This document shows, piece after piece, positions 1 through 50,000 of a DNA stretch of 50,000 nt. The first letter of the stretch is position 1, and each line of letters begins with the position of its first letter. The translations under genes and the position numbers were made by a program. The DNA is from a virus. Lineage: Duplodnaviria > Caudoviricetes. The stretch spans positions 1 to 50,000 of the IMG/VR virus record IMGVR_UViG_3300020045_012733. One strand, given 5' to 3'. The notes under the pieces are model-generated. The model had not been told where the DNA came from and searched no databases. It saw only the letters and a list, made by a program, of their open reading frames with translations.

Positions 1-47
1 TGATTTTGTTTTTCAAAGGTATATAATTTTTATGAATTAAAAAGTGT

Positions 48-94
48 TGTTTCTTTTAAGATACATTTTTTTGATTTGTTGCTTTCTTGAAACA
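48..94. promoter_or_regulatory. Two 17-bp operator-like boxes (TGTTTC-N5-AGCAAC family)
   Basis: tgtttcttttaagatac at 48-64 and inverted gttgctttcttgaaaca at 78-94; the same motif occurs four times at 47723-47831. Confidence 0.6.
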
Positions 95-162
95 AAAAAA
101 CCCTAAACGATTTCTTATGTCGGTTAGGGTTTTAAATTTCAATCATGGCTATTGCAAATGTA
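94..162 (-). ncRNA. Candidate small RNA (promoter, about 60 nt, intrinsic terminator)
   Basis: -7 box TACATTTG at 155-162, then hairpin ACCCTAA...TTAGGGT with a U-tract; no sizeable ORF. Confidence 0.45.
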
Positions 163-168
163 GAAATT

Positions 169-381
169 TTATTCAATTAATTGCAAATTTTCCGCCATTT
201 CTGAATCTTTTGTAAATTCTCTTATTCCGCTTTGTGGCTCTTTTCCGCTTACCATAAGATAATCAATCTTGTTTCTTTTTGGATAAACCTCAATAACGCT
301 TCCTTTTTCTGGAACTGAACTATCCATTGTTTTAATTCCTTTGAATTTGTAATGCTGACCTTTTTTAAATGTGTTTTTCAT
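169..381 (-). CDS. Hypothetical phage protein
   Basis: 70-aa ORF in a tightly packed operon. Confidence 0.75.
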   Translation of the reverse strand: MKNTFKKGQHYKFKGIKTMDSSVPEKGSVIEVYPKRNKIDYLMVSGKEPQSGIREFTKDSEMAENLQLIE

Positions 382-389
382 TTTTTTTA

Positions 390-668
390 TTATTTTAAAT
401 TATTAATTAATTCTTCTTTGGATAAAAAAACCTCGCTTCTCATTACTTTTAAAGGTTCTTCTTTAATTAGAAAATCGCTTTTTGAATCCATTTGACTTTT
501 AATATTTTCTAATTGTTTTTGAGTTGCTAAATAAACATAATCGTCATTTATTCCTAATGATGAATCTGTGAACCCGTATAATATTTTCACAATCTCATAA
601 CCAACTACATACAAACTCTCAATTCTGTTATTATTAATTAGCCAAACTAATTGATTTATTTCTAACAT
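390..668 (-). CDS. Hypothetical phage protein
   Basis: 92-aa ORF overlapping its neighbour. Confidence 0.75.
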   Translation of the reverse strand: MLEINQLVWLINNNRIESLYVVGYEIVKILYGFTDSSLGINDDYVYLATQKQLENIKSQMDSKSDFLIKEEPLKVMRSEVFLSKEELINNLK

Positions 669-919
669 TCTTTACCTCTTTTTAAGTTAATATTAATCTC
701 AAATCCTATTGCTTCTGCAATCATTAAAAAAGTCAATGCGCTTGGTTCTTTTGAAACATTAAAAAACTTCCAAACTATCGAGCTTTTAATACCAGATTTT
801 ATTGAAATTTCTTTTATGCTAATCTTATTCAATCTAATGTGTTTTTTCATTAGTAAAACTTGATATTGCAAACGCTTTGATGCTTTTTGTTTTTCTAAAC
901 TCATCTTACTTTTTATCAA
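662..919 (-). CDS. XRE-type helix-turn-helix protein
   Basis: ISIKEISIKSGIKSSIVWKFF...EPSALTFLMIAEAIG matches an HTH_XRE pattern. Confidence 0.7.
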   Translation of the reverse strand: MIKSKMSLEKQKASKRLQYQVLLMKKHIRLNKISIKEISIKSGIKSSIVWKFFNVSKEPSALTFLMIAEAIGFEININLKRGKEC

Positions 920-1118
920 AATTTTGAATGGTTTCTTTTATTTTTTTATACTCGTTTATTTTGTCTTTAATTTCATCGTTTTGCTCCAACTCTTGCAACG
1001 CTTCAATTATTCCAAAAATATGCAATACGCTTAATCTAATAGCGTGTTTTCTTGTAATCATTCGACCACTTAACCAAAATGTATTGAAAATATCTAATGC
1101 TTTTTCTTGAATGTCCAT
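906..1118 (-). CDS. Hypothetical phage protein
   Basis: 70-aa ORF abutting the upstream gene. Confidence 0.75.
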   Translation of the reverse strand: MDIQEKALDIFNTFWLSGRMITRKHAIRLSVLHIFGIIEALQELEQNDEIKDKINEYKKIKETIQNFDKK

Positions 1119-2621
1119 TTATTTAAGTTTTTCTGATAATTCATTTTTAAACACTTCAACTATTTCATCAATAGTAATTAATCCAATTTCAAAAGCATTA
1201 TTAATATCATCAACTGATAAATCTTCATCTTCTTTTCTATCGTAATACAAAAGGTCTGAAACTAAATCTTTAACATTATCAATAATCATTAGTTTTGTTG
1301 CAGTTTCTTCTGTTGAAAACTCTTTATTATCATTTTTAGGTTCAAAACTAATTGTACTCTCTAAATCTTCTTTTGCTTCTTTGTCAAAGTCTGAATGCAT
1401 TTCTGCTCCTTCTTCTTTTACTGCAATTCCGTTTCCTAAATCTCTAACAAAACAGTTTTCTGGAATATCAACAACTTCTGCATTTTCAATTTCTTTAACT
1501 GATATTTTAACATCATTTAAATCATTTTCAACAACATCTAAATCATTAACATTTTCATCATTTACTTCAACTTCTTTTGGTTCTGCTTTGTTCCAATCTT
1601 CAATTTCTTTTTTAAAGTATTCAACTTTATCATTAAATTCTAAATCCGTTAAGTTATTCAATTCATCGAATGTTATTTTAACTAATATAACATCTGTATC
1701 AGTTGCGTAAATCCAACTTTTTAAGGCATCGTTTCCAAATAAACCTATTAATTCAATTGCTTTTTTTCTAAAGTAGAATTTAGCACATTTTAATTCAATT
1801 GCATAATCTTCAATAGAAAGTTCCCCAAGTGCTTTTTCTCCTTTGTATTTATAATCGTAATCAAACAACTCGCTCATTCTTTCATTAGTCAGTTTTGCAA
1901 CTTCTAAAGCTCTATTTGATTCTTGTAAATCTTTTTCAGTTGTTAAAGTTCTAATTAAAGTATCGAAATCCTCTGATTTTTCATCAACCATTGATCTATA
2001 AACTAATTCATAATCTTGTAAATCAATTGTTTTATCGGCTATTGAATTATCGTAAACTGATAAAATAGCATTAAATTGCTTTTCGTTTTCTTCAATATCT
2101 GAAAACTCTTTTGTTGAATCAATTATGCTTTGTAAATCAGTAGCAACTACATCAACTATTTTTTGAAGTTTTTCTTTTCGTTCGTTTTCTTTGTTTTCCT
2201 TTTCTAATCTTTCGTTTTCACGTCTTTTATCCTCGCTTTCTAAACGATTTGTAATTTTAGTTTCAATTGGTTCAACTATCAAAGTTAACTCATCTTTGAC
2301 TACTTTACTGCTTTTAGATGCTTGAGCTAAAACCGAACTATTATGTTTTGTGATTTTATCAAGTGCTATTCTCGGTTCTTTATGAATTTGTCTTAATTCT
2401 TTTAAACGAGTTTCTTCTTTTGTGGTTAACTTTTCCTTTGCAATAAGCTCATCAATTTCTTTTGAATGCTTTTTTACTAATGCGGTCAAATTCTTTTTAA
2501 CGTTTGCCTTTGTGAATGAAATCAAAACTCCTTCACTTTCTTTTAAAACCTCGTTAATTGGTTTCTGTTGTAATGCAATTTCTTTTGTTGCAAATCCCTC
2601 AATTTTTAATAATTCTGCCAT
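1119..2621 (-). CDS. Coiled-coil acidic phage protein (DUF1351-like N-terminus, tentative)
   Basis: 500 aa, E/K-rich heptads. Confidence 0.6.
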   Translation of the reverse strand: MAELLKIEGFATKEIALQQKPINEVLKESEGVLISFTKANVKKNLTALVKKHSKEIDELIAKEKLTTKEETRLKELRQIHKEPRIALDKITKHNSSVLAQASKSSKVVKDELTLIVEPIETKITNRLESEDKRRENERLEKENKENERKEKLQKIVDVVATDLQSIIDSTKEFSDIEENEKQFNAILSVYDNSIADKTIDLQDYELVYRSMVDEKSEDFDTLIRTLTTEKDLQESNRALEVAKLTNERMSELFDYDYKYKGEKALGELSIEDYAIELKCAKFYFRKKAIELIGLFGNDALKSWIYATDTDVILVKITFDELNNLTDLEFNDKVEYFKKEIEDWNKAEPKEVEVNDENVNDLDVVENDLNDVKISVKEIENAEVVDIPENCFVRDLGNGIAVKEEGAEMHSDFDKEAKEDLESTISFEPKNDNKEFSTEETATKLMIIDNVKDLVSDLLYYDRKEDEDLSVDDINNAFEIGLITIDEIVEVFKNELSEKLK

Positions 2622-2637
2622 AATTTCTAATTTGTTT

Positions 2638-2916
2638 TTAATGAATGTATCTTTTTGTTTTTGTGAATCTTATTTGTTTTTCTTTTTCGATGCAACTTGC
2701 TATAGCTTTTATTGTATTTATTAAAATTTCAATTATTTTCTTTTGCCTGTCTATTTTGTTTTCAAAAATAGTACTATTAATTATTGAAATCTGAATTGAT
2801 GAAGTTGAAGTAATAAGGATTAATTTTTGTTTTAGAAAAGAAATATATTTTCTTTTTTGTCTTAATATTTTTGGCTTTTTATTCTTATGAATCGAATAAT
2901 AATTTACTTTTCCCAT
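2638..2916 (-). CDS. Hypothetical basic protein
   Basis: 92-aa ORF overlapping the upstream gene. Confidence 0.55.
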   Translation of the reverse strand: MGKVNYYSIHKNKKPKILRQKRKYISFLKQKLILITSTSSIQISIINSTIFENKIDRQKKIIEILINTIKAIASCIEKEKQIRFTKTKRYIH

Positions 2917-3206
2917 TCTGGTAGTTGTTCAAGTGTTAAAAAATTTAGTTTTGAATCTCTAATGTGCCAAGTAACATGATGTACTATTGTTTGAATGTTT
3001 TTGTTTATTATGTCTGCTTTGTAAATTTCTTGATTGAAATTTCTAATTTGTGTAAATTGATTAAAATCGTACCAATGACAACCACTACTGCCTATTTTCT
3101 CTGGAATTAAAGATAGTTTTTCTGCTCTATTTCTAACTTTTTTATGACTTATTCCTAAAATAGTGGCAATATCATTAACGTTGTATCTTTTGGTATTTCC
3201 TTTCAT
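2904..3206 (-). CDS. DNA-binding HTH protein (excisionase/MerR-like)
   Basis: YNVNDIATILGISHKKVRNRA. Confidence 0.6.
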   Translation of the reverse strand: MKGNTKRYNVNDIATILGISHKKVRNRAEKLSLIPEKIGSSGCHWYDFNQFTQIRNFNQEIYKADIINKNIQTIVHHVTWHIRDSKLNFLTLEQLPEWEK

Positions 3207-3210
3207 TTTA

Positions 3211-3462
3211 CTACAAATTTGGTTTATAATTTTTTCTAATAACCGTATGTACTTTATTGGATAAATCTTGAAAATAAGTAGAACTTTTTACTTATGGAAT
3301 ATCGATTAAAGCGTTGTTAACTTCTTCACAACTATTTGTTAGTAAATCTTTGTAAGTAATAGCTTCTTTTGATGTTGGTTGTAACTCATCCAAAACTTCT
3401 AAAGTTAAGTTTGACAATACAACTAACAAATGGCATAACTCGGATTTTCTTTTTGGGTTCAT
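3211..3462 (-). pseudogene. Hypothetical gene interrupted by an in-frame TAA at 3292-3294
   Basis: The frame continues VKSSTYFQDLSNKVHTVIRKNYKPNL to TAG at 3211, 4 nt before the next ATG at 3206. Confidence 0.55.
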
Positions 3463-3761
3463 TTTAAATGATGTTTTATACAATCTTGTTTGTTTTCAAA
3501 TATTAAATCTTGACCTTTCAATTTTAAGTCGATTTTAAGGACTTTTGCAATTCTTACGGCTTGACTTCTGTCTTTTTGTATTATCATAAATCCTGCGCAT
3601 TGTTTTCGCTCTTTTAGAGTGCCTTTTGTAGTTTTATGACAAACGAAACTATCACTTTCTAATATTTCAGTCATTCGCTCCGAACCTAACCAACCTTTTA
3701 AACTATCCTTACGAAAAGGACAATCTTTACAAGGTGTTTGAATTATTGGCAATTTGCTCAT
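3459..3761 (-). CDS. Cys-rich phage protein (DUF6283-like); probable start 3761
   Basis: PCKDCPFRKD...FVCHKT...QCAG motifs. Confidence 0.65.
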   Translation of the reverse strand: MSKLPIIQTPCKDCPFRKDSLKGWLGSERMTEILESDSFVCHKTTKGTLKERKQCAGFMIIQKDRSQAVRIAKVLKIDLKLKGQDLIFENKQDCIKHHLK

Positions 3762-4230
3762 TGATGAAATTTTGTAAATCTGGTTCTTTGTATTTTTTAA
3801 CTTCTTCAATCCATTCTGAACTACAATGAATATCGTCATGTTGCAATCCATTTCCTAACCAACTTCTACTACGTTTTACTTTTTCAATTGTGTATGGAAT
3901 TGGTATTTTAATTTCTTGTAATACTTCTGTTTTTACTTTTCTGTATTTATCGTTTTTACGAATGAATTTTAGTTTAGGTAAAATGTAGAAATATTCTTTT
4001 TCAATAATTAAAGTGTTTGTTTTTGTTTTTATTTTAGTTTTTACTTTTGATTGAATTGGATTAATTCCTTTTACCAAATCTTCAATTAAACTTGAAACTT
4101 TTAAACCTTTTTCTAAAAGCCAATTATAATAATTTTTATCTGTTTGAATTATATATTGTAATTCTTTGCCTTGATATTTTCCAAACGTTAAAATATCATT
4201 AGGAAAATTAATTGTTTTATTGATACTCAT
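3727..4230 (-). CDS. Protein with N-terminal FGKY domain (DUF3820/exonuclease X C-terminal-like)
   Basis: LTFGKYQGKELQYI...YYNWLLE. Confidence 0.6.
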   Translation of the reverse strand: MSINKTINFPNDILTFGKYQGKELQYIIQTDKNYYNWLLEKGLKVSSLIEDLVKGINPIQSKVKTKIKTKTNTLIIEKEYFYILPKLKFIRKNDKYRKVKTEVLQEIKIPIPYTIEKVKRSRSWLGNGLQHDDIHCSSEWIEEVKKYKEPDLQNFINEQIANNSNTL

Positions 4231-4231
4231 T

Positions 4232-4591
4232 TTAAAAAAGGTTAGTTTGTGATTTTGCTAATTCCCTTGCTTTTGCAGTTTCTTCTGAAAGTCTTTTTTT
4301 ACTTTGCATTTCGCTATATTCTTTTGAAATCCATTGCTTAATCATTCTTCCATGAGCTTCTTTAAATTTTGTTTTTACAAAATCGTTATTATCTTTTATT
4401 AAACCTTGTTTTGATAATTCTCTAAAAACATTTCCAAAAACATTTGAGTTCTTTGGCTTTTTATTTTTTCTAAAATACTCAATTTTTAAATCATCTGAAG
4501 TGAATGGCTTCATTTGTTTTTTTACCCATTCTTTTGAAAATTCAAGAAGTTTAAGATAATATTCTTTGTTTTCTGAAATTGGTTTTTTCAT
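4232..4591 (-). CDS. Hypothetical, possible winged-helix protein
   Basis: 119 aa; first gene behind the duplicated promoter. Confidence 0.7.
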   Translation of the reverse strand: MKKPISENKEYYLKLLEFSKEWVKKQMKPFTSDDLKIEYFRKNKKPKNSNVFGNVFRELSKQGLIKDNNDFVKTKFKEAHGRMIKQWISKEYSEMQSKKRLSEETAKARELAKSQTNLF

Positions 4592-4600
4592 TTTATTTTG

Positions 4601-4664
4601 TGTTTGTATGATGCAAATGTAGTGTTTTATTTTAAATTCACTAACTTTTTTTAAGTTTTTTTTA
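4601..4664 (-). promoter_or_regulatory. Bacteroidota-type promoter; 64-bp exact repeat, copy 1
   Basis: TTAG-N19-TACATTTG; identical to 21408-21471. Confidence 0.85.
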
Positions 4665-6224
4665 TTATAGTTTAAATTTTTGAATTATTGCAGCAAGTAC
4701 TCCAACACAAATTGAATTTCCTGCTTGTTTGTAAAGTTGACTATCTGATATTAATTTAGATTCGATTGTTTTGTCAATCATTTCCAGATTAAAGTCCATC
4801 AAATTAAAACATTCTCTTGGAGTTAATCTGCGGATTCTTTGAGTTATCATTGCATTTCTTTTTACCGATGCAATATACTCATCACTTGAACCTGCTCTAC
4901 CAATTGCGTTAGTAATACAACCCGCTATGTTTTCATCTACTTGCAAATTTTCTAATTTTTCAAGTTGTTGCTTTGAAAGTTTTTTTGTAACAATACCTTG
5001 ATTACATTGCGTATCTAAAGTTTGACTTACTTTTTTACCAACTCGACCTCGCCTTGTTTTACTACTTGGAACACTGAAATTTATTGAATCTTCTTCTTCT
5101 GCTTGGTCAAAGCCTTTTGAGTTGTTTGTGGATATTTTAATTACATTCATTCCTGAGCCATCTTCTCTTGCTCTTGCTAAAATAGTAGGCGAAACTCCGT
5201 CTTCTAATTCTTGAAAACCTTTTTTATTACCATTTTCGTCTTTAAAATCATTCCATTTTCCAATTTTAACATGATGCATATTAGCTGAACTAATAGTTGT
5301 TAAAATACTTGGAGAAACTTCGGTACGTGTTGTTTTGTTATAACTATCAATTATACAATCTTCATCCGGAATATCTTTTGTATTTAAAGTTTCATTTAGT
5401 CGCTTGTTTCCAAAATTAGCTTGAATTTTAAAAAACTCTTGGTCTGTTGACATTTTGTGTTGGTTTGCTAAAACACAATTTGCTATGTTTTTTTCTGTTG
5501 GATTTGTAAAAGGCAAACTTCTTGGTGCTTTTTGAAGATAATCAATCATTTTATCACTCAAAAAGTACTTTTCATCAACTTCACTTTCTAATACGTCTTT
5601 CAATCTTTTTTCTAATGGAAATGGCTTTGGAAATTGAAAGTCATTATCTTCATCATCACGAATACCAATGATAAAAATACGTTCTCTATTTTGAGGAACT
5701 CCAAAATCTTTGGCATTTATAACTTGAAAATAAATGTGATACGGAACAGAATCTTCGTAAGGGAAAAACGTATGCACTCCATTAACCGATTTACCTCCTA
5801 AATAGTTTATCCATTCCTGAAACGTTCTGCCAAATTCTGCATTTTTATCAACTTTGTCGTGTGAAAGCAATCCTTTTACATTCTCGAAAATAAAGTATCT
5901 TGGCTTGTTAATTTGAATAAATTCCAATGAATTAAAAAACAATATACCTCGTTTATCTTCTTTGCCTAAGCGTTTTCCTGCTAAACTAAATGATTGGCAA
6001 GGAGGCGATGTCATATAAATATCTAAACTTTCACTTGGTATTTCACGCTCGTAAACATCTTTAGGAAAATACTTTGGAGTGCCAAAATTTAACTCAAATG
6101 TTTGCCTTGCGTACTTATCCATATCACAAGCAAATAATTCATCGTATTCAATTCCTAAACGAATCAACGCTTGGTTAAATGCTCCTACTCCAGAAAAATC
6201 TGAACCTACTTTTATTTTTTTCAT
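4665..6224 (-). CDS. C5-cytosine DNA methyltransferase with long variable region
   Basis: Motif I DFSGVG, motif IV PPCQSFS, ENV, QNRERIF, C-terminal RRLTPREC and YKQAGNS. Confidence 0.95.
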   Translation of the reverse strand: MKKIKVGSDFSGVGAFNQALIRLGIEYDELFACDMDKYARQTFELNFGTPKYFPKDVYEREIPSESLDIYMTSPPCQSFSLAGKRLGKEDKRGILFFNSLEFIQINKPRYFIFENVKGLLSHDKVDKNAEFGRTFQEWINYLGGKSVNGVHTFFPYEDSVPYHIYFQVINAKDFGVPQNRERIFIIGIRDDEDNDFQFPKPFPLEKRLKDVLESEVDEKYFLSDKMIDYLQKAPRSLPFTNPTEKNIANCVLANQHKMSTDQEFFKIQANFGNKRLNETLNTKDIPDEDCIIDSYNKTTRTEVSPSILTTISSANMHHVKIGKWNDFKDENGNKKGFQELEDGVSPTILARAREDGSGMNVIKISTNNSKGFDQAEEEDSINFSVPSSKTRRGRVGKKVSQTLDTQCNQGIVTKKLSKQQLEKLENLQVDENIAGCITNAIGRAGSSDEYIASVKRNAMITQRIRRLTPRECFNLMDFNLEMIDKTIESKLISDSQLYKQAGNSICVGVLAAIIQKFKL

Positions 6225-6227
6225 AAT

Positions 6228-6425
6228 TTATTTTGTTTCTTCAAAACTTGAAAATCCTTTTTGATAGTTAATATACTTCCACCCTTCTTTTTTCTTTATT
6301 TTAAGAGCTTCTTCAAAAGTTTTAGTAATCTTTATTACTCTATCTTTTTTAATGCAAATTATCTCTATTTCTGTGCTTAATGGTAGTTGATGGTGGCTTT
6401 CGGTTTCTTCTTTATTCTTTGCCAT
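6228..6425 (-). CDS. Hypothetical phage protein
   Basis: 65-aa ORF. Confidence 0.7.
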   Translation of the reverse strand: MAKNKEETESHHQLPLSTEIEIICIKKDRVIKITKTFEEALKIKKKEGWKYINYQKGFSSFEETK

Positions 6426-6446
6426 TTAATTATTGTGATTTGATAA

Positions 6447-6502
6447 AAAATTTACGTAATCTAATTTAATACTTTTATAATTAATATGATTACGTAAATT
6501 TT
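6447..6502. repeat. Perfect 15-bp inverted repeat with TTACGTAA cores
   Basis: aaaatttacgtaatc (6447-6461) and gattacgtaaatttt (6488-6502). Confidence 0.8.
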
Positions 6503-6519
6503 ATTGTAAATATTAGTAA

Positions 6520-6717
6520 TTAAAAAGGAGTATTTATTTCTGTTTTTGGAATTTCAATCCATGCAAAAACTCTACTATTTGATGGTGTTATCCATTCGTT
6601 ATTTTTAAATTCTGCAACTTCATATTGCAAGTCTTCATTTTTAATTAAGTATTTACCCTCTTTTTTTGGTGGATACATTTCTCTTGTGTAACCACATTTT
6701 TCTTTTTTATTTGCCAT
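6520..6717 (-). CDS. Small phage protein (DUF551-like)
   Basis: PPKKEGKYLI...VAEF...W...VFAWIEIP. Confidence 0.6.
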   Translation of the reverse strand: MANKKEKCGYTREMYPPKKEGKYLIKNEDLQYEVAEFKNNEWITPSNSRVFAWIEIPKTEINTPF

Positions 6718-6722
6718 TTTTT

Positions 6723-7433
6723 CTATTTATTATCAATTAATGATTTATGAATTAATGCTATTCCTTTTTGTGTTGCATAAGTTGTAGAAACTAATTTTTT
6801 AAAACTTTTATTTTCTACCATTGTTTCAACAACTTTAAAACTTCCATTTTTAATGAATGTTTGTTTTGGGGTGTTTGAATTTAACAATATACCTAACTCT
6901 CTTAACTTTTGCATCATTGTATTTCTACCATAAGATAACTTTAAAATTTTACAAGTTTCTTCCATTGAAAACAATCCATCAGTTTCAAAACAAACATCTA
7001 CAAAGTCTGAACGAAATTGAAGTTTTTTATTTTCCTCAATTAATAGTGTTTTTTCTTCTTGTTCTTGTATCCATTTTTTTGCTCTTTCAATTGGATTTTC
7101 AATTTGATAACTTGGAGTTTGTAAAATCATTAATTGTTTCTCACATTTCAAAAAATAATCTCTAATTTGATTTCCTTTTAATGATTTTGTTGTCATTGAT
7201 ATTTTTTTACTCATATCAATTGTAATAGCATAATCTTTAACAACGTTACCCTCGACATTAGTGTCGAACCCTATCCAATCAACATTTTCTTCAAAATATG
7301 GATTGTTTAAAATGTTCTTTTTTAACCATCTACTAATTTGTGTTTTGTCAAGTTCCAAAAATTTGTATAATTCTCTTGCAGAAACTACACTTTTACCATT
7401 TCCATCATCAAAAATTTTAATTAATTCACTCAT
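6723..7433 (-). CDS. Phage antirepressor (AntA/AntB N-terminal domain plus KilAC domain)
   Basis: VSARELYKFLE...DYAITIDMSKKISM...IRDYFLKCEK; C-terminal GRNTMMQKLRE...TYATQKG. Confidence 0.9.
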   Translation of the reverse strand: MSELIKIFDDGNGKSVVSARELYKFLELDKTQISRWLKKNILNNPYFEENVDWIGFDTNVEGNVVKDYAITIDMSKKISMTTKSLKGNQIRDYFLKCEKQLMILQTPSYQIENPIERAKKWIQEQEEKTLLIEENKKLQFRSDFVDVCFETDGLFSMEETCKILKLSYGRNTMMQKLRELGILLNSNTPKQTFIKNGSFKVVETMVENKSFKKLVSTTYATQKGIALIHKSLIDNK

Positions 7434-7445
7434 AACTTTTTTAAA

Positions 7446-7553
7446 TAAAAATTGCCAAAGGTTTCCGTGATGGTGGCACGTACTCCCTTTAGCAAATTAT
7501 TGATTTTTTATGTTTATGTTAAATCCACCATAGATAACACATTGACAAATATA
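7446..7553 (-). promoter_or_regulatory. Antirepressor promoter with attenuator-like leader
   Basis: -7 TATATTTG at 7546-7553; stem 7452-7461/7486-7495 with U-tract; loop CCACCAT complementary to upstream ATGGTGG. Confidence 0.55.
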
Positions 7554-7556
7554 CAA

Positions 7557-7976
7557 TTATATTTTTTCTTTTCCGCTAATTTTAGATAATTGATATTTTT
7601 TGCTTAATTCTGGATTATTTTCTAATTCTAAATTATGTTCTAAACAACAACCTGCCCAAGTATCAACATTCAAATAATTTATTCCACGTCCTGCACGATG
7701 TTCGATAGTTGTTGCTTTTTTATTGCAACCATCGATAAAACAAATACTATTTTCTTTTTTGGCTAAAAATTGAGTTCTTAAAACTGAATATTGAAGCATT
7801 TCTACTTTACGCTTTTTGCTAACTTTTGGTATAGTGTAAATCTTTTTTTCTTTTGGCTTTTCGTTTTTTGATGCACATTTCGGACTGCAATATTTGTCCG
7901 TAGTTCGGTATTTTTTAAATTCATTATTGCAATCTTTATCGTCGCAAATTCTAAATTCTTTTATTTTTATAGCCAT
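7557..7976 (-). CDS. Zn-binding NinG/HNH-like nuclease
   Basis: Cys clusters and ATTIEHRAGRG...CLEHN. Confidence 0.6.
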   Translation of the reverse strand: MAIKIKEFRICDDKDCNNEFKKYRTTDKYCSPKCASKNEKPKEKKIYTIPKVSKKRKVEMLQYSVLRTQFLAKKENSICFIDGCNKKATTIEHRAGRGINYLNVDTWAGCCLEHNLELENNPELSKKYQLSKISGKEKI

Positions 7977-7985
7977 AATTCAAAG

Positions 7986-8028
7986 TTTAAAAAACCATTT
8001 TCCCAACATTAGGAAAATGGTTTTTAAA
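7986..8028. terminator. Intrinsic terminator (bidirectional-looking)
   Basis: aaaaaccattttcc-loop-ggaaaatggttttt. Confidence 0.7.
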
Positions 8029-8035
8029 TTAATAA

Positions 8036-8656
8036 TTATCCTTGTTCTTGTTGTTCTTTATCTAAAATTGATGTTTGATTTGGGTCTGGTTCGTCTTTTT
8101 TCTTTTTAACTCCAAACTCGCCTTTAAATAGATAATTATAAGTTCTAACTTTTACTTCTTCAACTAATGCGATTAATTCTTCTGAATTGTCAACATTATC
8201 TGCATCAAAAAATATTTTAGGACTTGAATAACCATAACCTCCACCACTTTCAATTTTTCTATAACCAGAAATTTGCACTCCTGCATTTCCTCCGATTAAA
8301 AATTTTAAACCAGAAACATTATGATTTTCAACTTCTCTTTGATAACTATCTCTTGCAATTTTTGTAGCATCTAAATTACCTTTAATGTTATCTCTTGCAA
8401 AATCCCAACCATCCAAATGTCCAGAATGTTTAGCAAAAACTTCATTTAAAGCTGTTAATGATTCTTTAAATTTATCAGTTGGTAAATCTTTACCTTCTGG
8501 ATGTTCTGTTCTGTTTGGATTTTCTAAATTAATGTATCGAATATCTACATCTTTTTTATCGATAATTTTAACGCTTATCAATTCAAAGTTTTGATAATCT
8601 ACATTACTTTTTTTAATCTGTTTTACTACTTTTTTTTCTTTTGTTTCTTCATTCAT
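8036..8656 (-). CDS. Hypothetical phage protein
   Basis: 206-aa ORF. Confidence 0.8.
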   Translation of the reverse strand: MNEETKEKKVVKQIKKSNVDYQNFELISVKIIDKKDVDIRYINLENPNRTEHPEGKDLPTDKFKESLTALNEVFAKHSGHLDGWDFARDNIKGNLDATKIARDSYQREVENHNVSGLKFLIGGNAGVQISGYRKIESGGGYGYSSPKIFFDADNVDNSEELIALVEEVKVRTYNYLFKGEFGVKKKKDEPDPNQTSILDKEQQEQG

Positions 8657-8746
8657 TTTTACTAAAATTTAAAATTTATTATTCAGTTATATATCCTGCT
8701 AAAATCCATCGTTTATAATGGTATTTGTAATATGGTATTTTCATTT

Positions 8747-9280
8747 TTAAAATAAACTTTGGTTATCTTTATTTTGAATCCGTTCTAAAATCCAATTGTT
8801 ATCGTATTTCTCTTTTATCAAAGCAAATCTTAAAATACATAAACAATCTGCATTCCATAAATTTACTTGTGTTTGTGGGAACTCCTCTTGTGCGTAATTT
8901 TTGTAAATGTTTTTTCGTTCTGTCGAACTCATTCCTCTTGTTTTAAATCCTAATTGACTTTGCCACGTTTGAGAATAAACATCAATATAACGAAAACCAT
9001 AAAAAACTATTAAAGCAATTATCTCACTATGATTTTGAAGTAGCTTTTGAATTCTAAATTGTTTTCCTTTATTTTCTTCATCGGAATCACTCATAAACAT
9101 TTGAACTTTTTCAATGAAAACTAAAACATCATCGTTATTTTCTCTTACATAATCAAAATAGGTTTTTAAATCCCTTAAATCCTTTGGCATTCGAATAACG
9201 TGTTCTAATCTGTCTTTTTTCCAAATTGCAATACCTCCGTTCGCTCCTGGATCAATTGATATGTAAGTTGTAGTTTTCAT
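8747..9280 (-). CDS. RuvC-like Holliday junction resolvase
   Basis: ISIDPGANGGIA, VFIEKV, NADCLCI acidic catalytic pattern. Confidence 0.8.
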   Translation of the reverse strand: MKTTTYISIDPGANGGIAIWKKDRLEHVIRMPKDLRDLKTYFDYVRENNDDVLVFIEKVQMFMSDSDEENKGKQFRIQKLLQNHSEIIALIVFYGFRYIDVYSQTWQSQLGFKTRGMSSTERKNIYKNYAQEEFPQTQVNLWNADCLCILRFALIKEKYDNNWILERIQNKDNQSLF

Positions 9281-9281
9281 T

Positions 9282-11492
9282 TTAAAATAGTGTTAATGTT
9301 GCGTTTTTTTCTGAAACAAAATCTTTATGATTTTTTGAATTTAAAGCGAAATAACTTTCTTTAAGTTCAATTGATATTGATTTTCTATTCATTTTAATTG
9401 CACAACAACCCTCCGAACCAATGCCTCCAAATGGACTTAAAACTGTTTCTCCCTCGTTTGAATATAAATGTAAAATTCTTTCTATTGTATCTAACTGAAG
9501 CGGTGCAATGTGTTTTTCATCATTTCCATCACGTCCAGAACGATACTGCAAAGTTCTTGAATAATCAATATCATACCAAACTGGCGAAGCGTATTTTTGC
9601 CATAAATCAACAGGTAAATAATCTAATTTACTACTATCAATATCTTGATGCGTTATTGGAGTTTCATTTTCTCCCTCGTTTCTAAAAAATAAAATATAAT
9701 CTGGAATACCAACCCTTGACATAATACTATCTTTTTTGATAGTTTTATGAAGTAAACCTAATGCTTTTGTTCGTTGCATTTCTGTAACAGGATTTTTCCA
9801 TATTGTAGTTCTTGAATGATAAATAAATCCATTTTCTTCAAACCAATCAATTAACATTCCGCTGAAATCTCTTAATCCAATATATCCCTCTTTACCTTTT
9901 TGAATTGGTAAATCCATGCAATGAATAGCGCACATTCTACCACTTTTTAAAACTCTTTTTAATTCTGGAATAAGGAATTTAAAATGTTGCTCAAATTGTT
10001 TGTAGTCGCTTACATTTCCCATATCTTCCTCTTTATCTGAATAAACATAAAGCTCCGCAAATGGTGGAGAAAAAACTACAATATCTGCACAATTATCTGG
10101 CAACTTTTTTGTTTCTTGAACGCAATCTCCATTTATTAAATGATATTTTTCTGTTTTAATTTCTTTGTTCATAATTTTTACTTTTGATTTTGCTGTTTTA
10201 TAATTTGTTTCTGCTGAATATAAAGCCATTTCTTTGATTCTTTCAAAGTGTTGTTTTTCTTTTTCTAAAATAGTTTGTCTTACATTTGTTTGGCTTTCTG
10301 GAATAAGAATATGAACTACTACTTTGTTTTTTTGACCGAATCTATAACAACGTCTAACCGCTTGATAAAATGCTTCAAATTTAAAATCGTAACTCATAAA
10401 AACCATTTGACTACATTGCTGATAATTCATACCAAATGATGCAATTGATGTTTTTGTAATTAGTGTTTTAAATTCTTTGTTTGCAAATCCATTTAGATAC
10501 TTTGCTTTATATTCTGGTTTATCAGAACCTTGAACGTTAATTGAATCTGGAAGTAATTTTGCTAATGTATCAGTTTCTTGATTTTTTAATCCCCAAACAA
10601 TCCATTGATTATCATTTGAATTAACAAGTTCTAATGTTTTTTTAATACGTAAATCAAAACTTCTATTCAAATCTTTGTGTAATTCTGTTGCTGAAACTGC
10701 TACATCTCCAAATAGTGATTGACTTGTATTTTCAACTGGTATAATGTGTTCAACATATTCTATTTCTGGTAAATTGTAACCATCTGAATTAAATCCTAAA
10801 GTTGCAGGATTATCAATAGCAATACTCCAACTTGATACATATTTCCAGAACGCATCCTTTGCGTGTTTTCTTAATCTCCATTTTGAAGTTTCTCCTCCAT
10901 CATGAACAAAGAACATTGCTAACATTTCTAAATAACTCATTCCTCCTAAAAATTCAGAATGCTGTCCTAATTCCATATGGTCGTTTGGCGATGGTGTAGC
11001 TGTGCAACATAATTTATAAGGAGTGTTTTTAAATAAATCTAAAATCATTGATGAAATTTTGCCATCACGCCCTTTTAAAATAGAGCTTTCATCTAAAACA
11101 ACTCCAGAATATTTAGAAATATCAATGTTTTTTAATTGATCATAATTATTAATTTGATTTTCATTATTATCAGTTGCAAACCAATCTATTTTAATTCCAA
11201 ATTTTTTTCCCTCTTTTATTGTTTGTTCACAAATAGCTAATGGAGCTAACAATAATACTGGTTTTTTTGTTTTTGCTTTCACTTGCTTTGACCATTCTAA
11301 TTGACAAAATGTCTTACCAAGACCACAATCAAAAAATAATGCGAATTTTCCTTTTTGCAATGCTACTTTTACTCCAAATTTCTGAAAGTCTTTTAACTCT
11401 TTATTTAGTTTGTTTTCTGAAATTTCAAATCCACTTTCTATAAATGTTTTTCTTTTTGTTTCTAAAAATGATTCATAATCTAAATTAGCCAT
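9282..11492 (-). CDS. SF2 (SNF2-like) helicase fused to an N4-C/N6-A DNA methyltransferase
   Basis: DCGLGKT, LDESS, TAT, QAVRRCYRFGQ; then GDC, VFSPPF and LSPFGGIGS (beta-class order). Confidence 0.9.
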   Translation of the reverse strand: MANLDYESFLETKRKTFIESGFEISENKLNKELKDFQKFGVKVALQKGKFALFFDCGLGKTFCQLEWSKQVKAKTKKPVLLLAPLAICEQTIKEGKKFGIKIDWFATDNNENQINNYDQLKNIDISKYSGVVLDESSILKGRDGKISSMILDLFKNTPYKLCCTATPSPNDHMELGQHSEFLGGMSYLEMLAMFFVHDGGETSKWRLRKHAKDAFWKYVSSWSIAIDNPATLGFNSDGYNLPEIEYVEHIIPVENTSQSLFGDVAVSATELHKDLNRSFDLRIKKTLELVNSNDNQWIVWGLKNQETDTLAKLLPDSINVQGSDKPEYKAKYLNGFANKEFKTLITKTSIASFGMNYQQCSQMVFMSYDFKFEAFYQAVRRCYRFGQKNKVVVHILIPESQTNVRQTILEKEKQHFERIKEMALYSAETNYKTAKSKVKIMNKEIKTEKYHLINGDCVQETKKLPDNCADIVVFSPPFAELYVYSDKEEDMGNVSDYKQFEQHFKFLIPELKRVLKSGRMCAIHCMDLPIQKGKEGYIGLRDFSGMLIDWFEENGFIYHSRTTIWKNPVTEMQRTKALGLLHKTIKKDSIMSRVGIPDYILFFRNEGENETPITHQDIDSSKLDYLPVDLWQKYASPVWYDIDYSRTLQYRSGRDGNDEKHIAPLQLDTIERILHLYSNEGETVLSPFGGIGSEGCCAIKMNRKSISIELKESYFALNSKNHKDFVSEKNATLTLF

Positions 11493-11506
11493 AATGTTTT
11501 TTTGTT

Positions 11507-12421
11507 TTATTGTATTTGTTTTAAAAATTCTCGAATGTCTTTTGTTTGTTCAATCAATAAATCGAAATACTTTTTAATGGTTAAATTGTTTTCAATTCTT
11601 TGAGCTTCTAATTTCAATCCATCAGTTAATACTTTTTTCTCGAAAGAATCAATCATTTTCTTTTTTTCGAGTTTAGATATGTGTTTTGAAATTAAAAGTC
11701 TATTGTATGCTTTATTTGCGTTTTCTTCTTTGAATGGTAGTTTTTGAATTAAATTATTTTCAATTAAAATATTCAAATGTACTTCAAGTTCAAAGTTTGG
11801 TTCTGTTTTATTTTTTTTGTATGCATCAAAAGTATGATAAATTTCTTGAATAATAATATTTGTGTTTTCTTTTTGCTTTTCAATTGGAATTTGAATTTCA
11901 GTTTTTGGAATTGCTAATCTTACTTTGCTCCAAACTTCCGAAGTTTTTTTAACGTAAGCATTTAAAACTCTTGTGTAAAATTCATAGCTAAACTCTTGAT
12001 AGTGGTTTTTGTCTGGATGGTTGTTTTTGTCTTTAGGTAAAAACTCATCAAGTTCTCCAACTGATAAAAGTTCAAACGCAAGTACTATTGAATTAAAACT
12101 TAAATTTGAATAGTAACGTGTTATTGCTTTCATAAATCTTGCACAAACGTACTTTTTATCGTTTTCATCCGCATACCATTTTTTAATTCCCAAATCTCTA
12201 CAAATCAAAGGTACAATTACTGAAATTTGATTGATAATAAAATCATCTTTTAAATCCTTAATTATTGGATTTGTTGAAGCAATAGTAACCAAACTATCAA
12301 TATTTGATAATTTACTTTTAACCTCTGGAACTTGTAACATTAATTGTCTGTTACGGATTAATTTATTTTCCGAAAGTTCAAATAATTGTAAACTTTTATT
12401 TGTAGTATTTTCTGGCACCAT
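11507..12421 (-). CDS. Hypothetical replication-region protein
   Basis: 304 aa; position next to the helicase gene. Confidence 0.6.
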   Translation of the reverse strand: MVPENTTNKSLQLFELSENKLIRNRQLMLQVPEVKSKLSNIDSLVTIASTNPIIKDLKDDFIINQISVIVPLICRDLGIKKWYADENDKKYVCARFMKAITRYYSNLSFNSIVLAFELLSVGELDEFLPKDKNNHPDKNHYQEFSYEFYTRVLNAYVKKTSEVWSKVRLAIPKTEIQIPIEKQKENTNIIIQEIYHTFDAYKKNKTEPNFELEVHLNILIENNLIQKLPFKEENANKAYNRLLISKHISKLEKKKMIDSFEKKVLTDGLKLEAQRIENNLTIKKYFDLLIEQTKDIREFLKQIQ

Positions 12422-12425
12422 AAAA

Positions 12426-12881
12426 TTACATATTTAGATAATCTAACATTGATTGAGTTGAAATAGTTTCTTTTGGTAAATTATCAATCATTTTTAATTT
12501 TTCTTTTTCTGCATCGGAACGCATGAAATTTCGAGCTGTGGCAATCCATCCTTTTGCAGTTCTTTTTTCGTTTGTTTTTGTCAAACTCCAATCTTTAACA
12601 GCATTAAAATAATATGAAATATCAACTCCCATTTGCTCAAATTGTAAAAATTCCTTCTCGAAAATTACCCAGTTTGAAACGTTTGATTTTTCAAAAGTAG
12701 TTTTTATTTCTGAACTTGTTTCAATGCTTCCAAATAAAGTGCCTTGAATTGGCTTCTTTTTCTTTGAATTACGATTATAAACTTGAATTGATACCTTTAC
12801 CATTGTTTGTAATTTTTTCAACTCATCAATCGTTAAATCAACTATTGAATCATTACTTAAATCTATTGTTACTTTTTTCAT
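12426..12881 (-). CDS. Hypothetical, replication-initiator C-terminal-like
   Basis: YYFNAVKDWS...GWIATARNFMRSD. Confidence 0.5.
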   Translation of the reverse strand: MKKVTIDLSNDSIVDLTIDELKKLQTMVKVSIQVYNRNSKKKKPIQGTLFGSIETSSEIKTTFEKSNVSNWVIFEKEFLQFEQMGVDISYYFNAVKDWSLTKTNEKRTAKGWIATARNFMRSDAEKEKLKMIDNLPKETISTQSMLDYLNM

Positions 12882-12884
12882 TTT

Positions 12885-13685
12885 TTAAATTGGTAAATTC
12901 ATTTTTTGCAATATTGCTGTCGATACGTGAGTATAAATTTCTGTTGTTTTGCTACTTGAATGTCCTAAATGCTTTTGAATAATTCTTAAATCTGTACCTG
13001 CTTCAAGTAATGCAGTTGCGTTTGAATGTCGTAATAAATGTATATGATATTCTTTACCAATATATTTTTTAACTATTTCATTACAACTCTTATGAGAATA
13101 TTGAAGTGCATTATTTTGACCATTAAAAACATATTCTTTAGGTCTATACTCTCTATGATAATCACGTAATAATTCAAGTACTTTCTCACTTAATGGAACT
13201 ATTCTATCTTTTCTTCCTTTAGATTGTCTAATTGTAATAATCATACGCTTACTATCAATATCGGATTGCTTTAAATTACAAACCTCACTTACTCTCATTC
13301 CTGTACTATAAACTAAAGTCAATAATGCTTTGTGCTTTTTATTCTCAATCTTTTCAAGTTGACTTAATAAAAATTCCTTTTCAATTATTTTAGGTAGTTT
13401 CTTTTCTGCTCTTGGACGTTCTATTTTATTTAAATGAATGTCTTTTTTATCTAAAATATATTTTGCAAATAATTTTAAACAACCAATAAATTGATTTTGT
13501 TGTGAAACAGATGTAAACTTTTTATGTTCTAAATAATCAATAATTGATTTTGTTGTAATTGAATACGGATCTTTACAATTTGTTTCTTTAAAATATTGAT
13601 AAAGCGTTTGTTTGTAAACTTTAATTGTATTTATTGAGTAATTTTTATATCTCAATTTATTTTCAAAAATTTCAAGAATCTTCAT
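12885..13685 (-). CDS. Tyrosine recombinase (integron-integrase-like, lacking the IntI-specific insertion)
   Basis: N-terminal SAM-like domain (YSINTIKVY), YSTGMRVSE, SKGRKDR, HLLRHSNAT, LGHSSSKTTEIY; adjacent to the cassette array. Confidence 0.92.
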   Translation of the reverse strand: MKILEIFENKLRYKNYSINTIKVYKQTLYQYFKETNCKDPYSITTKSIIDYLEHKKFTSVSQQNQFIGCLKLFAKYILDKKDIHLNKIERPRAEKKLPKIIEKEFLLSQLEKIENKKHKALLTLVYSTGMRVSEVCNLKQSDIDSKRMIITIRQSKGRKDRIVPLSEKVLELLRDYHREYRPKEYVFNGQNNALQYSHKSCNEIVKKYIGKEYHIHLLRHSNATALLEAGTDLRIIQKHLGHSSSKTTEIYTHVSTAILQKMNLPI

Positions 13686-13699
13686 GGCTTATATGTTTA

Positions 13700-13750
13700 T
13701 TTTATTAGTGTTAAGGTAGTGTGTTGGATATATAATAGTTATGTGTAATG
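13700..13750 (+). other. attI-like site, crossover G|TTATGTG at 13738
   Basis: First GTTA core, with no hairpin to its left, 53 bp from the integrase start; pairs with tacacataac at 14171-14180. Confidence 0.7.
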
Positions 13751-14143
13751 TTACAATTCCGTTTTTACAGAAACTTTTAAAACACACCACTTGTCATTTT
13801 TTTCTGAAAATTCATCAAATAAATCGTGCCCACCAATTCTTAAATAAGTATTATAGTCCGTTCCGTAAGTATAAGATGAATAATTGTAACTACTTGTTTC
13901 GTATTCTGCTGTAATTTCTCCAAACAATTTACCAAGCCATTTTTCAAGTATTTCTTCTTCTGTCTTTTTTTTATCAGATAAAAAATAACTAACTGAAACT
14001 TCACTTTCAAATAAGTCAAAAATCGCTCTAAACTTTTTCACAAGGTCAACGGTTTTACTTTCATCAATAAGTTTGATGGTTTTAAAATCTTCGCTCCAAT
14101 CAATTTTTATGAAGCCACTAAATGTAAATTCTTTTATTTCCAT
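13751..14143 (-). CDS. Cassette 1 hypothetical protein (likely start MEIKEF)
   Basis: ORF filling the 562-bp cassette. Confidence 0.8.
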   Translation of the reverse strand: MEIKEFTFSGFIKIDWSEDFKTIKLIDESKTVDLVKKFRAIFDLFESEVSVSYFLSDKKKTEEEILEKWLGKLFGEITAEYETSSYNYSSYTYGTDYNTYLRIGGHDLFDEFSEKNDKWCVLKVSVKTEL

Positions 14144-14176
14144 AAGGAATTTTGTTTTAAAAATCCACACTACACA

Positions 14177-14303
14177 TAACAGTAGTTTGTAGCAATGGCT
14201 TTATTAGTGTTTAATTTAATGTTTTGGCTTCTCTGTTATTATAGTTTTTAAACCGAAACTACTCGCTTACTTGCACGCCACTGCAACAAGCTACAAAACG
14301 TTA
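14177..14303 (+). repeat. attC-like site 1 (127 bp)
   Basis: TAACAGTAGTTTGTAGCAATGGC...GCCACTGCAACAAGCTACAAAACGTTA. Confidence 0.88.
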
Positions 14304-14312
14304 TAACCAATA

Positions 14313-14546
14313 CTACGGGATTAGAGTGGCTCTCCAACTTTGTGCTAACTTCTTATTTATTTCTTCTTTTGAAGTGTATAAATCGCAAGTATTGGTAATT
14401 ACTTTTTCATAATCTCGCTTTACACCATTATTAGCGTGGACTATTTTTTTGCCGTTTTCTTCTATAATATTAAAAACGTGTGTTTCTGCTCCCCATCCTA
14501 ATCCTTGATAGTATAGCACATCTCCTTTTTTTAAATCTTGTGTCAT
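14313..14546 (-). CDS. Cassette 2 hypothetical protein
   Basis: 77-aa ORF in the 385-bp cassette. Confidence 0.8.
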   Translation of the reverse strand: MTQDLKKGDVLYYQGLGWGAETHVFNIIEENGKKIVHANNGVKRDYEKVITNTCDLYTSKEEINKKLAQSWRATLIP

Positions 14547-14561
14547 AATAAGTACTGGTTA

Positions 14562-14688
14562 TAACAGTGGTTTTGCTCAATGGCTGTTTCAGGCAAAATT
14601 TCAGCACTGTTTTGTGTTTGTAAAATTTGTTTTTAATTCAATAATTTAGGCTTGCTTTTCAGCCACTAAGCAAAGCCACGGGACGTTA
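14562..14688 (+). repeat. attC-like site 2 (127 bp)
   Basis: TAACAGTGGTTTTGCTCAATGGCTG...CAGCCACTAAGCAAAGCCACGGGACGTTA. Confidence 0.88.
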
Positions 14689-14692
14689 ACCG

Positions 14693-14866
14693 CTATTTAA
14701 ACGGAACTCGGTGTATAACGAAATCCTTATACAAAATCGGAAACTTACACATCTTTAGTGAGTGATAAGGAAATTCTAAATCCTTACATAATTTTTTAAA
14801 ATTACCTCGCACAATTGGCGTGAGTGTGCAAGGTTGTATAGCAACTATTATATTTTTTCTTTGCAT
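14693..14866 (-). CDS. Cassette 3 ORF B, 57 aa (MQRKNIIVAI...HRVPFK)
   Basis: Hand-translated; below the ORF-track cutoff; starts 1 nt after the ORF A stop. Confidence 0.7.
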   Translation of the reverse strand: MQRKNIIVAIQPCTLTPIVRGNFKKLCKDLEFPYHSLKMCKFPILYKDFVIHRVPFK

Positions 14867-14867
14867 A

Positions 14868-15029
14868 TTAACTTATTATTTTAAATCCCCATCTTTTACA
14901 CATACATTTTACAACGTATTTTCTTTTATCTCCATCAATTTCTTCTCCTGTTTTAGCGTCAATAATCCAATAGAAACCACCCTCCCATAATTCAATTTTA
15001 ACTTCTCTTTTTGTTGTGTTTGCTTTCAT
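14868..15029 (-). CDS. Cassette 3 ORF A, 53 aa (MKANTTKREV...GFKIIS)
   Basis: Hand-translated; preceded by its own promoter. Confidence 0.7.
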   Translation of the reverse strand: MKANTTKREVKIELWEGGFYWIIDAKTGEEIDGDKRKYVVKCMCKRWGFKIIS

Positions 15030-15056
15030 AATTTCTATTTGTTTATTATTATGATG

Positions 15057-15087
15057 TAAATATACGACTTATTTTTATATACACAAA
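15057..15087 (-). promoter_or_regulatory. Cassette-internal Bacteroidota-type promoter
   Basis: TTTG-N19-TATATTTA, followed by CATCATA as in the duplicated phage promoter. Confidence 0.6.
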
Positions 15088-15140
15088 CTTTTTTGTAATT
15101 ATTTTTAAAATATTTATAATTCAGTAAAATAAACAGCGGT

Positions 15141-15214
15141 TAACAAGTGTTTTGCTCAATTGTGCCGAAAGTAGTTTGCGGTTAGGCACAACTGAAGCAA
15201 AGCACCATACGTTA
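15141..15214 (+). repeat. attC-like site 3 (short, 74 bp)
   Basis: TAACAAGTGTTTTGCTCAATTGTGCC...GGCACAACTGAAGCAAAGCACCATACGTTA. Confidence 0.85.
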
Positions 15215-15235
15215 TAGCCAATGCGGGAAGAAGTG

Positions 15236-15604
15236 CTAATCAGGCACCTCTTCGTTCAAATTATGACATTGTTCGCTTTGTAACAATTCTGCACTACTAT
15301 AATCAATGTATATTTTAGTATGAGGATTGTGATTTTTAAAAAGGTATCTAATTGCAGGCTCTACAGCTTTATCAAAGTCGCTTATATCTTGTTCAAAAGG
15401 ATTTTGAATACCTAATTGATTTGGCTGATTTTCTGGGTCAAATATTGTTTGGATTAGAGTTGTTATTTCCTCAGCAATAGAGGATATATCTTCTCCTTCT
15501 ATCGCTTGAAAAGAATCTCCTAACTCTCCACAAGAACCCCTGCCGTAACACGTTATAGTGTTATTGTTTAATAATTCGATAATTTGTTTTTTAATCTGTT
15601 CCAT
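15236..15604 (-). CDS. Cassette 4 hypothetical protein
   Basis: 122-aa ORF. Confidence 0.8.
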   Translation of the reverse strand: MEQIKKQIIELLNNNTITCYGRGSCGELGDSFQAIEGEDISSIAEEITTLIQTIFDPENQPNQLGIQNPFEQDISDFDKAVEPAIRYLFKNHNPHTKIYIDYSSAELLQSEQCHNLNEEVPD

Positions 15605-15654
15605 TTTTTATGTTTATTTAAAGTTAATATTTGTAGTTAAAAAGGCACTGGCTA

Positions 15655-15774
15655 TAACAGGTGTTTGGCAAAAAAGCCCTTCAGTATTTCTATTTGACAT
15701 TTGTACTAATTTTTAAGTTTTGTAATTCTATTGAACATTTGGTTAGGGCTTCTTCGCCAAGCACCCGACCGTTA
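15655..15774 (+). repeat. attC-like site 4 (120 bp)
   Basis: TAACAGGTGTTTGGCAAAAAAGCCCT...AGGGCTTCTTCGCCAAGCACCCGACCGTTA. Confidence 0.88.
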
Positions 15775-16050
15775 TAAGCAAGATTGCACAACTTCACGTC
15801 CAAATTTACCCGCTTGAATTATCAAACTTTTATCTGTGAATTGTTTTTTCTTATCACTTATAGTTCTTCCGAAATATCTTCCTTTAAAAATAAACTCAAA
15901 AGTTGTTATTCTTGGTTCGTCATAAAAAGTAACTACACCTTCTTTGAATACATACTTTCCTTTTCTATGTTCATATTCAGTTCCTTTTTTTATTACATCA
16001 CAATTACCATAAGGTTTTCCAATTGCAAAATCTGAATCAAATTTTTTCAT
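15772..16050 (-). CDS. Cassette 5 hypothetical protein
   Basis: 92 aa; its stop codon is the TTA of the GTTA core. Confidence 0.8.
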   Translation of the reverse strand: MKKFDSDFAIGKPYGNCDVIKKGTEYEHRKGKYVFKEGVVTFYDEPRITTFEFIFKGRYFGRTISDKKKQFTDKSLIIQAGKFGREVVQSCL

Positions 16051-16065
16051 AATAAATCCTGCTTA

Positions 16066-16187
16066 TAACAGTTGTTTGGCACTATTGCCGTTTAGTTTTT
16101 CAGCGGAAAATACTCTGCTGATATTAATTTTAGTTTTCATAAGTTCGTTCACGTTATCGGCAACAGATGCCAAGCAACATACCGTTA
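16066..16187 (+). repeat. attC-like site 5 (122 bp)
   Basis: TAACAGTTGTTTGGCACTATTGCCG...CGGCAACAGATGCCAAGCAACATACCGTTA. Confidence 0.88.
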
Positions 16188-16196
16188 TGGTAAATG

Positions 16197-16712
16197 CTAA
16201 AAAGACGTTTCCGATAAAAGTTTATCTAAATTATCTAAAGCTTTTTTGTATTTCTCTTTGGCTTTATTTAAAGCTTCAATCTTAAATTCTTTTTTTCTTT
16301 TATTAGATATTTCTAATAATTCGTTATAAAAATCAGGTTCTGATTCCCACAACTTTAATATATGTTTTATTTTTTCATCAGTAAAGCTTTCTTCTTTTTC
16401 ATTATTAAACCAATCTAAAGCACATTCTTTTTTTGTTAAATAAAAACTGCTTAGTGGTCTATGAAGTTGTGAGTGTCCTTTTGTAAAATGAGATAAACAA
16501 TTTCCAAATGAAACTTTTGCATCTACATTTCCACTTTTCTCCATTAACTCTAAACTAAAATGAATAGCTTGCAGTTGATTTTTAATATCTCCTTCATCAT
16601 AAAAAGGTGTTACGGCAAAAGTTTCGTCACTATACAAATCGCTTTCAATTACTAAAATTATTTTTCTACCTCTTTTTTCAGCTCTTGTTACTTTTACATT
16701 TATTGGTTTCAT
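16197..16712 (-). CDS. Cassette 6 hypothetical protein (likely start MKPINV)
   Basis: ORF filling the 679-bp cassette. Confidence 0.8.
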   Translation of the reverse strand: MKPINVKVTRAEKRGRKIILVIESDLYSDETFAVTPFYDEGDIKNQLQAIHFSLELMEKSGNVDAKVSFGNCLSHFTKGHSQLHRPLSSFYLTKKECALDWFNNEKEESFTDEKIKHILKLWESEPDFYNELLEISNKRKKEFKIEALNKAKEKYKKALDNLDKLLSETSF

Positions 16713-16739
16713 ATTTTTTTGTTTTAAAAGCACTTACCA

Positions 16740-16866
16740 TAACACTGCATTGTAGCAATTGTGGTTTTAGGCTTAATTAATAATTTATTTTGTACTTGTT
16801 TTGGTTAGTTTTTAATATAAACATTGTGTCAGTCAAACCACAACTGACTACAATGCTTTAACGTTA
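16740..16866 (+). repeat. attC-like site 6 (127 bp)
   Basis: TAACACTGCATTGTAGCAATTGTGGTTT...AAACCACAACTGACTACAATGCTTTAACGTTA. Confidence 0.88.
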
Positions 16867-16875
16867 GCAGTAACC

Positions 16876-17307
16876 TTACGCAGACACACCAAGTTTTTGT
16901 AGTTTAGAAATTAACATTTTTCTTTTCTCTTGTTTTTCACAAAGAAGAATGCCTAATATTTGAAGTGTTGCATTTTCAGACAATGAATTATTTAAAGTAT
17001 GTTCATTATCATTTTTCTTTTTCGTTTCTGAACACCCAAAAGAAAACAATGGCATTGATAACGAGTGTAGCATTCTTTTATGAATATCCTCATAATTATT
17101 TCTAACAATGCTGCCATCTTCATCAAAAGAATTTTTTTGAGAATCCTCATTTTTTTTGCCAATATCTTCAATTTTTAATTCAAATGTTGACTTTATTTCA
17201 CCATTGGCAACTAACATAGCTATTCTATCAATATCTATAATTTCTTTGTCAAGTGCTTGAATATCCTTGTAGATAATTGTTGCTTTTTCTAATTGTTTAA
17301 ATTCCAT
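16876..17307 (-). CDS. Cassette 7 hypothetical protein
   Basis: 143-aa ORF. Confidence 0.8.
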   Translation of the reverse strand: MEFKQLEKATIIYKDIQALDKEIIDIDRIAMLVANGEIKSTFELKIEDIGKKNEDSQKNSFDEDGSIVRNNYEDIHKRMLHSLSMPLFSFGCSETKKKNDNEHTLNNSLSENATLQILGILLCEKQEKRKMLISKLQKLGVSA

Positions 17308-17349
17308 TTTTAATATTTATTTTGTACGACTGACCAAAAAGGCTACTGC

Positions 17350-17475
17350 TAACATCGGTTTTGCAATAGTTGGGCAGACGTGGTTAATTGAACTTTTTTA
17401 CTTCTATTTAGCTTTGTGCAAGGGTTGAACATTTCGTTTCCAAATTCCCAACCATCGCAAAGCCGTTTTCCGTTA
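17350..17475 (+). repeat. attC-like site 7 (126 bp)
   Basis: TAACATCGGTTTTGCAATAGTTGGG...CCCAACCATCGCAAAGCCGTTTTCCGTTA. Confidence 0.88.
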
Positions 17476-17484
17476 GACGATAGC

Positions 17485-17709
17485 TTACTCGGGAATCTTA
17501 AGCCACTTCACAATTTCTCTATCAATAGAATAATCTTCGTTATCGTACCATTCTTTAAAATGACTTCCATCCATAGTTCCTTCATAAAGTCGAGCGACCA
17601 TTTTTCTGCCAATATCATCAACAACTAATACTTCATCGCTTCTTTTTCCATCCCAAACGCCAGTTTCATAAGTTATTGGCGTTGCATTTTCGGTGTAATT
17701 CCATTCCAT
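17485..17709 (-). CDS. Cassette 8 protein (DUF551-like)
   Basis: MEW...SDEVLV...VARL...W...IVKWLKIPE. Confidence 0.75.
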   Translation of the reverse strand: MEWNYTENATPITYETGVWDGKRSDEVLVVDDIGRKMVARLYEGTMDGSHFKEWYDNEDYSIDREIVKWLKIPE

Positions 17710-17737
17710 AATTTTTTACTTTTTAAAAGCCATCGTC

Positions 17738-17868
17738 TAACAAGTGTTTTCTGCTATGGCTTGGTTATGGTTTTTCCTTCGGAAAAACCGCTGTTGACTT
17801 TAATCTTGTTTTTGTGTTTTGGTGGCTTGGTGCTTATTTCCGCCACAGACAGAAAGCACCAAACGTTA
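17738..17868 (+). repeat. attC-like site 8 (131 bp)
   Basis: TAACAAGTGTTTTCTGCTATGGC...GCCACAGACAGAAAGCACCAAACGTTA. Confidence 0.88.
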
Positions 17869-17877
17869 TGTGCAAGG

Positions 17878-18150
17878 CTAACTGACCGCTTCGTAAGTAG
17901 CTTCAAATATTGACTTTTCGACAAGCCACCTTTCGCCATTAATGCCAACACAAACGTAATGCTTGCCAAATTCGCCTCTATGTTTTTGATTTTCCAAAGT
18001 AGCTATATATGGTACTAAATCAGGTTGTATTCCATATTTAGCATCTTCCATAGCTCCAAGCATACCGTCACGGTAAACAAAACCATCTTCATCACCTTTT
18101 TCAAATAATTTAGCCTTTACTGTGGCTGTCTTTCTGTACTCTTTAAACAT
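17878..18150 (-). CDS. Cassette 9 protein (widespread phage YRK..V.A...NGE.W...IFE.TYE family)
   Basis: EYRKTATVKA...GINGERWLVEKSIFEATYE. Confidence 0.7.
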   Translation of the reverse strand: MFKEYRKTATVKAKLFEKGDEDGFVYRDGMLGAMEDAKYGIQPDLVPYIATLENQKHRGEFGKHYVCVGINGERWLVEKSIFEATYEAVS

Positions 18151-18192
18151 CGTTTTCAAATTAAATTTAGTGCTGATAAACCGCCCAGCACA

Positions 18193-18318
18193 TAACAGCG
18201 GTTTGTAGCAAAAAGGGTTGACGTGCTACATTCGTCATTTGTGGTTCTAATCAGCAGTAGTGCAAGGTTGAAACTGTGTGCTTCTAAATCCCTTTCAGCT
18301 ACAAGCCGCAAAACGTTA
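18193..18318 (+). repeat. attC-like site 9 (126 bp)
   Basis: TAACAGCGGTTTGTAGCAAAAAGGG...CCCTTTCAGCTACAAGCCGCAAAACGTTA; the final TTA is the exonuclease stop codon. Confidence 0.88.
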
Positions 18319-19185
18319 ATCTATTTTTAAAAGTAGGCAAATTTCATCTTGTTTGTATTTAAATTGTTCTGCATTTTCTAAAAACAATTCATAATCATTA
18401 GAAGATAAATCCATAATTGCATCAAATATTCTTACTCTTTTTTCTAAAAATAATTTATCTGCAATTGGTACTTCAAATCTGATTGTATTTATTTCTTCAT
18501 ATCCGCTTTCTTTTAAAATAAATGGTAATTGTCCAGGACGTGCAAAAGCTACTTTATAACTTGATTCTGGTAAATTATCATTGTATTTTATAATTTCTTC
18601 AAGTGTTTTAAAATATGGCATAAATATAATTAATTCTGCATATTTAGTTCCAAAAATACAAGCATTACTTACTAATTGCCAATAAAATTTCTTACCATCT
18701 TTTGCTTTATCAATTAATTTTGATAATGCTTTTTTCATATCCGGATTGTCAATTTTCTTAACTCCTCCTTCTGGTAATTCCTCATATAAACCGCTTACTA
18801 ATTGACAAAATGCTTTTTTAGTCAAAGGACATTTAATGTCTGTAATAGCATCTAATACTAATTTTTTAAGAATTACTTTGTATTTTGAACCATCTGGAGT
18901 ACCTACCCAAACAGGATATTTTGGATGTTGTTTTGTATCGCTTGAATGAAACTTATAATCTTTTGGTAATTTCTTATGTGCAAAACTTTCAACTAATTTG
19001 CCCCATTCAGTTGCTAATACTTCAACTTCACTTTCTAAACTTTGAAGTAAACATTTTTCATATCTACATTCTTCTACATAAGTAAAAAATGGACTTCCTA
19101 TTGAGTTTGCAATTCTACCTTCTGAAACTAAAGATACAATTGAACTTGAATTAGCTGTTGATATTCTTATATTTGATAAAGCCAT
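18316..19185 (-). CDS. YqaJ/lambda-exonuclease-like recombination exonuclease
   Basis: EWGKLVE, GTPDG, DIKCP, FYWQ (PD-(D/E)xK pattern). Confidence 0.85.
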   Translation of the reverse strand: MALSNIRISTANSSSIVSLVSEGRIANSIGSPFFTYVEECRYEKCLLQSLESEVEVLATEWGKLVESFAHKKLPKDYKFHSSDTKQHPKYPVWVGTPDGSKYKVILKKLVLDAITDIKCPLTKKAFCQLVSGLYEELPEGGVKKIDNPDMKKALSKLIDKAKDGKKFYWQLVSNACIFGTKYAELIIFMPYFKTLEEIIKYNDNLPESSYKVAFARPGQLPFILKESGYEEINTIRFEVPIADKLFLEKRVRIFDAIMDLSSNDYELFLENAEQFKYKQDEICLLLKID

Positions 19186-19820
19186 TATTTTATTAGGTTT
19201 AGTTCGTTAATTATTTTTTGATAGTCTATTGATTCTTTTTCTTCAATAATTCTTTCGATGTGAAGTTGACTATCAAAATCTATTTTTGCCTTTTTTTCGC
19301 TATACAACTTTTTTAGTTCTTCTAACTTTTTTTCGTTTGATGTTTTAGGCTCTTTTGAAATAGTATCGTTTCTGTTTAAATCTGATCCAAATAGTTTTCC
19401 AAAACCATAACAAGCATTTTTTACTGCATTACTTTTTGCGTTTGGAAGTGCTGCCGAAACTGCATAATCTGTAAAATCTTTTGTTTTTACGTTTTCTGCT
19501 TTAATTTTTTCTGGTTCTTCTGCTCCAACTCCATCAAAATATAACCAATTTTTAGGCTCATCAAATTCTCTAAAATGAACTCTCATTGTTACTGCATTAG
19601 AATTAAAAATCTCTTTTGTATCTAAAACCTCATATCTAAAATTAAACTTGAAAATACTTCTTAAAAGAAATTCTACTTTATCAATTGGTAAGAATTTATA
19701 ATTTGCTATTTCAGAATGTTGTTTGATCCAACTTTGAGGAGGTTCTTCTTTTAAAAGTTCAAATAAATCTGCATTTGTTTTGATGCTTTCAATCTTTTTT
19801 AATAAATCTGATTCATTCAT
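19185..19820 (-). CDS. Single-strand annealing protein (Rad52/22-, Sak-like)
   Basis: DGVGAE...AKSNAVKNACYGFGKLFGSDLNR; paired with the exonuclease. Confidence 0.75.
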   Translation of the reverse strand: MNESDLLKKIESIKTNADLFELLKEEPPQSWIKQHSEIANYKFLPIDKVEFLLRSIFKFNFRYEVLDTKEIFNSNAVTMRVHFREFDEPKNWLYFDGVGAEEPEKIKAENVKTKDFTDYAVSAALPNAKSNAVKNACYGFGKLFGSDLNRNDTISKEPKTSNEKKLEELKKLYSEKKAKIDFDSQLHIERIIEEKESIDYQKIINELNLIK

Positions 19821-19827
19821 TTTAATT

Positions 19828-20142
19828 TTAAATTTTAGTTATTAAATCTGAAATTTCGCACTCTAAAATAATTCGAATGTTTTCTAACTTTTCAAATATC
19901 TTAACTTTTTGGTTTAAATACATTTTCCAAGTTACATTTATTTCATCTTTGTTTTCGGACATAAAAATAACATCGCAATGTTTGTTGAAATTCTTTGAAA
20001 ATCTACTACCCAATTGAGATAATACTTGTGATGAAGTTCCTATTTCATCTGCTACTGAAACTAAAGTTTTTTGTTTCTTTTCTGGATTCTTTTTGTTCCA
20101 CTTCTCAATAGCTTCTTTAATCGTTGTTTTAAATTGTTTCAT
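19828..20142 (-). CDS. HTH-like protein
   Basis: TLVSVADEIGTSSQVLSQL...ILECEISDL. Confidence 0.6.
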   Translation of the reverse strand: MKQFKTTIKEAIEKWNKKNPEKKQKTLVSVADEIGTSSQVLSQLGSRFSKNFNKHCDVIFMSENKDEINVTWKMYLNQKVKIFEKLENIRIILECEISDLITKI

Positions 20143-20297
20143 TTTTTCTTTGCGTTTTTTTTAACTTGATTGTAATACTCGTTTGTCGTTTCAGTTACGT
20201 TTCCTTTTTTATCCTCAACGTAACTCTTAAATCCGTTGTGTGTTTTAAATATAGTTCTACCATCTTTTAAAACTATTACTTGCTCTCTATTTGCCAT
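20139..20297 (-). CDS. Small hypothetical protein, 52 aa (MANREQVIVL...)
   Basis: Hand-translated; ATGA overlap with the next gene. Confidence 0.6.
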   Translation of the reverse strand: MANREQVIVLKDGRTIFKTHNGFKSYVEDKKGNVTETTNEYYNQVKKNAKKK

Positions 20298-20758
20298 TTT
20301 TAATTTATATTTTTATTATACAAAGGATTTTCTTTTCTAATTTCTTCACATTGTTTTTTAAAAGAATTTATGTCCGCTTCTGTGATTAAAGTATCACTTT
20401 TCAACATACACATATACGCTTTGTTTAAAAACTTTTCTTTTTCTGTTTTGAATACTTCTAATGCCATTTGTTTAGTTTTAAATAAATACTATAAATACCA
20501 CACAACAATAATAATGCAATAACTAAAATTGAAGCCATAACTGCTATTTGCTCCCAAATTGATAATTTTTCCATAACTAAATTATTTTTCTTAATACTCT
20601 TGTTTTTCCATCTGCTAAAAGAACATAGGCAAAGTTATCATTTAGCTTTTCGGTTTCTTGCTTTTTTTGCAATTTCTAAAGTCTTATTTGCGCTAATCTT
20701 TGCCTTTTTTTGTTCTTCAAATATTGTTAAATCTGGTTTTAACTTTTTGTCTTTACGA

Positions 20759-20941
20759 TTACTTGCCATAATAAGTAGTTGTTTGTTCAATTGTTTTTTC
20801 AAAATGTTTGTCGTTTACGTCAGTTTGTATTTTGCACAACCTAATCGTTAATGGTCTTTTTGAAAATTGATTTATAGGTTTTGAAGCTATATTTAACAAT
20901 CGAATATTATTGTTTAAGTGAACTATTTCTTGTGTACTCAT
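20759..20941 (-). CDS. Hypothetical protein
   Basis: 60-aa ORF. Confidence 0.5.
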   Translation of the reverse strand: MSTQEIVHLNNNIRLLNIASKPINQFSKRPLTIRLCKIQTDVNDKHFEKTIEQTTTYYGK

Positions 20942-21079
20942 AACATTAAAGTTTTTTTATTGTTTGATACAATTCTTTTTTATATTCTCTCAATTCTATT
21001 TCTTGGTCTGAATTTAAAGGATAAATATTTCTAAAGTTTTCTAAAGTTTCAATATTTGAAACTAATTCTTTCAATCTTA

Positions 21080-21388
21080 CTATTGCATCCATGATTCATA
21101 TCCAAATTTACTTATATAATTAGCTTTGTTTTGCTCACTCAATTGGTGTGCTTTTTGCCATTGCTCTCTAACTTTTTGTCTAACTGGATAAAATGTTTCT
21201 TGAAGTTCATTTTTCAATCTTCTAACAAGTCTTTGTCTGTATGTAATTTCTTCTGAACTTGTTTCAGCAAACAATCTTCTTACTATTTCTCTTTTTACTT
21301 TTTTCCATCCCTCAATCAATGCTTGTGAGAATGTCATATCGTAATCTCTAAATAGTTTCCACGCTGTTTTTAATGCTTCTGATTTCAT
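21080..21388 (-). CDS. Hypothetical early protein
   Basis: AWKLF...FSQALIEGWK pattern common in small phage proteins; first gene after the promoter. Confidence 0.75.
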   Translation of the reverse strand: MKSEALKTAWKLFRDYDMTFSQALIEGWKKVKREIVRRLFAETSSEEITYRQRLVRRLKNELQETFYPVRQKVREQWQKAHQLSEQNKANYISKFGYESWMQ

Positions 21389-21407
21389 AATGTAAATGTT
21401 TTTTTGA

Positions 21408-21471
21408 TGTTTGTATGATGCAAATGTAGTGTTTTATTTTAAATTCACTAACTTTTTTTAAGTTTTTTTTA
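21408..21471 (-). promoter_or_regulatory. Promoter; 64-bp exact repeat, copy 2
   Basis: Identical to 4601-4664. Confidence 0.85.
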
Positions 21472-21480
21472 AATTATTTT

Positions 21481-21566
21481 AAAAAAGAAATCCCTACTCG
21501 TTAGAATAGGGATTATACAAACAAAATAAAAACATCGTGCTTTTGGAGTTGCACATTGCAAATATA
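21481..21566 (-). ncRNA. Candidate small RNA
   Basis: -7 TATATTTG at 21559-21566, about 75 nt, terminator AATCCCTA...TAGGGATT with U-tract. Confidence 0.5.
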
Positions 21567-21581
21567 GAAATTTAATTCAAT

Positions 21582-21613
21582 AAAAAACCTCTTAAAATTA
21601 ATTAAGAGGTTTT
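21582..21613 (-). terminator. Intrinsic terminator
   Basis: aaaacctcttaa-loop-ttaagaggtttt. Confidence 0.75.
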
Positions 21614-21633
21614 GAATATTTTTGTTGTTTATT

Positions 21634-21990
21634 TTAGCAACTCGAATTTAAAGTAATTCCAAGTTTCTTAAGCAACAACTTTTTATCTAATATGTAATTT
21701 TTATTTAGCCTTTCCTTATAAATACTATTGTATCTAAATTTAAAATTTGAACTCCAACAGACTTCTGGCATAATAGCAAAAACATTTGGATTGGAATTTT
21801 TAAAAGTTAAAGAATTGTTTTCTTTAAACGAATAACTTGTAAAAATTACCGCATCAGAAACAATTACTACATCTGTGAATTGCTTGACCATTTTGGTTTT
21901 TACAACATCATTCTTGACTTCAAGTTTAGGCGTTGCGCTTACTTGAAAAACGAAAAATCCTAATAGGATTAAGGTTAAAAATTTTTTCAT
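21634..21990 (-). CDS. Secreted protein with signal peptide (moron-like unit)
   Basis: MKKFLTLILLGFFVFQVSA; own -7 box at 22020-22027 and own terminator. Confidence 0.7.
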   Translation of the reverse strand: MKKFLTLILLGFFVFQVSATPKLEVKNDVVKTKMVKQFTDVVIVSDAVIFTSYSFKENNSLTFKNSNPNVFAIMPEVCWSSNFKFRYNSIYKERLNKNYILDKKLLLKKLGITLNSSC

Positions 21991-22046
21991 TTTTTTATAA
22001 TTTTAATTATTAATAATGCCAAATATAGCAATTTTTTTGAATAAAC

Positions 22047-22123
22047 AAAAAAAAGTCATCCAAATTAACGAATGACTTTTCCAACTAAACCAATTTATTA
22101 AATCTTATACCGATTCAAATATA
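22047..22123 (-). ncRNA. Candidate small RNA
   Basis: -7 TATATTTG at 22116-22123, U-rich body, terminator AAAGTCAT...ATGACTTTTTTT. Confidence 0.45.
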
Positions 22124-22133
22124 ATCATTTTTT

Positions 22134-22838
22134 TTACTTCGCAACCACAACTCCTAAAATAAATGTGGGTATCGTTGCAATTTTCCAAAGTGTTTTTTTT
22201 TGTTTTTCTTTTTTGAGTTGCTTTAGATTATTTTCAGCGTTTTTTTTGTGTAATTCTGATGCTTGTTTTTCAAAGGTGTAAGCACTTAATGAATTGTTAT
22301 TTTGAGCTTCTAAATTTGAGTTTTGAGATAACAGATTTTTATTAGCTGAATCAAGCAAACCTATTTTTTCATTTAATTTGGAGTTTTCTTTTATCGCTCC
22401 TTTCCCCACTTCCAAATCAATTATAACAACTTCCGATGCAATACTATCAAGCTTGACCGCCATAACTTCCGATTTGCCGTATATAGAATCAAAATAGCAT
22501 TGTTTATCGTTGTTTGTATATGTTTTTACCTCTTTAATTTTTTGAGCTGTATTTTGGCGTAATTTGACTAAATCGGTAGATATTTTGTAAACTAATTTTT
22601 CAATGGTTTGGTATTGCGATTTTTGATCCGCTAACTCCGATTGAAGTTTTTCATTTTTCAAAATTTCAGCTCCTGCAATATTAGATAGTGAATCGGCTTT
22701 TTTTGTTGCTGATTCTGATTTTGCTATTGAAGTATTTTCAGAACTGCATGATTTTCCGTAAGCGAAAATAAATGCAAAAATAACAATGTATAAAATTGCT
22801 TTTTGCCAATCGATTTGTTTTAATTTTTCTGTGTTCAT
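22134..22838 (-). CDS. Spanin-like coiled-coil membrane protein
   Basis: N-terminal hydrophobic segment followed by Cys, coiled coil, C-terminal hydrophobic tail; follows the endolysin. Confidence 0.55.
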   Translation of the reverse strand: MNTEKLKQIDWQKAILYIVIFAFIFAYGKSCSSENTSIAKSESATKKADSLSNIAGAEILKNEKLQSELADQKSQYQTIEKLVYKISTDLVKLRQNTAQKIKEVKTYTNNDKQCYFDSIYGKSEVMAVKLDSIASEVVIIDLEVGKGAIKENSKLNEKIGLLDSANKNLLSQNSNLEAQNNNSLSAYTFEKQASELHKKNAENNLKQLKKEKQKKTLWKIATIPTFILGVVVAK

Positions 22839-22853
22839 TTTTATTGTTTTTAT

Positions 22854-23318
22854 TTAATCTTTAATTTCAAAGTGCATCCAATCGTAATTTTTCTCACGTC
22901 CTAAACTAATAAATCCGTGCTTGTAGAAAATATCAATCATTGCATCATATTCTGGTCGAGCAAATCTCGCAGTAGCAGAAGTTTCTTTTAATTGATTGCG
23001 TTCTGGGTCAAGGTCAATAGCTATTCCCCAACTATGACGTGAATAATCGGAACCGCCACGCATAGCTCTAAAATTGAAACAACCACCAAATAAATCAATA
23101 CCAAGTTCAACGATTTTTTCATATCCATAGTGTTCAAGTAAATCATTAAAAACTCTCGAAAATTCATCTGCTACCAACTTATGGCAACGCATTGTGTTTA
23201 CTTTTGTTTTTTTATCCCAAGCTAAACGCATAGGATATGGAAGTTTTAGAGTAGTTAGATAACTACCTTGTTGATTTGGTTTGCCGTAGTTTGCCGTAGC
23301 TTGTTTTGTTGTTATCAT
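22854..23318 (-). CDS. Endolysin, M15 family peptidase
   Basis: [12 protein letters not shown] and DWMHFE zinc-binding motifs. Confidence 0.9.
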
Positions 23319-23554
23319 TATTTACACGCTTTTTTAGATTTTTCTTTTAAAAATCGATGAACATTCATTGCTACTATTTTACCAACATATCCAATGGCAC
23401 CACCGATAAAACCAAAGGAAACAACTTTTAATAATTCAAGTATATTTTCAACAATAAATCCATGTTGTTGCACAAATGCAGATATACCAAATATTGCTCC
23501 TGAAATGACAGAAACAATAGGATTAGAATGTGTATGGTTACTCATTGGTTTCAT
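23318..23554 (-). CDS. Holin-like membrane protein
   Basis: Two hydrophobic segments, basic C-terminus, dual Met start; directly upstream of the endolysin. Confidence 0.6.
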
Positions 23555-23762
23555 TTTTTTTTGATGTTATTACTTTTTCAGCTACATTCAATATCCATCT
23601 TGGAAATAACATAAAAGCTACAGCAATTATATTCATCACCATTTCGGCAGTTGTATATGATAATGTATTTGTGGCATATTTATAAAATTGAACTATTGTA
23701 ATTCCAATTCCAATTAAAAGCATAAACCAATATGCTATTTCTCTGCGTTGCTTTATACTCAT
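23538..23762 (-). CDS. Holin-like two-TM protein
   Basis: Two hydrophobic segments. Confidence 0.5.
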   Translation of the reverse strand: MSIKQRREIAYWFMLLIGIGITIVQFYKYATNTLSYTTAEMVMNIIAVAFMLFPRWILNVAEKVITSKKNETNE

Positions 23763-23763
23763 A

Positions 23764-24171
23764 CTATTCTGATTTTAAAAGTGATGTGAAAAATGTAATC
23801 AATGAAATTCCAATGAAACCAAAGGAAACTACATCATAAAACAACATTGGTTGAATTGGTATTACAAAGGAAACAACTTGAAATAAGTAATACATTGATA
23901 AAAAGAAAACTGCTATATTTTTTCTGTAACAGAAATGTAATCTTTCACTCCATAATAAGAATGAAAATGATACTAAAAATAAAGCAATTGATGTTAATAA
24001 TGGATACCAATAACAACTATAATTTGATAAGTCTTTAATAAAGAAACTAGCAATTTCCACTAATAAAAGATAGAAAATTGAATATTTCAAAAATGGTTTC
24101 TTTTGTGTTTTAATTGCTTGGTAAATATTATTTACTCTACAATTGAATCCGCAAGGTGGTCGTACTGCCAT
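23764..24171 (-). CDS. Four-TM membrane protein
   Basis: Four hydrophobic stretches. Confidence 0.65.
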   Translation of the reverse strand: MAVRPPCGFNCRVNNIYQAIKTQKKPFLKYSIFYLLLVEIASFFIKDLSNYSCYWYPLLTSIALFLVSFSFLLWSERLHFCYRKNIAVFFLSMYYLFQVVSFVIPIQPMLFYDVVSFGFIGISLITFFTSLLKSE

Positions 24172-24176
24172 AATTT

Positions 24177-24632
24177 CTATTTTTTAAAGTTTATAAATTT
24201 GATAGATTTGAATATTGAAACGATTGTTAGTCCACAATAAATGAAACCCCAAACCCAAAGCCATTGAGCATTTCTTTTTCTTAACCTTTGACAATATTCT
24301 TTATTTGATTTTAGCAAATCTTTTAATGATGTTGCCATTATATCTTCGTAGTCATGGATAACGCTTTCAGGTTCAAGTCCTTTAATTAACCAATGGTCAG
24401 CTATAACACTTGTACCATTATATTCTTTTGGTTTTTTAATAAAATATTCAAACGCTATTCTTAATTTAACAAAATCATAATTCTCAAATCCGAAATCTTC
24501 CCAAATATCAATAATGAATTTTAGCTTATTTCTAATCTCTGATTCACTTTTTAAAAAGAAATCATTGCTTGATTTTTTGTTTAAAAACCAAACTGTAAAT
24601 AATAAAATTCCGATAATGATGTATGTTATCAT
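24177..24632 (-). CDS. Membrane-anchored hypothetical protein
   Basis: TM segments at both ends; IHDY motif. Confidence 0.65.
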   Translation of the reverse strand: MITYIIIGILLFTVWFLNKKSSNDFFLKSESEIRNKLKFIIDIWEDFGFENYDFVKLRIAFEYFIKKPKEYNGTSVIADHWLIKGLEPESVIHDYEDIMATSLKDLLKSNKEYCQRLRKRNAQWLWVWGFIYCGLTIVSIFKSIKFINFKK

Positions 24633-25333
24633 AGTGCGTTAAATTGAATCATTAAATTATTAAAACCCTCTACATCTTCTATTAAATGCAAATCTTTTAA
24701 CATTGCAAATCCAGCATCTAATTTGTCAAATTGAAGATTATCTAATCTGGTCAATGATGTTATTCTGAAAGCTTCAGTTTTCATTATTAATTCCTCATAC
24801 AAATAACTACCTAAAGCAAACTTTGTCAATACAATGTAGCAGAATGATTGCATTCTCGTTAATCCTGTTGTTGGAATGCTTACACCTTGTCCACTATATT
24901 CTGAATTCAAATAAGCAATTGTTTGATGTAGTTTTTCTCCAGCAAAATCAATTTCACATTCAACATTGAACATTGAATCGAAAAGTGTTTGATTTGTGAT
25001 TGTTCCATTTGCTAAGTAATTCTCGGCAAGTTGTTTTTTGCGAGGATAAGTAACGTCTTTCAAATCGTTCAAATCCTTATCAGTAAGATAATCGAATCTT
25101 GAAGCTTCTTTTCCAATTGCTCTACGCAATGCGGAACGATTTAGCTTTGCAACTTCTACACCAATTCTTTCGAGGTATTGTTGTGTTTTTACTTCTAAAT
25201 CCTCAACTTTTTCAATTATCTCAACTTCTTCTATTTCCGAAGTAATGTTGTTTTCTATTTTATAAGCATTCGCGTTCTCTAAAGTTGCAAATCCTATTGT
25301 TTGATTGTCGTGATGTATGTTAAATTGTATCAT
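24629..25333 (-). CDS. Tail fibre-associated protein
   Basis: Follows the tail fibre gene with an ATGA overlap. Confidence 0.55.
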   Translation of the reverse strand: MIQFNIHHDNQTIGFATLENANAYKIENNITSEIEEVEIIEKVEDLEVKTQQYLERIGVEVAKLNRSALRRAIGKEASRFDYLTDKDLNDLKDVTYPRKKQLAENYLANGTITNQTLFDSMFNVECEIDFAGEKLHQTIAYLNSEYSGQGVSIPTTGLTRMQSFCYIVLTKFALGSYLYEELIMKTEAFRITSLTRLDNLQFDKLDAGFAMLKDLHLIEDVEGFNNLMIQFNAL

Positions 25334-27537
25334 AATTCTTGGAATAATAAATAATCAATATCGAATGTTCTTGTTGTTGTACCTGCTAATTTGTTTATTC
25401 TACTAACAACTGAAGAATCAAAATTACTTGGTACATTTGTTGAAATTGTTGAAACTAAAATTTCGTTTATGTAAAAATAGCAAACACCACTAATTTTAAT
25501 AATTTTCAATTCATACCAAGTATTAATTGCAACTGTAACACCACTATCAGAAGTTGTAGATATAGAAGATGCAGTTGTTTTACATAAAAATTTTCCTCCG
25601 TTTACAGAATGCGTGTAGTTTATTGTTATATTATTGGTAACATTATTACCAGTATCTTCAATACCTGTAATTATAGTGTAAGTATTAGTGGCGTCTGAAA
25701 GTGTTTGCAATCTTATTGCTGTTTTAAATAAAAAATCAGAAGTATTAATATATATTCTTCTGTAATTAAAAACTATTGTGTTAGCAGCGCCTGTACCTGT
25801 ACCTCCTTTTATTATTCCGTTTCTACCATCCTCAGAAGGTAAAAACGATGTTGTTGTCGCTGTTCCTGAGCGAATTATACAAATATTACCCTCGCTTTCT
25901 AAAGTGCCTGTTGTTGCAAAAATACTGCCCGTAAATCCAATTCCATACCCAACCAAATCATCAAAATATGATTTTTTAAATAATGGGTTTTTATCTGCTT
26001 TATTTAATTCTAACTGTTCTAACGATTCGTATATAGGCGTTAAAACTAAACTTGTAGGTATTGGTGTTAATATTCTAACTGGAGCAGTTCCTCCAAATTG
26101 AAAATCAAAGGTAGGGTTTGAACCTCCTCCAACTTTATTTCCATAAAATTTATAAACTATTCTATCTGTTGAATTAAAATTTTCGTTTAAAATTAATGCA
26201 CTTGCTGAAAATTCAACATACGTAGAACTACTAACTTCACTTGTAACATCTGATGTTCCTATTAATGTTTCTGTACCTGATGAATCTCTGTGAAATATTT
26301 TAAAATAAAAAGTTCCGTTTGCCGTTCCTGATACACGTTTAATATTTCCAACAACTGAAATATTAACTCCTGTAATGTTTCCAGAAAAAATACCTTGCGC
26401 TGATGCTAAACTACTAATTAAAACATCTGTTGTGCTTAATGCTCCTGTTGATACATCTACTGCTACATCATCATAACTTGTGTCATTTACATCAATTACT
26501 AATTTGTAATAAGTTGCTATATCTGATACTGCTGTTGTTGGGTACAATATTATATTTGATGGAATATCGTCTTTAGTTGCAACTCTATAAGTCCCACTAA
26601 CTTCTTTATGTGGTTGCTCAATTATTACTTCGGTTCCACTTTTCGGAATTGGTTTTCTTAAATTATAACTTGAGTTTATAATTTCTTCTGTAACACTATT
26701 ATATTCTTGAACTTCTACACTTTCATAAGCAGTAAATTCTCCTTCGGTTGTAGATTCTAAAGATACTTTAGAAAAAGAATTAGTTGTTTTTTCAACATCT
26801 CCAGTAACTTCAACTATTGTATTTCTATCATTTACGCTTCCAAGTTCAAATTGCCGTTGTGTACTTGTATTACCATCTTGAAAATATTCTACTTTAACAA
26901 AATTACTCCCATCATTAAATGGCATTTCTACACCATACTTTCTCGTAGGGCTTCCTATTTGATAAATTTCTGCTGAACCTCCATTATTTAATGTTTGTTG
27001 CAAATTTTGAGAACTTGTTGTAAAACTAAATACATTTAAAATAAATTCGGAAGTACTAACGCAAGTTAAAACAACCATACTTCCTTTTGGAATATTTATA
27101 GCTGTTGTAATTATTTCTCCATTGTAATATAAATCTTGAGTTTCCGAATCAATATTTTGAATTGTTGAAGTGTAATCTTTTTCATTGTGAATTACAATAA
27201 CGTCATTTGCTGAAAATATACCTCCATCAAGATTATAAGTTATAACTCCTTCTTGCTCACAAATTAATATTTTTGTTTTATCACTTGAAATAAAATCATA
27301 ACTTGAAGTTTCAATTAGTTTTATTTCTCGTGAACCTATTGTTATTGATTCAAGTGCTTCGGTTAAATTAAATTGTTCAGTTTCTCCAGATGTTTCGTTA
27401 TGTACCGCTACTAATTTTGTTCCTGTTGTTGATACTGGTAACTGAAAAATTCTTTTTGAATTAGCAACAATTAAATTTTTCCATGCAGTTAATTCATTAA
27501 CTCTATTTGTCCAAAAATCTATATCAAATAATGCCAT
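25330..27537 (-). CDS. Tail fibre / receptor-binding protein
   Basis: 735 aa, S/T/G-rich beta composition, distal tail position. Confidence 0.7.
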   Translation of the reverse strand: MALFDIDFWTNRVNELTAWKNLIVANSKRIFQLPVSTTGTKLVAVHNETSGETEQFNLTEALESITIGSREIKLIETSSYDFISSDKTKILICEQEGVITYNLDGGIFSANDVIVIHNEKDYTSTIQNIDSETQDLYYNGEIITTAINIPKGSMVVLTCVSTSEFILNVFSFTTSSQNLQQTLNNGGSAEIYQIGSPTRKYGVEMPFNDGSNFVKVEYFQDGNTSTQRQFELGSVNDRNTIVEVTGDVEKTTNSFSKVSLESTTEGEFTAYESVEVQEYNSVTEEIINSSYNLRKPIPKSGTEVIIEQPHKEVSGTYRVATKDDIPSNIILYPTTAVSDIATYYKLVIDVNDTSYDDVAVDVSTGALSTTDVLISSLASAQGIFSGNITGVNISVVGNIKRVSGTANGTFYFKIFHRDSSGTETLIGTSDVTSEVSSSTYVEFSASALILNENFNSTDRIVYKFYGNKVGGGSNPTFDFQFGGTAPVRILTPIPTSLVLTPIYESLEQLELNKADKNPLFKKSYFDDLVGYGIGFTGSIFATTGTLESEGNICIIRSGTATTTSFLPSEDGRNGIIKGGTGTGAANTIVFNYRRIYINTSDFLFKTAIRLQTLSDATNTYTIITGIEDTGNNVTNNITINYTHSVNGGKFLCKTTASSISTTSDSGVTVAINTWYELKIIKISGVCYFYINEILVSTISTNVPSNFDSSVVSRINKLAGTTTRTFDIDYLLFQEL

Positions 27538-27549
27538 TTTATTAACTTT

Positions 27550-29574
27550 TTAAATTACTCTTATAAATTCGTTATCATTGCCTTCAATCATTCCTATTGG
27601 TTCAACATTTGTATAAATTGTTTGTGTTCCTGATGTTGCTATATTTTCAACATCTCCTGCTTCCAATAGATTTGCTGTAAAAGTATAAAAATTACTTTTA
27701 CCTTGTTTGCTTATTTCTGGATTTTCCATTAATTTATAAGGAATATTTTCTATTATTAGATTATCTTTTTTAAATGCTCTGTTTAATTTCCTTACTATTC
27801 CTGTGGTTACGTTAATTACTTGAAATTTAACACCATCGTAATTTTCTGCATCAATTGAAATAACTTGACTATCTGTTTTTTGATTTTCAACTGAACCATC
27901 ATTAATTAATTCTGAAATATCACAAAGAACTAATCTGTTTTTCATTTTTATTCCGCTATAATAATAAATATCGGTATTTGTTGAATGATACCAAATAATT
28001 TCTATTGAACGATGCCATCTCGTTTTTACGCTTATTTTTTCAGAAATATAGTAAACATCTGGAAAAGTTTCATCAGGTTCATCTTGATAAAACCTCATTA
28101 AAACATTAAATTGTTTATCTAAATAATCATTCATATTTATTGGAAGTTCCCAAATATTATAAGAATCCCTATTATAAATTGTTTGAATAGTTCCGTTTAT
28201 TGCAGGATCAATTGTAATGCTTAAATTTAAAATCAAACTTCTTTTTCCATCATCGGCTAATCTAATATCAATTATTTGTAAATTTCCATAAGCAGTTTCA
28301 ACCCATGTTCCAACAATTCCATAAGGAGGTAAAAGTCCATTTAATTCATAAGTTCCGTTAATATCTGTTGTGTTATAATCATAAGTGTTACCTGTTAAAA
28401 ATAAAACGGCTAATTTACCATCATATGAATAATAAATACAATCTCTTTTATCTTCTAAACCAATATTATTAACTATTTTTTCTGCAATAATTTCAACTAA
28501 ATTTCCATCATTATCTTTTGAATAAGCTTCTATATTTTGGTAACTTGTTTTTATTTGAGTTCTAATATCAATATCGCAACTTTGAAATAATTGTGTAAAT
28601 CTATATGGAATTTGAACATTTTCGGCACAACTCAAAGTATTAAAAACATTTTTATAGTTTCCGCAATTTTGATGGTCAACTAATCTAACAAATCTTAATG
28701 AATTTTCTTCTGATACATAATGATATGGAACTGTTACATTTCCGTTTGTTTCTCCATTATTTATAACTGTAAATGTTCTTTCGCATCCATAAATATCTTT
28801 AATTCTTAATGTATAAGTTCCTATTTCTAAATCTTCAAATAATGGCTCTGCTTGATAATCTACACCATTTATTGAAAAAAGTAATCCTAAAAACTCATAA
28901 CCATCTTGTAAAATATTTATAATTAAATTATTTTCGGTAAAATAAGCATTTACATTAATTTCTGAAAGTGAATCAAAAAAACCAAAACTTAAAATAAGCG
29001 TGTCGCCTGTTGTTTTAAGCATGTAAGAATAGTTCCTTTGTAATTCACAATCAAAATAATTAGGAATCGTAACCGCTTTATTTGTTGCTAAAGTTGTATT
29101 TCTTAAAATATAATTTCCTGGTGTTTGTGCAAATATTGGAAGTGCATTTACACTTGATTGGTTTGATAAAAAAATAGTTTCACATGGTGTTGCTGTTCTA
29201 AATGAAATATATTCATAATCTGAAACCAACTCCCAAACATAAATTTGATTTGCAGGTGCATCCGATGTAATTGTAACCTCAATTGTATTATCTACTATTG
29301 CATAATCTATTGATGTGTTGTAACCTCCAACAATTCCACTGAAGTAATAAATAGAATTTAAAACTCCTAAAGTGTTTGTAATTGTTGCTGCTAAATTTGC
29401 TCCGATTCCAATTTGATAAGGAGCATTATTTCCACCAACTTTATAATTTAGATTAATGTTATTAATTCCACTTCCATAAGTTAATATAGTTCCATTAATA
29501 TAAATTTTATATTTGAATGATTTTGTAGCTATTGGTTGCTGCTTAAAATCTAAAATTATTTTCTTTGTCGCCAT
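27550..29574 (-). CDS. Tail tip/baseplate protein
   Basis: 674 aa; Ig-like segment FEDLEIGTYTLRIKDIYGC; synteny. Confidence 0.65.
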   Translation of the reverse strand: MATKKIILDFKQQPIATKSFKYKIYINGTILTYGSGINNINLNYKVGGNNAPYQIGIGANLAATITNTLGVLNSIYYFSGIVGGYNTSIDYAIVDNTIEVTITSDAPANQIYVWELVSDYEYISFRTATPCETIFLSNQSSVNALPIFAQTPGNYILRNTTLATNKAVTIPNYFDCELQRNYSYMLKTTGDTLILSFGFFDSLSEINVNAYFTENNLIINILQDGYEFLGLLFSINGVDYQAEPLFEDLEIGTYTLRIKDIYGCERTFTVINNGETNGNVTVPYHYVSEENSLRFVRLVDHQNCGNYKNVFNTLSCAENVQIPYRFTQLFQSCDIDIRTQIKTSYQNIEAYSKDNDGNLVEIIAEKIVNNIGLEDKRDCIYYSYDGKLAVLFLTGNTYDYNTTDINGTYELNGLLPPYGIVGTWVETAYGNLQIIDIRLADDGKRSLILNLSITIDPAINGTIQTIYNRDSYNIWELPINMNDYLDKQFNVLMRFYQDEPDETFPDVYYISEKISVKTRWHRSIEIIWYHSTNTDIYYYSGIKMKNRLVLCDISELINDGSVENQKTDSQVISIDAENYDGVKFQVINVTTGIVRKLNRAFKKDNLIIENIPYKLMENPEISKQGKSNFYTFTANLLEAGDVENIATSGTQTIYTNVEPIGMIEGNDNEFIRVI

Positions 29575-29577
29575 TTT

Positions 29578-31695
29578 TTAAATATTTGCTTTTATTAATA
29601 CAAATTTACCCTCTTTATTTGGTTTAACTGATGGATAAATAAAACCATACTCAATATTTCCATATTCGTTTACAAACTTAATTAATTTATACGGATTATC
29701 AGTTATTTGCTTAAATTGAGCCATTGATATTTTTTTACTGAATGTTATTGATTCTGGTAAAAAATACGGACTTAACAATATTGAATTTTCAACATTTGCA
29801 CGTTCTGGATAAATTGTTACTAATTGTGAGTTACCTTCTGTATTAGCGTATTGTAGTTTTTGTGTTGGATATTTTTGTAACCCTGTACTAATTGTTTTTG
29901 ATTTTCTTAATAATGAATTAAACGGACTTAAACGCAAATTAAAAGCAGTTAATACTGAATAAATCCCTGTTGGTTCTATTTCAAAGTCATCTGTCCAAAT
30001 TCTAACAAAATAAACAGTTTCTCCTTCAAATATTCCTGTTTTAGCATCAATACCAAAATTATATTTATCATATTTTGTATCTAATTTTGGAAAATCAACA
30101 TATTGCTTTTCTTGTGCTAATGTCATTCCATAACTATCAAATCTAACTTTTGAAATTGCTGGAAATTTGTTATCTAATTCATCTAAACAAGTTGTATAAG
30201 TATTACGAATGTTATACTCATCAAGTCCTACTACTTCTTCATAAAGTCCATTAAAATCACATCCTATTTCAATTGTTGAATAGTGATGTTTTTCTTCTAT
30301 TTGTCTATCAATATCAACAACACGCCCTAAATCAATACTTGAGCTTTTTATAAATGCTTCGCTTTTTTCTTCTACTTTAATTATGTTTCCATTTATAAAT
30401 AATGCAATATCATCAATTGAATTTAAACTATTATAAACTTCTTCTAAAGATGTTGTAATTGATTTATCTGGAACTTGTCTAATTTTAAAACCACTTGTAA
30501 AAAGTAAATCTTTCCATTTATTAGAAAGTAAATTTGATTGAAAATAATTTTGTCCTGTAATTATATGAATTAGTCGCTCAAAAACTTGATAATATGTTAA
30601 TACTTCACAATCTGTTGTTTCAGATATTGTATCTTCTTCAATTTTCATTACAATATCATTATATTGTACTAAACAATCACTTCTATTAGGATTTCTTACT
30701 GATAAACATAAACATTGATGTTCTAATAAATCAACATCTAAATTTATATCAAAAAAATGATTGGTTAAAGTATCAGCTACACAATCAAATTGACCTAAAA
30801 CTTCTAAACTATTAAAAATTAAATCTTCTCCTTCTTGATATGTGTGTTTTGATAATACTAAATATAATTCATTTGTAAATCCATCTAATAAAACACTCAT
30901 ATCTATTTTAATATCAATGTTTATTGTTTTATCTTTATTTGAGTTCAAATAAAATACTTGTCCTGAATTAGGAAATAAATCAACACTTCCCGATATTGGC
31001 TCAATTCCTGTATAACTCAATTTACGACCAATAATATTAACCCATCCGTCTGTCGAAATTGTTATTGTTGGGTCATTTACTTTTTCATCACTACTATATT
31101 TTTTTGGTATAGTTGGAACTACTGACCAATATTCGTTTAATGGCGAAATATTATCCGAAGGTATGTATTTATATAATGTATTTTCACTATCAAATAGACT
31201 TTCTCTAAAAATATTCCTACCTTTTAATCTTAATTTTTTATACTCCAAAGGAGGTAAAACACCTCCTTTTAAATCCGTTAATCTTTCAAGTTCAAAAGCA
31301 TCTTTAAACCTACTTTCTATTGTGTTAAATAATTTACTTTCGTTTAGTTTTAATTTAACGTATTTTTTATTTCTTGAATATGTTTTAAAGTCTAAAAATG
31401 CTGAATAAGTTAGTCCCCAAATATCGGTATTTTCATTTCGTTCTTCTCTTTCAATTCTTACTACTGCTTTTATTCCATTAATATCATATTCAGATTTTAA
31501 TAACTTATAAGCTAATCCATAAAACTCTAAATTTGAATTTGACATATTAGCCATAATTCCGAAAAACTTTTCAGAACGCAATAATTCTTTTTGATCATCA
31601 TACCAATTATTAGGTTCGTCAATTACTTTACTTCCAAAAGTATTTCCATAAATAGTATAACGAACTCTATTACTTCTCGATTGTTGATTACTCAT
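29578..31695 (-). CDS. Minor tail protein
   Basis: 705 aa immediately after the tape measure gene. Confidence 0.65.
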   Translation of the reverse strand: MSNQQSRSNRVRYTIYGNTFGSKVIDEPNNWYDDQKELLRSEKFFGIMANMSNSNLEFYGLAYKLLKSEYDINGIKAVVRIEREERNENTDIWGLTYSAFLDFKTYSRNKKYVKLKLNESKLFNTIESRFKDAFELERLTDLKGGVLPPLEYKKLRLKGRNIFRESLFDSENTLYKYIPSDNISPLNEYWSVVPTIPKKYSSDEKVNDPTITISTDGWVNIIGRKLSYTGIEPISGSVDLFPNSGQVFYLNSNKDKTINIDIKIDMSVLLDGFTNELYLVLSKHTYQEGEDLIFNSLEVLGQFDCVADTLTNHFFDINLDVDLLEHQCLCLSVRNPNRSDCLVQYNDIVMKIEEDTISETTDCEVLTYYQVFERLIHIITGQNYFQSNLLSNKWKDLLFTSGFKIRQVPDKSITTSLEEVYNSLNSIDDIALFINGNIIKVEEKSEAFIKSSSIDLGRVVDIDRQIEEKHHYSTIEIGCDFNGLYEEVVGLDEYNIRNTYTTCLDELDNKFPAISKVRFDSYGMTLAQEKQYVDFPKLDTKYDKYNFGIDAKTGIFEGETVYFVRIWTDDFEIEPTGIYSVLTAFNLRLSPFNSLLRKSKTISTGLQKYPTQKLQYANTEGNSQLVTIYPERANVENSILLSPYFLPESITFSKKISMAQFKQITDNPYKLIKFVNEYGNIEYGFIYPSVKPNKEGKFVLIKANI

Positions 31696-31700
31696 AATTT

Positions 31701-34700
31701 TTAATTAAAAAAGTTACTCGGTTTACGACCTATGTAAACGTTGTTAACGTTATTGTTATTTATTTTTGCTTTTTTAAATCCTTTTTCAATTCCTTTTTCA
31801 ATTTTACCAGAAAGTCCATTTAATTCTTTTCCTAAATAGTAATCAAAAGCTTTCAATTGATTTGATTGATTTACAAATGAAGCCATTATTGATGCACTTT
31901 CTAAATTTAATTTATTTTTATTAAATTCCTCTAAAGAACTATGAACTTTTGCACCTTTTGGTAAATCCAAAATAGTCGGTTTATTTGGCGTTAAAAATAA
32001 ACTTCCATCTAGATTTTCTACAACTTCAGTAACATATCCATCTCCTAAAACCGCCTTACCTCCTTTGTGATAATCTGTACCATCTTTGTATTGTGGCAAA
32101 GGAGTAGCTAATATTGTAGCTGTTCTAACTGCTGCACTTGCAATAGCAATTGGTGTTAATAAAGCAGCTCCAATTGTTCCTGTCATTGCTGCATTCTTTG
32201 AAATCTCTTGTGCTAAATTAATACCTACTTCTGCTAAAGCCATTATTTTATTAAACATAGCTTGTTTACGTTGTAATGCTACTCTTTTACGTTGTAACTC
32301 CTCTTCTTTTCTCGCTTTTTCTTCAAGTAAAAGCTGCTCTTGTTCACTTCCATTTTCTGCATTTGCTAATAATGAATCGTAGTATTCATTTGATTTTTCA
32401 ATCTCTAAATCATACTTTGTAATTGAATTATCAAAAAGTTGATTTGCTAAATCTGAAACATCTGAATTCAATCTTGATGCACCTTCTAATACTGCGTTAT
32501 TATAATCTTCTTTTGCTTGTTGAAGTTCTTTAATATTATCAATTTCTGCGTTTTTAACTTGATTATCTGCTTCAAGTACTTTCTTTTTTGATTTTATTAT
32601 TTCTTCATCTAAATCTAAAAGTGCTTTATTGTTAAAAATTTGATTATCAATTTGCTCTTTTGATAAATTATTTATTTCTCCGTTAATTTTAATTTCTCTT
32701 TCAAGTCTTTCTCTATCCCTTAATTTTCTGTCAAGTTCTAATTGAGCTTCACGCAAATTAACATCCGCAGTACTTTGAGCGACTAATTTTGAAACTTCTT
32801 TTAATTTTGCATCAATTTCTTTAACTGACAAACCATCTTGAACTCCTGATAAAATTTCTTTAATTTTTTCAATTCCTTTTAAATCTACTTCGGCTATTTC
32901 AATATCGGCTTTTTGGAAGTTAATTTCATCGTATGCTTTTTGCATAACTCCGACTAACTCTTTGTTAATATCAATTAATCTTTGAGCTTGATTTTCGTAA
33001 ATTATGTTTTGTTTATTAGTAGCATCTTGTAAAATTCCGCTTCTATCGTATTGCAATTGTTCTTCTGCATCTTTTAAAGCAATATTATATTTTGCTCTTG
33101 AGATTTTACCATCTGAAAGATAAGTATCTAATTGCTCTTTTTGGTTTAAATACTCATTTTGTGTAGTTCTTAATCTTTCATCTGTTGCAAATTTTAAAAT
33201 ACGAATTTCTTCTTGTGATTCTCTATTTGCTAAATCTAATTGATTTTCATAGTATTGCTCCGAAGCCAACAAACGCAAATCGTAACCACTTGCCTCATCT
33301 TCCATTATTTCCTTATTCAAATTGCTTTGATTTGTTTTTCTTAACTTCCATAACTCATACTCACTTGCTAAATAATCTTCTCTTGCTTTAGTGTTTAGTT
33401 TTATGGCTTTTGTGTTTTTGTCTTTAGCATCTGTATCTTGATACTCTAATGCAATTGTTTCTGTTTTTAAATTAAAAATATCCTCTTCATTTTTAATTGT
33501 GTTTTTTTGAATTAAATCTATTTCTTTTTGTGTTTTAGCCGTTTTTTGTACTGCATTTTCATATATCCTTTCGGCTTCTGACATTTTAATTCTTTGAGCT
33601 TGTGCGGTTGCTCTATCATTAATTATTGGTTTTGATTGTTCTATTTCAAGTTTTTTTAATGCTTGTTTTTCTGATATTTTATTTAATTCAATTTCTTTTT
33701 CTAAATCAATTAATCTTTGTCTATTTTTAACGTTTAAATCTGTCTTTTTATCAACTTCTTTTCTTTTTTCCAAATCTTTAGTTAGTTGTTTTACTGCTTC
33801 TGATGTTTTACCAGTTAATATTTGTTCATCTGTTAAGTTTTTAAAATAATAAGGATAATCGGCTCTTAATTTTTTCAACGCTACTTGTCGTAAATCATCT
33901 GCAATACTTCTATCTTTTACAACTGCTAAATATTTTCTTAATTCAATAATATCAGTTTGAGCATCTTTTTTACCTTCTAACCTTGCTTTATTAAATTCTT
34001 TTTGGCTATTATTTATTTCTTCTAAAGCGGAACTTGCTCCAAATAATTCTTTTGTAAAATTTGCTATTTCCTTACCATACAAAGCAAGTAAAAGCAAACC
34101 AACTGACATAATAGTATTGAATGATAACAAAGCACTTCCTACTTGTTTCCAAATTGATGTTACTGGTTTACCTTGTGCAATTAACTGTTTATTTATTTCA
34201 ACTGCTTTTTTAATCTCATCTACTGCAATTGGAATATTATTTGAAATACCTAAAGCAAATGTTTGAAATCCAAAAGTAGCAGATGGAAGTTCCCTTGCAA
34301 TTTGACCGATTGAATTACTCAATCCTACGTTTGCTCTTTCGTATTGTCCTACGTATTCTCTTGCATCGCCTATCGATGTTTTACCTGCTTTAATTGCATT
34401 ATCATACTTTTGAAATTGTGCCGTAGCTTGTGTAAGTTCTTGACTTTGTTCTTCTGTCAATTTGTTACCCATTGCAATTTGTGCGTTATAATCTGCAACT
34501 ATTCTACTTGCTTTGGCTCTTTCGACTGATAATTTTTGAATGTATGTAGTTAGATTTGAATTTGCTACTGCATTTCCATCTAATATTTTTCGTTCTTCTC
34601 TTGCATCAATTATAGCATTTCTACCCTCTTGAGTCATTTTTGCTTTTGCTTTAGTATGTTCATCAACTTTTTTAGTTAATTTATCTAAAGCATCTTGATT

Positions 34701-34925
34701 CTTTTTATAATCGTCTTGAAGTTGCTTTATTATCTTTTGTGATTCCAAAAGTTTTTTATTCAAATCTGAATTATTAACCGATGGAATACCGAATAACTTT
34801 GCGTTTTCTCTTGCTGTTTTTGAAGTCTTTAAAAATTGTTCATCTAACATCTCAAGATAAACAATCATATCTTCAACTTGCTTATAAGCTACTTGCTCAA
34901 TTACTTTGTTTAATGAATTTGACAT
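31701..34925 (-). CDS. Tail tape measure protein
   Basis: 1074 aa, helical; VGQYE, QIARELPS motifs; C-terminal PQYKDGT. Confidence 0.88.
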   Translation of the reverse strand: MSNSLNKVIEQVAYKQVEDMIVYLEMLDEQFLKTSKTARENAKLFGIPSVNNSDLNKKLLESQKIIKQLQDDYKKNQDALDKLTKKVDEHTKAKAKMTQEGRNAIIDAREERKILDGNAVANSNLTTYIQKLSVERAKASRIVADYNAQIAMGNKLTEEQSQELTQATAQFQKYDNAIKAGKTSIGDAREYVGQYERANVGLSNSIGQIARELPSATFGFQTFALGISNNIPIAVDEIKKAVEINKQLIAQGKPVTSIWKQVGSALLSFNTIMSVGLLLLALYGKEIANFTKELFGASSALEEINNSQKEFNKARLEGKKDAQTDIIELRKYLAVVKDRSIADDLRQVALKKLRADYPYYFKNLTDEQILTGKTSEAVKQLTKDLEKRKEVDKKTDLNVKNRQRLIDLEKEIELNKISEKQALKKLEIEQSKPIINDRATAQAQRIKMSEAERIYENAVQKTAKTQKEIDLIQKNTIKNEEDIFNLKTETIALEYQDTDAKDKNTKAIKLNTKAREDYLASEYELWKLRKTNQSNLNKEIMEDEASGYDLRLLASEQYYENQLDLANRESQEEIRILKFATDERLRTTQNEYLNQKEQLDTYLSDGKISRAKYNIALKDAEEQLQYDRSGILQDATNKQNIIYENQAQRLIDINKELVGVMQKAYDEINFQKADIEIAEVDLKGIEKIKEILSGVQDGLSVKEIDAKLKEVSKLVAQSTADVNLREAQLELDRKLRDRERLEREIKINGEINNLSKEQIDNQIFNNKALLDLDEEIIKSKKKVLEADNQVKNAEIDNIKELQQAKEDYNNAVLEGASRLNSDVSDLANQLFDNSITKYDLEIEKSNEYYDSLLANAENGSEQEQLLLEEKARKEEELQRKRVALQRKQAMFNKIMALAEVGINLAQEISKNAAMTGTIGAALLTPIAIASAAVRTATILATPLPQYKDGTDYHKGGKAVLGDGYVTEVVENLDGSLFLTPNKPTILDLPKGAKVHSSLEEFNKNKLNLESASIMASFVNQSNQLKAFDYYLGKELNGLSGKIEKGIEKGFKKAKINNNNVNNVYIGRKPSNFFN

Positions 34926-34926
34926 A

Positions 34927-35604
34927 CTATTCTGATTTATTAGATTTATTATTTTTTACAACTTCTTTTACTTGTATTTCCATTGCTGCAAATGCTACAA
35001 GCGATAACTTTTTAGGGTTGATTTTATCAATTTTCAATATTCTTTGATAAATTAATAACATACTTTCAAAAGATAATATTTGATTTGATGCGCTTTGTTC
35101 GTTTTCCGCTTCGTTTTCTCTTGTTGGGTATATTTCTTCTGTTAAAGTTTCAATTGTTGTTTGAAAGGCTTCTATTTCGCTTTTTATCAAAAGTAAAGCA
35201 TCAATTAAAGGAATTTCTTTATTTACTTCAAATCCCCAACTTTCTAACTCACTTATTAAACCTTCAAAAACTTCAATAGCGACTATGTTTAATACTATTC
35301 GAGTTTGAATCCTATCTATTAAAGCAATTCCGAACTTACATTTTAATTCTAATTCCTCTCTATAAGAAATTAAATCAAATTTGTTTACCATATTTTGTTC
35401 TCCACGTAATTCGGCAAACTCTTTATTAATTTCTTCTAATTTAGAAACTAAAACTTCATTACTTGGCTTTTTTCCAGACTTAACCAAATAACTATAATCG
35501 TTTGAATTTATCATTTGTAAGTATTGCCAAAGCATTACTTCACTACAATCTTTTCTTAAAATTGTTTTTTTTCTTCTCAAATTTAACTTTGCAATAGTTC
35601 CCAT
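34927..35604 (-). CDS. Tail assembly chaperone-like protein
   Basis: Position upstream of the tape measure gene. Confidence 0.5.
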   Translation of the reverse strand: MGTIAKLNLRRKKTILRKDCSEVMLWQYLQMINSNDYSYLVKSGKKPSNEVLVSKLEEINKEFAELRGEQNMVNKFDLISYREELELKCKFGIALIDRIQTRIVLNIVAIEVFEGLISELESWGFEVNKEIPLIDALLLIKSEIEAFQTTIETLTEEIYPTRENEAENEQSASNQILSFESMLLIYQRILKIDKINPKKLSLVAFAAMEIQVKEVVKNNKSNKSE

Positions 35605-36062
35605 ATTTCTGGTATAATTCGTTCGTTGTTAATGTATAATTGGTTCATAGGATTTAAACCTAATAAATCTTTGTATTTTCCTTTTATGCTTTCTCCAAAA
35701 TCTACTCTTGAATTGAAATCAAACATAATGTTTCCGCTTTCGTTTACAATCAAAATATTTCTATGAATGTAACCATTTATGTATAAGTTTGGAGCGTTTG
35801 GATTACGTTTTGGGTTTGGTGTAATTGATTGCTTCCATTTTATATAACCTCTTGCCTGTCCTTGTGTTTTAAAATAACTATCTTCAGTATAAAGAGGTCT
35901 TAAATCCTCTCCTTTGTTATTCTGTCCGTCATAAATCTGTTGACGTTGTAATTTTAAAATCTCCTTTTCGTTTTTATAAATAGCATTTTCAATCGTTTCT
36001 GGTATTTTTTCCAGGCACGACTTATAAAATTTAAGTACATCTTTTATTGTTGAATCTGCCAT
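35583..36062 (-). CDS. Neck/tail completion-like protein
   Basis: Synteny; PNLYING motif. Confidence 0.5.
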   Translation of the reverse strand: MADSTIKDVLKFYKSCLEKIPETIENAIYKNEKEILKLQRQQIYDGQNNKGEDLRPLYTEDSYFKTQGQARGYIKWKQSITPNPKRNPNAPNLYINGYIHRNILIVNESGNIMFDFNSRVDFGESIKGKYKDLLGLNPMNQLYINNERIIPEIWELLQS

Positions 36063-36229
36063 TTGTAAAACTTTTTATTTTACTTTAAATTTAATATTAA
36101 AACCTAAATCTAATAATTGATTTTCAAGTTTAACCATTTTATCTAAAATTTTAATTCCTTTACCAATTCTTTTTAATTCTTTTTTTGCTATGCTTTTTTT
36201 TATTGCTTTCATACTTTTATTTTTAAATC

Positions 36230-36266
36230 AAAAAAGGAGCGAAGCCACCGACCTCACTCCCTTTTC
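36230..36266 (-). terminator. Intrinsic terminator after the major tail gene
   Basis: GGGAGTGAGG...CTTCGCTCCTTTTTT. Confidence 0.75.
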
Positions 36267-36290
36267 TCAATTAACTAAAACAAATTAATT

Positions 36291-37232
36291 TTATGCTAAT
36301 GTTACAACTGAATCGGTATTTGATTTGTATAATCTACCGCCTTTTTTCATAATTCCTGTTGTAAAAGCGGAATCATTCAATCTTCCTGTTACTACATCAT
36401 CTTCGGCTAAAGCTCCTGAAAAAGTAGCTGTATAGATTTTAGTTGATGTACTTTGAGTAATTCCAGAAATTGTTTTAACAACTCCATTTACTTTTATTTC
36501 AATGTTAGCTGCTAAAATACCTCCCATATCTACATCTTTTCTATCCGCTTTAGTTTTTACACTAAATTGTAAAGTAGTAGCTGTAGCAACTGGAATAGTA
36601 GTAAAGTCAAAAATAGCATCATTAACTCCGTCTAAACTCGCTAAACGAATGTCATGTTGTGCTTGAACTGTCCAACTTCCATCTTGGTCTCTTTCACTTC
36701 TGTAAAGCTCTTGAAGTTTCAATTTAGACATTGAAGTATCTGCTCCGTTTCCGTCTTTAATTGGTGCAACTGAAATCATTCCAAGAGTAAAACCTTTTAC
36801 TGCTGTTTCAGTAGATGTGTATAAAATAGATAAACTTGTATCTAAATAAATAACATCGTAAGCTCCCCAACTTTCAATAGTTCTAATTGCTTGATCAAAG
36901 TAATTACCATTTTTAAAAGTGAATGCTCTTGTGTATGGATTTTTTCCTGCTGTAGATAAAATACCAGAACCAGTATCTGTTACCTCATTATCTTCTGCTG
37001 TTAAATCTTCAACTGCTGTTACTTTTGCTAAAACAATTGCTTTTCCTTCTTGTTGAAGTTGTTGTAAATAAGCAACTGAAAAAGCATCTTCATATTCAAA
37101 CCCTTGAGGTGTAAATACTAATAACGCAGTTCTTTGAAAGTTAAAAGTACAATTATAAGTACCTGTTCCTTTAACTCCTGCTAATAAGCAATCAACCTTG
37201 TTGATTTGTGCTTGTAATTCTGCTGAAATCAT
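36291..37232 (-). CDS. Major tail protein
   Basis: 313 aa with C-terminal Ig-like extension; followed by a terminator; synteny. Confidence 0.7.
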   Translation of the reverse strand: MISAELQAQINKVDCLLAGVKGTGTYNCTFNFQRTALLVFTPQGFEYEDAFSVAYLQQLQQEGKAIVLAKVTAVEDLTAEDNEVTDTGSGILSTAGKNPYTRAFTFKNGNYFDQAIRTIESWGAYDVIYLDTSLSILYTSTETAVKGFTLGMISVAPIKDGNGADTSMSKLKLQELYRSERDQDGSWTVQAQHDIRLASLDGVNDAIFDFTTIPVATATTLQFSVKTKADRKDVDMGGILAANIEIKVNGVVKTISGITQSTSTKIYTATFSGALAEDDVVTGRLNDSAFTTGIMKKGGRLYKSNTDSVVTLA

Positions 37233-37245
37233 ATTTTTTTAGTTA

Positions 37246-37407
37246 TTAATCGATTAATCTTTTGGCTCTTAAAAACTCTCTTCCTTTTTCGGATTTGACT
37301 TCAATAGTATCGCCTTTTTTGTACTCTTTTCCTCCTATGTTACAAGGATTTTTTAATATGAAAACATTTTCGTTTTTTTTGTTTTCTTTTTTTTCTAAAT
37401 CTGCCAT
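37246..37407 (-). CDS. Small structural-region protein, 53 aa (MADLEKK...)
   Basis: Hand-translated; YKKGDTIEV motif. Confidence 0.6.
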   Translation of the reverse strand: MADLEKKENKKNENVFILKNPCNIGGKEYKKGDTIEVKSEKGREFLRAKRLID

Positions 37408-37426
37408 TTTAATTATTTTTTAAAGG

Positions 37427-37954
37427 TTAACAACAACACGTATCATCTAATTTGTAACGAACTCCTAATGTAAATTTAAAAACGTAGTAGGGTTGTATAT
37501 CGTTTTCTTGATTGTATGAAATTCCTATTAAGGATTTATCATAACCACTTTCTAAACTCTCAATCCAAACGTTATCAAATTGAGTTAAAATTGTTTCTAC
37601 ATCGTTTTGAGCTTCAAAATCTGCTCGATGTTCAATGTCCGGATAAATACTTTTTAAATCTAAAATAAAAATCAAATCCATTTCAGATTTGTAATAAAGC
37701 ATATCTTCTTTAACTGCTTTTGCTTTGTGTAAAAAAAAGAATTTGTTTTTTTCTGCTACCGAAATAGTCTGATATTCGTTTTTCTGTACAAATCTTTGAA
37801 CGTGTTTTTTTCCTTCTTTGTCTTGAATTATATAAACTCTTTCAAATGCTTCTAACTCTGTACTCCAAAGAGTATTTAACTCTGTATAAAGTCGGTTTTG
37901 AATCTTTGAAATTAAAGCATCTAAACCTATTGGATTTGTCTTTGCGTAAATCAT
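37427..37954 (-). CDS. Tail terminator/head-tail joining-like protein
   Basis: Synteny. Confidence 0.55.
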   Translation of the reverse strand: MIYAKTNPIGLDALISKIQNRLYTELNTLWSTELEAFERVYIIQDKEGKKHVQRFVQKNEYQTISVAEKNKFFFLHKAKAVKEDMLYYKSEMDLIFILDLKSIYPDIEHRADFEAQNDVETILTQFDNVWIESLESGYDKSLIGISYNQENDIQPYYVFKFTLGVRYKLDDTCCC

Positions 37955-39081
37955 AGTGAAGTCATTTCAATTTCAAAATCTGAATCGTCCACTAATTGAG
38001 TATCAAAAGTCCTATCCATAATTCTCAATGCTTTTCTTTTTTCATCTTGGAATCTTTTTGCAACTGTATTCATATCTAAAGAAGTTGTTTCTGCTACTAA
38101 CATATCTTTATCCAATTGAATTGTTTGACTTCTATTTGAGCGATTATTTGAGTTGTGAAGAAACATTTTTAAAGTTTCAAGTTCAAATGTAGCTTTTACA
38201 AAATTCGCTAATTCATTAAGATTGTTTTGAATGTAAATTGTAGAATCTAAATAAACTGATAAATTAAAACCAATTCCATTAGAAGTATTTCCGTAGCTAT
38301 AAATTGCTGTTTCTGGTGCATTTCCTGTGCCTGTAGCCGTATAACAAACAAATCCATTAAATTTTAAAGAATCAATATAAGAATTTGTTCCTATAACTTC
38401 AGTTGAATCAATTGCAAAAATCCATTTTCCTTTACCCGTAAAAGTGTAATTCAAATCTTTAAAATCTACTATTCCGTTACTTGGTGTAATTTCTAAAGTA
38501 TCAATTAAAACGCCTTGATTAATAACATATAAATTTACTGGTGTTGTTCCTGTCTTTTGAAAACTGATTTGATTTATTCTAAAAGTTACATAATCGCTTC
38601 CTTTTGGCTCGAAAACCCACGCACTATAATCATTTGGCAATTGAACTGCATTTGTTCCTACATTGTAAATAAATTGATTATTGATTAGTCTTTTAGTCAA
38701 ATTCAATTCACTATAAACTTTGTCTTTTACTTTGTCAATATGGTTTTTAATTTTCAAACTTTCCAAATTAGTTTCTAACCAATAACTCAAACTTGTATCT
38801 GGTTGATGGTTTGTGTTACTATTTAAAAGTGATTGATAAATTTTACCATTATAACTTACAATATCAGTTCTTTTTTTGCTTTCTGAATAATTAGTGTATG
38901 TTGTTGCACTATTCCAATTTGAAAAATTAGGCTCAAAAAATGATAGAAATTCCAAAAGATTATTAATAGTAATTGATGGATGCGTTCCACTATTTAGACA
39001 AAGTCCGCTTTGTGGTAATGAAGTTAATTCCGCATCTAAATTTACGCTTGTTGTAAAATCTTCTGAAATTCCTAATATCAT
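37951..39081 (-). CDS. Head-tail adaptor-like protein with a CBM5/12-like insert
   Basis: WNSATTY...DIVSYNGKIYQS...P...W. Confidence 0.55.
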   Translation of the reverse strand: MILGISEDFTTSVNLDAELTSLPQSGLCLNSGTHPSITINNLLEFLSFFEPNFSNWNSATTYTNYSESKKRTDIVSYNGKIYQSLLNSNTNHQPDTSLSYWLETNLESLKIKNHIDKVKDKVYSELNLTKRLINNQFIYNVGTNAVQLPNDYSAWVFEPKGSDYVTFRINQISFQKTGTTPVNLYVINQGVLIDTLEITPSNGIVDFKDLNYTFTGKGKWIFAIDSTEVIGTNSYIDSLKFNGFVCYTATGTGNAPETAIYSYGNTSNGIGFNLSVYLDSTIYIQNNLNELANFVKATFELETLKMFLHNSNNRSNRSQTIQLDKDMLVAETTSLDMNTVAKRFQDEKRKALRIMDRTFDTQLVDDSDFEIEMTSL

Positions 39082-39106
39082 TTTTTCTAAACTTTAAATG
39101 TTAAAA

Positions 39107-39535
39107 TTAAGGTGCTGTAAATGTGATTGCTCCTGCTGCTGTACCTACACCATTAACATAGAAGTTAGTTCCATCACTTGTGATTTCTACATAATCTCCT
39201 AAAGTTTCAGCACTTGCAACAAATGAAATTGTATTCTCATTTGCAGCAGGTACAAAAGCACTATTTACATCTGCTCCACCTTGAATAACGTTTGATGTCG
39301 CTACAATTGTGAAGTTAGTAGTAGCAAAAGCCAAACCAACTACAAATTTAGCTTTAAAACCTGCAATTGGAGCTGGTAAAGTTACCGCTACTCCTGCTGC
39401 TGCTTTTAAAATAAATACTTTTCCGCTATCCGCTTTTGTTAAAGTTCTTGCAGTATCTACAATTACAACATTTTCTGCTGTTGATAGTTTTGATACATCT
39501 CCGTTAGCACTTGCTTTGAATGCACTTGTTTCCAT
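39107..39535 (-). CDS. Head decoration/fibre protein
   Basis: A/T/G-rich, VTLPAP; directly after the capsid gene. Confidence 0.55.
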   Translation of the reverse strand: METSAFKASANGDVSKLSTAENVVIVDTARTLTKADSGKVFILKAAAGVAVTLPAPIAGFKAKFVVGLAFATTNFTIVATSNVIQGGADVNSAFVPAANENTISFVASAETLGDYVEITSDGTNFYVNGVGTAAGAITFTAP

Positions 39536-39561
39536 TTTTTTAAATTTTTTAAGTTAAACAA

Positions 39562-40644
39562 TTACGCTTTAGTACCAACGATTTTAACGATGTCATTTGC
39601 TCTATTAGATAAATCGCTATTGTAACGATAAACTACGTAGAATCTTGCCCAAAATGCAATCTCTTCAAAGTGCGACATAATCGCATTAGAATCAGTTCCA
39701 GAAGTAATTAAAGCTGTTGCATCAACTGCTTCTTTATTCGTGTAAACATTAACTCTCATTCTTGTAAATGGCATTTCAACATCTGAAATACTCCATTTTT
39801 TACCACCAATTTCAGTTCCGTTAACGAAATCATAAGGGAAGTTTTCAACTAAACCAATTGCACCATCACGAACCAAGAAACCAGTAAATACGTCATCGTT
39901 TCCAACTGTTAAATTAGCACTTTCATACATATTTGACATTGGGAACATTCCAAGAGCTGAAAGGTTTTTGTCATTTGCAACTGAATATTTCAATTGTTCA
40001 GCTTTTTGAACTGCTAAACCTGCTCTATTAGTTACAATTCTGTATTCTCCTGGCAATTCGTTTGCTTCCATTAAAGCTGTCAAATTGAAAAACATTGTTT
40101 CTTTTTGCGCTGCTTTAGTTACTGAAAGTGTATCGGTAACAGTTGAGAATGTAAAAGTTCCATCGCCTTGAGATACTTGCGTAGTTCCTAAAGGTAAAAC
40201 TTGCGATTTTCTGGCTTCCATAATTGTAGAAATAATTCCCTCAATTGTTTTACCCATTTCATAGCAAACGTTTTTAGTTTTTGCCATAACCGCAGCTTGT
40301 TCATCAATAGCGTTGTTTGCGTAAGTCGATGGGTAGTGTCTGAAACCAGAAAAAACATCGTAAGCTACAAAGCTATATTGATCGCTTTCTTCTAAATTAG
40401 AAGGAATATAATTAAATCCCGGAGTTGTACCTACTGATACTGTTTGGTCTTTAATTACAGGTATTTTTTGATTACGCAAAGAACTCATTGTGTTCATTGC
40501 TTCAATTTGACTTGGCAAAATGTAATCTACCGCATCCGTAGAATCAGCAGCTAAATCAACGTAACCCAATTGAGAAAATCTCTTGTCATTGGTTACGTTT
40601 GCCCCTTGTAAGTCATTTAATAAAGTTGCATCAATGTAACTCAT
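39562..40644 (-). CDS. Major capsid protein
   Basis: 360 aa after the scaffold gene; size and synteny. Confidence 0.75.
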   Translation of the reverse strand: MSYIDATLLNDLQGANVTNDKRFSQLGYVDLAADSTDAVDYILPSQIEAMNTMSSLRNQKIPVIKDQTVSVGTTPGFNYIPSNLEESDQYSFVAYDVFSGFRHYPSTYANNAIDEQAAVMAKTKNVCYEMGKTIEGIISTIMEARKSQVLPLGTTQVSQGDGTFTFSTVTDTLSVTKAAQKETMFFNLTALMEANELPGEYRIVTNRAGLAVQKAEQLKYSVANDKNLSALGMFPMSNMYESANLTVGNDDVFTGFLVRDGAIGLVENFPYDFVNGTEIGGKKWSISDVEMPFTRMRVNVYTNKEAVDATALITSGTDSNAIMSHFEEIAFWARFYVVYRYNSDLSNRANDIVKIVGTKA

Positions 40645-40702
40645 CTTTTTTAAATTTTGTTGTTAATAATAATTTTTAAATAATTTTCAAGAGGTCTTTC
40701 TC

Positions 40703-41587
40703 TTATTTCTTCAATGCTTCATCTATTTTTGATAAATATTCCGTAAATTTTTTAGTTCTTTCTTTACTCATTTTTGGAATGTTTAATTTATCTAAATGCT
40801 CATTGATAGCTTTTGATTTATCTTCACTTGTTGGATTGTCTGGTAAAACAATATCCAAATCTCCAACTTTATGCCCTGCTTTTGCGCCTGTTCCTGCCTG
40901 TTGTCTACCCGTTAATAAAGTTTTCAAATCTTCATCTGAACTAATCAACTCTTTCAACTCTTTTTTCAAATGTGGATTATCTTTTGCAATTGCTATTGAT
41001 TTTCCATTTTCATCAAATGACTTTTCCCATTTTTCATTAAAAGTATTTACAAACTTATTCCATTTTGCTTCTGCTTCATATGGATTAACCGTGTCTGGAA
41101 AAGTTGGCTTTTCATTTTGAAAAAAAACTTTATCTTTTAGGTTTTTATATTCAGTTTCTAATGGTTCGTATTTATCTGCTTTTGCTTTTAAATCGTCATA
41201 ATCTGCTAATTTTATCAAAGCATCGTCCAAATCTTTTTTAGCTTTTTCAAGTTCTGATTTTGTAGCATCCCCACCATTGAAATCTTTTAACTTTTGTGCG
41301 TATTCTGTTTTCAATGTTTCAACTTCAGTTTTTTGATTTGTCAAAAACTCATTTCCTGCTCTTACATAAAAATCAGCTAATTTCTCGCCTTGATTTCTTT
41401 TAACTGAAGTTACTTCTTCAATTTTCGATGCTGCACCTGATAAAATACCTTCTGCATCTGTATTAGCTTTTGTATCCCAAGCTTTTTTTTGTTCAGCTAT
41501 ATAGCTTTCGTGAACTGGTTTTAATCCTGCGATTTGTTCATCGCTTAAATTTAATGTTGTTTTAATTTCTTCTGTGATGAAATCCAT
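40703..41587 (-). CDS. Capsid scaffolding protein
   Basis: Coiled coil, GTG motif near the C-terminus, upstream of the capsid gene. Confidence 0.7.
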   Translation of the reverse strand: MDFITEEIKTTLNLSDEQIAGLKPVHESYIAEQKKAWDTKANTDAEGILSGAASKIEEVTSVKRNQGEKLADFYVRAGNEFLTNQKTEVETLKTEYAQKLKDFNGGDATKSELEKAKKDLDDALIKLADYDDLKAKADKYEPLETEYKNLKDKVFFQNEKPTFPDTVNPYEAEAKWNKFVNTFNEKWEKSFDENGKSIAIAKDNPHLKKELKELISSDEDLKTLLTGRQQAGTGAKAGHKVGDLDIVLPDNPTSEDKSKAINEHLDKLNIPKMSKERTKKFTEYLSKIDEALKK

Positions 41588-41589
41588 AA

Positions 41590-41728
41590 TCTTTTATGTT
41601 TTAGTTAATTAATAAAAAATAAAAAAGACCTCATTCCGACTAAACGAAATAAAGGTCTTTCTTTATTTTAGTGTTTACGTTCATTGTTTTAGTTCAAATG
41701 CATCTTCACATTGATTGGTACAAATGTA
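41590..41728 (-). promoter_or_regulatory. Promoter and terminator-containing leader of the capsid operon
   Basis: -7 TACATTTG at 41721-41728; AAAGACCT...AGGTCTTTTTT before the ATG. Confidence 0.55.
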
Positions 41729-41752
41729 ATAAAAAAATTTACTTTTTGGATT

Positions 41753-42100
41753 TTATTTTAATTCGAATTGTTTTTTTGATGCTTTCTCTTTCAATTCAAT
41801 AGCTTGTTCAAGTTGTTTTTCTACTTGCTCATCTCGAACTGCTTCAAATTTTTCTCCATCTTCCATTGATAAGAAAATCATATTATTAGAGCTTATTGAA
41901 AACCATTTAACATCAAAAACATTAAAATGTCTTGGTTGTTCTTTTAATTCTTTTTCTGGAACTTGAACATCTTTTATTTCAATTCTCTGACTTTTTTGTT
42001 TTTGATTTTCTGCAACTCTTTCAGATTGTCTTTTTTGATTTTCTGCTTTAGCATCTTCAATTGCTTTTCCGTTCCAAAGAACTTTAATTTTAACTTCCAT
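41753..42100 (-). CDS. Hypothetical protein
   Basis: 115-aa ORF. Confidence 0.75.
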   Translation of the reverse strand: MEVKIKVLWNGKAIEDAKAENQKRQSERVAENQKQKSQRIEIKDVQVPEKELKEQPRHFNVFDVKWFSISSNNMIFLSMEDGEKFEAVRDEQVEKQLEQAIELKEKASKKQFELK

Positions 42101-42177
42101 AATAAATAATTTGTTTTAGTTATTTTTAATTAAGAAATCCAATTCCCTAAATTAATAAGGAATTGGACTATTTGTTT

Positions 42178-42849
42178 TTATGCTTCTAATTGTGTTTTAA
42201 TCCAAGCAATGTTATTTACATAACGATTTGAAACTTCTTTACCAAATTTAGTAAAATATTGTTTATGCAAATCTTCTAAACTTTCAGTATTTTGTGTTCC
42301 AGATGGTGTTAATTCATTTGTTAACTCTTGAATTGAGATTTCATAAACTCTTTCAACTGAATAAGTTTTATCTGCATTTGTGAAGTTATCTTCAACTCTT
42401 TCAAAACCATTTGCAACTAATAAATCAACTTTAGTTTTAAATTCAGCTTCTTTATCTCCTACAATTTCTGGTTTTATAACCTTTACATCATTTGGATTTG
42501 AACCGCTCATAAACGCTTCTAATTTAGCTTGTAAACTTGCGTTGTTTTCTTGAAGTTCTAAAATTGCTTTTTGTTCTGGAGTTAATGTGTTTGTTGCAGG
42601 TTTTAAAACTGCTTCAACTTCTTTTTTGATTGCATCTGAAATTTCAACTTCTTTTTCATCAACATAAACCTTTTCAACTTCAATTTTACAAACTCCCATT
42701 TTACCTAAATTTGAAAGGTGTTTTTTCCATTGCAAATCATTGTACGTTAAAGTAATCAACTCGTTTTCATTTGCAGGAGTTTTGGCATCTGCTTTTAAAA
42801 GGATTTCTTTTCCTTTATAAACTCTTAATTTTACGATTGTTTTAGACAT
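42178..42849 (-). CDS. Hypothetical head-region protein
   Basis: 223-aa ORF. Confidence 0.75.
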   Translation of the reverse strand: MSKTIVKLRVYKGKEILLKADAKTPANENELITLTYNDLQWKKHLSNLGKMGVCKIEVEKVYVDEKEVEISDAIKKEVEAVLKPATNTLTPEQKAILELQENNASLQAKLEAFMSGSNPNDVKVIKPEIVGDKEAEFKTKVDLLVANGFERVEDNFTNADKTYSVERVYEISIQELTNELTPSGTQNTESLEDLHKQYFTKFGKEVSNRYVNNIAWIKTQLEA

Positions 42850-42865
42850 AATTTATTTATTTTAA

Positions 42866-44560
42866 TTAATTGGCATTATTGCCTGTTGTTTCTGGTATTA
42901 GTTCATCTAACATATTGTTAATCAATATTAATTTTTCAGATTTTGAATCGGTTGCTAAATTATTATAAAAAATTAATATATCGCCATATTTTGCTTCAAA
43001 CATTGAAATCCAATAATCAAACCTTAATTGTAACTGCTTTGTTTTCTCATCAACTAAATTTTGAGTAATTGCTTTGTCAAAATCTGAATCACTTGCAAAA
43101 GGTAACAAAGAATAAAGCAAAGTTTCTCTTTCAGCTCTATTTGGATTAAAACGATATTTTGTTTTTCCAATTCTGTTAAGTAAGTTTCTACGTTCTATTT
43201 GATTTGGAGCTTTTAAAAATAAATCGTAAAGTTCGCTCTCGTTATCTAAAAAGAAATCCGAACCATAAAAAACATTTACTCTTACATTTTCAATACCATA
43301 TTTTAAACCCAATAATATTAAATCTGAATTATTCCTAATGTTTGATAAAATCATTGAAATATTACGAAGTTTGTCTTGTTTATTATTAGTGCTTGATACT
43401 ATTTGTTTTTCATTTTTTGCTGCATCATTATTCTGCTGATAATCTCCTAAAACATTGGCAATAATTGAACGTTCAATTTCTTGAATTCTTTTATTTAAAT
43501 AATCTAAACATTCAATTGGAATGTAAAAGAATTTAGCGAAGTTTTGAATAATATCAGTATCAATGCTTTGATCGGCTTTTTTTACTTGTGGAATTTCAAT
43601 AACTGTTCCGGCTTGCATAATTGATCCATTGCTTGAATTTGTATCTTTTCCAAACTCGGCTTTTTGACTTCCTAATTCATTTGAACTCATTGGCTCTTGT
43701 GAATTAACACCTTTAAAATCTTGACCTTCTAATGTATTTGTTTTGCTTTTTAACTTTACTGTTATTGGAATAGCTCCGTTTGGTTCGGTCATTTTAAGCA
43801 ATGTTTTCAAAAAAACAAATTCTTCTAATTCCTCACGTACATAACTTAAAATTGATTTTCTTACTATGTTATTTTCAGTTGAAAAAGCTTCGTTTGAAAT
43901 CCATGTTGCTGGACATCTTTTTAAATCATGGGGAATATTTAAACCTTCCACTTCATTATAATTTAGGTCATAAAAAATAAATGATTTGTCATCAAGATAT
44001 AAATAACCTTCAATATTGTTTACTTCAGCTTTGTATGCAATCTTTTCAATTCTATTGCAATCACTATCAATTGAAACAACATCTTTTATTGATAAAATTT
44101 CACGATAAGGAGCGTTAATATCTTCTAAATCGTGAACTATAATATTGTTATGACGGAATAAAATAGCGTTGAATATTTCGTTTTCAAACTCATCATTTTT
44201 TAATTCATCGGGAGTTTTTACTTCAGTTCCTTTAATGTTGTATTTGAAATAAGAATCATCTGCAAAATAAACTCTTTTCAATTGTGGCTTTATTTCATCA
44301 TTGATAAGTTTTGCACTTGGCAAAGGATGTCGCAAGTATTTGAAAAAAGATATAAAGTTTTGAGTTCTAAAAATCATTTTAACCCAATTCAAGAAATAGT
44401 CATTACTTCTGTATTTAGCTTCTGACCATTTTTTAAGATATTCTACTGAAATATCCTTTTGAATAGTTGATTGTGTGAAGTATGATAATTGCAGTTGTTG
44501 ATCGTATGCTTCTCGCAAATGATTTGCTCCTTTTCTATCTTTTACAAATTCTACTGACAT
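42866..44560 (-). CDS. Portal protein
   Basis: 564 aa; HDLKRCP motif; position before scaffold and capsid. Confidence 0.75.
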   Translation of the reverse strand: MSVEFVKDRKGANHLREAYDQQLQLSYFTQSTIQKDISVEYLKKWSEAKYRSNDYFLNWVKMIFRTQNFISFFKYLRHPLPSAKLINDEIKPQLKRVYFADDSYFKYNIKGTEVKTPDELKNDEFENEIFNAILFRHNNIIVHDLEDINAPYREILSIKDVVSIDSDCNRIEKIAYKAEVNNIEGYLYLDDKSFIFYDLNYNEVEGLNIPHDLKRCPATWISNEAFSTENNIVRKSILSYVREELEEFVFLKTLLKMTEPNGAIPITVKLKSKTNTLEGQDFKGVNSQEPMSSNELGSQKAEFGKDTNSSNGSIMQAGTVIEIPQVKKADQSIDTDIIQNFAKFFYIPIECLDYLNKRIQEIERSIIANVLGDYQQNNDAAKNEKQIVSSTNNKQDKLRNISMILSNIRNNSDLILLGLKYGIENVRVNVFYGSDFFLDNESELYDLFLKAPNQIERRNLLNRIGKTKYRFNPNRAERETLLYSLLPFASDSDFDKAITQNLVDEKTKQLQLRFDYWISMFEAKYGDILIFYNNLATDSKSEKLILINNMLDELIPETTGNNAN

Positions 44561-44608
44561 TGTTTTTTGAAGTTTTTGAACGCAGTCTTTTGCGATAATT
44601 TATTTCTA

Positions 44609-44641
44609 CAAATTTATGTGATTTTATTTGACTATTACAAA
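44609..44641 (-). promoter_or_regulatory. Portal promoter
   Basis: TTTG-N21-TAAATTTG. Confidence 0.65.
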
Positions 44642-44657
44642 TTTATTTTTTAAGCAT

Positions 44658-44682
44658 AAAAAAACCGCTAATTAAAGCGGTT
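44658..44682 (-). terminator. Intrinsic terminator
   Basis: AACCGCT...AGCGGTTTTTTT. Confidence 0.75.
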
Positions 44683-44703
44683 AATTTTATCAACTCCTTA
44701 CAA

Positions 44704-44973
44704 TCAATCTTTACAAATCCAAATAGTTTTATACCAAATTCCATCATCCCCATAAACTTGATTAGTTTCTAAATTATCATAATAACATGGAAACTGCATA
44801 CCTGTTCTGTTATCCGTTGCGTTGTAATCCCATGTTTGACCTGCATCAAAAGAAATATATCTTTTGCCCTCAATTCTACACGTACAATTTTGTTCAATTT
44901 CTTCTGGCTCACAACTCGAAGCCATTAATATCATTCCTAAAATGATAATTAATAATAATTTAAGTGTTTTCAT
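44704..44973 (-). CDS. Lipoprotein
   Basis: MKTLKLLLIIILGMILMASSC lipobox with acidic residues after the Cys. Confidence 0.75.
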   Translation of the reverse strand: MKTLKLLLIIILGMILMASSCEPEEIEQNCTCRIEGKRYISFDAGQTWDYNATDNRTGMQFPCYYDNLETNQVYGDDGIWYKTIWICKD

Positions 44974-44983
44974 AATTACTTGT

Positions 44984-45169
44984 TTAATTTATTAAAAAAA
45001 ATTCATACCAATATTTTTTTCTATAAATAATAGAAACTTCTTGTCCTTTGAAATTGCCTTTATATTGTTTAACTTCAATTATTTTAAAACCTTTATTTTC
45101 CAAATTATTTAATGTATCTTCACTTTTTAATAAAATTACATTTATTCTAAACCATTTTTTATGTTTCAT
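44984..45169 (-). CDS. Hypothetical protein
   Basis: 61-aa ORF. Confidence 0.6.
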   Translation of the reverse strand: MKHKKWFRINVILLKSEDTLNNLENKGFKIIEVKQYKGNFKGQEVSIIYRKKYWYEFFLIN

Positions 45170-45185
45170 AAATTATTGCTAAAAG

Positions 45186-45455
45186 TTATTCAATTTTCCA
45201 ACCCTTAATAGAATTGAAGTATTTTGTTTCTCCTTGTGGATTAACCCACTCACGACCTTGCACAGAAAATGAAACATTTACTTCTTGACCTACTTGTAAA
45301 GCATCCAATTCATTGTTGCACATTCCTTGTGAAAATTCAATCATAATCGTTTGTGAGAATTGCTCAATAGTTTTAATAACTAATTCTCTTTTTGTGTAAG
45401 TCGCACTTACTTGCGTTTCTGGTCCAACATAGTGAACTGTTCCGTTTAATTTCAT
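45186..45455 (-). CDS. DUF3127-like OB-fold ssDNA-binding protein (start 45455)
   Basis: KRELVI...VGQEVNVSFSVQGREW...YFNSIKGWKI. Confidence 0.8.
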   Translation of the reverse strand: MKLNGTVHYVGPETQVSATYTKRELVIKTIEQFSQTIMIEFSQGMCNNELDALQVGQEVNVSFSVQGREWVNPQGETKYFNSIKGWKIE

Positions 45456-45456
45456 T

Positions 45457-45735
45457 TTATTGCTTCTTTTGATTAATACTAAATATTTTTTCTTTAGGAT
45501 AAATAGAATTTGTTCCGTCTTTTTTAATAAACACAATATAACCTAAACTATCCTTATACTCATTTGTTTCATATCCGTAGTTTAAAGTTGCGTTTCCAAC
45601 GCTAATCATGTATTTATATTCTTTGCTATTTGAATTATCTTTAATCGATAAACTTACTAACCAAAATAAAAATAAATAAAATATTAAAGCAATTATAACT
45701 TGAATTAATGAAGCTCTTTTTAATATCTCAAACAT
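45457..45735 (-). CDS. Membrane-anchored hypothetical protein
   Basis: N-terminal TM segment. Confidence 0.65.
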   Translation of the reverse strand: MFEILKRASLIQVIIALIFYLFLFWLVSLSIKDNSNSKEYKYMISVGNATLNYGYETNEYKDSLGYIVFIKKDGTNSIYPKEKIFSINQKKQ

Positions 45736-45737
45736 AT

Positions 45738-46307
45738 CTATTTTTTTTTAGTTTTACAATCGTTACATTTCTTTAATAAAATTTTAATTCCAGATTTTAA
45801 AGTTTCATAAGTGCAATTTTTACATTCTAAAATCTCTTTTTTTGGTTCTGATAAAACTTTCTTTGTATTTATTGTACTTTTTGCTTTTGTATTTCTTTTT
45901 TTAATTTCATTTATTTTTTCTTTGTCAACTTTTCCGCTTTCTTCTATCCATTTGCCTTTTATTTTTTCTTCTGGAATAATTGAATCAACAGGCTTTAAAT
46001 TTTCTTCTGAAATTCTATTTACATTTTCAATAAAATTTTCAATTGTAGATTTTTTTCTAATCTTAAAATCAAAACCTAAACAATCAATTAACAAAAGTAA
46101 AGTTTCTGAATTTGGAATTGATAAACCTGTTAAACACTTCCAAACATTTGATCGACTTGAATTAATCAATTTTGCAACTTCTTCATAACTCAAATTTTTA
46201 TCTTTTCGAGTTTGCTCCAAAATTTTTATAATATCTTTTAATTTCATTTCTATCTTTATTTTATTTTCCATAAACATTCTCTTTAAAATATTGTTGTTTT
46301 TCTTCAA
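45738..46307 (-). CDS. XRE-type HTH regulator with C-terminal Zn ribbon
   Basis: LSYEEVAKLINSSRSNVWKC...PNSETLLLLIDCLG; two CxxC; the true start is probably downstream. Confidence 0.75.
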   Translation of the reverse strand: MKKNNNILKRMFMENKIKIEMKLKDIIKILEQTRKDKNLSYEEVAKLINSSRSNVWKCLTGLSIPNSETLLLLIDCLGFDFKIRKKSTIENFIENVNRISEENLKPVDSIIPEEKIKGKWIEESGKVDKEKINEIKKRNTKAKSTINTKKVLSEPKKEILECKNCTYETLKSGIKILLKKCNDCKTKKK

Positions 46308-46467
46308 TTGTCATTTCGTTTGGAAACTCATATTTTGAAATATTATACCATTTTACGAATTTAATACTAAAATCGTCTGTTACTTGTTCTAATTGGTCGA
46401 CATCGCTATCTTCACAAGCTACATACATTGGAATTATAGCATCAAACTTCTCTCTTAACTTATTCAT
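46261..46467 (-). CDS. Hypothetical protein
   Basis: 68-aa ORF. Confidence 0.7.
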   Translation of the reverse strand: MNKLREKFDAIIPMYVACEDSDVDQLEQVTDDFSIKFVKWYNISKYEFPNEMTIEEKQQYFKENVYGK

Positions 46468-46837
46468 TTTTTACTTTTTTTATTAGTTGTTCTTTTTGCT
46501 TTTCATACTTCAAATAAGGTTCTGAATCCTCTTTATAAATAGGTTTAAAGTGAGTTAACAATTCCAACATTTCATCTCGTTGCTCCAACAACTCCGATAA
46601 CTCGCAATTGATTTGTTGACGTACTTTGAAAGCGTCTACTATTAGATTGGCGTTGTGAATTTGTTCGTTTTTTGGTAATGAGTTTTTAAAAGTTCTAGCT
46701 AATAAATATCCTAAATCTTCTTTACCGCATTTAATACATTCTGATTTTTTTATCATAACATCTATGTAAACATTTCCTTGTATTTTAAAAGGTTTACTTA
46801 GTGTTAAATTTCCTTTACTTCCTTTAAATTCGCTCAT
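46460..46837 (-). CDS. Hypothetical phage protein
   Basis: 125 aa, ANLI..A motif. Confidence 0.7.
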   Translation of the reverse strand: MSEFKGSKGNLTLSKPFKIQGNVYIDVMIKKSECIKCGKEDLGYLLARTFKNSLPKNEQIHNANLIVDAFKVRQQINCELSELLEQRDEMLELLTHFKPIYKEDSEPYLKYEKQKEQLIKKVKNE

Positions 46838-47142
46838 AATTGTTTGTTTAATTGGTTAAAAATTTCTAATGCCTTTGTGAGTGCTTGTGTTGTGGCTTCG
46901 GTGCGTGTATCAAAACCATCACCACAAGGGTTAATAATGTTAAAACTATTTATTTCATAATTAAAACCATCACAATCTAAATTTGGTAAAACATAAATCC
47001 CAACACTATCAAAAAAACCTATACAAATTGACTGCTGAACAATTAACGGCAAATCATCAAAATTAATATTGCCTAATAAATACTTAATTGTACTACTATC
47101 GTAATACTTTAACACTTCCTCTTTTGTTTTTCCTTGTAACAT
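46834..47142 (-). CDS. Hypothetical phage protein
   Basis: 102-aa ORF. Confidence 0.7.
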   Translation of the reverse strand: MLQGKTKEEVLKYYDSSTIKYLLGNINFDDLPLIVQQSICIGFFDSVGIYVLPNLDCDGFNYEINSFNIINPCGDGFDTRTEATTQALTKALEIFNQLNKQL

Positions 47143-47311
47143 ATCTATAATTGTTTTTTGTTTTTAATTAAAATCCATATCCCAAAAAGAAACGACAAAA
47201 AAGAAAATCCCACATAAAAATTAATTTCGGTATTGCTTTTTGTTTCTGAAATAACTCCCAAAACAAAGCTCAATAAAATAAAAATTATTCCGATTATGTT
47301 TTTTGATTTTT

Positions 47312-47512
47312 TCATTGCGTTTCTTTATTATGTTTTTTCAAATGCCTTCCGTATCCATTAAATTGAGTTCCAATTAATTTATTACAAATCGAACATTTTA
47401 TATATGGATAGCTTGATTCTCTACCTACTGCATATCTACCATCGATTTTTAAAACATAAAATCTTCCGTTTGATTCAAAAAATTCTTTATTATCTTGTTT
47501 AATTATTGACAT
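47312..47512 (-). CDS. C2H2 zinc-finger-like small protein
   Basis: CSIC...HLKKH. Confidence 0.6.
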   Translation of the reverse strand: MSIIKQDNKEFFESNGRFYVLKIDGRYAVGRESSYPYIKCSICNKLIGTQFNGYGRHLKKHNKETQ

Positions 47513-47715
47513 ACTTCTTTTACTTCTAAAGGTAGATAAGATTTAGGAAGAATGTCTTTTATTTCTTCCCAATTAGATATTTTTATTTCTGGATTCCACA
47601 TTCCACATTCAAATCCTAAAAATTCAAAATCTTTAAAATATTTTTTTACAAATGGTTTGAATTCATTTTTAATAAATAAATTCCTTGCATGTGTGTAAAT
47701 TAAAATATGTGCCAT
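47503..47715 (-). CDS. Hypothetical protein
   Basis: 70 aa; first gene behind the operator cluster. Confidence 0.7.
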   Translation of the reverse strand: MAHILIYTHARNLFIKNEFKPFVKKYFKDFEFLGFECGMWNPEIKISNWEEIKDILPKSYLPLEVKEVCQ

Positions 47716-47722
47716 AATGTTT

Positions 47723-47831
47723 TGTTTCTTTAAAGCAACAAATTTATATAAAATATTCTTTGTTTCGACAAAGCAACGTAAAAAATGTTTCTTTTAAGCA
47801 ACGTTTTTATTTTTATTGCTTATTTGAAACA
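47723..47831. promoter_or_regulatory. Four 17-bp operator-like boxes overlapping a promoter
   Basis: Boxes at 47723, 47761, 47786 and inverted at 47815; -7 TAAATTTG at 47739-47746. Confidence 0.7.
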
Positions 47832-47868
47832 AAAAAAGCTAATCATTTCTGAATAGCTTTTATTTTGA

Positions 47869-49404
47869 TTAATCGTTATACTCGGTTGCTCCAATATCCT
47901 CATTGTCATCAAACAAATCAAACCACTCTCGCAAACACATCATATCCATAAAATCAGGACTTTCATTTTGTAAAATCGCTTTCATTTGCTCCTTTGGAAT
48001 AGCTCTCATTTTCTGGTCAGTATCTGGCTTTGCTTTTTTAAATGCCTTTCGTTCAAACAATGCACGTTCTTTTACGGTCATTTTACTATCAAACATCGCA
48101 TTTGCCACGTGTTCTGAAACTTTATATTGATTGTTATTTATTGCTTTTCCACATCTGAAAATCAATTGGTTTTTAAGATTAAAATAGTTTTCTTTTATTG
48201 GGTTTCCTGTCATTTCATCAATTACATAAGCCACGCTACTATTACCATTAAAAGGAACTGCTCCCTCAAAAAAACCATCAACTAACTGACCTATTCCATC
48301 GTTATCAAAAATAAATCTATGGTTAGGAATTCTATGTTTTAAAAGCATTTGATAAATTCCGTTTATTACTTCTTTACCATTTGATTTTTCCATTACTAAA
48401 ATATCAATCAACTCTTTACCATCGAATGCCCCTACAACAAACTTATTACTTCCCTGTCCTGCAATATCGGCTGTTAAGTATTTTCGACCTGTTTTAACAT
48501 CGAATTTGTTGTTAAACATCCCGTTAAATGCTTTGAAGTTGAAAATATCATTTGCAGAAAGTACATGCTTCCAATTCCCATCCATCAAACTCAATCTCGT
48601 TGCTTCATCTTGAGAAAGTAAGTTTGCTAAATACTCTGGATTTACTTTTAAAAGCTCCTTATTATCATATATTGAGCCACTTATAAAAGTCAATGATTTA
48701 ATTAAATTCTCTGGTTTTGTATCTGATTTTGTAACGAGTTCTTCAAGAAAAAACCAACTTTTTTCAATTACTTCTTGGTAAGTTGAACCCCAAATATAAC
48801 CATCTTTGTACTTTATAAAATAACGAATAACTCCATTTCTTTCTGGTATTGGGAATCCTGTATCTTGGTCAATCCACCAGGAAATAAAACTCGCAACCCA
48901 ACTATCTGGATCTGGATTGCACGTTGCTCTAATGTAAGGTTTTATACCGCAATTACTACGATTACGTGAAAGTAAGTAGAAAAACATCTTTTCGCTAAAG
49001 TGTGTCAACTCATCAAACCCAATAAATGGAATTTGAGAACCTTGCCAGTCAAAAATGTTTTTTTCGTATTCTAAATGTGAAAATTTAAGTTTTGATAGTT
49101 CTTCGTTTTTGTGGTTTTTAAAGCTCCATTCAAGTTTTGATTCTCTTGGATAACCTCCAATGTAGGGATACATTTTCATTGATGTATCCCACAGACCACC
49201 TTCTAATCTAATCTGTGGCGATGTTCTACGAAATAAAACTCCTCCAAAATTTGGAACGTCTTTATGTCTTAAAAATTCCATCAATAAAGCAAAAGTTTTT
49301 CCTACTCCTGCAGCAGAACCACCAATAACTATATCTGCAGAACTACTCAAAAAATCTTCTTGAAATCCCTTTTGAGGTCTTATATAATTAATTGTTTCTT
49401 CCAT
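47869..49404 (-). CDS. terL: Terminase large subunit
   Basis: GGSAAGVGKT Walker A, FIGFDE Walker B, ATCNP, nuclease ADIA and SPD motifs. Confidence 0.95.
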   Translation of the reverse strand: MEETINYIRPQKGFQEDFLSSSADIVIGGSAAGVGKTFALLMEFLRHKDVPNFGGVLFRRTSPQIRLEGGLWDTSMKMYPYIGGYPRESKLEWSFKNHKNEELSKLKFSHLEYEKNIFDWQGSQIPFIGFDELTHFSEKMFFYLLSRNRSNCGIKPYIRATCNPDPDSWVASFISWWIDQDTGFPIPERNGVIRYFIKYKDGYIWGSTYQEVIEKSWFFLEELVTKSDTKPENLIKSLTFISGSIYDNKELLKVNPEYLANLLSQDEATRLSLMDGNWKHVLSANDIFNFKAFNGMFNNKFDVKTGRKYLTADIAGQGSNKFVVGAFDGKELIDILVMEKSNGKEVINGIYQMLLKHRIPNHRFIFDNDGIGQLVDGFFEGAVPFNGNSSVAYVIDEMTGNPIKENYFNLKNQLIFRCGKAINNNQYKVSEHVANAMFDSKMTVKERALFERKAFKKAKPDTDQKMRAIPKEQMKAILQNESPDFMDMMCLREWFDLFDDNEDIGATEYND

Positions 49405-49876
49405 TGTCTGGTAATTGATAAACGTGAACTTGTGTAGTTTGATTTGTTGGTAAAACTATCGGTTTATCTTTTTCGTAGTAACCTAGCTTTTTAGCTATTC
49501 GCTCTTGTGCTGCATTGAATCCTGCAACTCCTATAAAATTTAAAACTCTTTGAGCTACTTCAATTTGTTTTTTTGTTGATTTCATATTACTCAAAACCGC
49601 TACGTTTCTATTGTAATTATCTATCATATCGTAGTCAAGTTTTAAACTATCTTGAATCGTATGAATAAACTCTTTTTGGCTTTTTTCCTGTAATTCTGCT
49701 ATGTATTGGGTTACGTTTGGGTTTTGAAACAATATAAAAACTTCTTTACCTATAGAATTGTTAGTCATATTACTTGCATTATACGATTGTCTGTATGCTT
49801 CTTGCTTGTTTCCTAACTCTATATATTTTTCGCAAAACTTTCTTTGCTTTGGCGTTAAATTATTTCCCTTTTTCAT
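49388..49876 (-). CDS. terS: Terminase small subunit (natural start MKKGNN at 49876)
   Basis: LTPKQRKFCEKYI...NKQEAYRQSY HTH pattern; overlaps terL. Confidence 0.88.
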   Translation of the reverse strand: MKKGNNLTPKQRKFCEKYIELGNKQEAYRQSYNASNMTNNSIGKEVFILFQNPNVTQYIAELQEKSQKEFIHTIQDSLKLDYDMIDNYNRNVAVLSNMKSTKKQIEVAQRVLNFIGVAGFNAAQERIAKKLGYYEKDKPIVLPTNQTTQVHVYQLPDNGRNN

Positions 49877-49879
49877 TTT

Positions 49880-50000
49880 AAACCACTCTCGCAAACACAT
49901 CATATCCATAAAATCAGGACTTTCATTTTGTAAAATCGCTTTCATTTGCTCCTTTGGAATAGCTCTCATTTTCTGGTCAGTATCTGGCTTTGCTTTTTTA
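49880..50000. repeat. Exact direct repeat of the terL 3' segment 47920-48040
   Basis: 121 bp identical, running to the window end; offset 1960 bp. Confidence 0.95.

Follow-up and report, generated by a model that had tools for sequence, protein, structure and literature searches.

The window, i.e. the 50,000-nt stretch of viral DNA analysed here, carries nine gene cassettes stacked next to a tyrosine recombinase gene, and this ensemble is quite likely a gene-cassette system of the phage, functioning in the manner of an integron without being made from integron parts. The initial annotation had read it as an integron-like array. The cassette-boundary signature, the polarity, the hairpin-less site and the differences between phages by whole units agree with that reading, but the enzyme is not an integron integrase and the cassette genes are inverted.

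The positions of the array elements are listed in Table 1. Ten GTTA sites delimit the nine units, and recomputation reproduced the unit lengths, the announced 74-131 bp range of the hairpins, and indeed all coordinates and numbers given in the initial annotation. The core site G↓TTATGTG at 13738 (the arrow marks the crossover) has no hairpin, and 53 bp separate it from position 13685, where the recombinase gene starts. All cassette ORFs of the window read towards the recombinase, and a covariance model built from the nine hairpins had 9 matches in the whole 50-kb genome, all inside the array. The proposal that the array sits in a replication/recombination operon could not be established, the flanking genes having no Pfam family and their PHROGs being of unknown function.

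Table 1. Features of the cassette array. The last nucleotide of each cassette, and 13738 for the attI-like site, is the crossover G of G↓TTA (10 in all). Hairpin spans run from TAAC to GTTA. Matches are the number, out of 6, of variable bases after GTTA that are complementary to those before TAAC, in the same unit or within the hairpin.
Feature	Position	Strand	Length (bp)	ORF(s) and remarks	Hairpin	Span (nt)	Same-unit match	Within-hairpin match
Xer-like tyrosine recombinase	12885-13685	-		ORF of 266 aa; Pfam PF00589 4.1e-37, PF13495 3.6e-10				
attI-like hairpin-less site, recombinase-proximal half	13686..13738	-		inverse core of cassette 1 ends here				
Cassette 1	13739..14300	-	562	~13751-14143/14170	14177-14303	127	6	2
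Cassette 2	14301..14685	-	385	14313-14546 (77 aa)	14562-14688	127	6	1
Cassette 3	14686..15211	-	526	14693-14866 (57 aa), 14868-15029 (53 aa); leader	15141-15214 (short)	74	6	1
Cassette 4	15212..15771	-	560	15236-15604 (122 aa)	15655-15774	120	6	4
Cassette 5	15772..16184	-	413	15772-16050 (92 aa)	16066-16187	122	6	2
Cassette 6	16185..16863	-	679	16197-16715/16733 (172-178 aa)	16740-16866	127	6	1
Cassette 7	16864..17472	-	609	16876-17307 (143 aa)	17350-17475	126	6	2
Cassette 8	17473..17865	-	393	17485-17709 (74 aa)	17738-17868	131	6	1
Cassette 9	17866..18315	-	450	17878-18159 (93 aa)	18193-18318	126	5	1
Distal half of ancestral attI-like site	18316..18325	-		TTA serves as stop codon for gene 18316-19185, upstream				

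The bases following each GTTA had been claimed to complement those preceding the TAAC of the same unit, rather than those of the hairpin in which they sit. Such complementarity was found in 9/9 units, while matching within hairpins was at the chance level, 1.5 of 6 bases being expected. When 10 bases are taken from each G, a perfect reverse complement lies before the TAAC of the own unit in 8/9 units, and in the ninth it covers nine bases. By chance, a perfect 6-mer match would arise in roughly 1 in 4096 units, and the same-unit matching observed is far above this. In the all-against-all flank matrix, the bases at 18316..18325 had no inverse partner anywhere in the array (best match, at most 3 of 6).

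The stems show covariation: across the nine hairpins, 84.7% of the cells are paired, as against at most 49% in slid controls, and both sides have changed in 11/21 pairs. The hairpin includes an asymmetric internal loop, with 5 nt facing 1 nt, and conserved non-Watson-Crick positions. Folding energies of single sequences only modestly beat those of shuffles (z = +0.22 to -3.43), and the two ends of hairpin 8 do not pair with each other in its minimum-energy fold.

That the gene next to the array encodes a tyrosine recombinase was borne out by its PF00589 domain, the only match to this family in the 50-kb record, and by the presence of the catalytic motifs (R131, K156/K159, H216-x-x-R219, H242 and Y251). 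Its best NCBIfam match is the XerA-type equivalog NF040815, at 192.3 bits, below the cut-off of 220. Its best structural relatives by sequence are XerA/XerC-like structures (4A8E, 8.1e-36, and 5HXY), which align with it end to end. The integron-integrase models TIGR02249 and PRK15417 score 150.5 bits (cut-off 265) and 107.5 bits (cut-off 435), and each of them matches in 2 stretches. The alignment with VchIntIA (2A3V) also splits, into query residues 12-175 and 209-255, with 33 query residues facing 80 IntI residues, and the IntI-specific insertion is absent from the recombinase in the PDB-structure alignments. Classical IntI needs this insertion to read attC. As far as sequence comparison goes, the recombinase is Xer-like, and not an integron integrase.

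Searching with the covariance model, as the initial annotation had suggested, revealed hairpin arrays upstream of related recombinases. Among 80 IMG/VR viral loci whose recombinases are 49-84% identical to that of the window, 219 same-strand hairpins are located upstream, versus 1 downstream. At least one hairpin was present in 56 of the 67 loci having at least 1 kb of upstream sequence, and 11/67 had no match to the model. The flank rule (5 or 6 of 6 bases complementary) holds for 149/168 neighbouring hairpin pairs and fails in 19/168, to be compared with 7/230 within hairpins and 196/5000 in random pairs. Genes are in sense orientation in 125/129 classifiable segments. Homologues of 2/10 cassette ORFs of the window occupy different positions in other arrays, which suggests an exchange of cargo. 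The 57-aa ORF of cassette 3 is about 60% identical to ORFs of other arrays, and the ORF of cassette 4 shares 60% identity with one that precedes the recombinase gene of locus L011. Only the recombinase and the hairpins are common to the window phage and the nearest recombinase loci. This linkage points to the recombinase as the enzyme that would move the cassettes.

In the window, the crossover of the attI-like site is placed between 13738 and 13739, the sense strand reading TAA↓C then TATTATATAT. A conserved attI-like motif is found 52-89 nt before the recombinase start in 60/77 loci, versus 14/1600 random 100-nt windows; it has a TAA box and no clear inverted second arm. The tag of the last hairpin recurs as an inverse core in 51/55 loci, and in about 32 of those 51 the distance from the recurring core to the recombinase start is 53-79 nt, with the conserved motif after the core. 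At array ends, the same box is found in sites that have no hairpin. A conserved site exactly at the boundary of the last cassette is hard to explain unless the recombinase uses that site.

At the scale of the whole module, presence and absence were seen among the relatives of the window phage itself. In the closest contig of the same backbone (L179), whose flanking proteins are 80-86% identical, the whole module is absent, and 2 nt connect one flanking gene to the other. The other relative has an unrelated filler, and no cassette-level polymorphism was found for the window phage among these two relatives. In these comparisons, the recombinase is gained or lost jointly with the array.

Varying cassette content, another expectation of the initial annotation, was observed among cultured Flavobacterium phages. 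These carry 10-15 model hairpins each (100 hairpins in eight loci), and differ by whole units made of a hairpin and its downstream gene: 6/6 insertions or deletions read from their maps are blocks of a hairpin plus the segment downstream of it. Several different hairpins can follow the same segment cluster, as in eight clusters, but a choice of hairpins upstream is seen in only two; one cluster (S6) is found behind two unrelated hairpins. The megablast match between the window and these phages, 15020-15214, comprises hairpin 3, which is 96-100% identical in them, and its leader, and ends at GTTA. To judge from these maps, the hairpin travels upstream of its gene, opposite to classical cassettes. 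Genes of integron cassettes are read away from attI, and have attC at their 3' end. No recombinase homologue was present in the array-bearing cultured phages (0/2 genomes), and none at least 50% identical was found in 50,697 GenBank phage records. In the array-bearing cultured phages, the enzyme must thus act in trans, or another process moves the units.

On the coding (minus) strand, each cassette is organized as an imperfect hairpin of 74-131 nt, 1-2 small genes, a 6-nt tag and TAA, the tag pairing with the 6 nt located just after the hairpin of the same cassette. Owing to this pairing, a free circular cassette would close its hairpin with a 10-bp stem. We propose that the recombinase would bind the folded single strand, on which this 10-bp stem and the next 12-bp stem may serve as the arms of a core site of Xer type, with the asymmetric 5-nt/1-nt loop between them. 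The cut would be made inside the invariant TAAC, at TAA↓C by analogy with integrons, a position that sequence cannot fix. One strand would then be exchanged, the partner being either the attI-like site or a second hairpin, and replication would resolve the product; the nine cassettes would have been stacked in this way at the attI-like site. No recombination product was seen in the public runs, which consist of contigs, cover mainly the hairpins and contain at most 13% of the sampled words. Cargo is co-oriented with the single transcription direction of the phage and with the recombinase, and read-through expression is probable. Since DNA methyltransferases are among the cargo of the cultured relatives, the likely use of the system would be the swapping of anti-restriction and other accessory genes.

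An unlikely alternative is that the cassettes are real, and are moved by a host Xer or by the recombinase of a chromosomal array, the phage recombinase serving lysogeny or dimer resolution; in the lysogeny variant, the phage would integrate into hairpin arrays of its host or at some other attB. The existence of cultured phages whose arrays vary and which have no recombinase homologue speaks for it, as do the resemblance of the protein to plain Xer and the location of some recombinase loci on contigs of 100-360 kb. Potential host enzymes are also common: the hairpin model matches in 53/61 sampled Flavobacterium genomes, and the array ends checked there carry recombinase homologues of 38-46% identity. 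However, this alternative fits poorly with the fixed polarity and adjacency of hairpins and recombinase (219 against 1), with the conserved site at the last cassette boundary in 60/77 loci, and with the joint gain and loss of recombinase and array.

Hairpins might also be regulatory stem-loops (terminators, or elements of RNA processing or stability), with units reshuffled by homologous recombination between similar hairpins, as was proposed for the promoter-stem-loop modules of T4-type phages. Located between genes of one long transcription unit, the hairpins would be transcribed, and unrelated cargo has hairpin families in common, hairpin 3 being nearly identical in cultured phages. In public metagenome contigs, hairpins are much better covered than cargo. 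But homologous exchange does not predict a 6-nt complementarity between hairpins in the absence of pairing within hairpins, and hairpin-less sites with the same box are present at array ends. On the coding strand, no hairpin has the score of an intrinsic terminator; the terminator-like sites, 5 for 2.1 expected, are confined to the + (non-coding) strand. The array has no more promoter-like sites than chance would give, and no Bacteroidetes-type promoter consensus was found inside cassettes or array. Rfam gave no family match, the sole match (mir-140, 25.5 bits versus a gathering score of 70) being read as chance. This set of observations makes the regulatory explanation highly improbable.

Least probable of all is a classical integron or CALIN (attC cluster without integrase) derived from a bacterium and superficially divergent: integrons have the same G↓TT-type box and cassette signature, and the N-terminal PF13495 domain is also carried by integron integrases, but the IntI insertion is missing (33 residues versus 80 in VchIntIA), the integron-integrase models give scores of 150 (cut-off 265) and 107 (cut-off 435), and the cassette genes are inverted. 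Classical integron parts are present in 21 phages (Qi et al. 2023, PMC9892861), but almost no integrons were found in Bacteroidetes by IntegronFinder 2.0 (PMC9024848), and the main text of a screen of 10,705 phage genomes by IntegronFinder and HattCI does not mention Flavobacterium phages.

The preferred reading, a phage-borne cassette system, can be set against known systems. As in sedentary chromosomal integrons, e.g. the Vibrio cholerae superintegron, a tyrosine recombinase adjoins a hairpin-less primary site, stacked cassettes are bounded by imperfect hairpins, and hairpin families are common to unrelated cargo, mostly of unknown function. In both, the crossover falls in a GTT/AAC box, so that, for each inverse core, the other half sits on the same cassette. 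Unlike them, the window has a recombinase without IntI insertion and under the family cut-offs, a box made of invariant TAAC/GTTA plus 6 cassette-specific bases, an internal loop of 5 nt versus 1 nt and a hairpin upstream of its gene; the recombinase is downstream of the cargo and co-directional with it, and the carrier is a phage. Integration of the CTX phage at dif proceeds by Xer recombination on folded single-stranded DNA, and the window may resemble it in that a folded hairpin would mimic a two-arm core site for single-strand exchange; its sites, however, are cassette-borne, multiple and arrayed, in place of one dif-like site. XerA-type recombinases act at one dif-like duplex site, in which two inverted arms flank a spacer of 6-8 bp. 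The window protein differs from them by its score (192 versus the equivalog cut-off of 220), and a role in chromosome dimer resolution is not expected in a phage.

Our literature search found no description of this phage cassette system. Qi et al. 2023 (PMC9892861) already reported classical integron parts in phages, with cassette arrays in virulent and temperate phages and cargo including DNA methyltransferases. One of their cases is a Flavobacteriaceae phage, Polaribacter phage P12002L, in which our hairpin model has 0 matches. In the accessible part of that report, the phages have classical attC sites, detected by IntegronFinder/HattCI, and, at most, an IntI of bacterial type; a dedicated recombinase of phage type is not described there, and the 17 CALINs listed could include relatives of the present system.

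Chromosomal arrays of Bacteroidota, on which the same search found no paper for this hairpin family, have the hairpin family of the window, and homologous short recombinases at their ends. They differ in that these recombinases are only 38-48% identical to that of the window, and in the classical geometry of six loci (L098, L108, L109, L110, L119 and L137), with the recombinase first, hairpins on the opposite strand, and each gene followed by its hairpin. Genomes G014 and G048 have the phage-type placement.

We lean, with reserve, towards the view that all these arrays belong to a second integron-type gene-capture lineage, which would use a plain Xer-like recombinase without IntI insertion and its own class of folded sites. 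This lineage would be common to chromosomes of Flavobacterium and other Bacteroidota, in arrays of tens to hundreds of kilobases, and to their phages, in a flipped form where the hairpin heads the gene; it would trade anti-defence genes such as methyltransferases, with virulent phages borrowing the enzyme in trans. If this is true, anti-defence genes would be traded even across unrelated phage backbones.

The IMG/VR record comprises 50,000 bases, corresponds to the window in full and has a CheckV completeness of 100%. A large terminase, a portal protein and virion structural proteins were identified in it with PHROGs. All 63 gene-like ORFs of at least 90 aa lie on the minus strand, which was taken as the sense strand on the basis of this gene direction. 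The initial annotation had placed in this genome a tyrosine recombinase, a hairpin-less site at 13738 (hereafter named the attI-like site) and nine units, each with its own hairpin, and all coordinates and lengths were reproduced.

Coordinates of the recombinase gene and of the GTTA sites of the array
Feature	Position	Strand	Remark
Recombinase ORF	12885-13685	minus	266 aa
GTTA sites	13738, 14300, 14685, 15211, 15771, 16184, 16863, 17472, 17865, 18315		spacing equal to the nine unit lengths of the initial annotation

In eight of the nine units, the ten bases starting from the G have a perfect reverse complement directly before the TAAC of their own unit, and in the ninth unit nine bases do. When all ten sites were compared with all nine hairpin starts over the six variable nucleotides, same-unit matches were 6, 6, 6, 6, 6, 6, 6, 6 and 5 of 6, and matches within hairpins were 2, 1, 1, 4, 2, 1, 2, 1 and 1 of 6. 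The earlier statement that flanks are complementary within their own unit, and not within the hairpin in which they sit, thus holds for 9/9 units (eight at 6/6, one at 5/6), and the observation as such is confirmed. Site 18315 has no partner, and site 13738 has no hairpin. Together with the same-unit pairing, this is what is predicted if circular units were inserted one after another at a single hairpin-less site, whose two halves now lie at opposite ends of the array. The distal half of the attI-like site overlaps the stop codon of the upstream gene, and, by ORF coordinates, a stop codon is found at G+13 in six of the nine cassettes.

On the sense strand, the 5' part of a hairpin consists of six cassette-specific bases, TAAC, a G, four unpaired bases and a stem of roughly 12 bp whose fifth position is often a C/A mismatch; the 3' part consists of a variable interior, the returning stem, a single T, GTTA and six bases. 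Stems of the window hairpins covary: 84.7% of cells are paired, both sides are changed in 11 of 21 pairs, and slid controls do not exceed 49%. Among 231 hairpins of the family, four positions hardly vary: G behind TAAC in 227, T ahead of GTTA in 229, A at -7 in 227 and T at -15 in 226, and the matching stem position is a G-T pair in 8 of the 9 window hairpins. Folding energies of single hairpins were only modestly better than those of shuffled sequences (z from +0.22 to -3.43), and for hairpin 8 (numbering starts at the recombinase) the minimum-energy fold is a different one. No Rfam family matched the hairpins, and none of those in the window is terminator-like on the sense strand.

The window alone cannot fix the end at which hairpins are cut, because the flank rule (six nucleotides after a GTTA complement those before the TAAC of the same unit) is predicted by either end. 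Cultured Baltic Sea Flavobacterium phages, in which hairpin 3 is 96-100% identical (megablast), resolve this choice. Eight of their loci contain 100 hairpins, 10-15 per locus, all on the sense strand; no recombinase homologue was found in the two cultured-phage genomes searched. Hairpins and inter-hairpin segments were clustered, and each array was written as a string. A hairpin and its downstream segment form a block in all six array differences read from these maps (e.g. mumin6-1 versus mumin6-3, hattifnatt versus mumin, sniff versus the rest), and one such block occurs in three different contexts. More than one downstream hairpin was found for eight segment clusters, and more than one upstream hairpin for only two. 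Moreover, the stretch of the window that resembles mumin-type phages (15020-15214, megablast) comprises hairpin 3 and the leader and ends at GTTA, and the 57-aa ORF of cassette 3 has a homologue behind the same hairpin type in mumin-type phages.

By the maps, the segment clusters and the end of the similarity, the unit consists of a hairpin together with the gene or genes that follow, and the cut falls within the sense-strand TAAC; by analogy with integrons, the bond would be TAA|C. A cut at the other hairpin end, which would place each hairpin after its gene as in classical cassettes, was rejected on account of the cultured-phage maps, the similarity end at 15214 and the position of the hairpin-less site. 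One exception to the block rule was found: segment cluster S6, a three-ORF segment, stands behind two unrelated hairpins, one of 74 nt in mumin-type phages and one of 71 nt in hattifnatt, sniff and lillamy (cultured-phage arrays L003 and L084-L086 compared with L002, L088 and L089). Two variants of the 74-nt hairpin are the same apart from roughly the first nine bases. S6 and these variants suggest that exchange occasionally takes place within hairpins or at their other end. With a unit made of a hairpin and what follows it, cultured relatives differ by whole units; varying cassette content in related phages is what the initial annotation had proposed to look for. The leader between hairpin 3 and the first ORF (15020-15140) is 83-85% identical to a cassette leader of cultured Flavobacterium phages; the ORFs that follow have only about 60% identity or are different, for a hairpin at 96-100%.

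A scan of IMG/VR with the recombinase yielded 80 loci, at 49-84% identity, in which the covariance model built from the nine window hairpins detected about 240 further hairpins. This model was used in place of a pattern scan, discarded for its false positives. The hairpin set is the union of three model searches with differing match lists, 35 matches coming from the first, with E up to 1. Window hairpin 9 escaped the model in multi-source searches run with default filters; a direct search of the genome recovered it at 108 bits, and all nine matches in this genome fall within the array. Relative to the recombinase and its strand, 219 hairpins of the union lie upstream versus 1 downstream. At least one hairpin is present in 56 of the 67 loci having at least 1 kb of upstream sequence.

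The flank rule, at 5 or 6 of 6 bases, holds for 149 of 168 neighbouring pairs, the corresponding counts being 7 of 230 inside hairpins and 196 of 5000 for randomly drawn pairs. Judging from the sequence after several inverse cores, some of the 19 failures are hairpins overlooked by the model. The tag of the last hairpin recurs as inverse core in 51 of 55 loci and, in about 32 of these 51, 53-79 nt separate this core from the recombinase start downstream, and TATTATATAT, or a sequence close to it, comes next after the core. In degenerate form, this attI-like motif was found in 60 of 77 loci versus 14 of 1600 random 100-nt windows, including in loci without model-detected hairpins.

The recombinase, the only tyrosine recombinase of the window genome, contains Pfam domains PF00589 and PF13495, and the catalytic motifs are present. 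Its best NCBIfam model is a XerA-type family (192 bits, cut-off 220); integron-integrase models gave 150 (cut-off 265) and 107 (cut-off 435), each match being in two stretches. The protein can be aligned over its full length with XerA-type recombinases of solved structure, and its alignment to VchIntIA splits: the 80 residues containing the IntI-specific segment face 33 of the query. By its best score, its full-length alignment and this gap, the enzyme is Xer-like and fails the test that defines an integron integrase. Linkage strongly implies that this enzyme would carry out the recombination. An 'integron-like' recombinase subgroup with an incompletely conserved insertion has been described (Smyshlyaev et al. 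2021).

In a classical integron cassette, the gene comes first and attC last, and genes are read away from the integrase, whereas in the phage array the hairpin comes first and genes are read towards the recombinase. Sense orientation was found for 125 of the 129 classifiable segments across the family. Six bacterial loci with 40-48% identical recombinases have the classical geometry (recombinase first, hairpins on the opposite strand, gene then hairpin), and the phage geometry is seen in bacterial loci whose recombinases are 58-66% identical. The reading of the array as integron-like cassettes is supported once two points are corrected: the enzyme is Xer-like, not IntI, and the gene orientation is reversed.

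According to the main text of Qi et al. 2023 (PMC9892861), where Flavobacterium is not mentioned, a screen of 10,705 phage genomes with IntegronFinder and HattCI found 3 complete integrons, one In0 and 17 CALINs, and five phage attC sites were recombined by IntI1. As the model had 0 matches at E up to 1 in Polaribacter phage P12002L, which has a published CALIN, no link between the family and the published IntI1 assays was obtained. A passage of the IntegronFinder 2.0 article (PMC9024848) describes integrons as nearly absent from Bacteroidetes. Full-text literature searches, which for Qi et al. 2023 and Nilsson et al. 2020 covered the main text, gave no description of this cassette system.

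Loci with the most similar recombinases have nothing else in common with this phage except hairpins (tblastx). A search with the upstream flanking gene gave two contigs of the same backbone, L179 and L180. In L179, the closest of the same-backbone contigs, the genes that flank the module, at 80-86% protein identity to those of the window, abut (stop codon, two bases, start codon; 5940-5975), the 5.4-kb module is absent, and the model search found no hairpin. In L180, the module position (2886-3526) is occupied by about 640 bp of unrelated sequence with small ORFs, again with no hairpin in the model search. The absence of the module from L179, and the fact that the nearest recombinase loci share only recombinase and hairpins, show that recombinase and array are gained or lost as a block and are present in unrelated phage backbones. 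Both ends of the window module (12879-12887 and 18316-18320) lie on TAA stops, the recombinase's own and that of the upstream gene.

On the host side, the model had matches at E <=1e-6 in 53 of 61 sampled genomes from the genus of Flavobacterium urumqiense, with up to at least 53 matches per genome. Recombinase homologues of 36-46% identity were found in five Flavobacterium genomes, in four of them within a few kb of a hairpin cluster, placement being classical in two and phage-type in two. Flavobacterium hairpin clusters span tens to about 200 kb beside a 38-46% identical recombinase (G014:C1:885182-1088231 and G038:C1:3736017-3762985, in two genomes), and both placements are seen on chromosomes, with the recombinase before or after the array and hairpins on the same or the opposite strand. 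Polaribacter phages Freya_1 to Freya_10 (GenBank MT732463-MT732472), ten isolates of one phage, encode an integrase of 35% identity; its offset ranges from 98 to 4195, and the records are 43,978 to 48,920 bases long. These records differ in length in the part that precedes the integrase, which may reflect either cassette units or different record starts.

None of the 10 window cassette ORFs had a Pfam match above cut-off, and a DUF551-like assignment of cassette 8 was not borne out by Pfam. With PHROGs, 3 of the 10 had weak matches, to families whose function is unknown, and a protein atlas look-up of two gave nothing usable. Two of these ORFs have homologues in other arrays, at other positions. 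Units of the cultured phages include several DNA methyltransferases and an HTH regulator. In the main text of Nilsson et al. 2020 (PMC7077304), which is without the words hairpin, cassette and integrase, methyltransferase content is linked to plating efficiency in cultured relatives. Outside the window array are a 736-aa fusion of a SNF2-type helicase and an N6/N4 DNA methylase (9282-11492) and a 519-aa DNA methyltransferase (phrog_116, 4665-6224). For gene 18316-19185, Pfam gave no match and the PHROG assignment is to a family of unknown function; the label exonuclease was not adopted.

Sigma-70-like sites were at chance level (26 versus 27.9 expected), and the Bacteroidetes promoter consensus occurred 0 times in the array and 5 times in the whole window, versus 6.0 expected. 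As the cassettes contain no promoter consensus, expression by read-through from the phage operon is likeliest. The nearest exact Bacteroidetes consensus (TTTG, 18 nt, TAnnTTTG) upstream of the array operon is at 22020-22049 on the minus strand, for a window-wide count at chance.

No public sequencing run found contains more than 13% of the sampled words, and the contigs of four runs cover mostly hairpins. Over the recombinase, one contig of 4,040 nt has about 94% identity, and it stops being similar 11 nt past the first crossover; the contig joints listed have unknown letters between their two sides. In wastewater, digester and other metagenome contigs (runs X1, X5, X6 and X7; 12800-18400), hairpins are at high summed depth and most cargo genes at zero. 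The hairpin families are far more widespread than the cargo of this phage.

Integrons are defined by IntI. A working cassette system on a plain Xer-like enzyme, if true, would mean that folded sites can also be recombined by a route other than the IntI insertion. There would then be a gene-capture platform proper to a major aquatic phylum and its phages, overlooked by current tools, and one that cultured Flavobacterium phages make testable at the bench. Such a system would provide a concrete mechanism for hypervariable early-gene regions and for the quick turnover of anti-restriction genes.

Follow-up and report, generated by a model that had tools for sequence, protein, structure and literature searches.

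A stretch of 50,000 nucleotides (the window) from a phage of Bacteroidota is likely to carry an integron-like cassette platform, made up of an Xer/XerA-like recombinase, an attI, nine reverse cassettes read by read-through transcription, and a cassette pool separate from that of bacteria. The array spans positions 13738-18318 and comprises an attI-like site, nine attC-like hairpin sites after it, and ten ORFs that all lie on the minus strand (Table 1). The window and the comparisons with related loci demonstrate the anatomy of the array, its polarity, its cassette boundaries, its conservation in the family and its contrast with bacterial arrays. The ORFs begin with ATG, encode 53-171 aa and are distributed over nine cassettes, one of which has two; with the sites on the plus strand, this confirms the sequence-only reading, which had placed all ten cassette ORFs on the minus strand. 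That reading had also described the integrase as divergent and had named SSAP/exonuclease genes as the start of the transcript. The attI-like site does adjoin the integrase, but the integrase gene shares the strand of the ORFs and is divergent only with respect to the top strand of the sites. For the upstream genes we obtained leads to YqaJ-like and Rad52-like clusters, but the Pfam match to Rad52 (E 0.005) fell below the cut-off. Rfam models gave no match in the window.

Table 1. Features of the cassette array and its neighbours in the window. Site coordinates run from the start of TAAC to the end of GTTA on the plus strand; a vertical bar marks the crossover.
Feature	Position	Strand	Details
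Tyrosine recombinase, 266 aa, XerA/Xer-like	12885..13685	-	Catalytic motifs present; IntI-specific insertion absent
attI-like site	13686..13741	+	Core ATATAATAG|TTA; crossover between 13738 and 13739; recognised by an orphan GTTA whose flanking 6 nt are complementary to the flank of site 1
Cassette 1, newest by position	13739..14300	+	Antisense ORF 13751-14143 (130 aa); site 14177-14303
Cassette 2	14301..14685	+	Antisense ORF 14313-14546 (77 aa); site 14562-14688
Cassette 3	14686..15211	+	Antisense ORFs 14693-14866 (57 aa) and 14868-15029 (53 aa); short site 15141-15214
Cassette 4	15212..15771	+	Antisense ORF 15236-15604 (122 aa); site 15655-15774
Cassette 5	15772..16184	+	Antisense ORF 15772-16050 (92 aa), stop codon within box; site 16066-16187
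Cassette 6	16185..16863	+	Antisense ORF 16197-16712 (171 aa); site 16740-16866
Cassette 7	16864..17472	+	Antisense ORF 16876-17307 (143 aa); site 17350-17475
Cassette 8	17473..17865	+	Antisense ORF 17485-17709 (74 aa); site 17738-17868
Cassette 9, oldest by position	17866..18315	+	Antisense ORF 17878-18150 (90 aa); site 18193-18318, detected by the nhmmer profile and absent from the covariance-model list at default filters
Upstream phage gene, 289 aa, YqaJ-like (lead only)	18316..19185	-	Stop codon overlaps last GTTA

On the plus strand, all nine sites of the window follow the pattern C-N6-TAAC-A ... C-GTTA-N6-A. The array contains ten GTTA boxes and nine TAAC boxes, and the orphan GTTA, at 13738, is separated by 53 nt from the start codon of the integrase (13685). 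Since the array has this orphan box next to the integrase and ends, on the far side, in a complete site, the plus strand is the top strand, as had been proposed; the last GTTA of the array represents the distal half of the original attI. The 6 nt that follow the GTTA of one site are the reverse complement of the 6 nt that precede the TAAC of the next at eight of the nine junctions and match at 5 of 6 nt at the ninth, whereas the control comparison with the site's own flank gave 0-2 nt. Among related viral loci, 117 of 150 consecutive site pairs were complementary at at least 5 of 6 nt, compared with 4 of 150 for the own flank, and missed sites are the likely cause of the 33 pairs without junction complementarity. 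The mobile unit consists of TTA, the antisense ORF, TAAC, the hairpin and G, so that the hairpin lies upstream of its gene; each cassette is built as TTA-x6, antisense ORF, x6'-TAAC, hairpin body and G.

Cassettes shared between loci locate the point of entry. One cassette, with 93% identity, occupies an internal position in locus L014 and the first position, at attI, in L080, and the homology runs from G|TTA to the next GTTA. The cultured Flavobacterium phages snusmum9-1 and snusmum6-1 have flanks that are 99.7-99.8% identical and differ in the block between the attI-like G|TTA and an inner G|TTA. Both cases put the insertion point at the attI beside the integrase and not at the 18315 end, in keeping with the sequence-only reading. 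In a classical geometry, the minus strand would be the top strand, each ORF would travel with its downstream site, cassettes would enter at the 18318 end and the integrase would stand at the distal end. The ORF stops do abut or overlap the TAAC box on the minus strand, as in classical cassettes (median gap 9 nt; 17 stops within the box), and the sense strand has its extra unpaired bases on the 5' arm, which is also where classical top strands are reported to have them (PMC5027507). This arrangement nevertheless has almost no probability. Shared blocks contain the site next to the start codon of the ORF and leave out the other site; 15 of the 176 endpoints of shared segments fall on GTTA boxes and 0 on TAAC boxes; and the integrase end shows an orphan box that lacks a hairpin body and whose distance and core are conserved in 33 loci, while the far end is complete.

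The recombinase contains the Pfam domains Phage_integrase and SAM_4. Its best NCBIfam match, XerA_Arch (NF040815), scores 192 bits, under the cut-off of 220, and the XerC and XerD models score it at 153-160 bits against cut-offs of 330-335. It has more than 7000 homologues, labelled XerD in the source databases. Assignment as a Xer/XerA chromosome-dimer resolvase acting at a single dif-type site was rejected, since the scores lie under the cut-offs and the gene goes together with a whole array of sites. An IntI-type integrase with the I2 helix was ruled out by the IntI model TIGR02249, which gives 150 bits (cut-off 265) and covers model positions 2-178 and 252-313 only, and by the alignment to VchIntIA, in which the protein has 33 aa where VchIntIA/IntI4 has 80. 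According to one account, the I2 insertion of IntI is held to be necessary for cassette capture and single-strand recombination (PMC7790495), and a recombinase that lacks it may therefore act on double-stranded DNA or by another mechanism. The same source describes the CTX phage with XerCD, in which Xer-type enzymes act on folded single-stranded DNA. The likeness extends to an enzyme without I2, a hairpin that mimics a duplex and the exchange of one strand, but in that description host enzymes integrate the whole phage genome at dif and no array of cassettes with a dedicated attI and recombinase is involved (PMC7790495).

The paired structure of the sites is not a chance effect. Their pairing is kept in 80.9% of cells, compared with 67.1 +/- 2.3% in shuffles (0 of 500 reached 80.9%), and falls to 28-46% when the partner is slid; compensatory change was found in twelve of the pairs. 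Site lengths range from 74 to 131 nt, the boxes TAAC (136 of 136) and GTT (135 of 136) are conserved in the aligned sites, and the attC traits of imperfect palindromes, AAC/GTT triplets, R and L boxes and a variable loop are all present. Because the crossover AAC lies on the minus strand, the recombined ("bottom") strand would be the sense strand of the ORFs; crossover placement and tyrosine-recombinase polarity point to the minus strand, and not to the plus strand, as the earlier reading also had it. The recombinase would exchange strands at the AAC triplet of sites folded from single-stranded DNA, in the manner of integron integrases. The ORF-sense strand has the more stable fold in 178 of 214 sites, with a mean difference of 1.81 kcal/mol; the reported advantage of classical bottom strands is 2.12 kcal/mol (PMC5027507). 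The spacer between the R arm and the 12-bp L stem is 6 nt (C plus GTTTY) on the ORF-sense strand and 2 nt on the plus strand, a difference that probably sets which strand is used. Under the classical rule, extrahelical bases on the recombined strand sit on the arm opposite the AAC triplet (PMC5027507), whereas here 5 extra unpaired nt are found on the AAC arm of the crossover-bearing strand. Two classical strand marks contradict the choice of the minus strand, among them the T.G wobble, which is frequent in the L stem and is on the plus strand. The loops had been said to be T-rich, with a purine-rich bottom strand: they are T-rich on the plus strand (AT skew -0.33, window -0.17), but their purine share on that strand (0.40) is close to that of the window (0.42).

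The layout is conserved among related phages. In 80 viral loci, all 215 model matches (E <= 0.01) were on the strand opposite the integrase, and 213 of 214 refined sites were on the integrase start side. The orphan box was present in 49 of 58 loci; 33 of these have the same core at a distance of 52-78 nt from the start codon. The longest ORF lay on the integrase strand in 108 of 117 clean cassettes, the median ORF occupying 82% of the segment. Site bodies are 85-95% identical across different phages and far commoner than the ORFs in metagenome contigs, and some cultured phages have arrays without any integrase.

Bacteroidota chromosomes contain arrays that are homologous to those of the phages and share their sites and attI core. 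There, 109 of 110 matches are on the integrase strand, 108 of those 109 downstream of the integrase gene, and attI follows the integrase by 95-121 nt in 16 of 22 loci. In the 12 bacterial loci analysed, the ORFs are on the top strand, the classical orientation, in 40 of 43 clean cassettes, against the reverse orientation in the 108 phage cassettes. On a tree of 152 integrases the layout changes once, and the phage layout forms one clade of 60 loci in which, relative to the bacterial arrays, the integrase gene and the cargo are both flipped with attI polarity unchanged. None of 107 phage cassette proteins matched the sampled bacterial arrays with the same sites. The flipping of integrase and cargo argues for a separate pool of phage cassettes, and the top-strand ORFs of bacteria together with the absence of protein matches support the dedicated pool of reverse cassettes that had been suggested. 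The need for expression from Pc is regarded as fixing the orientation of cargo relative to attC (PMC5027507); a phage clade with the opposite orientation rule and bacterial relatives with the classical one form a natural pair for asking what sets orientation. IntegronFinder-type surveys are described as finding almost no integrons in Bacteroidetes (PMC9024848), and if so, a large set of arrays is currently unannotated.

Carriage of a host chromosomal array (CALIN) that was picked up backwards, and is neither maintained nor used by the phage, is very unlikely. It would fit the occurrence of the site family in Bacteroidota chromosomes, the integrase-free arrays and the phage CALINs described by Qi et al. 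2023 (PMC9892861), but is at odds with the confinement of the phage layout to one integrase clade, the conservation of attI beside the phage integrase, the lack of protein matches to sampled bacterial arrays and the exchange of cassettes between phages; moreover, the ORFs are flipped relative to the sites, rather than the whole array relative to attI.

Equally improbable is a reading of the hairpins as regulatory or hot-spot repeats (terminators, REP-like elements or T4-type promoter-stem-loops) shuffled by homologous recombination, with the recombinase serving only as a lysogeny integrase, a role in line with the view of the authors of related isolates, for whom the integrase indicates that the phages are temperate (PMC8776804). 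The identity of site bodies between phages could support homologous exchange, and their abundance relative to ORFs would also agree with it, as would two chimeric-looking cases: in L006/L060, 86% homology starts inside the left-hand site body, and the two snusmum phages share an ORF segment (91% identity) that is joined to different site bodies. Exchange of this kind would place boundaries anywhere in the ~130-nt repeat, whereas they occur at the 4-nt box; in addition, the variable 6-nt flanks remain complementary across each ORF, the sites accompany the recombinase in each of two layouts, and none of the five terminator-like sites is on the sense strand.

Within the cassette platform, the cassettes are probably transcribed by phage read-through: transcription would come from the phage recombination genes upstream, cross the array and continue into the integrase gene. 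The most recent cassette, entering at attI directly upstream of the integrase, would then be last in the transcript. The Bacteroidota -7 motif is TAnnTTTG. A crude scan for this motif in the 160 nt upstream of 107 ORFs found 8 on the sense and 20 on the antisense strand, and sigma-70-like sites numbered 39 with 38.7 expected. The phage attI showed no sign of a Pc promoter, and the cassettes look promoterless. The same architecture in which each cassette has its own promoter, in or just after the upstream hairpin, is unlikely: the hairpin body upstream of the ORF could carry one and cassette 3 has a leader of 105 nt, but the median gap between box and start codon in viral cassettes is 27 nt and neither kind of promoter was enriched.

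Like classical integrons (class 1, Vibrio superintegron), the phage platform has a tyrosine recombinase beside attI, cassettes between imperfect-palindrome AAC...GTT sites, a G|TT crossover, an inverse core complementary to the start of its own cassette, a variable loop, and one strand that folds more stably. Unlike them, it has a recombinase without I2, ORFs on the recombined strand, so that the site precedes its gene, an attI without sign of Pc, and a 5-nt bulge on the AAC arm with no extrahelical bases on the opposite arm; its R box pairs over 10 bp. The promoterless top-strand ORFs that classical integrons read from Pc at attI have no counterpart in the window, where 10 of 10 ORFs are on the other strand. 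The inverted integron-integrase group (Treponema and others) has true IntI proteins, as described by Cury et al. 2016 (PMC4889954). The phage integrase differs from that group in lying opposite the top strand of the sites, an arrangement shared with class 1; what is flipped is the cargo. With sites on the strand opposite the integrase, the window and the 215 viral matches lack the inverted-group feature, which appears only in the bacterial relatives.

Our literature search turned up phage "CALINs" only and not a reverse-cassette phage system. Qi et al. 2023 (PMC9892861) describe attC-type sites in phages both virulent and temperate, one of them a Polaribacter phage, some cassettes with methyltransferases, and several sites that were recombined by IntI1; their description differs from that of the window in that it reports no associated recombinase, attI or ORF-orientation rule. 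The present array would mean that phages own a gene-capture device with methyltransferase cargo, beyond carrying fragments of bacterial integrons. Integron-type arrays tied to recombinases without I2 make the origin of integrons testable, and we tentatively propose that Xer-like recombinases without I2 run a second integron system across Bacteroidota and their phages, either as an independent invention or as an ancestral form that predates I2. In the phages, under this proposal, the cargo would be flipped, the recombinogenic strand would be the sense, non-template strand, the folding and turnover of cassettes would be coupled to phage transcription and replication, and the pool would be a phage-only one for counter-defence. 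The presence of such arrays in cultured Flavobacterium phages makes ordinary phage-host experiments possible.

Methyltransferase Pfam matches in phage cassettes lie on the integrase strand. Cargo with orphan DNA methyltransferases suggests that the array may serve as a library of phage accessory or counter-defence genes. The ORF of cassette 4 has a DNA relative with 82% identity in locus L012.

Between positions 13738 and 18318 the window contains an array of nine hairpin sites that share one plan: C-N6-TAAC-A, then a 12-bp stem and an inner one, a variable loop, the return strands of both stems, approximately 5 unpaired nucleotides, and C-GTTA-N6-A. The structure so named was paired in 80.9% of cells, as compared to 67.1 ± 2.3% in shuffled controls (0 of 500 reached the observed value), with compensatory changes in 12 pairs; when the partners were slid, only 28 to 46% of the cells paired. 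The sequence-only reading of this stretch had placed all ten cassette ORFs on the minus strand, and our mapping of ORFs and sites bears this out, with ten ATG-initiated ORFs located between the nine + strand sites and each of them on the minus strand. The window, which corresponds to a complete IMG/VR virus record of 50 kb, has a G+C content of about 28% and almost every ORF on its minus strand; its markers include an endolysin-like protein, a Holliday-junction resolvase, and a helicase-methyltransferase. Rfam at gathering thresholds gave no match anywhere in the window. The 289-aa gene upstream of the array has its stop codon within the last GTTA box, and its end was thus overlapped by the original attI.

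Features of the array and its surroundings (cassettes and sites are numbered from 1, beside the recombinase, to 9 at the far end)
Feature	Position	Strand	Remarks
Holliday-junction resolvase	8747-9280	minus	same strand as, and downstream of, the recombinase
Helicase fused to a DNA methyltransferase domain, 736 aa	9282-11492	minus	same strand as, and downstream of, the recombinase
Tyrosine recombinase, 266 aa	12885-13685	minus	
Orphan GTTA	13738	+	53 nt from the recombinase start codon
Nine hairpin sites, 74-131 nt	right of the recombinase	+	
Cassette 3	14693-15135		two adjoining ORFs of 57 and 53 aa, separated by 1 nt, which may form a two-gene module (toxin-antitoxin, for instance); unusually long leader (105 nt), shortest site of the array (74 nt)
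Site 9	18186-18325	+	
Last GTTA box	18315-18318		contains the stop codon of the 289-aa upstream gene

The array is genuine and does not stem from an artefact of a single genome. We built a covariance model on the nine sites, and it recovered eight of them, and nothing else, in the window; site 9, although among the input sites, was unlisted with default filters and was recovered by an nhmmer profile (E 7.5e-17). When applied to 80 viral loci with encoded recombinases of 49 to 84% identity, the model yielded 215 matches at E ≤ 0.01, all opposite to the recombinase strand. The refined set comprised 230 sites in 63 of 81 sequences, 214 of them with at least 9 of the 12 stem pairs, and the start-codon side of the recombinase held 213 of these 214. 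An orphan box was present in 49 of 58 loci and lay 52 to 78 nt from the start codon in 33 of them, with the core A(T/C)ATAT(A)(A/G)TA-GTTA. Among 117 clean cassettes, the longest ORF was on the recombinase strand in 108, on the other strand in 6, and missing in 3; the median gaps were 9 nt from stop to box and 27 nt at the start, and 17 stop codons lay within a box. Single sites in an atypical position, downstream of the integrase, were seen in loci L029 and L055. A loose hairpin scanner of our own was rejected as too unspecific (391 hits on the + strand versus 172 on the other, and 142 in shuffles).

The polarity of the sites was derived from their boundaries. At eight of nine junctions, the 6 nt that follow GTTA and the 6 nt that precede the next TAAC are exact reverse complements, and at the ninth they agree over 5 of 6 nt; against the flank of their own site, only 0 to 2 nt match. 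Across the family, 5 or all 6 nt were complementary in 117 of 150 consecutive site pairs versus 4 of 150 for the own-flank control. This complementarity is symmetric, and alone it cannot name the top strand. The window has ten GTTA boxes versus nine TAAC boxes, and the surplus GTTA, which lacks a hairpin body, adjoins the recombinase while the far end is a complete site, an arrangement that argues against the insertion of new cassettes at the 18315 end.

A strict search that demanded both flanking sites gave 0 pairs of shared cassettes, after which they were sought by whole-array BLAST. The viral loci L014 and L080 share a cassette at 93% identity, internal in L014 and first in the array of L080, the homology running from the exact G/TTA (the slash marking the boundary) of the L080 orphan box through the ORF and next hairpin to the following GTTA. 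Similarly, the flanks of the cultured Flavobacterium phages snusmum9-1 and snusmum6-1 are 99.7 to 99.8% identical, and the block in which the two phages differ extends from an attI-like G/TTA to an inner G/TTA. Shared segments were counted if they had a minimum of 150 nt outside sites and 70% identity or more; of the 176 endpoints of the 44 such segments, 15 fell on GTTA boxes, 0 on TAAC boxes, and 161 elsewhere. A tyrosine recombinase cuts the strand whose binding arm is 5′ of the spacer, and a crossover at G/TTA on the + strand corresponds to a TAA/C cut on the minus strand; thus, the minus strand would be the one recombined. The opposite assignment, with the + strand as the recombinogenic strand, would not fit a crossover at this position. 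We conclude from the orphan GTTA at the recombinase, the shared cassettes that end at GTTA, and the cleavage polarity that the + strand is the attC top strand, in agreement with the sequence-only reading, and that the mobile unit is TTA-x6, the antisense ORF, x6′-TAAC, the hairpin body, and G. In integrons, the cut is reported to lie within the 5′-AAC-3′ triplet of the bottom strand (PMC5027507). Cassettes 1 and 2 of L080 are identical over approximately 20 nt after G/TTA (array offsets 65-90 and 1075-1100), which may represent a duplicated or related cassette end.

The spacing and folding of the sites also bear on strand choice. Six nucleotides is a normal central region for tyrosine recombinases. 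The minus strand has C plus 5 nt between AAC and the L stem, as compared to C plus 1 nt on the + strand, so that only the minus strand would appear to give a workable recombination geometry. Folding stability favored the minus strand at 178 of the 214 sites, with a mean difference of 1.81 kcal/mol; the difference reported for classical bottom strands is 2.12 kcal/mol (PMC5027507). Counting against the minus-strand reading, the common T·G wobble sits on the + strand. The lagging-strand-template orientation is reported to favor attC folding and cassette excision (PMC13108822), and one may speculate that, if phage replication runs with transcription, the recombined strand is the lagging-strand template.

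The best NCBIfam match of the recombinase was XerA_Arch (192 bits, cut-off 220). The integron-integrase model scored 150 bits (cut-off 265) and was covered only at positions 2-178 and 252-313, and residues 12-175 and 209-255 aligned to 14-179 and 260-306 of VchIntIA (PDB 2a3v). The protein has the HxxR, GH, and Y motifs. Given this split match and the 33 residues found where IntI4 has 80, the IntI-specific insertion I2 is absent; according to the literature, cassette capture requires I2, which also confers the ability to recombine single strands (PMC7790495). The protein thus falls outside the IntI family while the array is integron-like in every anatomical feature testable here, and we class the system as a variant of the integron kind.

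A recombinase profile search identified 80 loci in Bacteroidota genomes (identity mostly 40-48%), including Flavobacterium, Epilithonimonas, Pseudopedobacter, Chitinophaga, and Cyclobacterium. In these loci the window-derived site model gave 110 matches, of which 109 were on the strand of the recombinase; with one exception, these 109 lay downstream of the gene. In 16 of 22 loci an orphan GTTR, preceded by a phage-like TATA(A/T)A..AG core, was located 95 to 121 nt past the recombinase. The 53 site pairs of 12 loci included 43 clean ones, of which 40 had the ORF on the site top strand, so the orientation in these bacterial arrays is classical. These bacterial arrays follow the ORF-then-attC rule with a co-directional integrase, the same layout as that published for the "inverted integrase" group (PMC4889954). 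In several of them (L160, L132, L092, L137, and others, at 10800-20400), the array downstream of the recombinase reaches up to 10 sites or more, and the recombinase, of approximately 270 aa, scored 214 to 222 bits on NF040815 (cut-off 220); L132, otherwise of bacterial layout, also has one site upstream.

One explanation for the reversed cargo would be that bacterial cassettes entered the phage arrays through the wrong strand. This is ruled out because, relative to attI, the sites are asymmetric in the same way in both layouts; it is the phage ORF that is turned relative to its own site. In the phage clade the polarity of sites and attI is kept, and the recombinase gene and cargo are both flipped. 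A FastTree tree of 152 recombinases (60 of phage layout, 37 of bacterial layout, and 55 without sites that were left out of the count) showed a single layout change, which denotes one clade and not a rate, as relatives share labels. None of the 107 phage cassette proteins matched the 80 bacterial loci except in L086, itself of phage layout, so that the dedicated pool of reverse cassettes proposed from the sequence is supported within this sample.

Most of these 107 ORFs have no family. Seven are DNA methyltransferases (four N6_N4, two C5, and one D12), and a few others match YopX, HD, GNAT, or dATP/dGTP pyrophosphohydrolase; Pfam and PHROGs gave no confident function for the ten ORFs of the window. 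With regard to expression, none of five terminator-like sites lay on the sense strand of the array, sigma-70-like sites were at chance level (39 versus 38.7), and a Bacteroidota -7 motif (TAnnTTTG) was not enriched upstream of the 107 ORFs (8 sense versus 20 antisense). Since sense terminators are missing and promoter-like signals are not enriched, read-through from upstream phage genes, as the sequence-only reading had suggested, would be the most economical interpretation. The assignment of upstream genes as YqaJ-like and Rad52-like provides leads only; a PDB sequence search with the 289-aa and 211-aa upstream proteins returned nothing significant.

Surveys of the IntegronFinder type have found almost no integrons in Bacteroidota, and IntegronFinder 2.0 reports one complete integron in Bacteroidetes (PMC9024848). 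Qi et al. 2023 describe CALINs in phages, including a Polaribacter phage, without an associated integrase (PMC9892861), and Bartlau et al. interpret the integrases that related flavophages carry as pointing to a temperate lifestyle (PMC8776804). Full-text literature searches returned no description of the recombinase-array system or of reversed cassettes; the phage CALIN loci of Qi et al. could overlap with the present family. In the Polaribacter phages Freya and Leef, which have the nearest isolated integrase relatives (32-35% identity), searches by model and box found no sites of the window type. The near-identical isolates Freya_1 to Freya_10 differ by up to approximately 4 kb in small ORFs directly upstream of the 35% identical integrase; window-type sites are absent from Freya_10 (locus L003, 1-4200) and from the other records.

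Each of the arrays of vB_FspS_snusmum9-1 (L165, 2040-6431) and 6-1 (L166, 2040-7056) has its 10 sites on a single strand, opposite to every annotated CDS, and a left boundary that is attI-like. A recombinase relative was found in neither of the two whole records, and the enzyme may be supplied in trans by the host or a co-infecting element. Some small annotated CDS overlap the hairpin sites and may be spurious. Among the 20 matching sequencing runs listed, none was an RNA run and all had small shares, at most 0.11 of words. The contigs were short and noisy, and joints with sides of less than 30 nt were excluded. Contig coverage in four runs was much deeper over the sites than over the ORF segments. 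A contig of 4 kb follows the window through the recombinase and attI as far as 13749 before diverging from it, which for a mixed-community contig is weakly consistent with attI being the variable junction.
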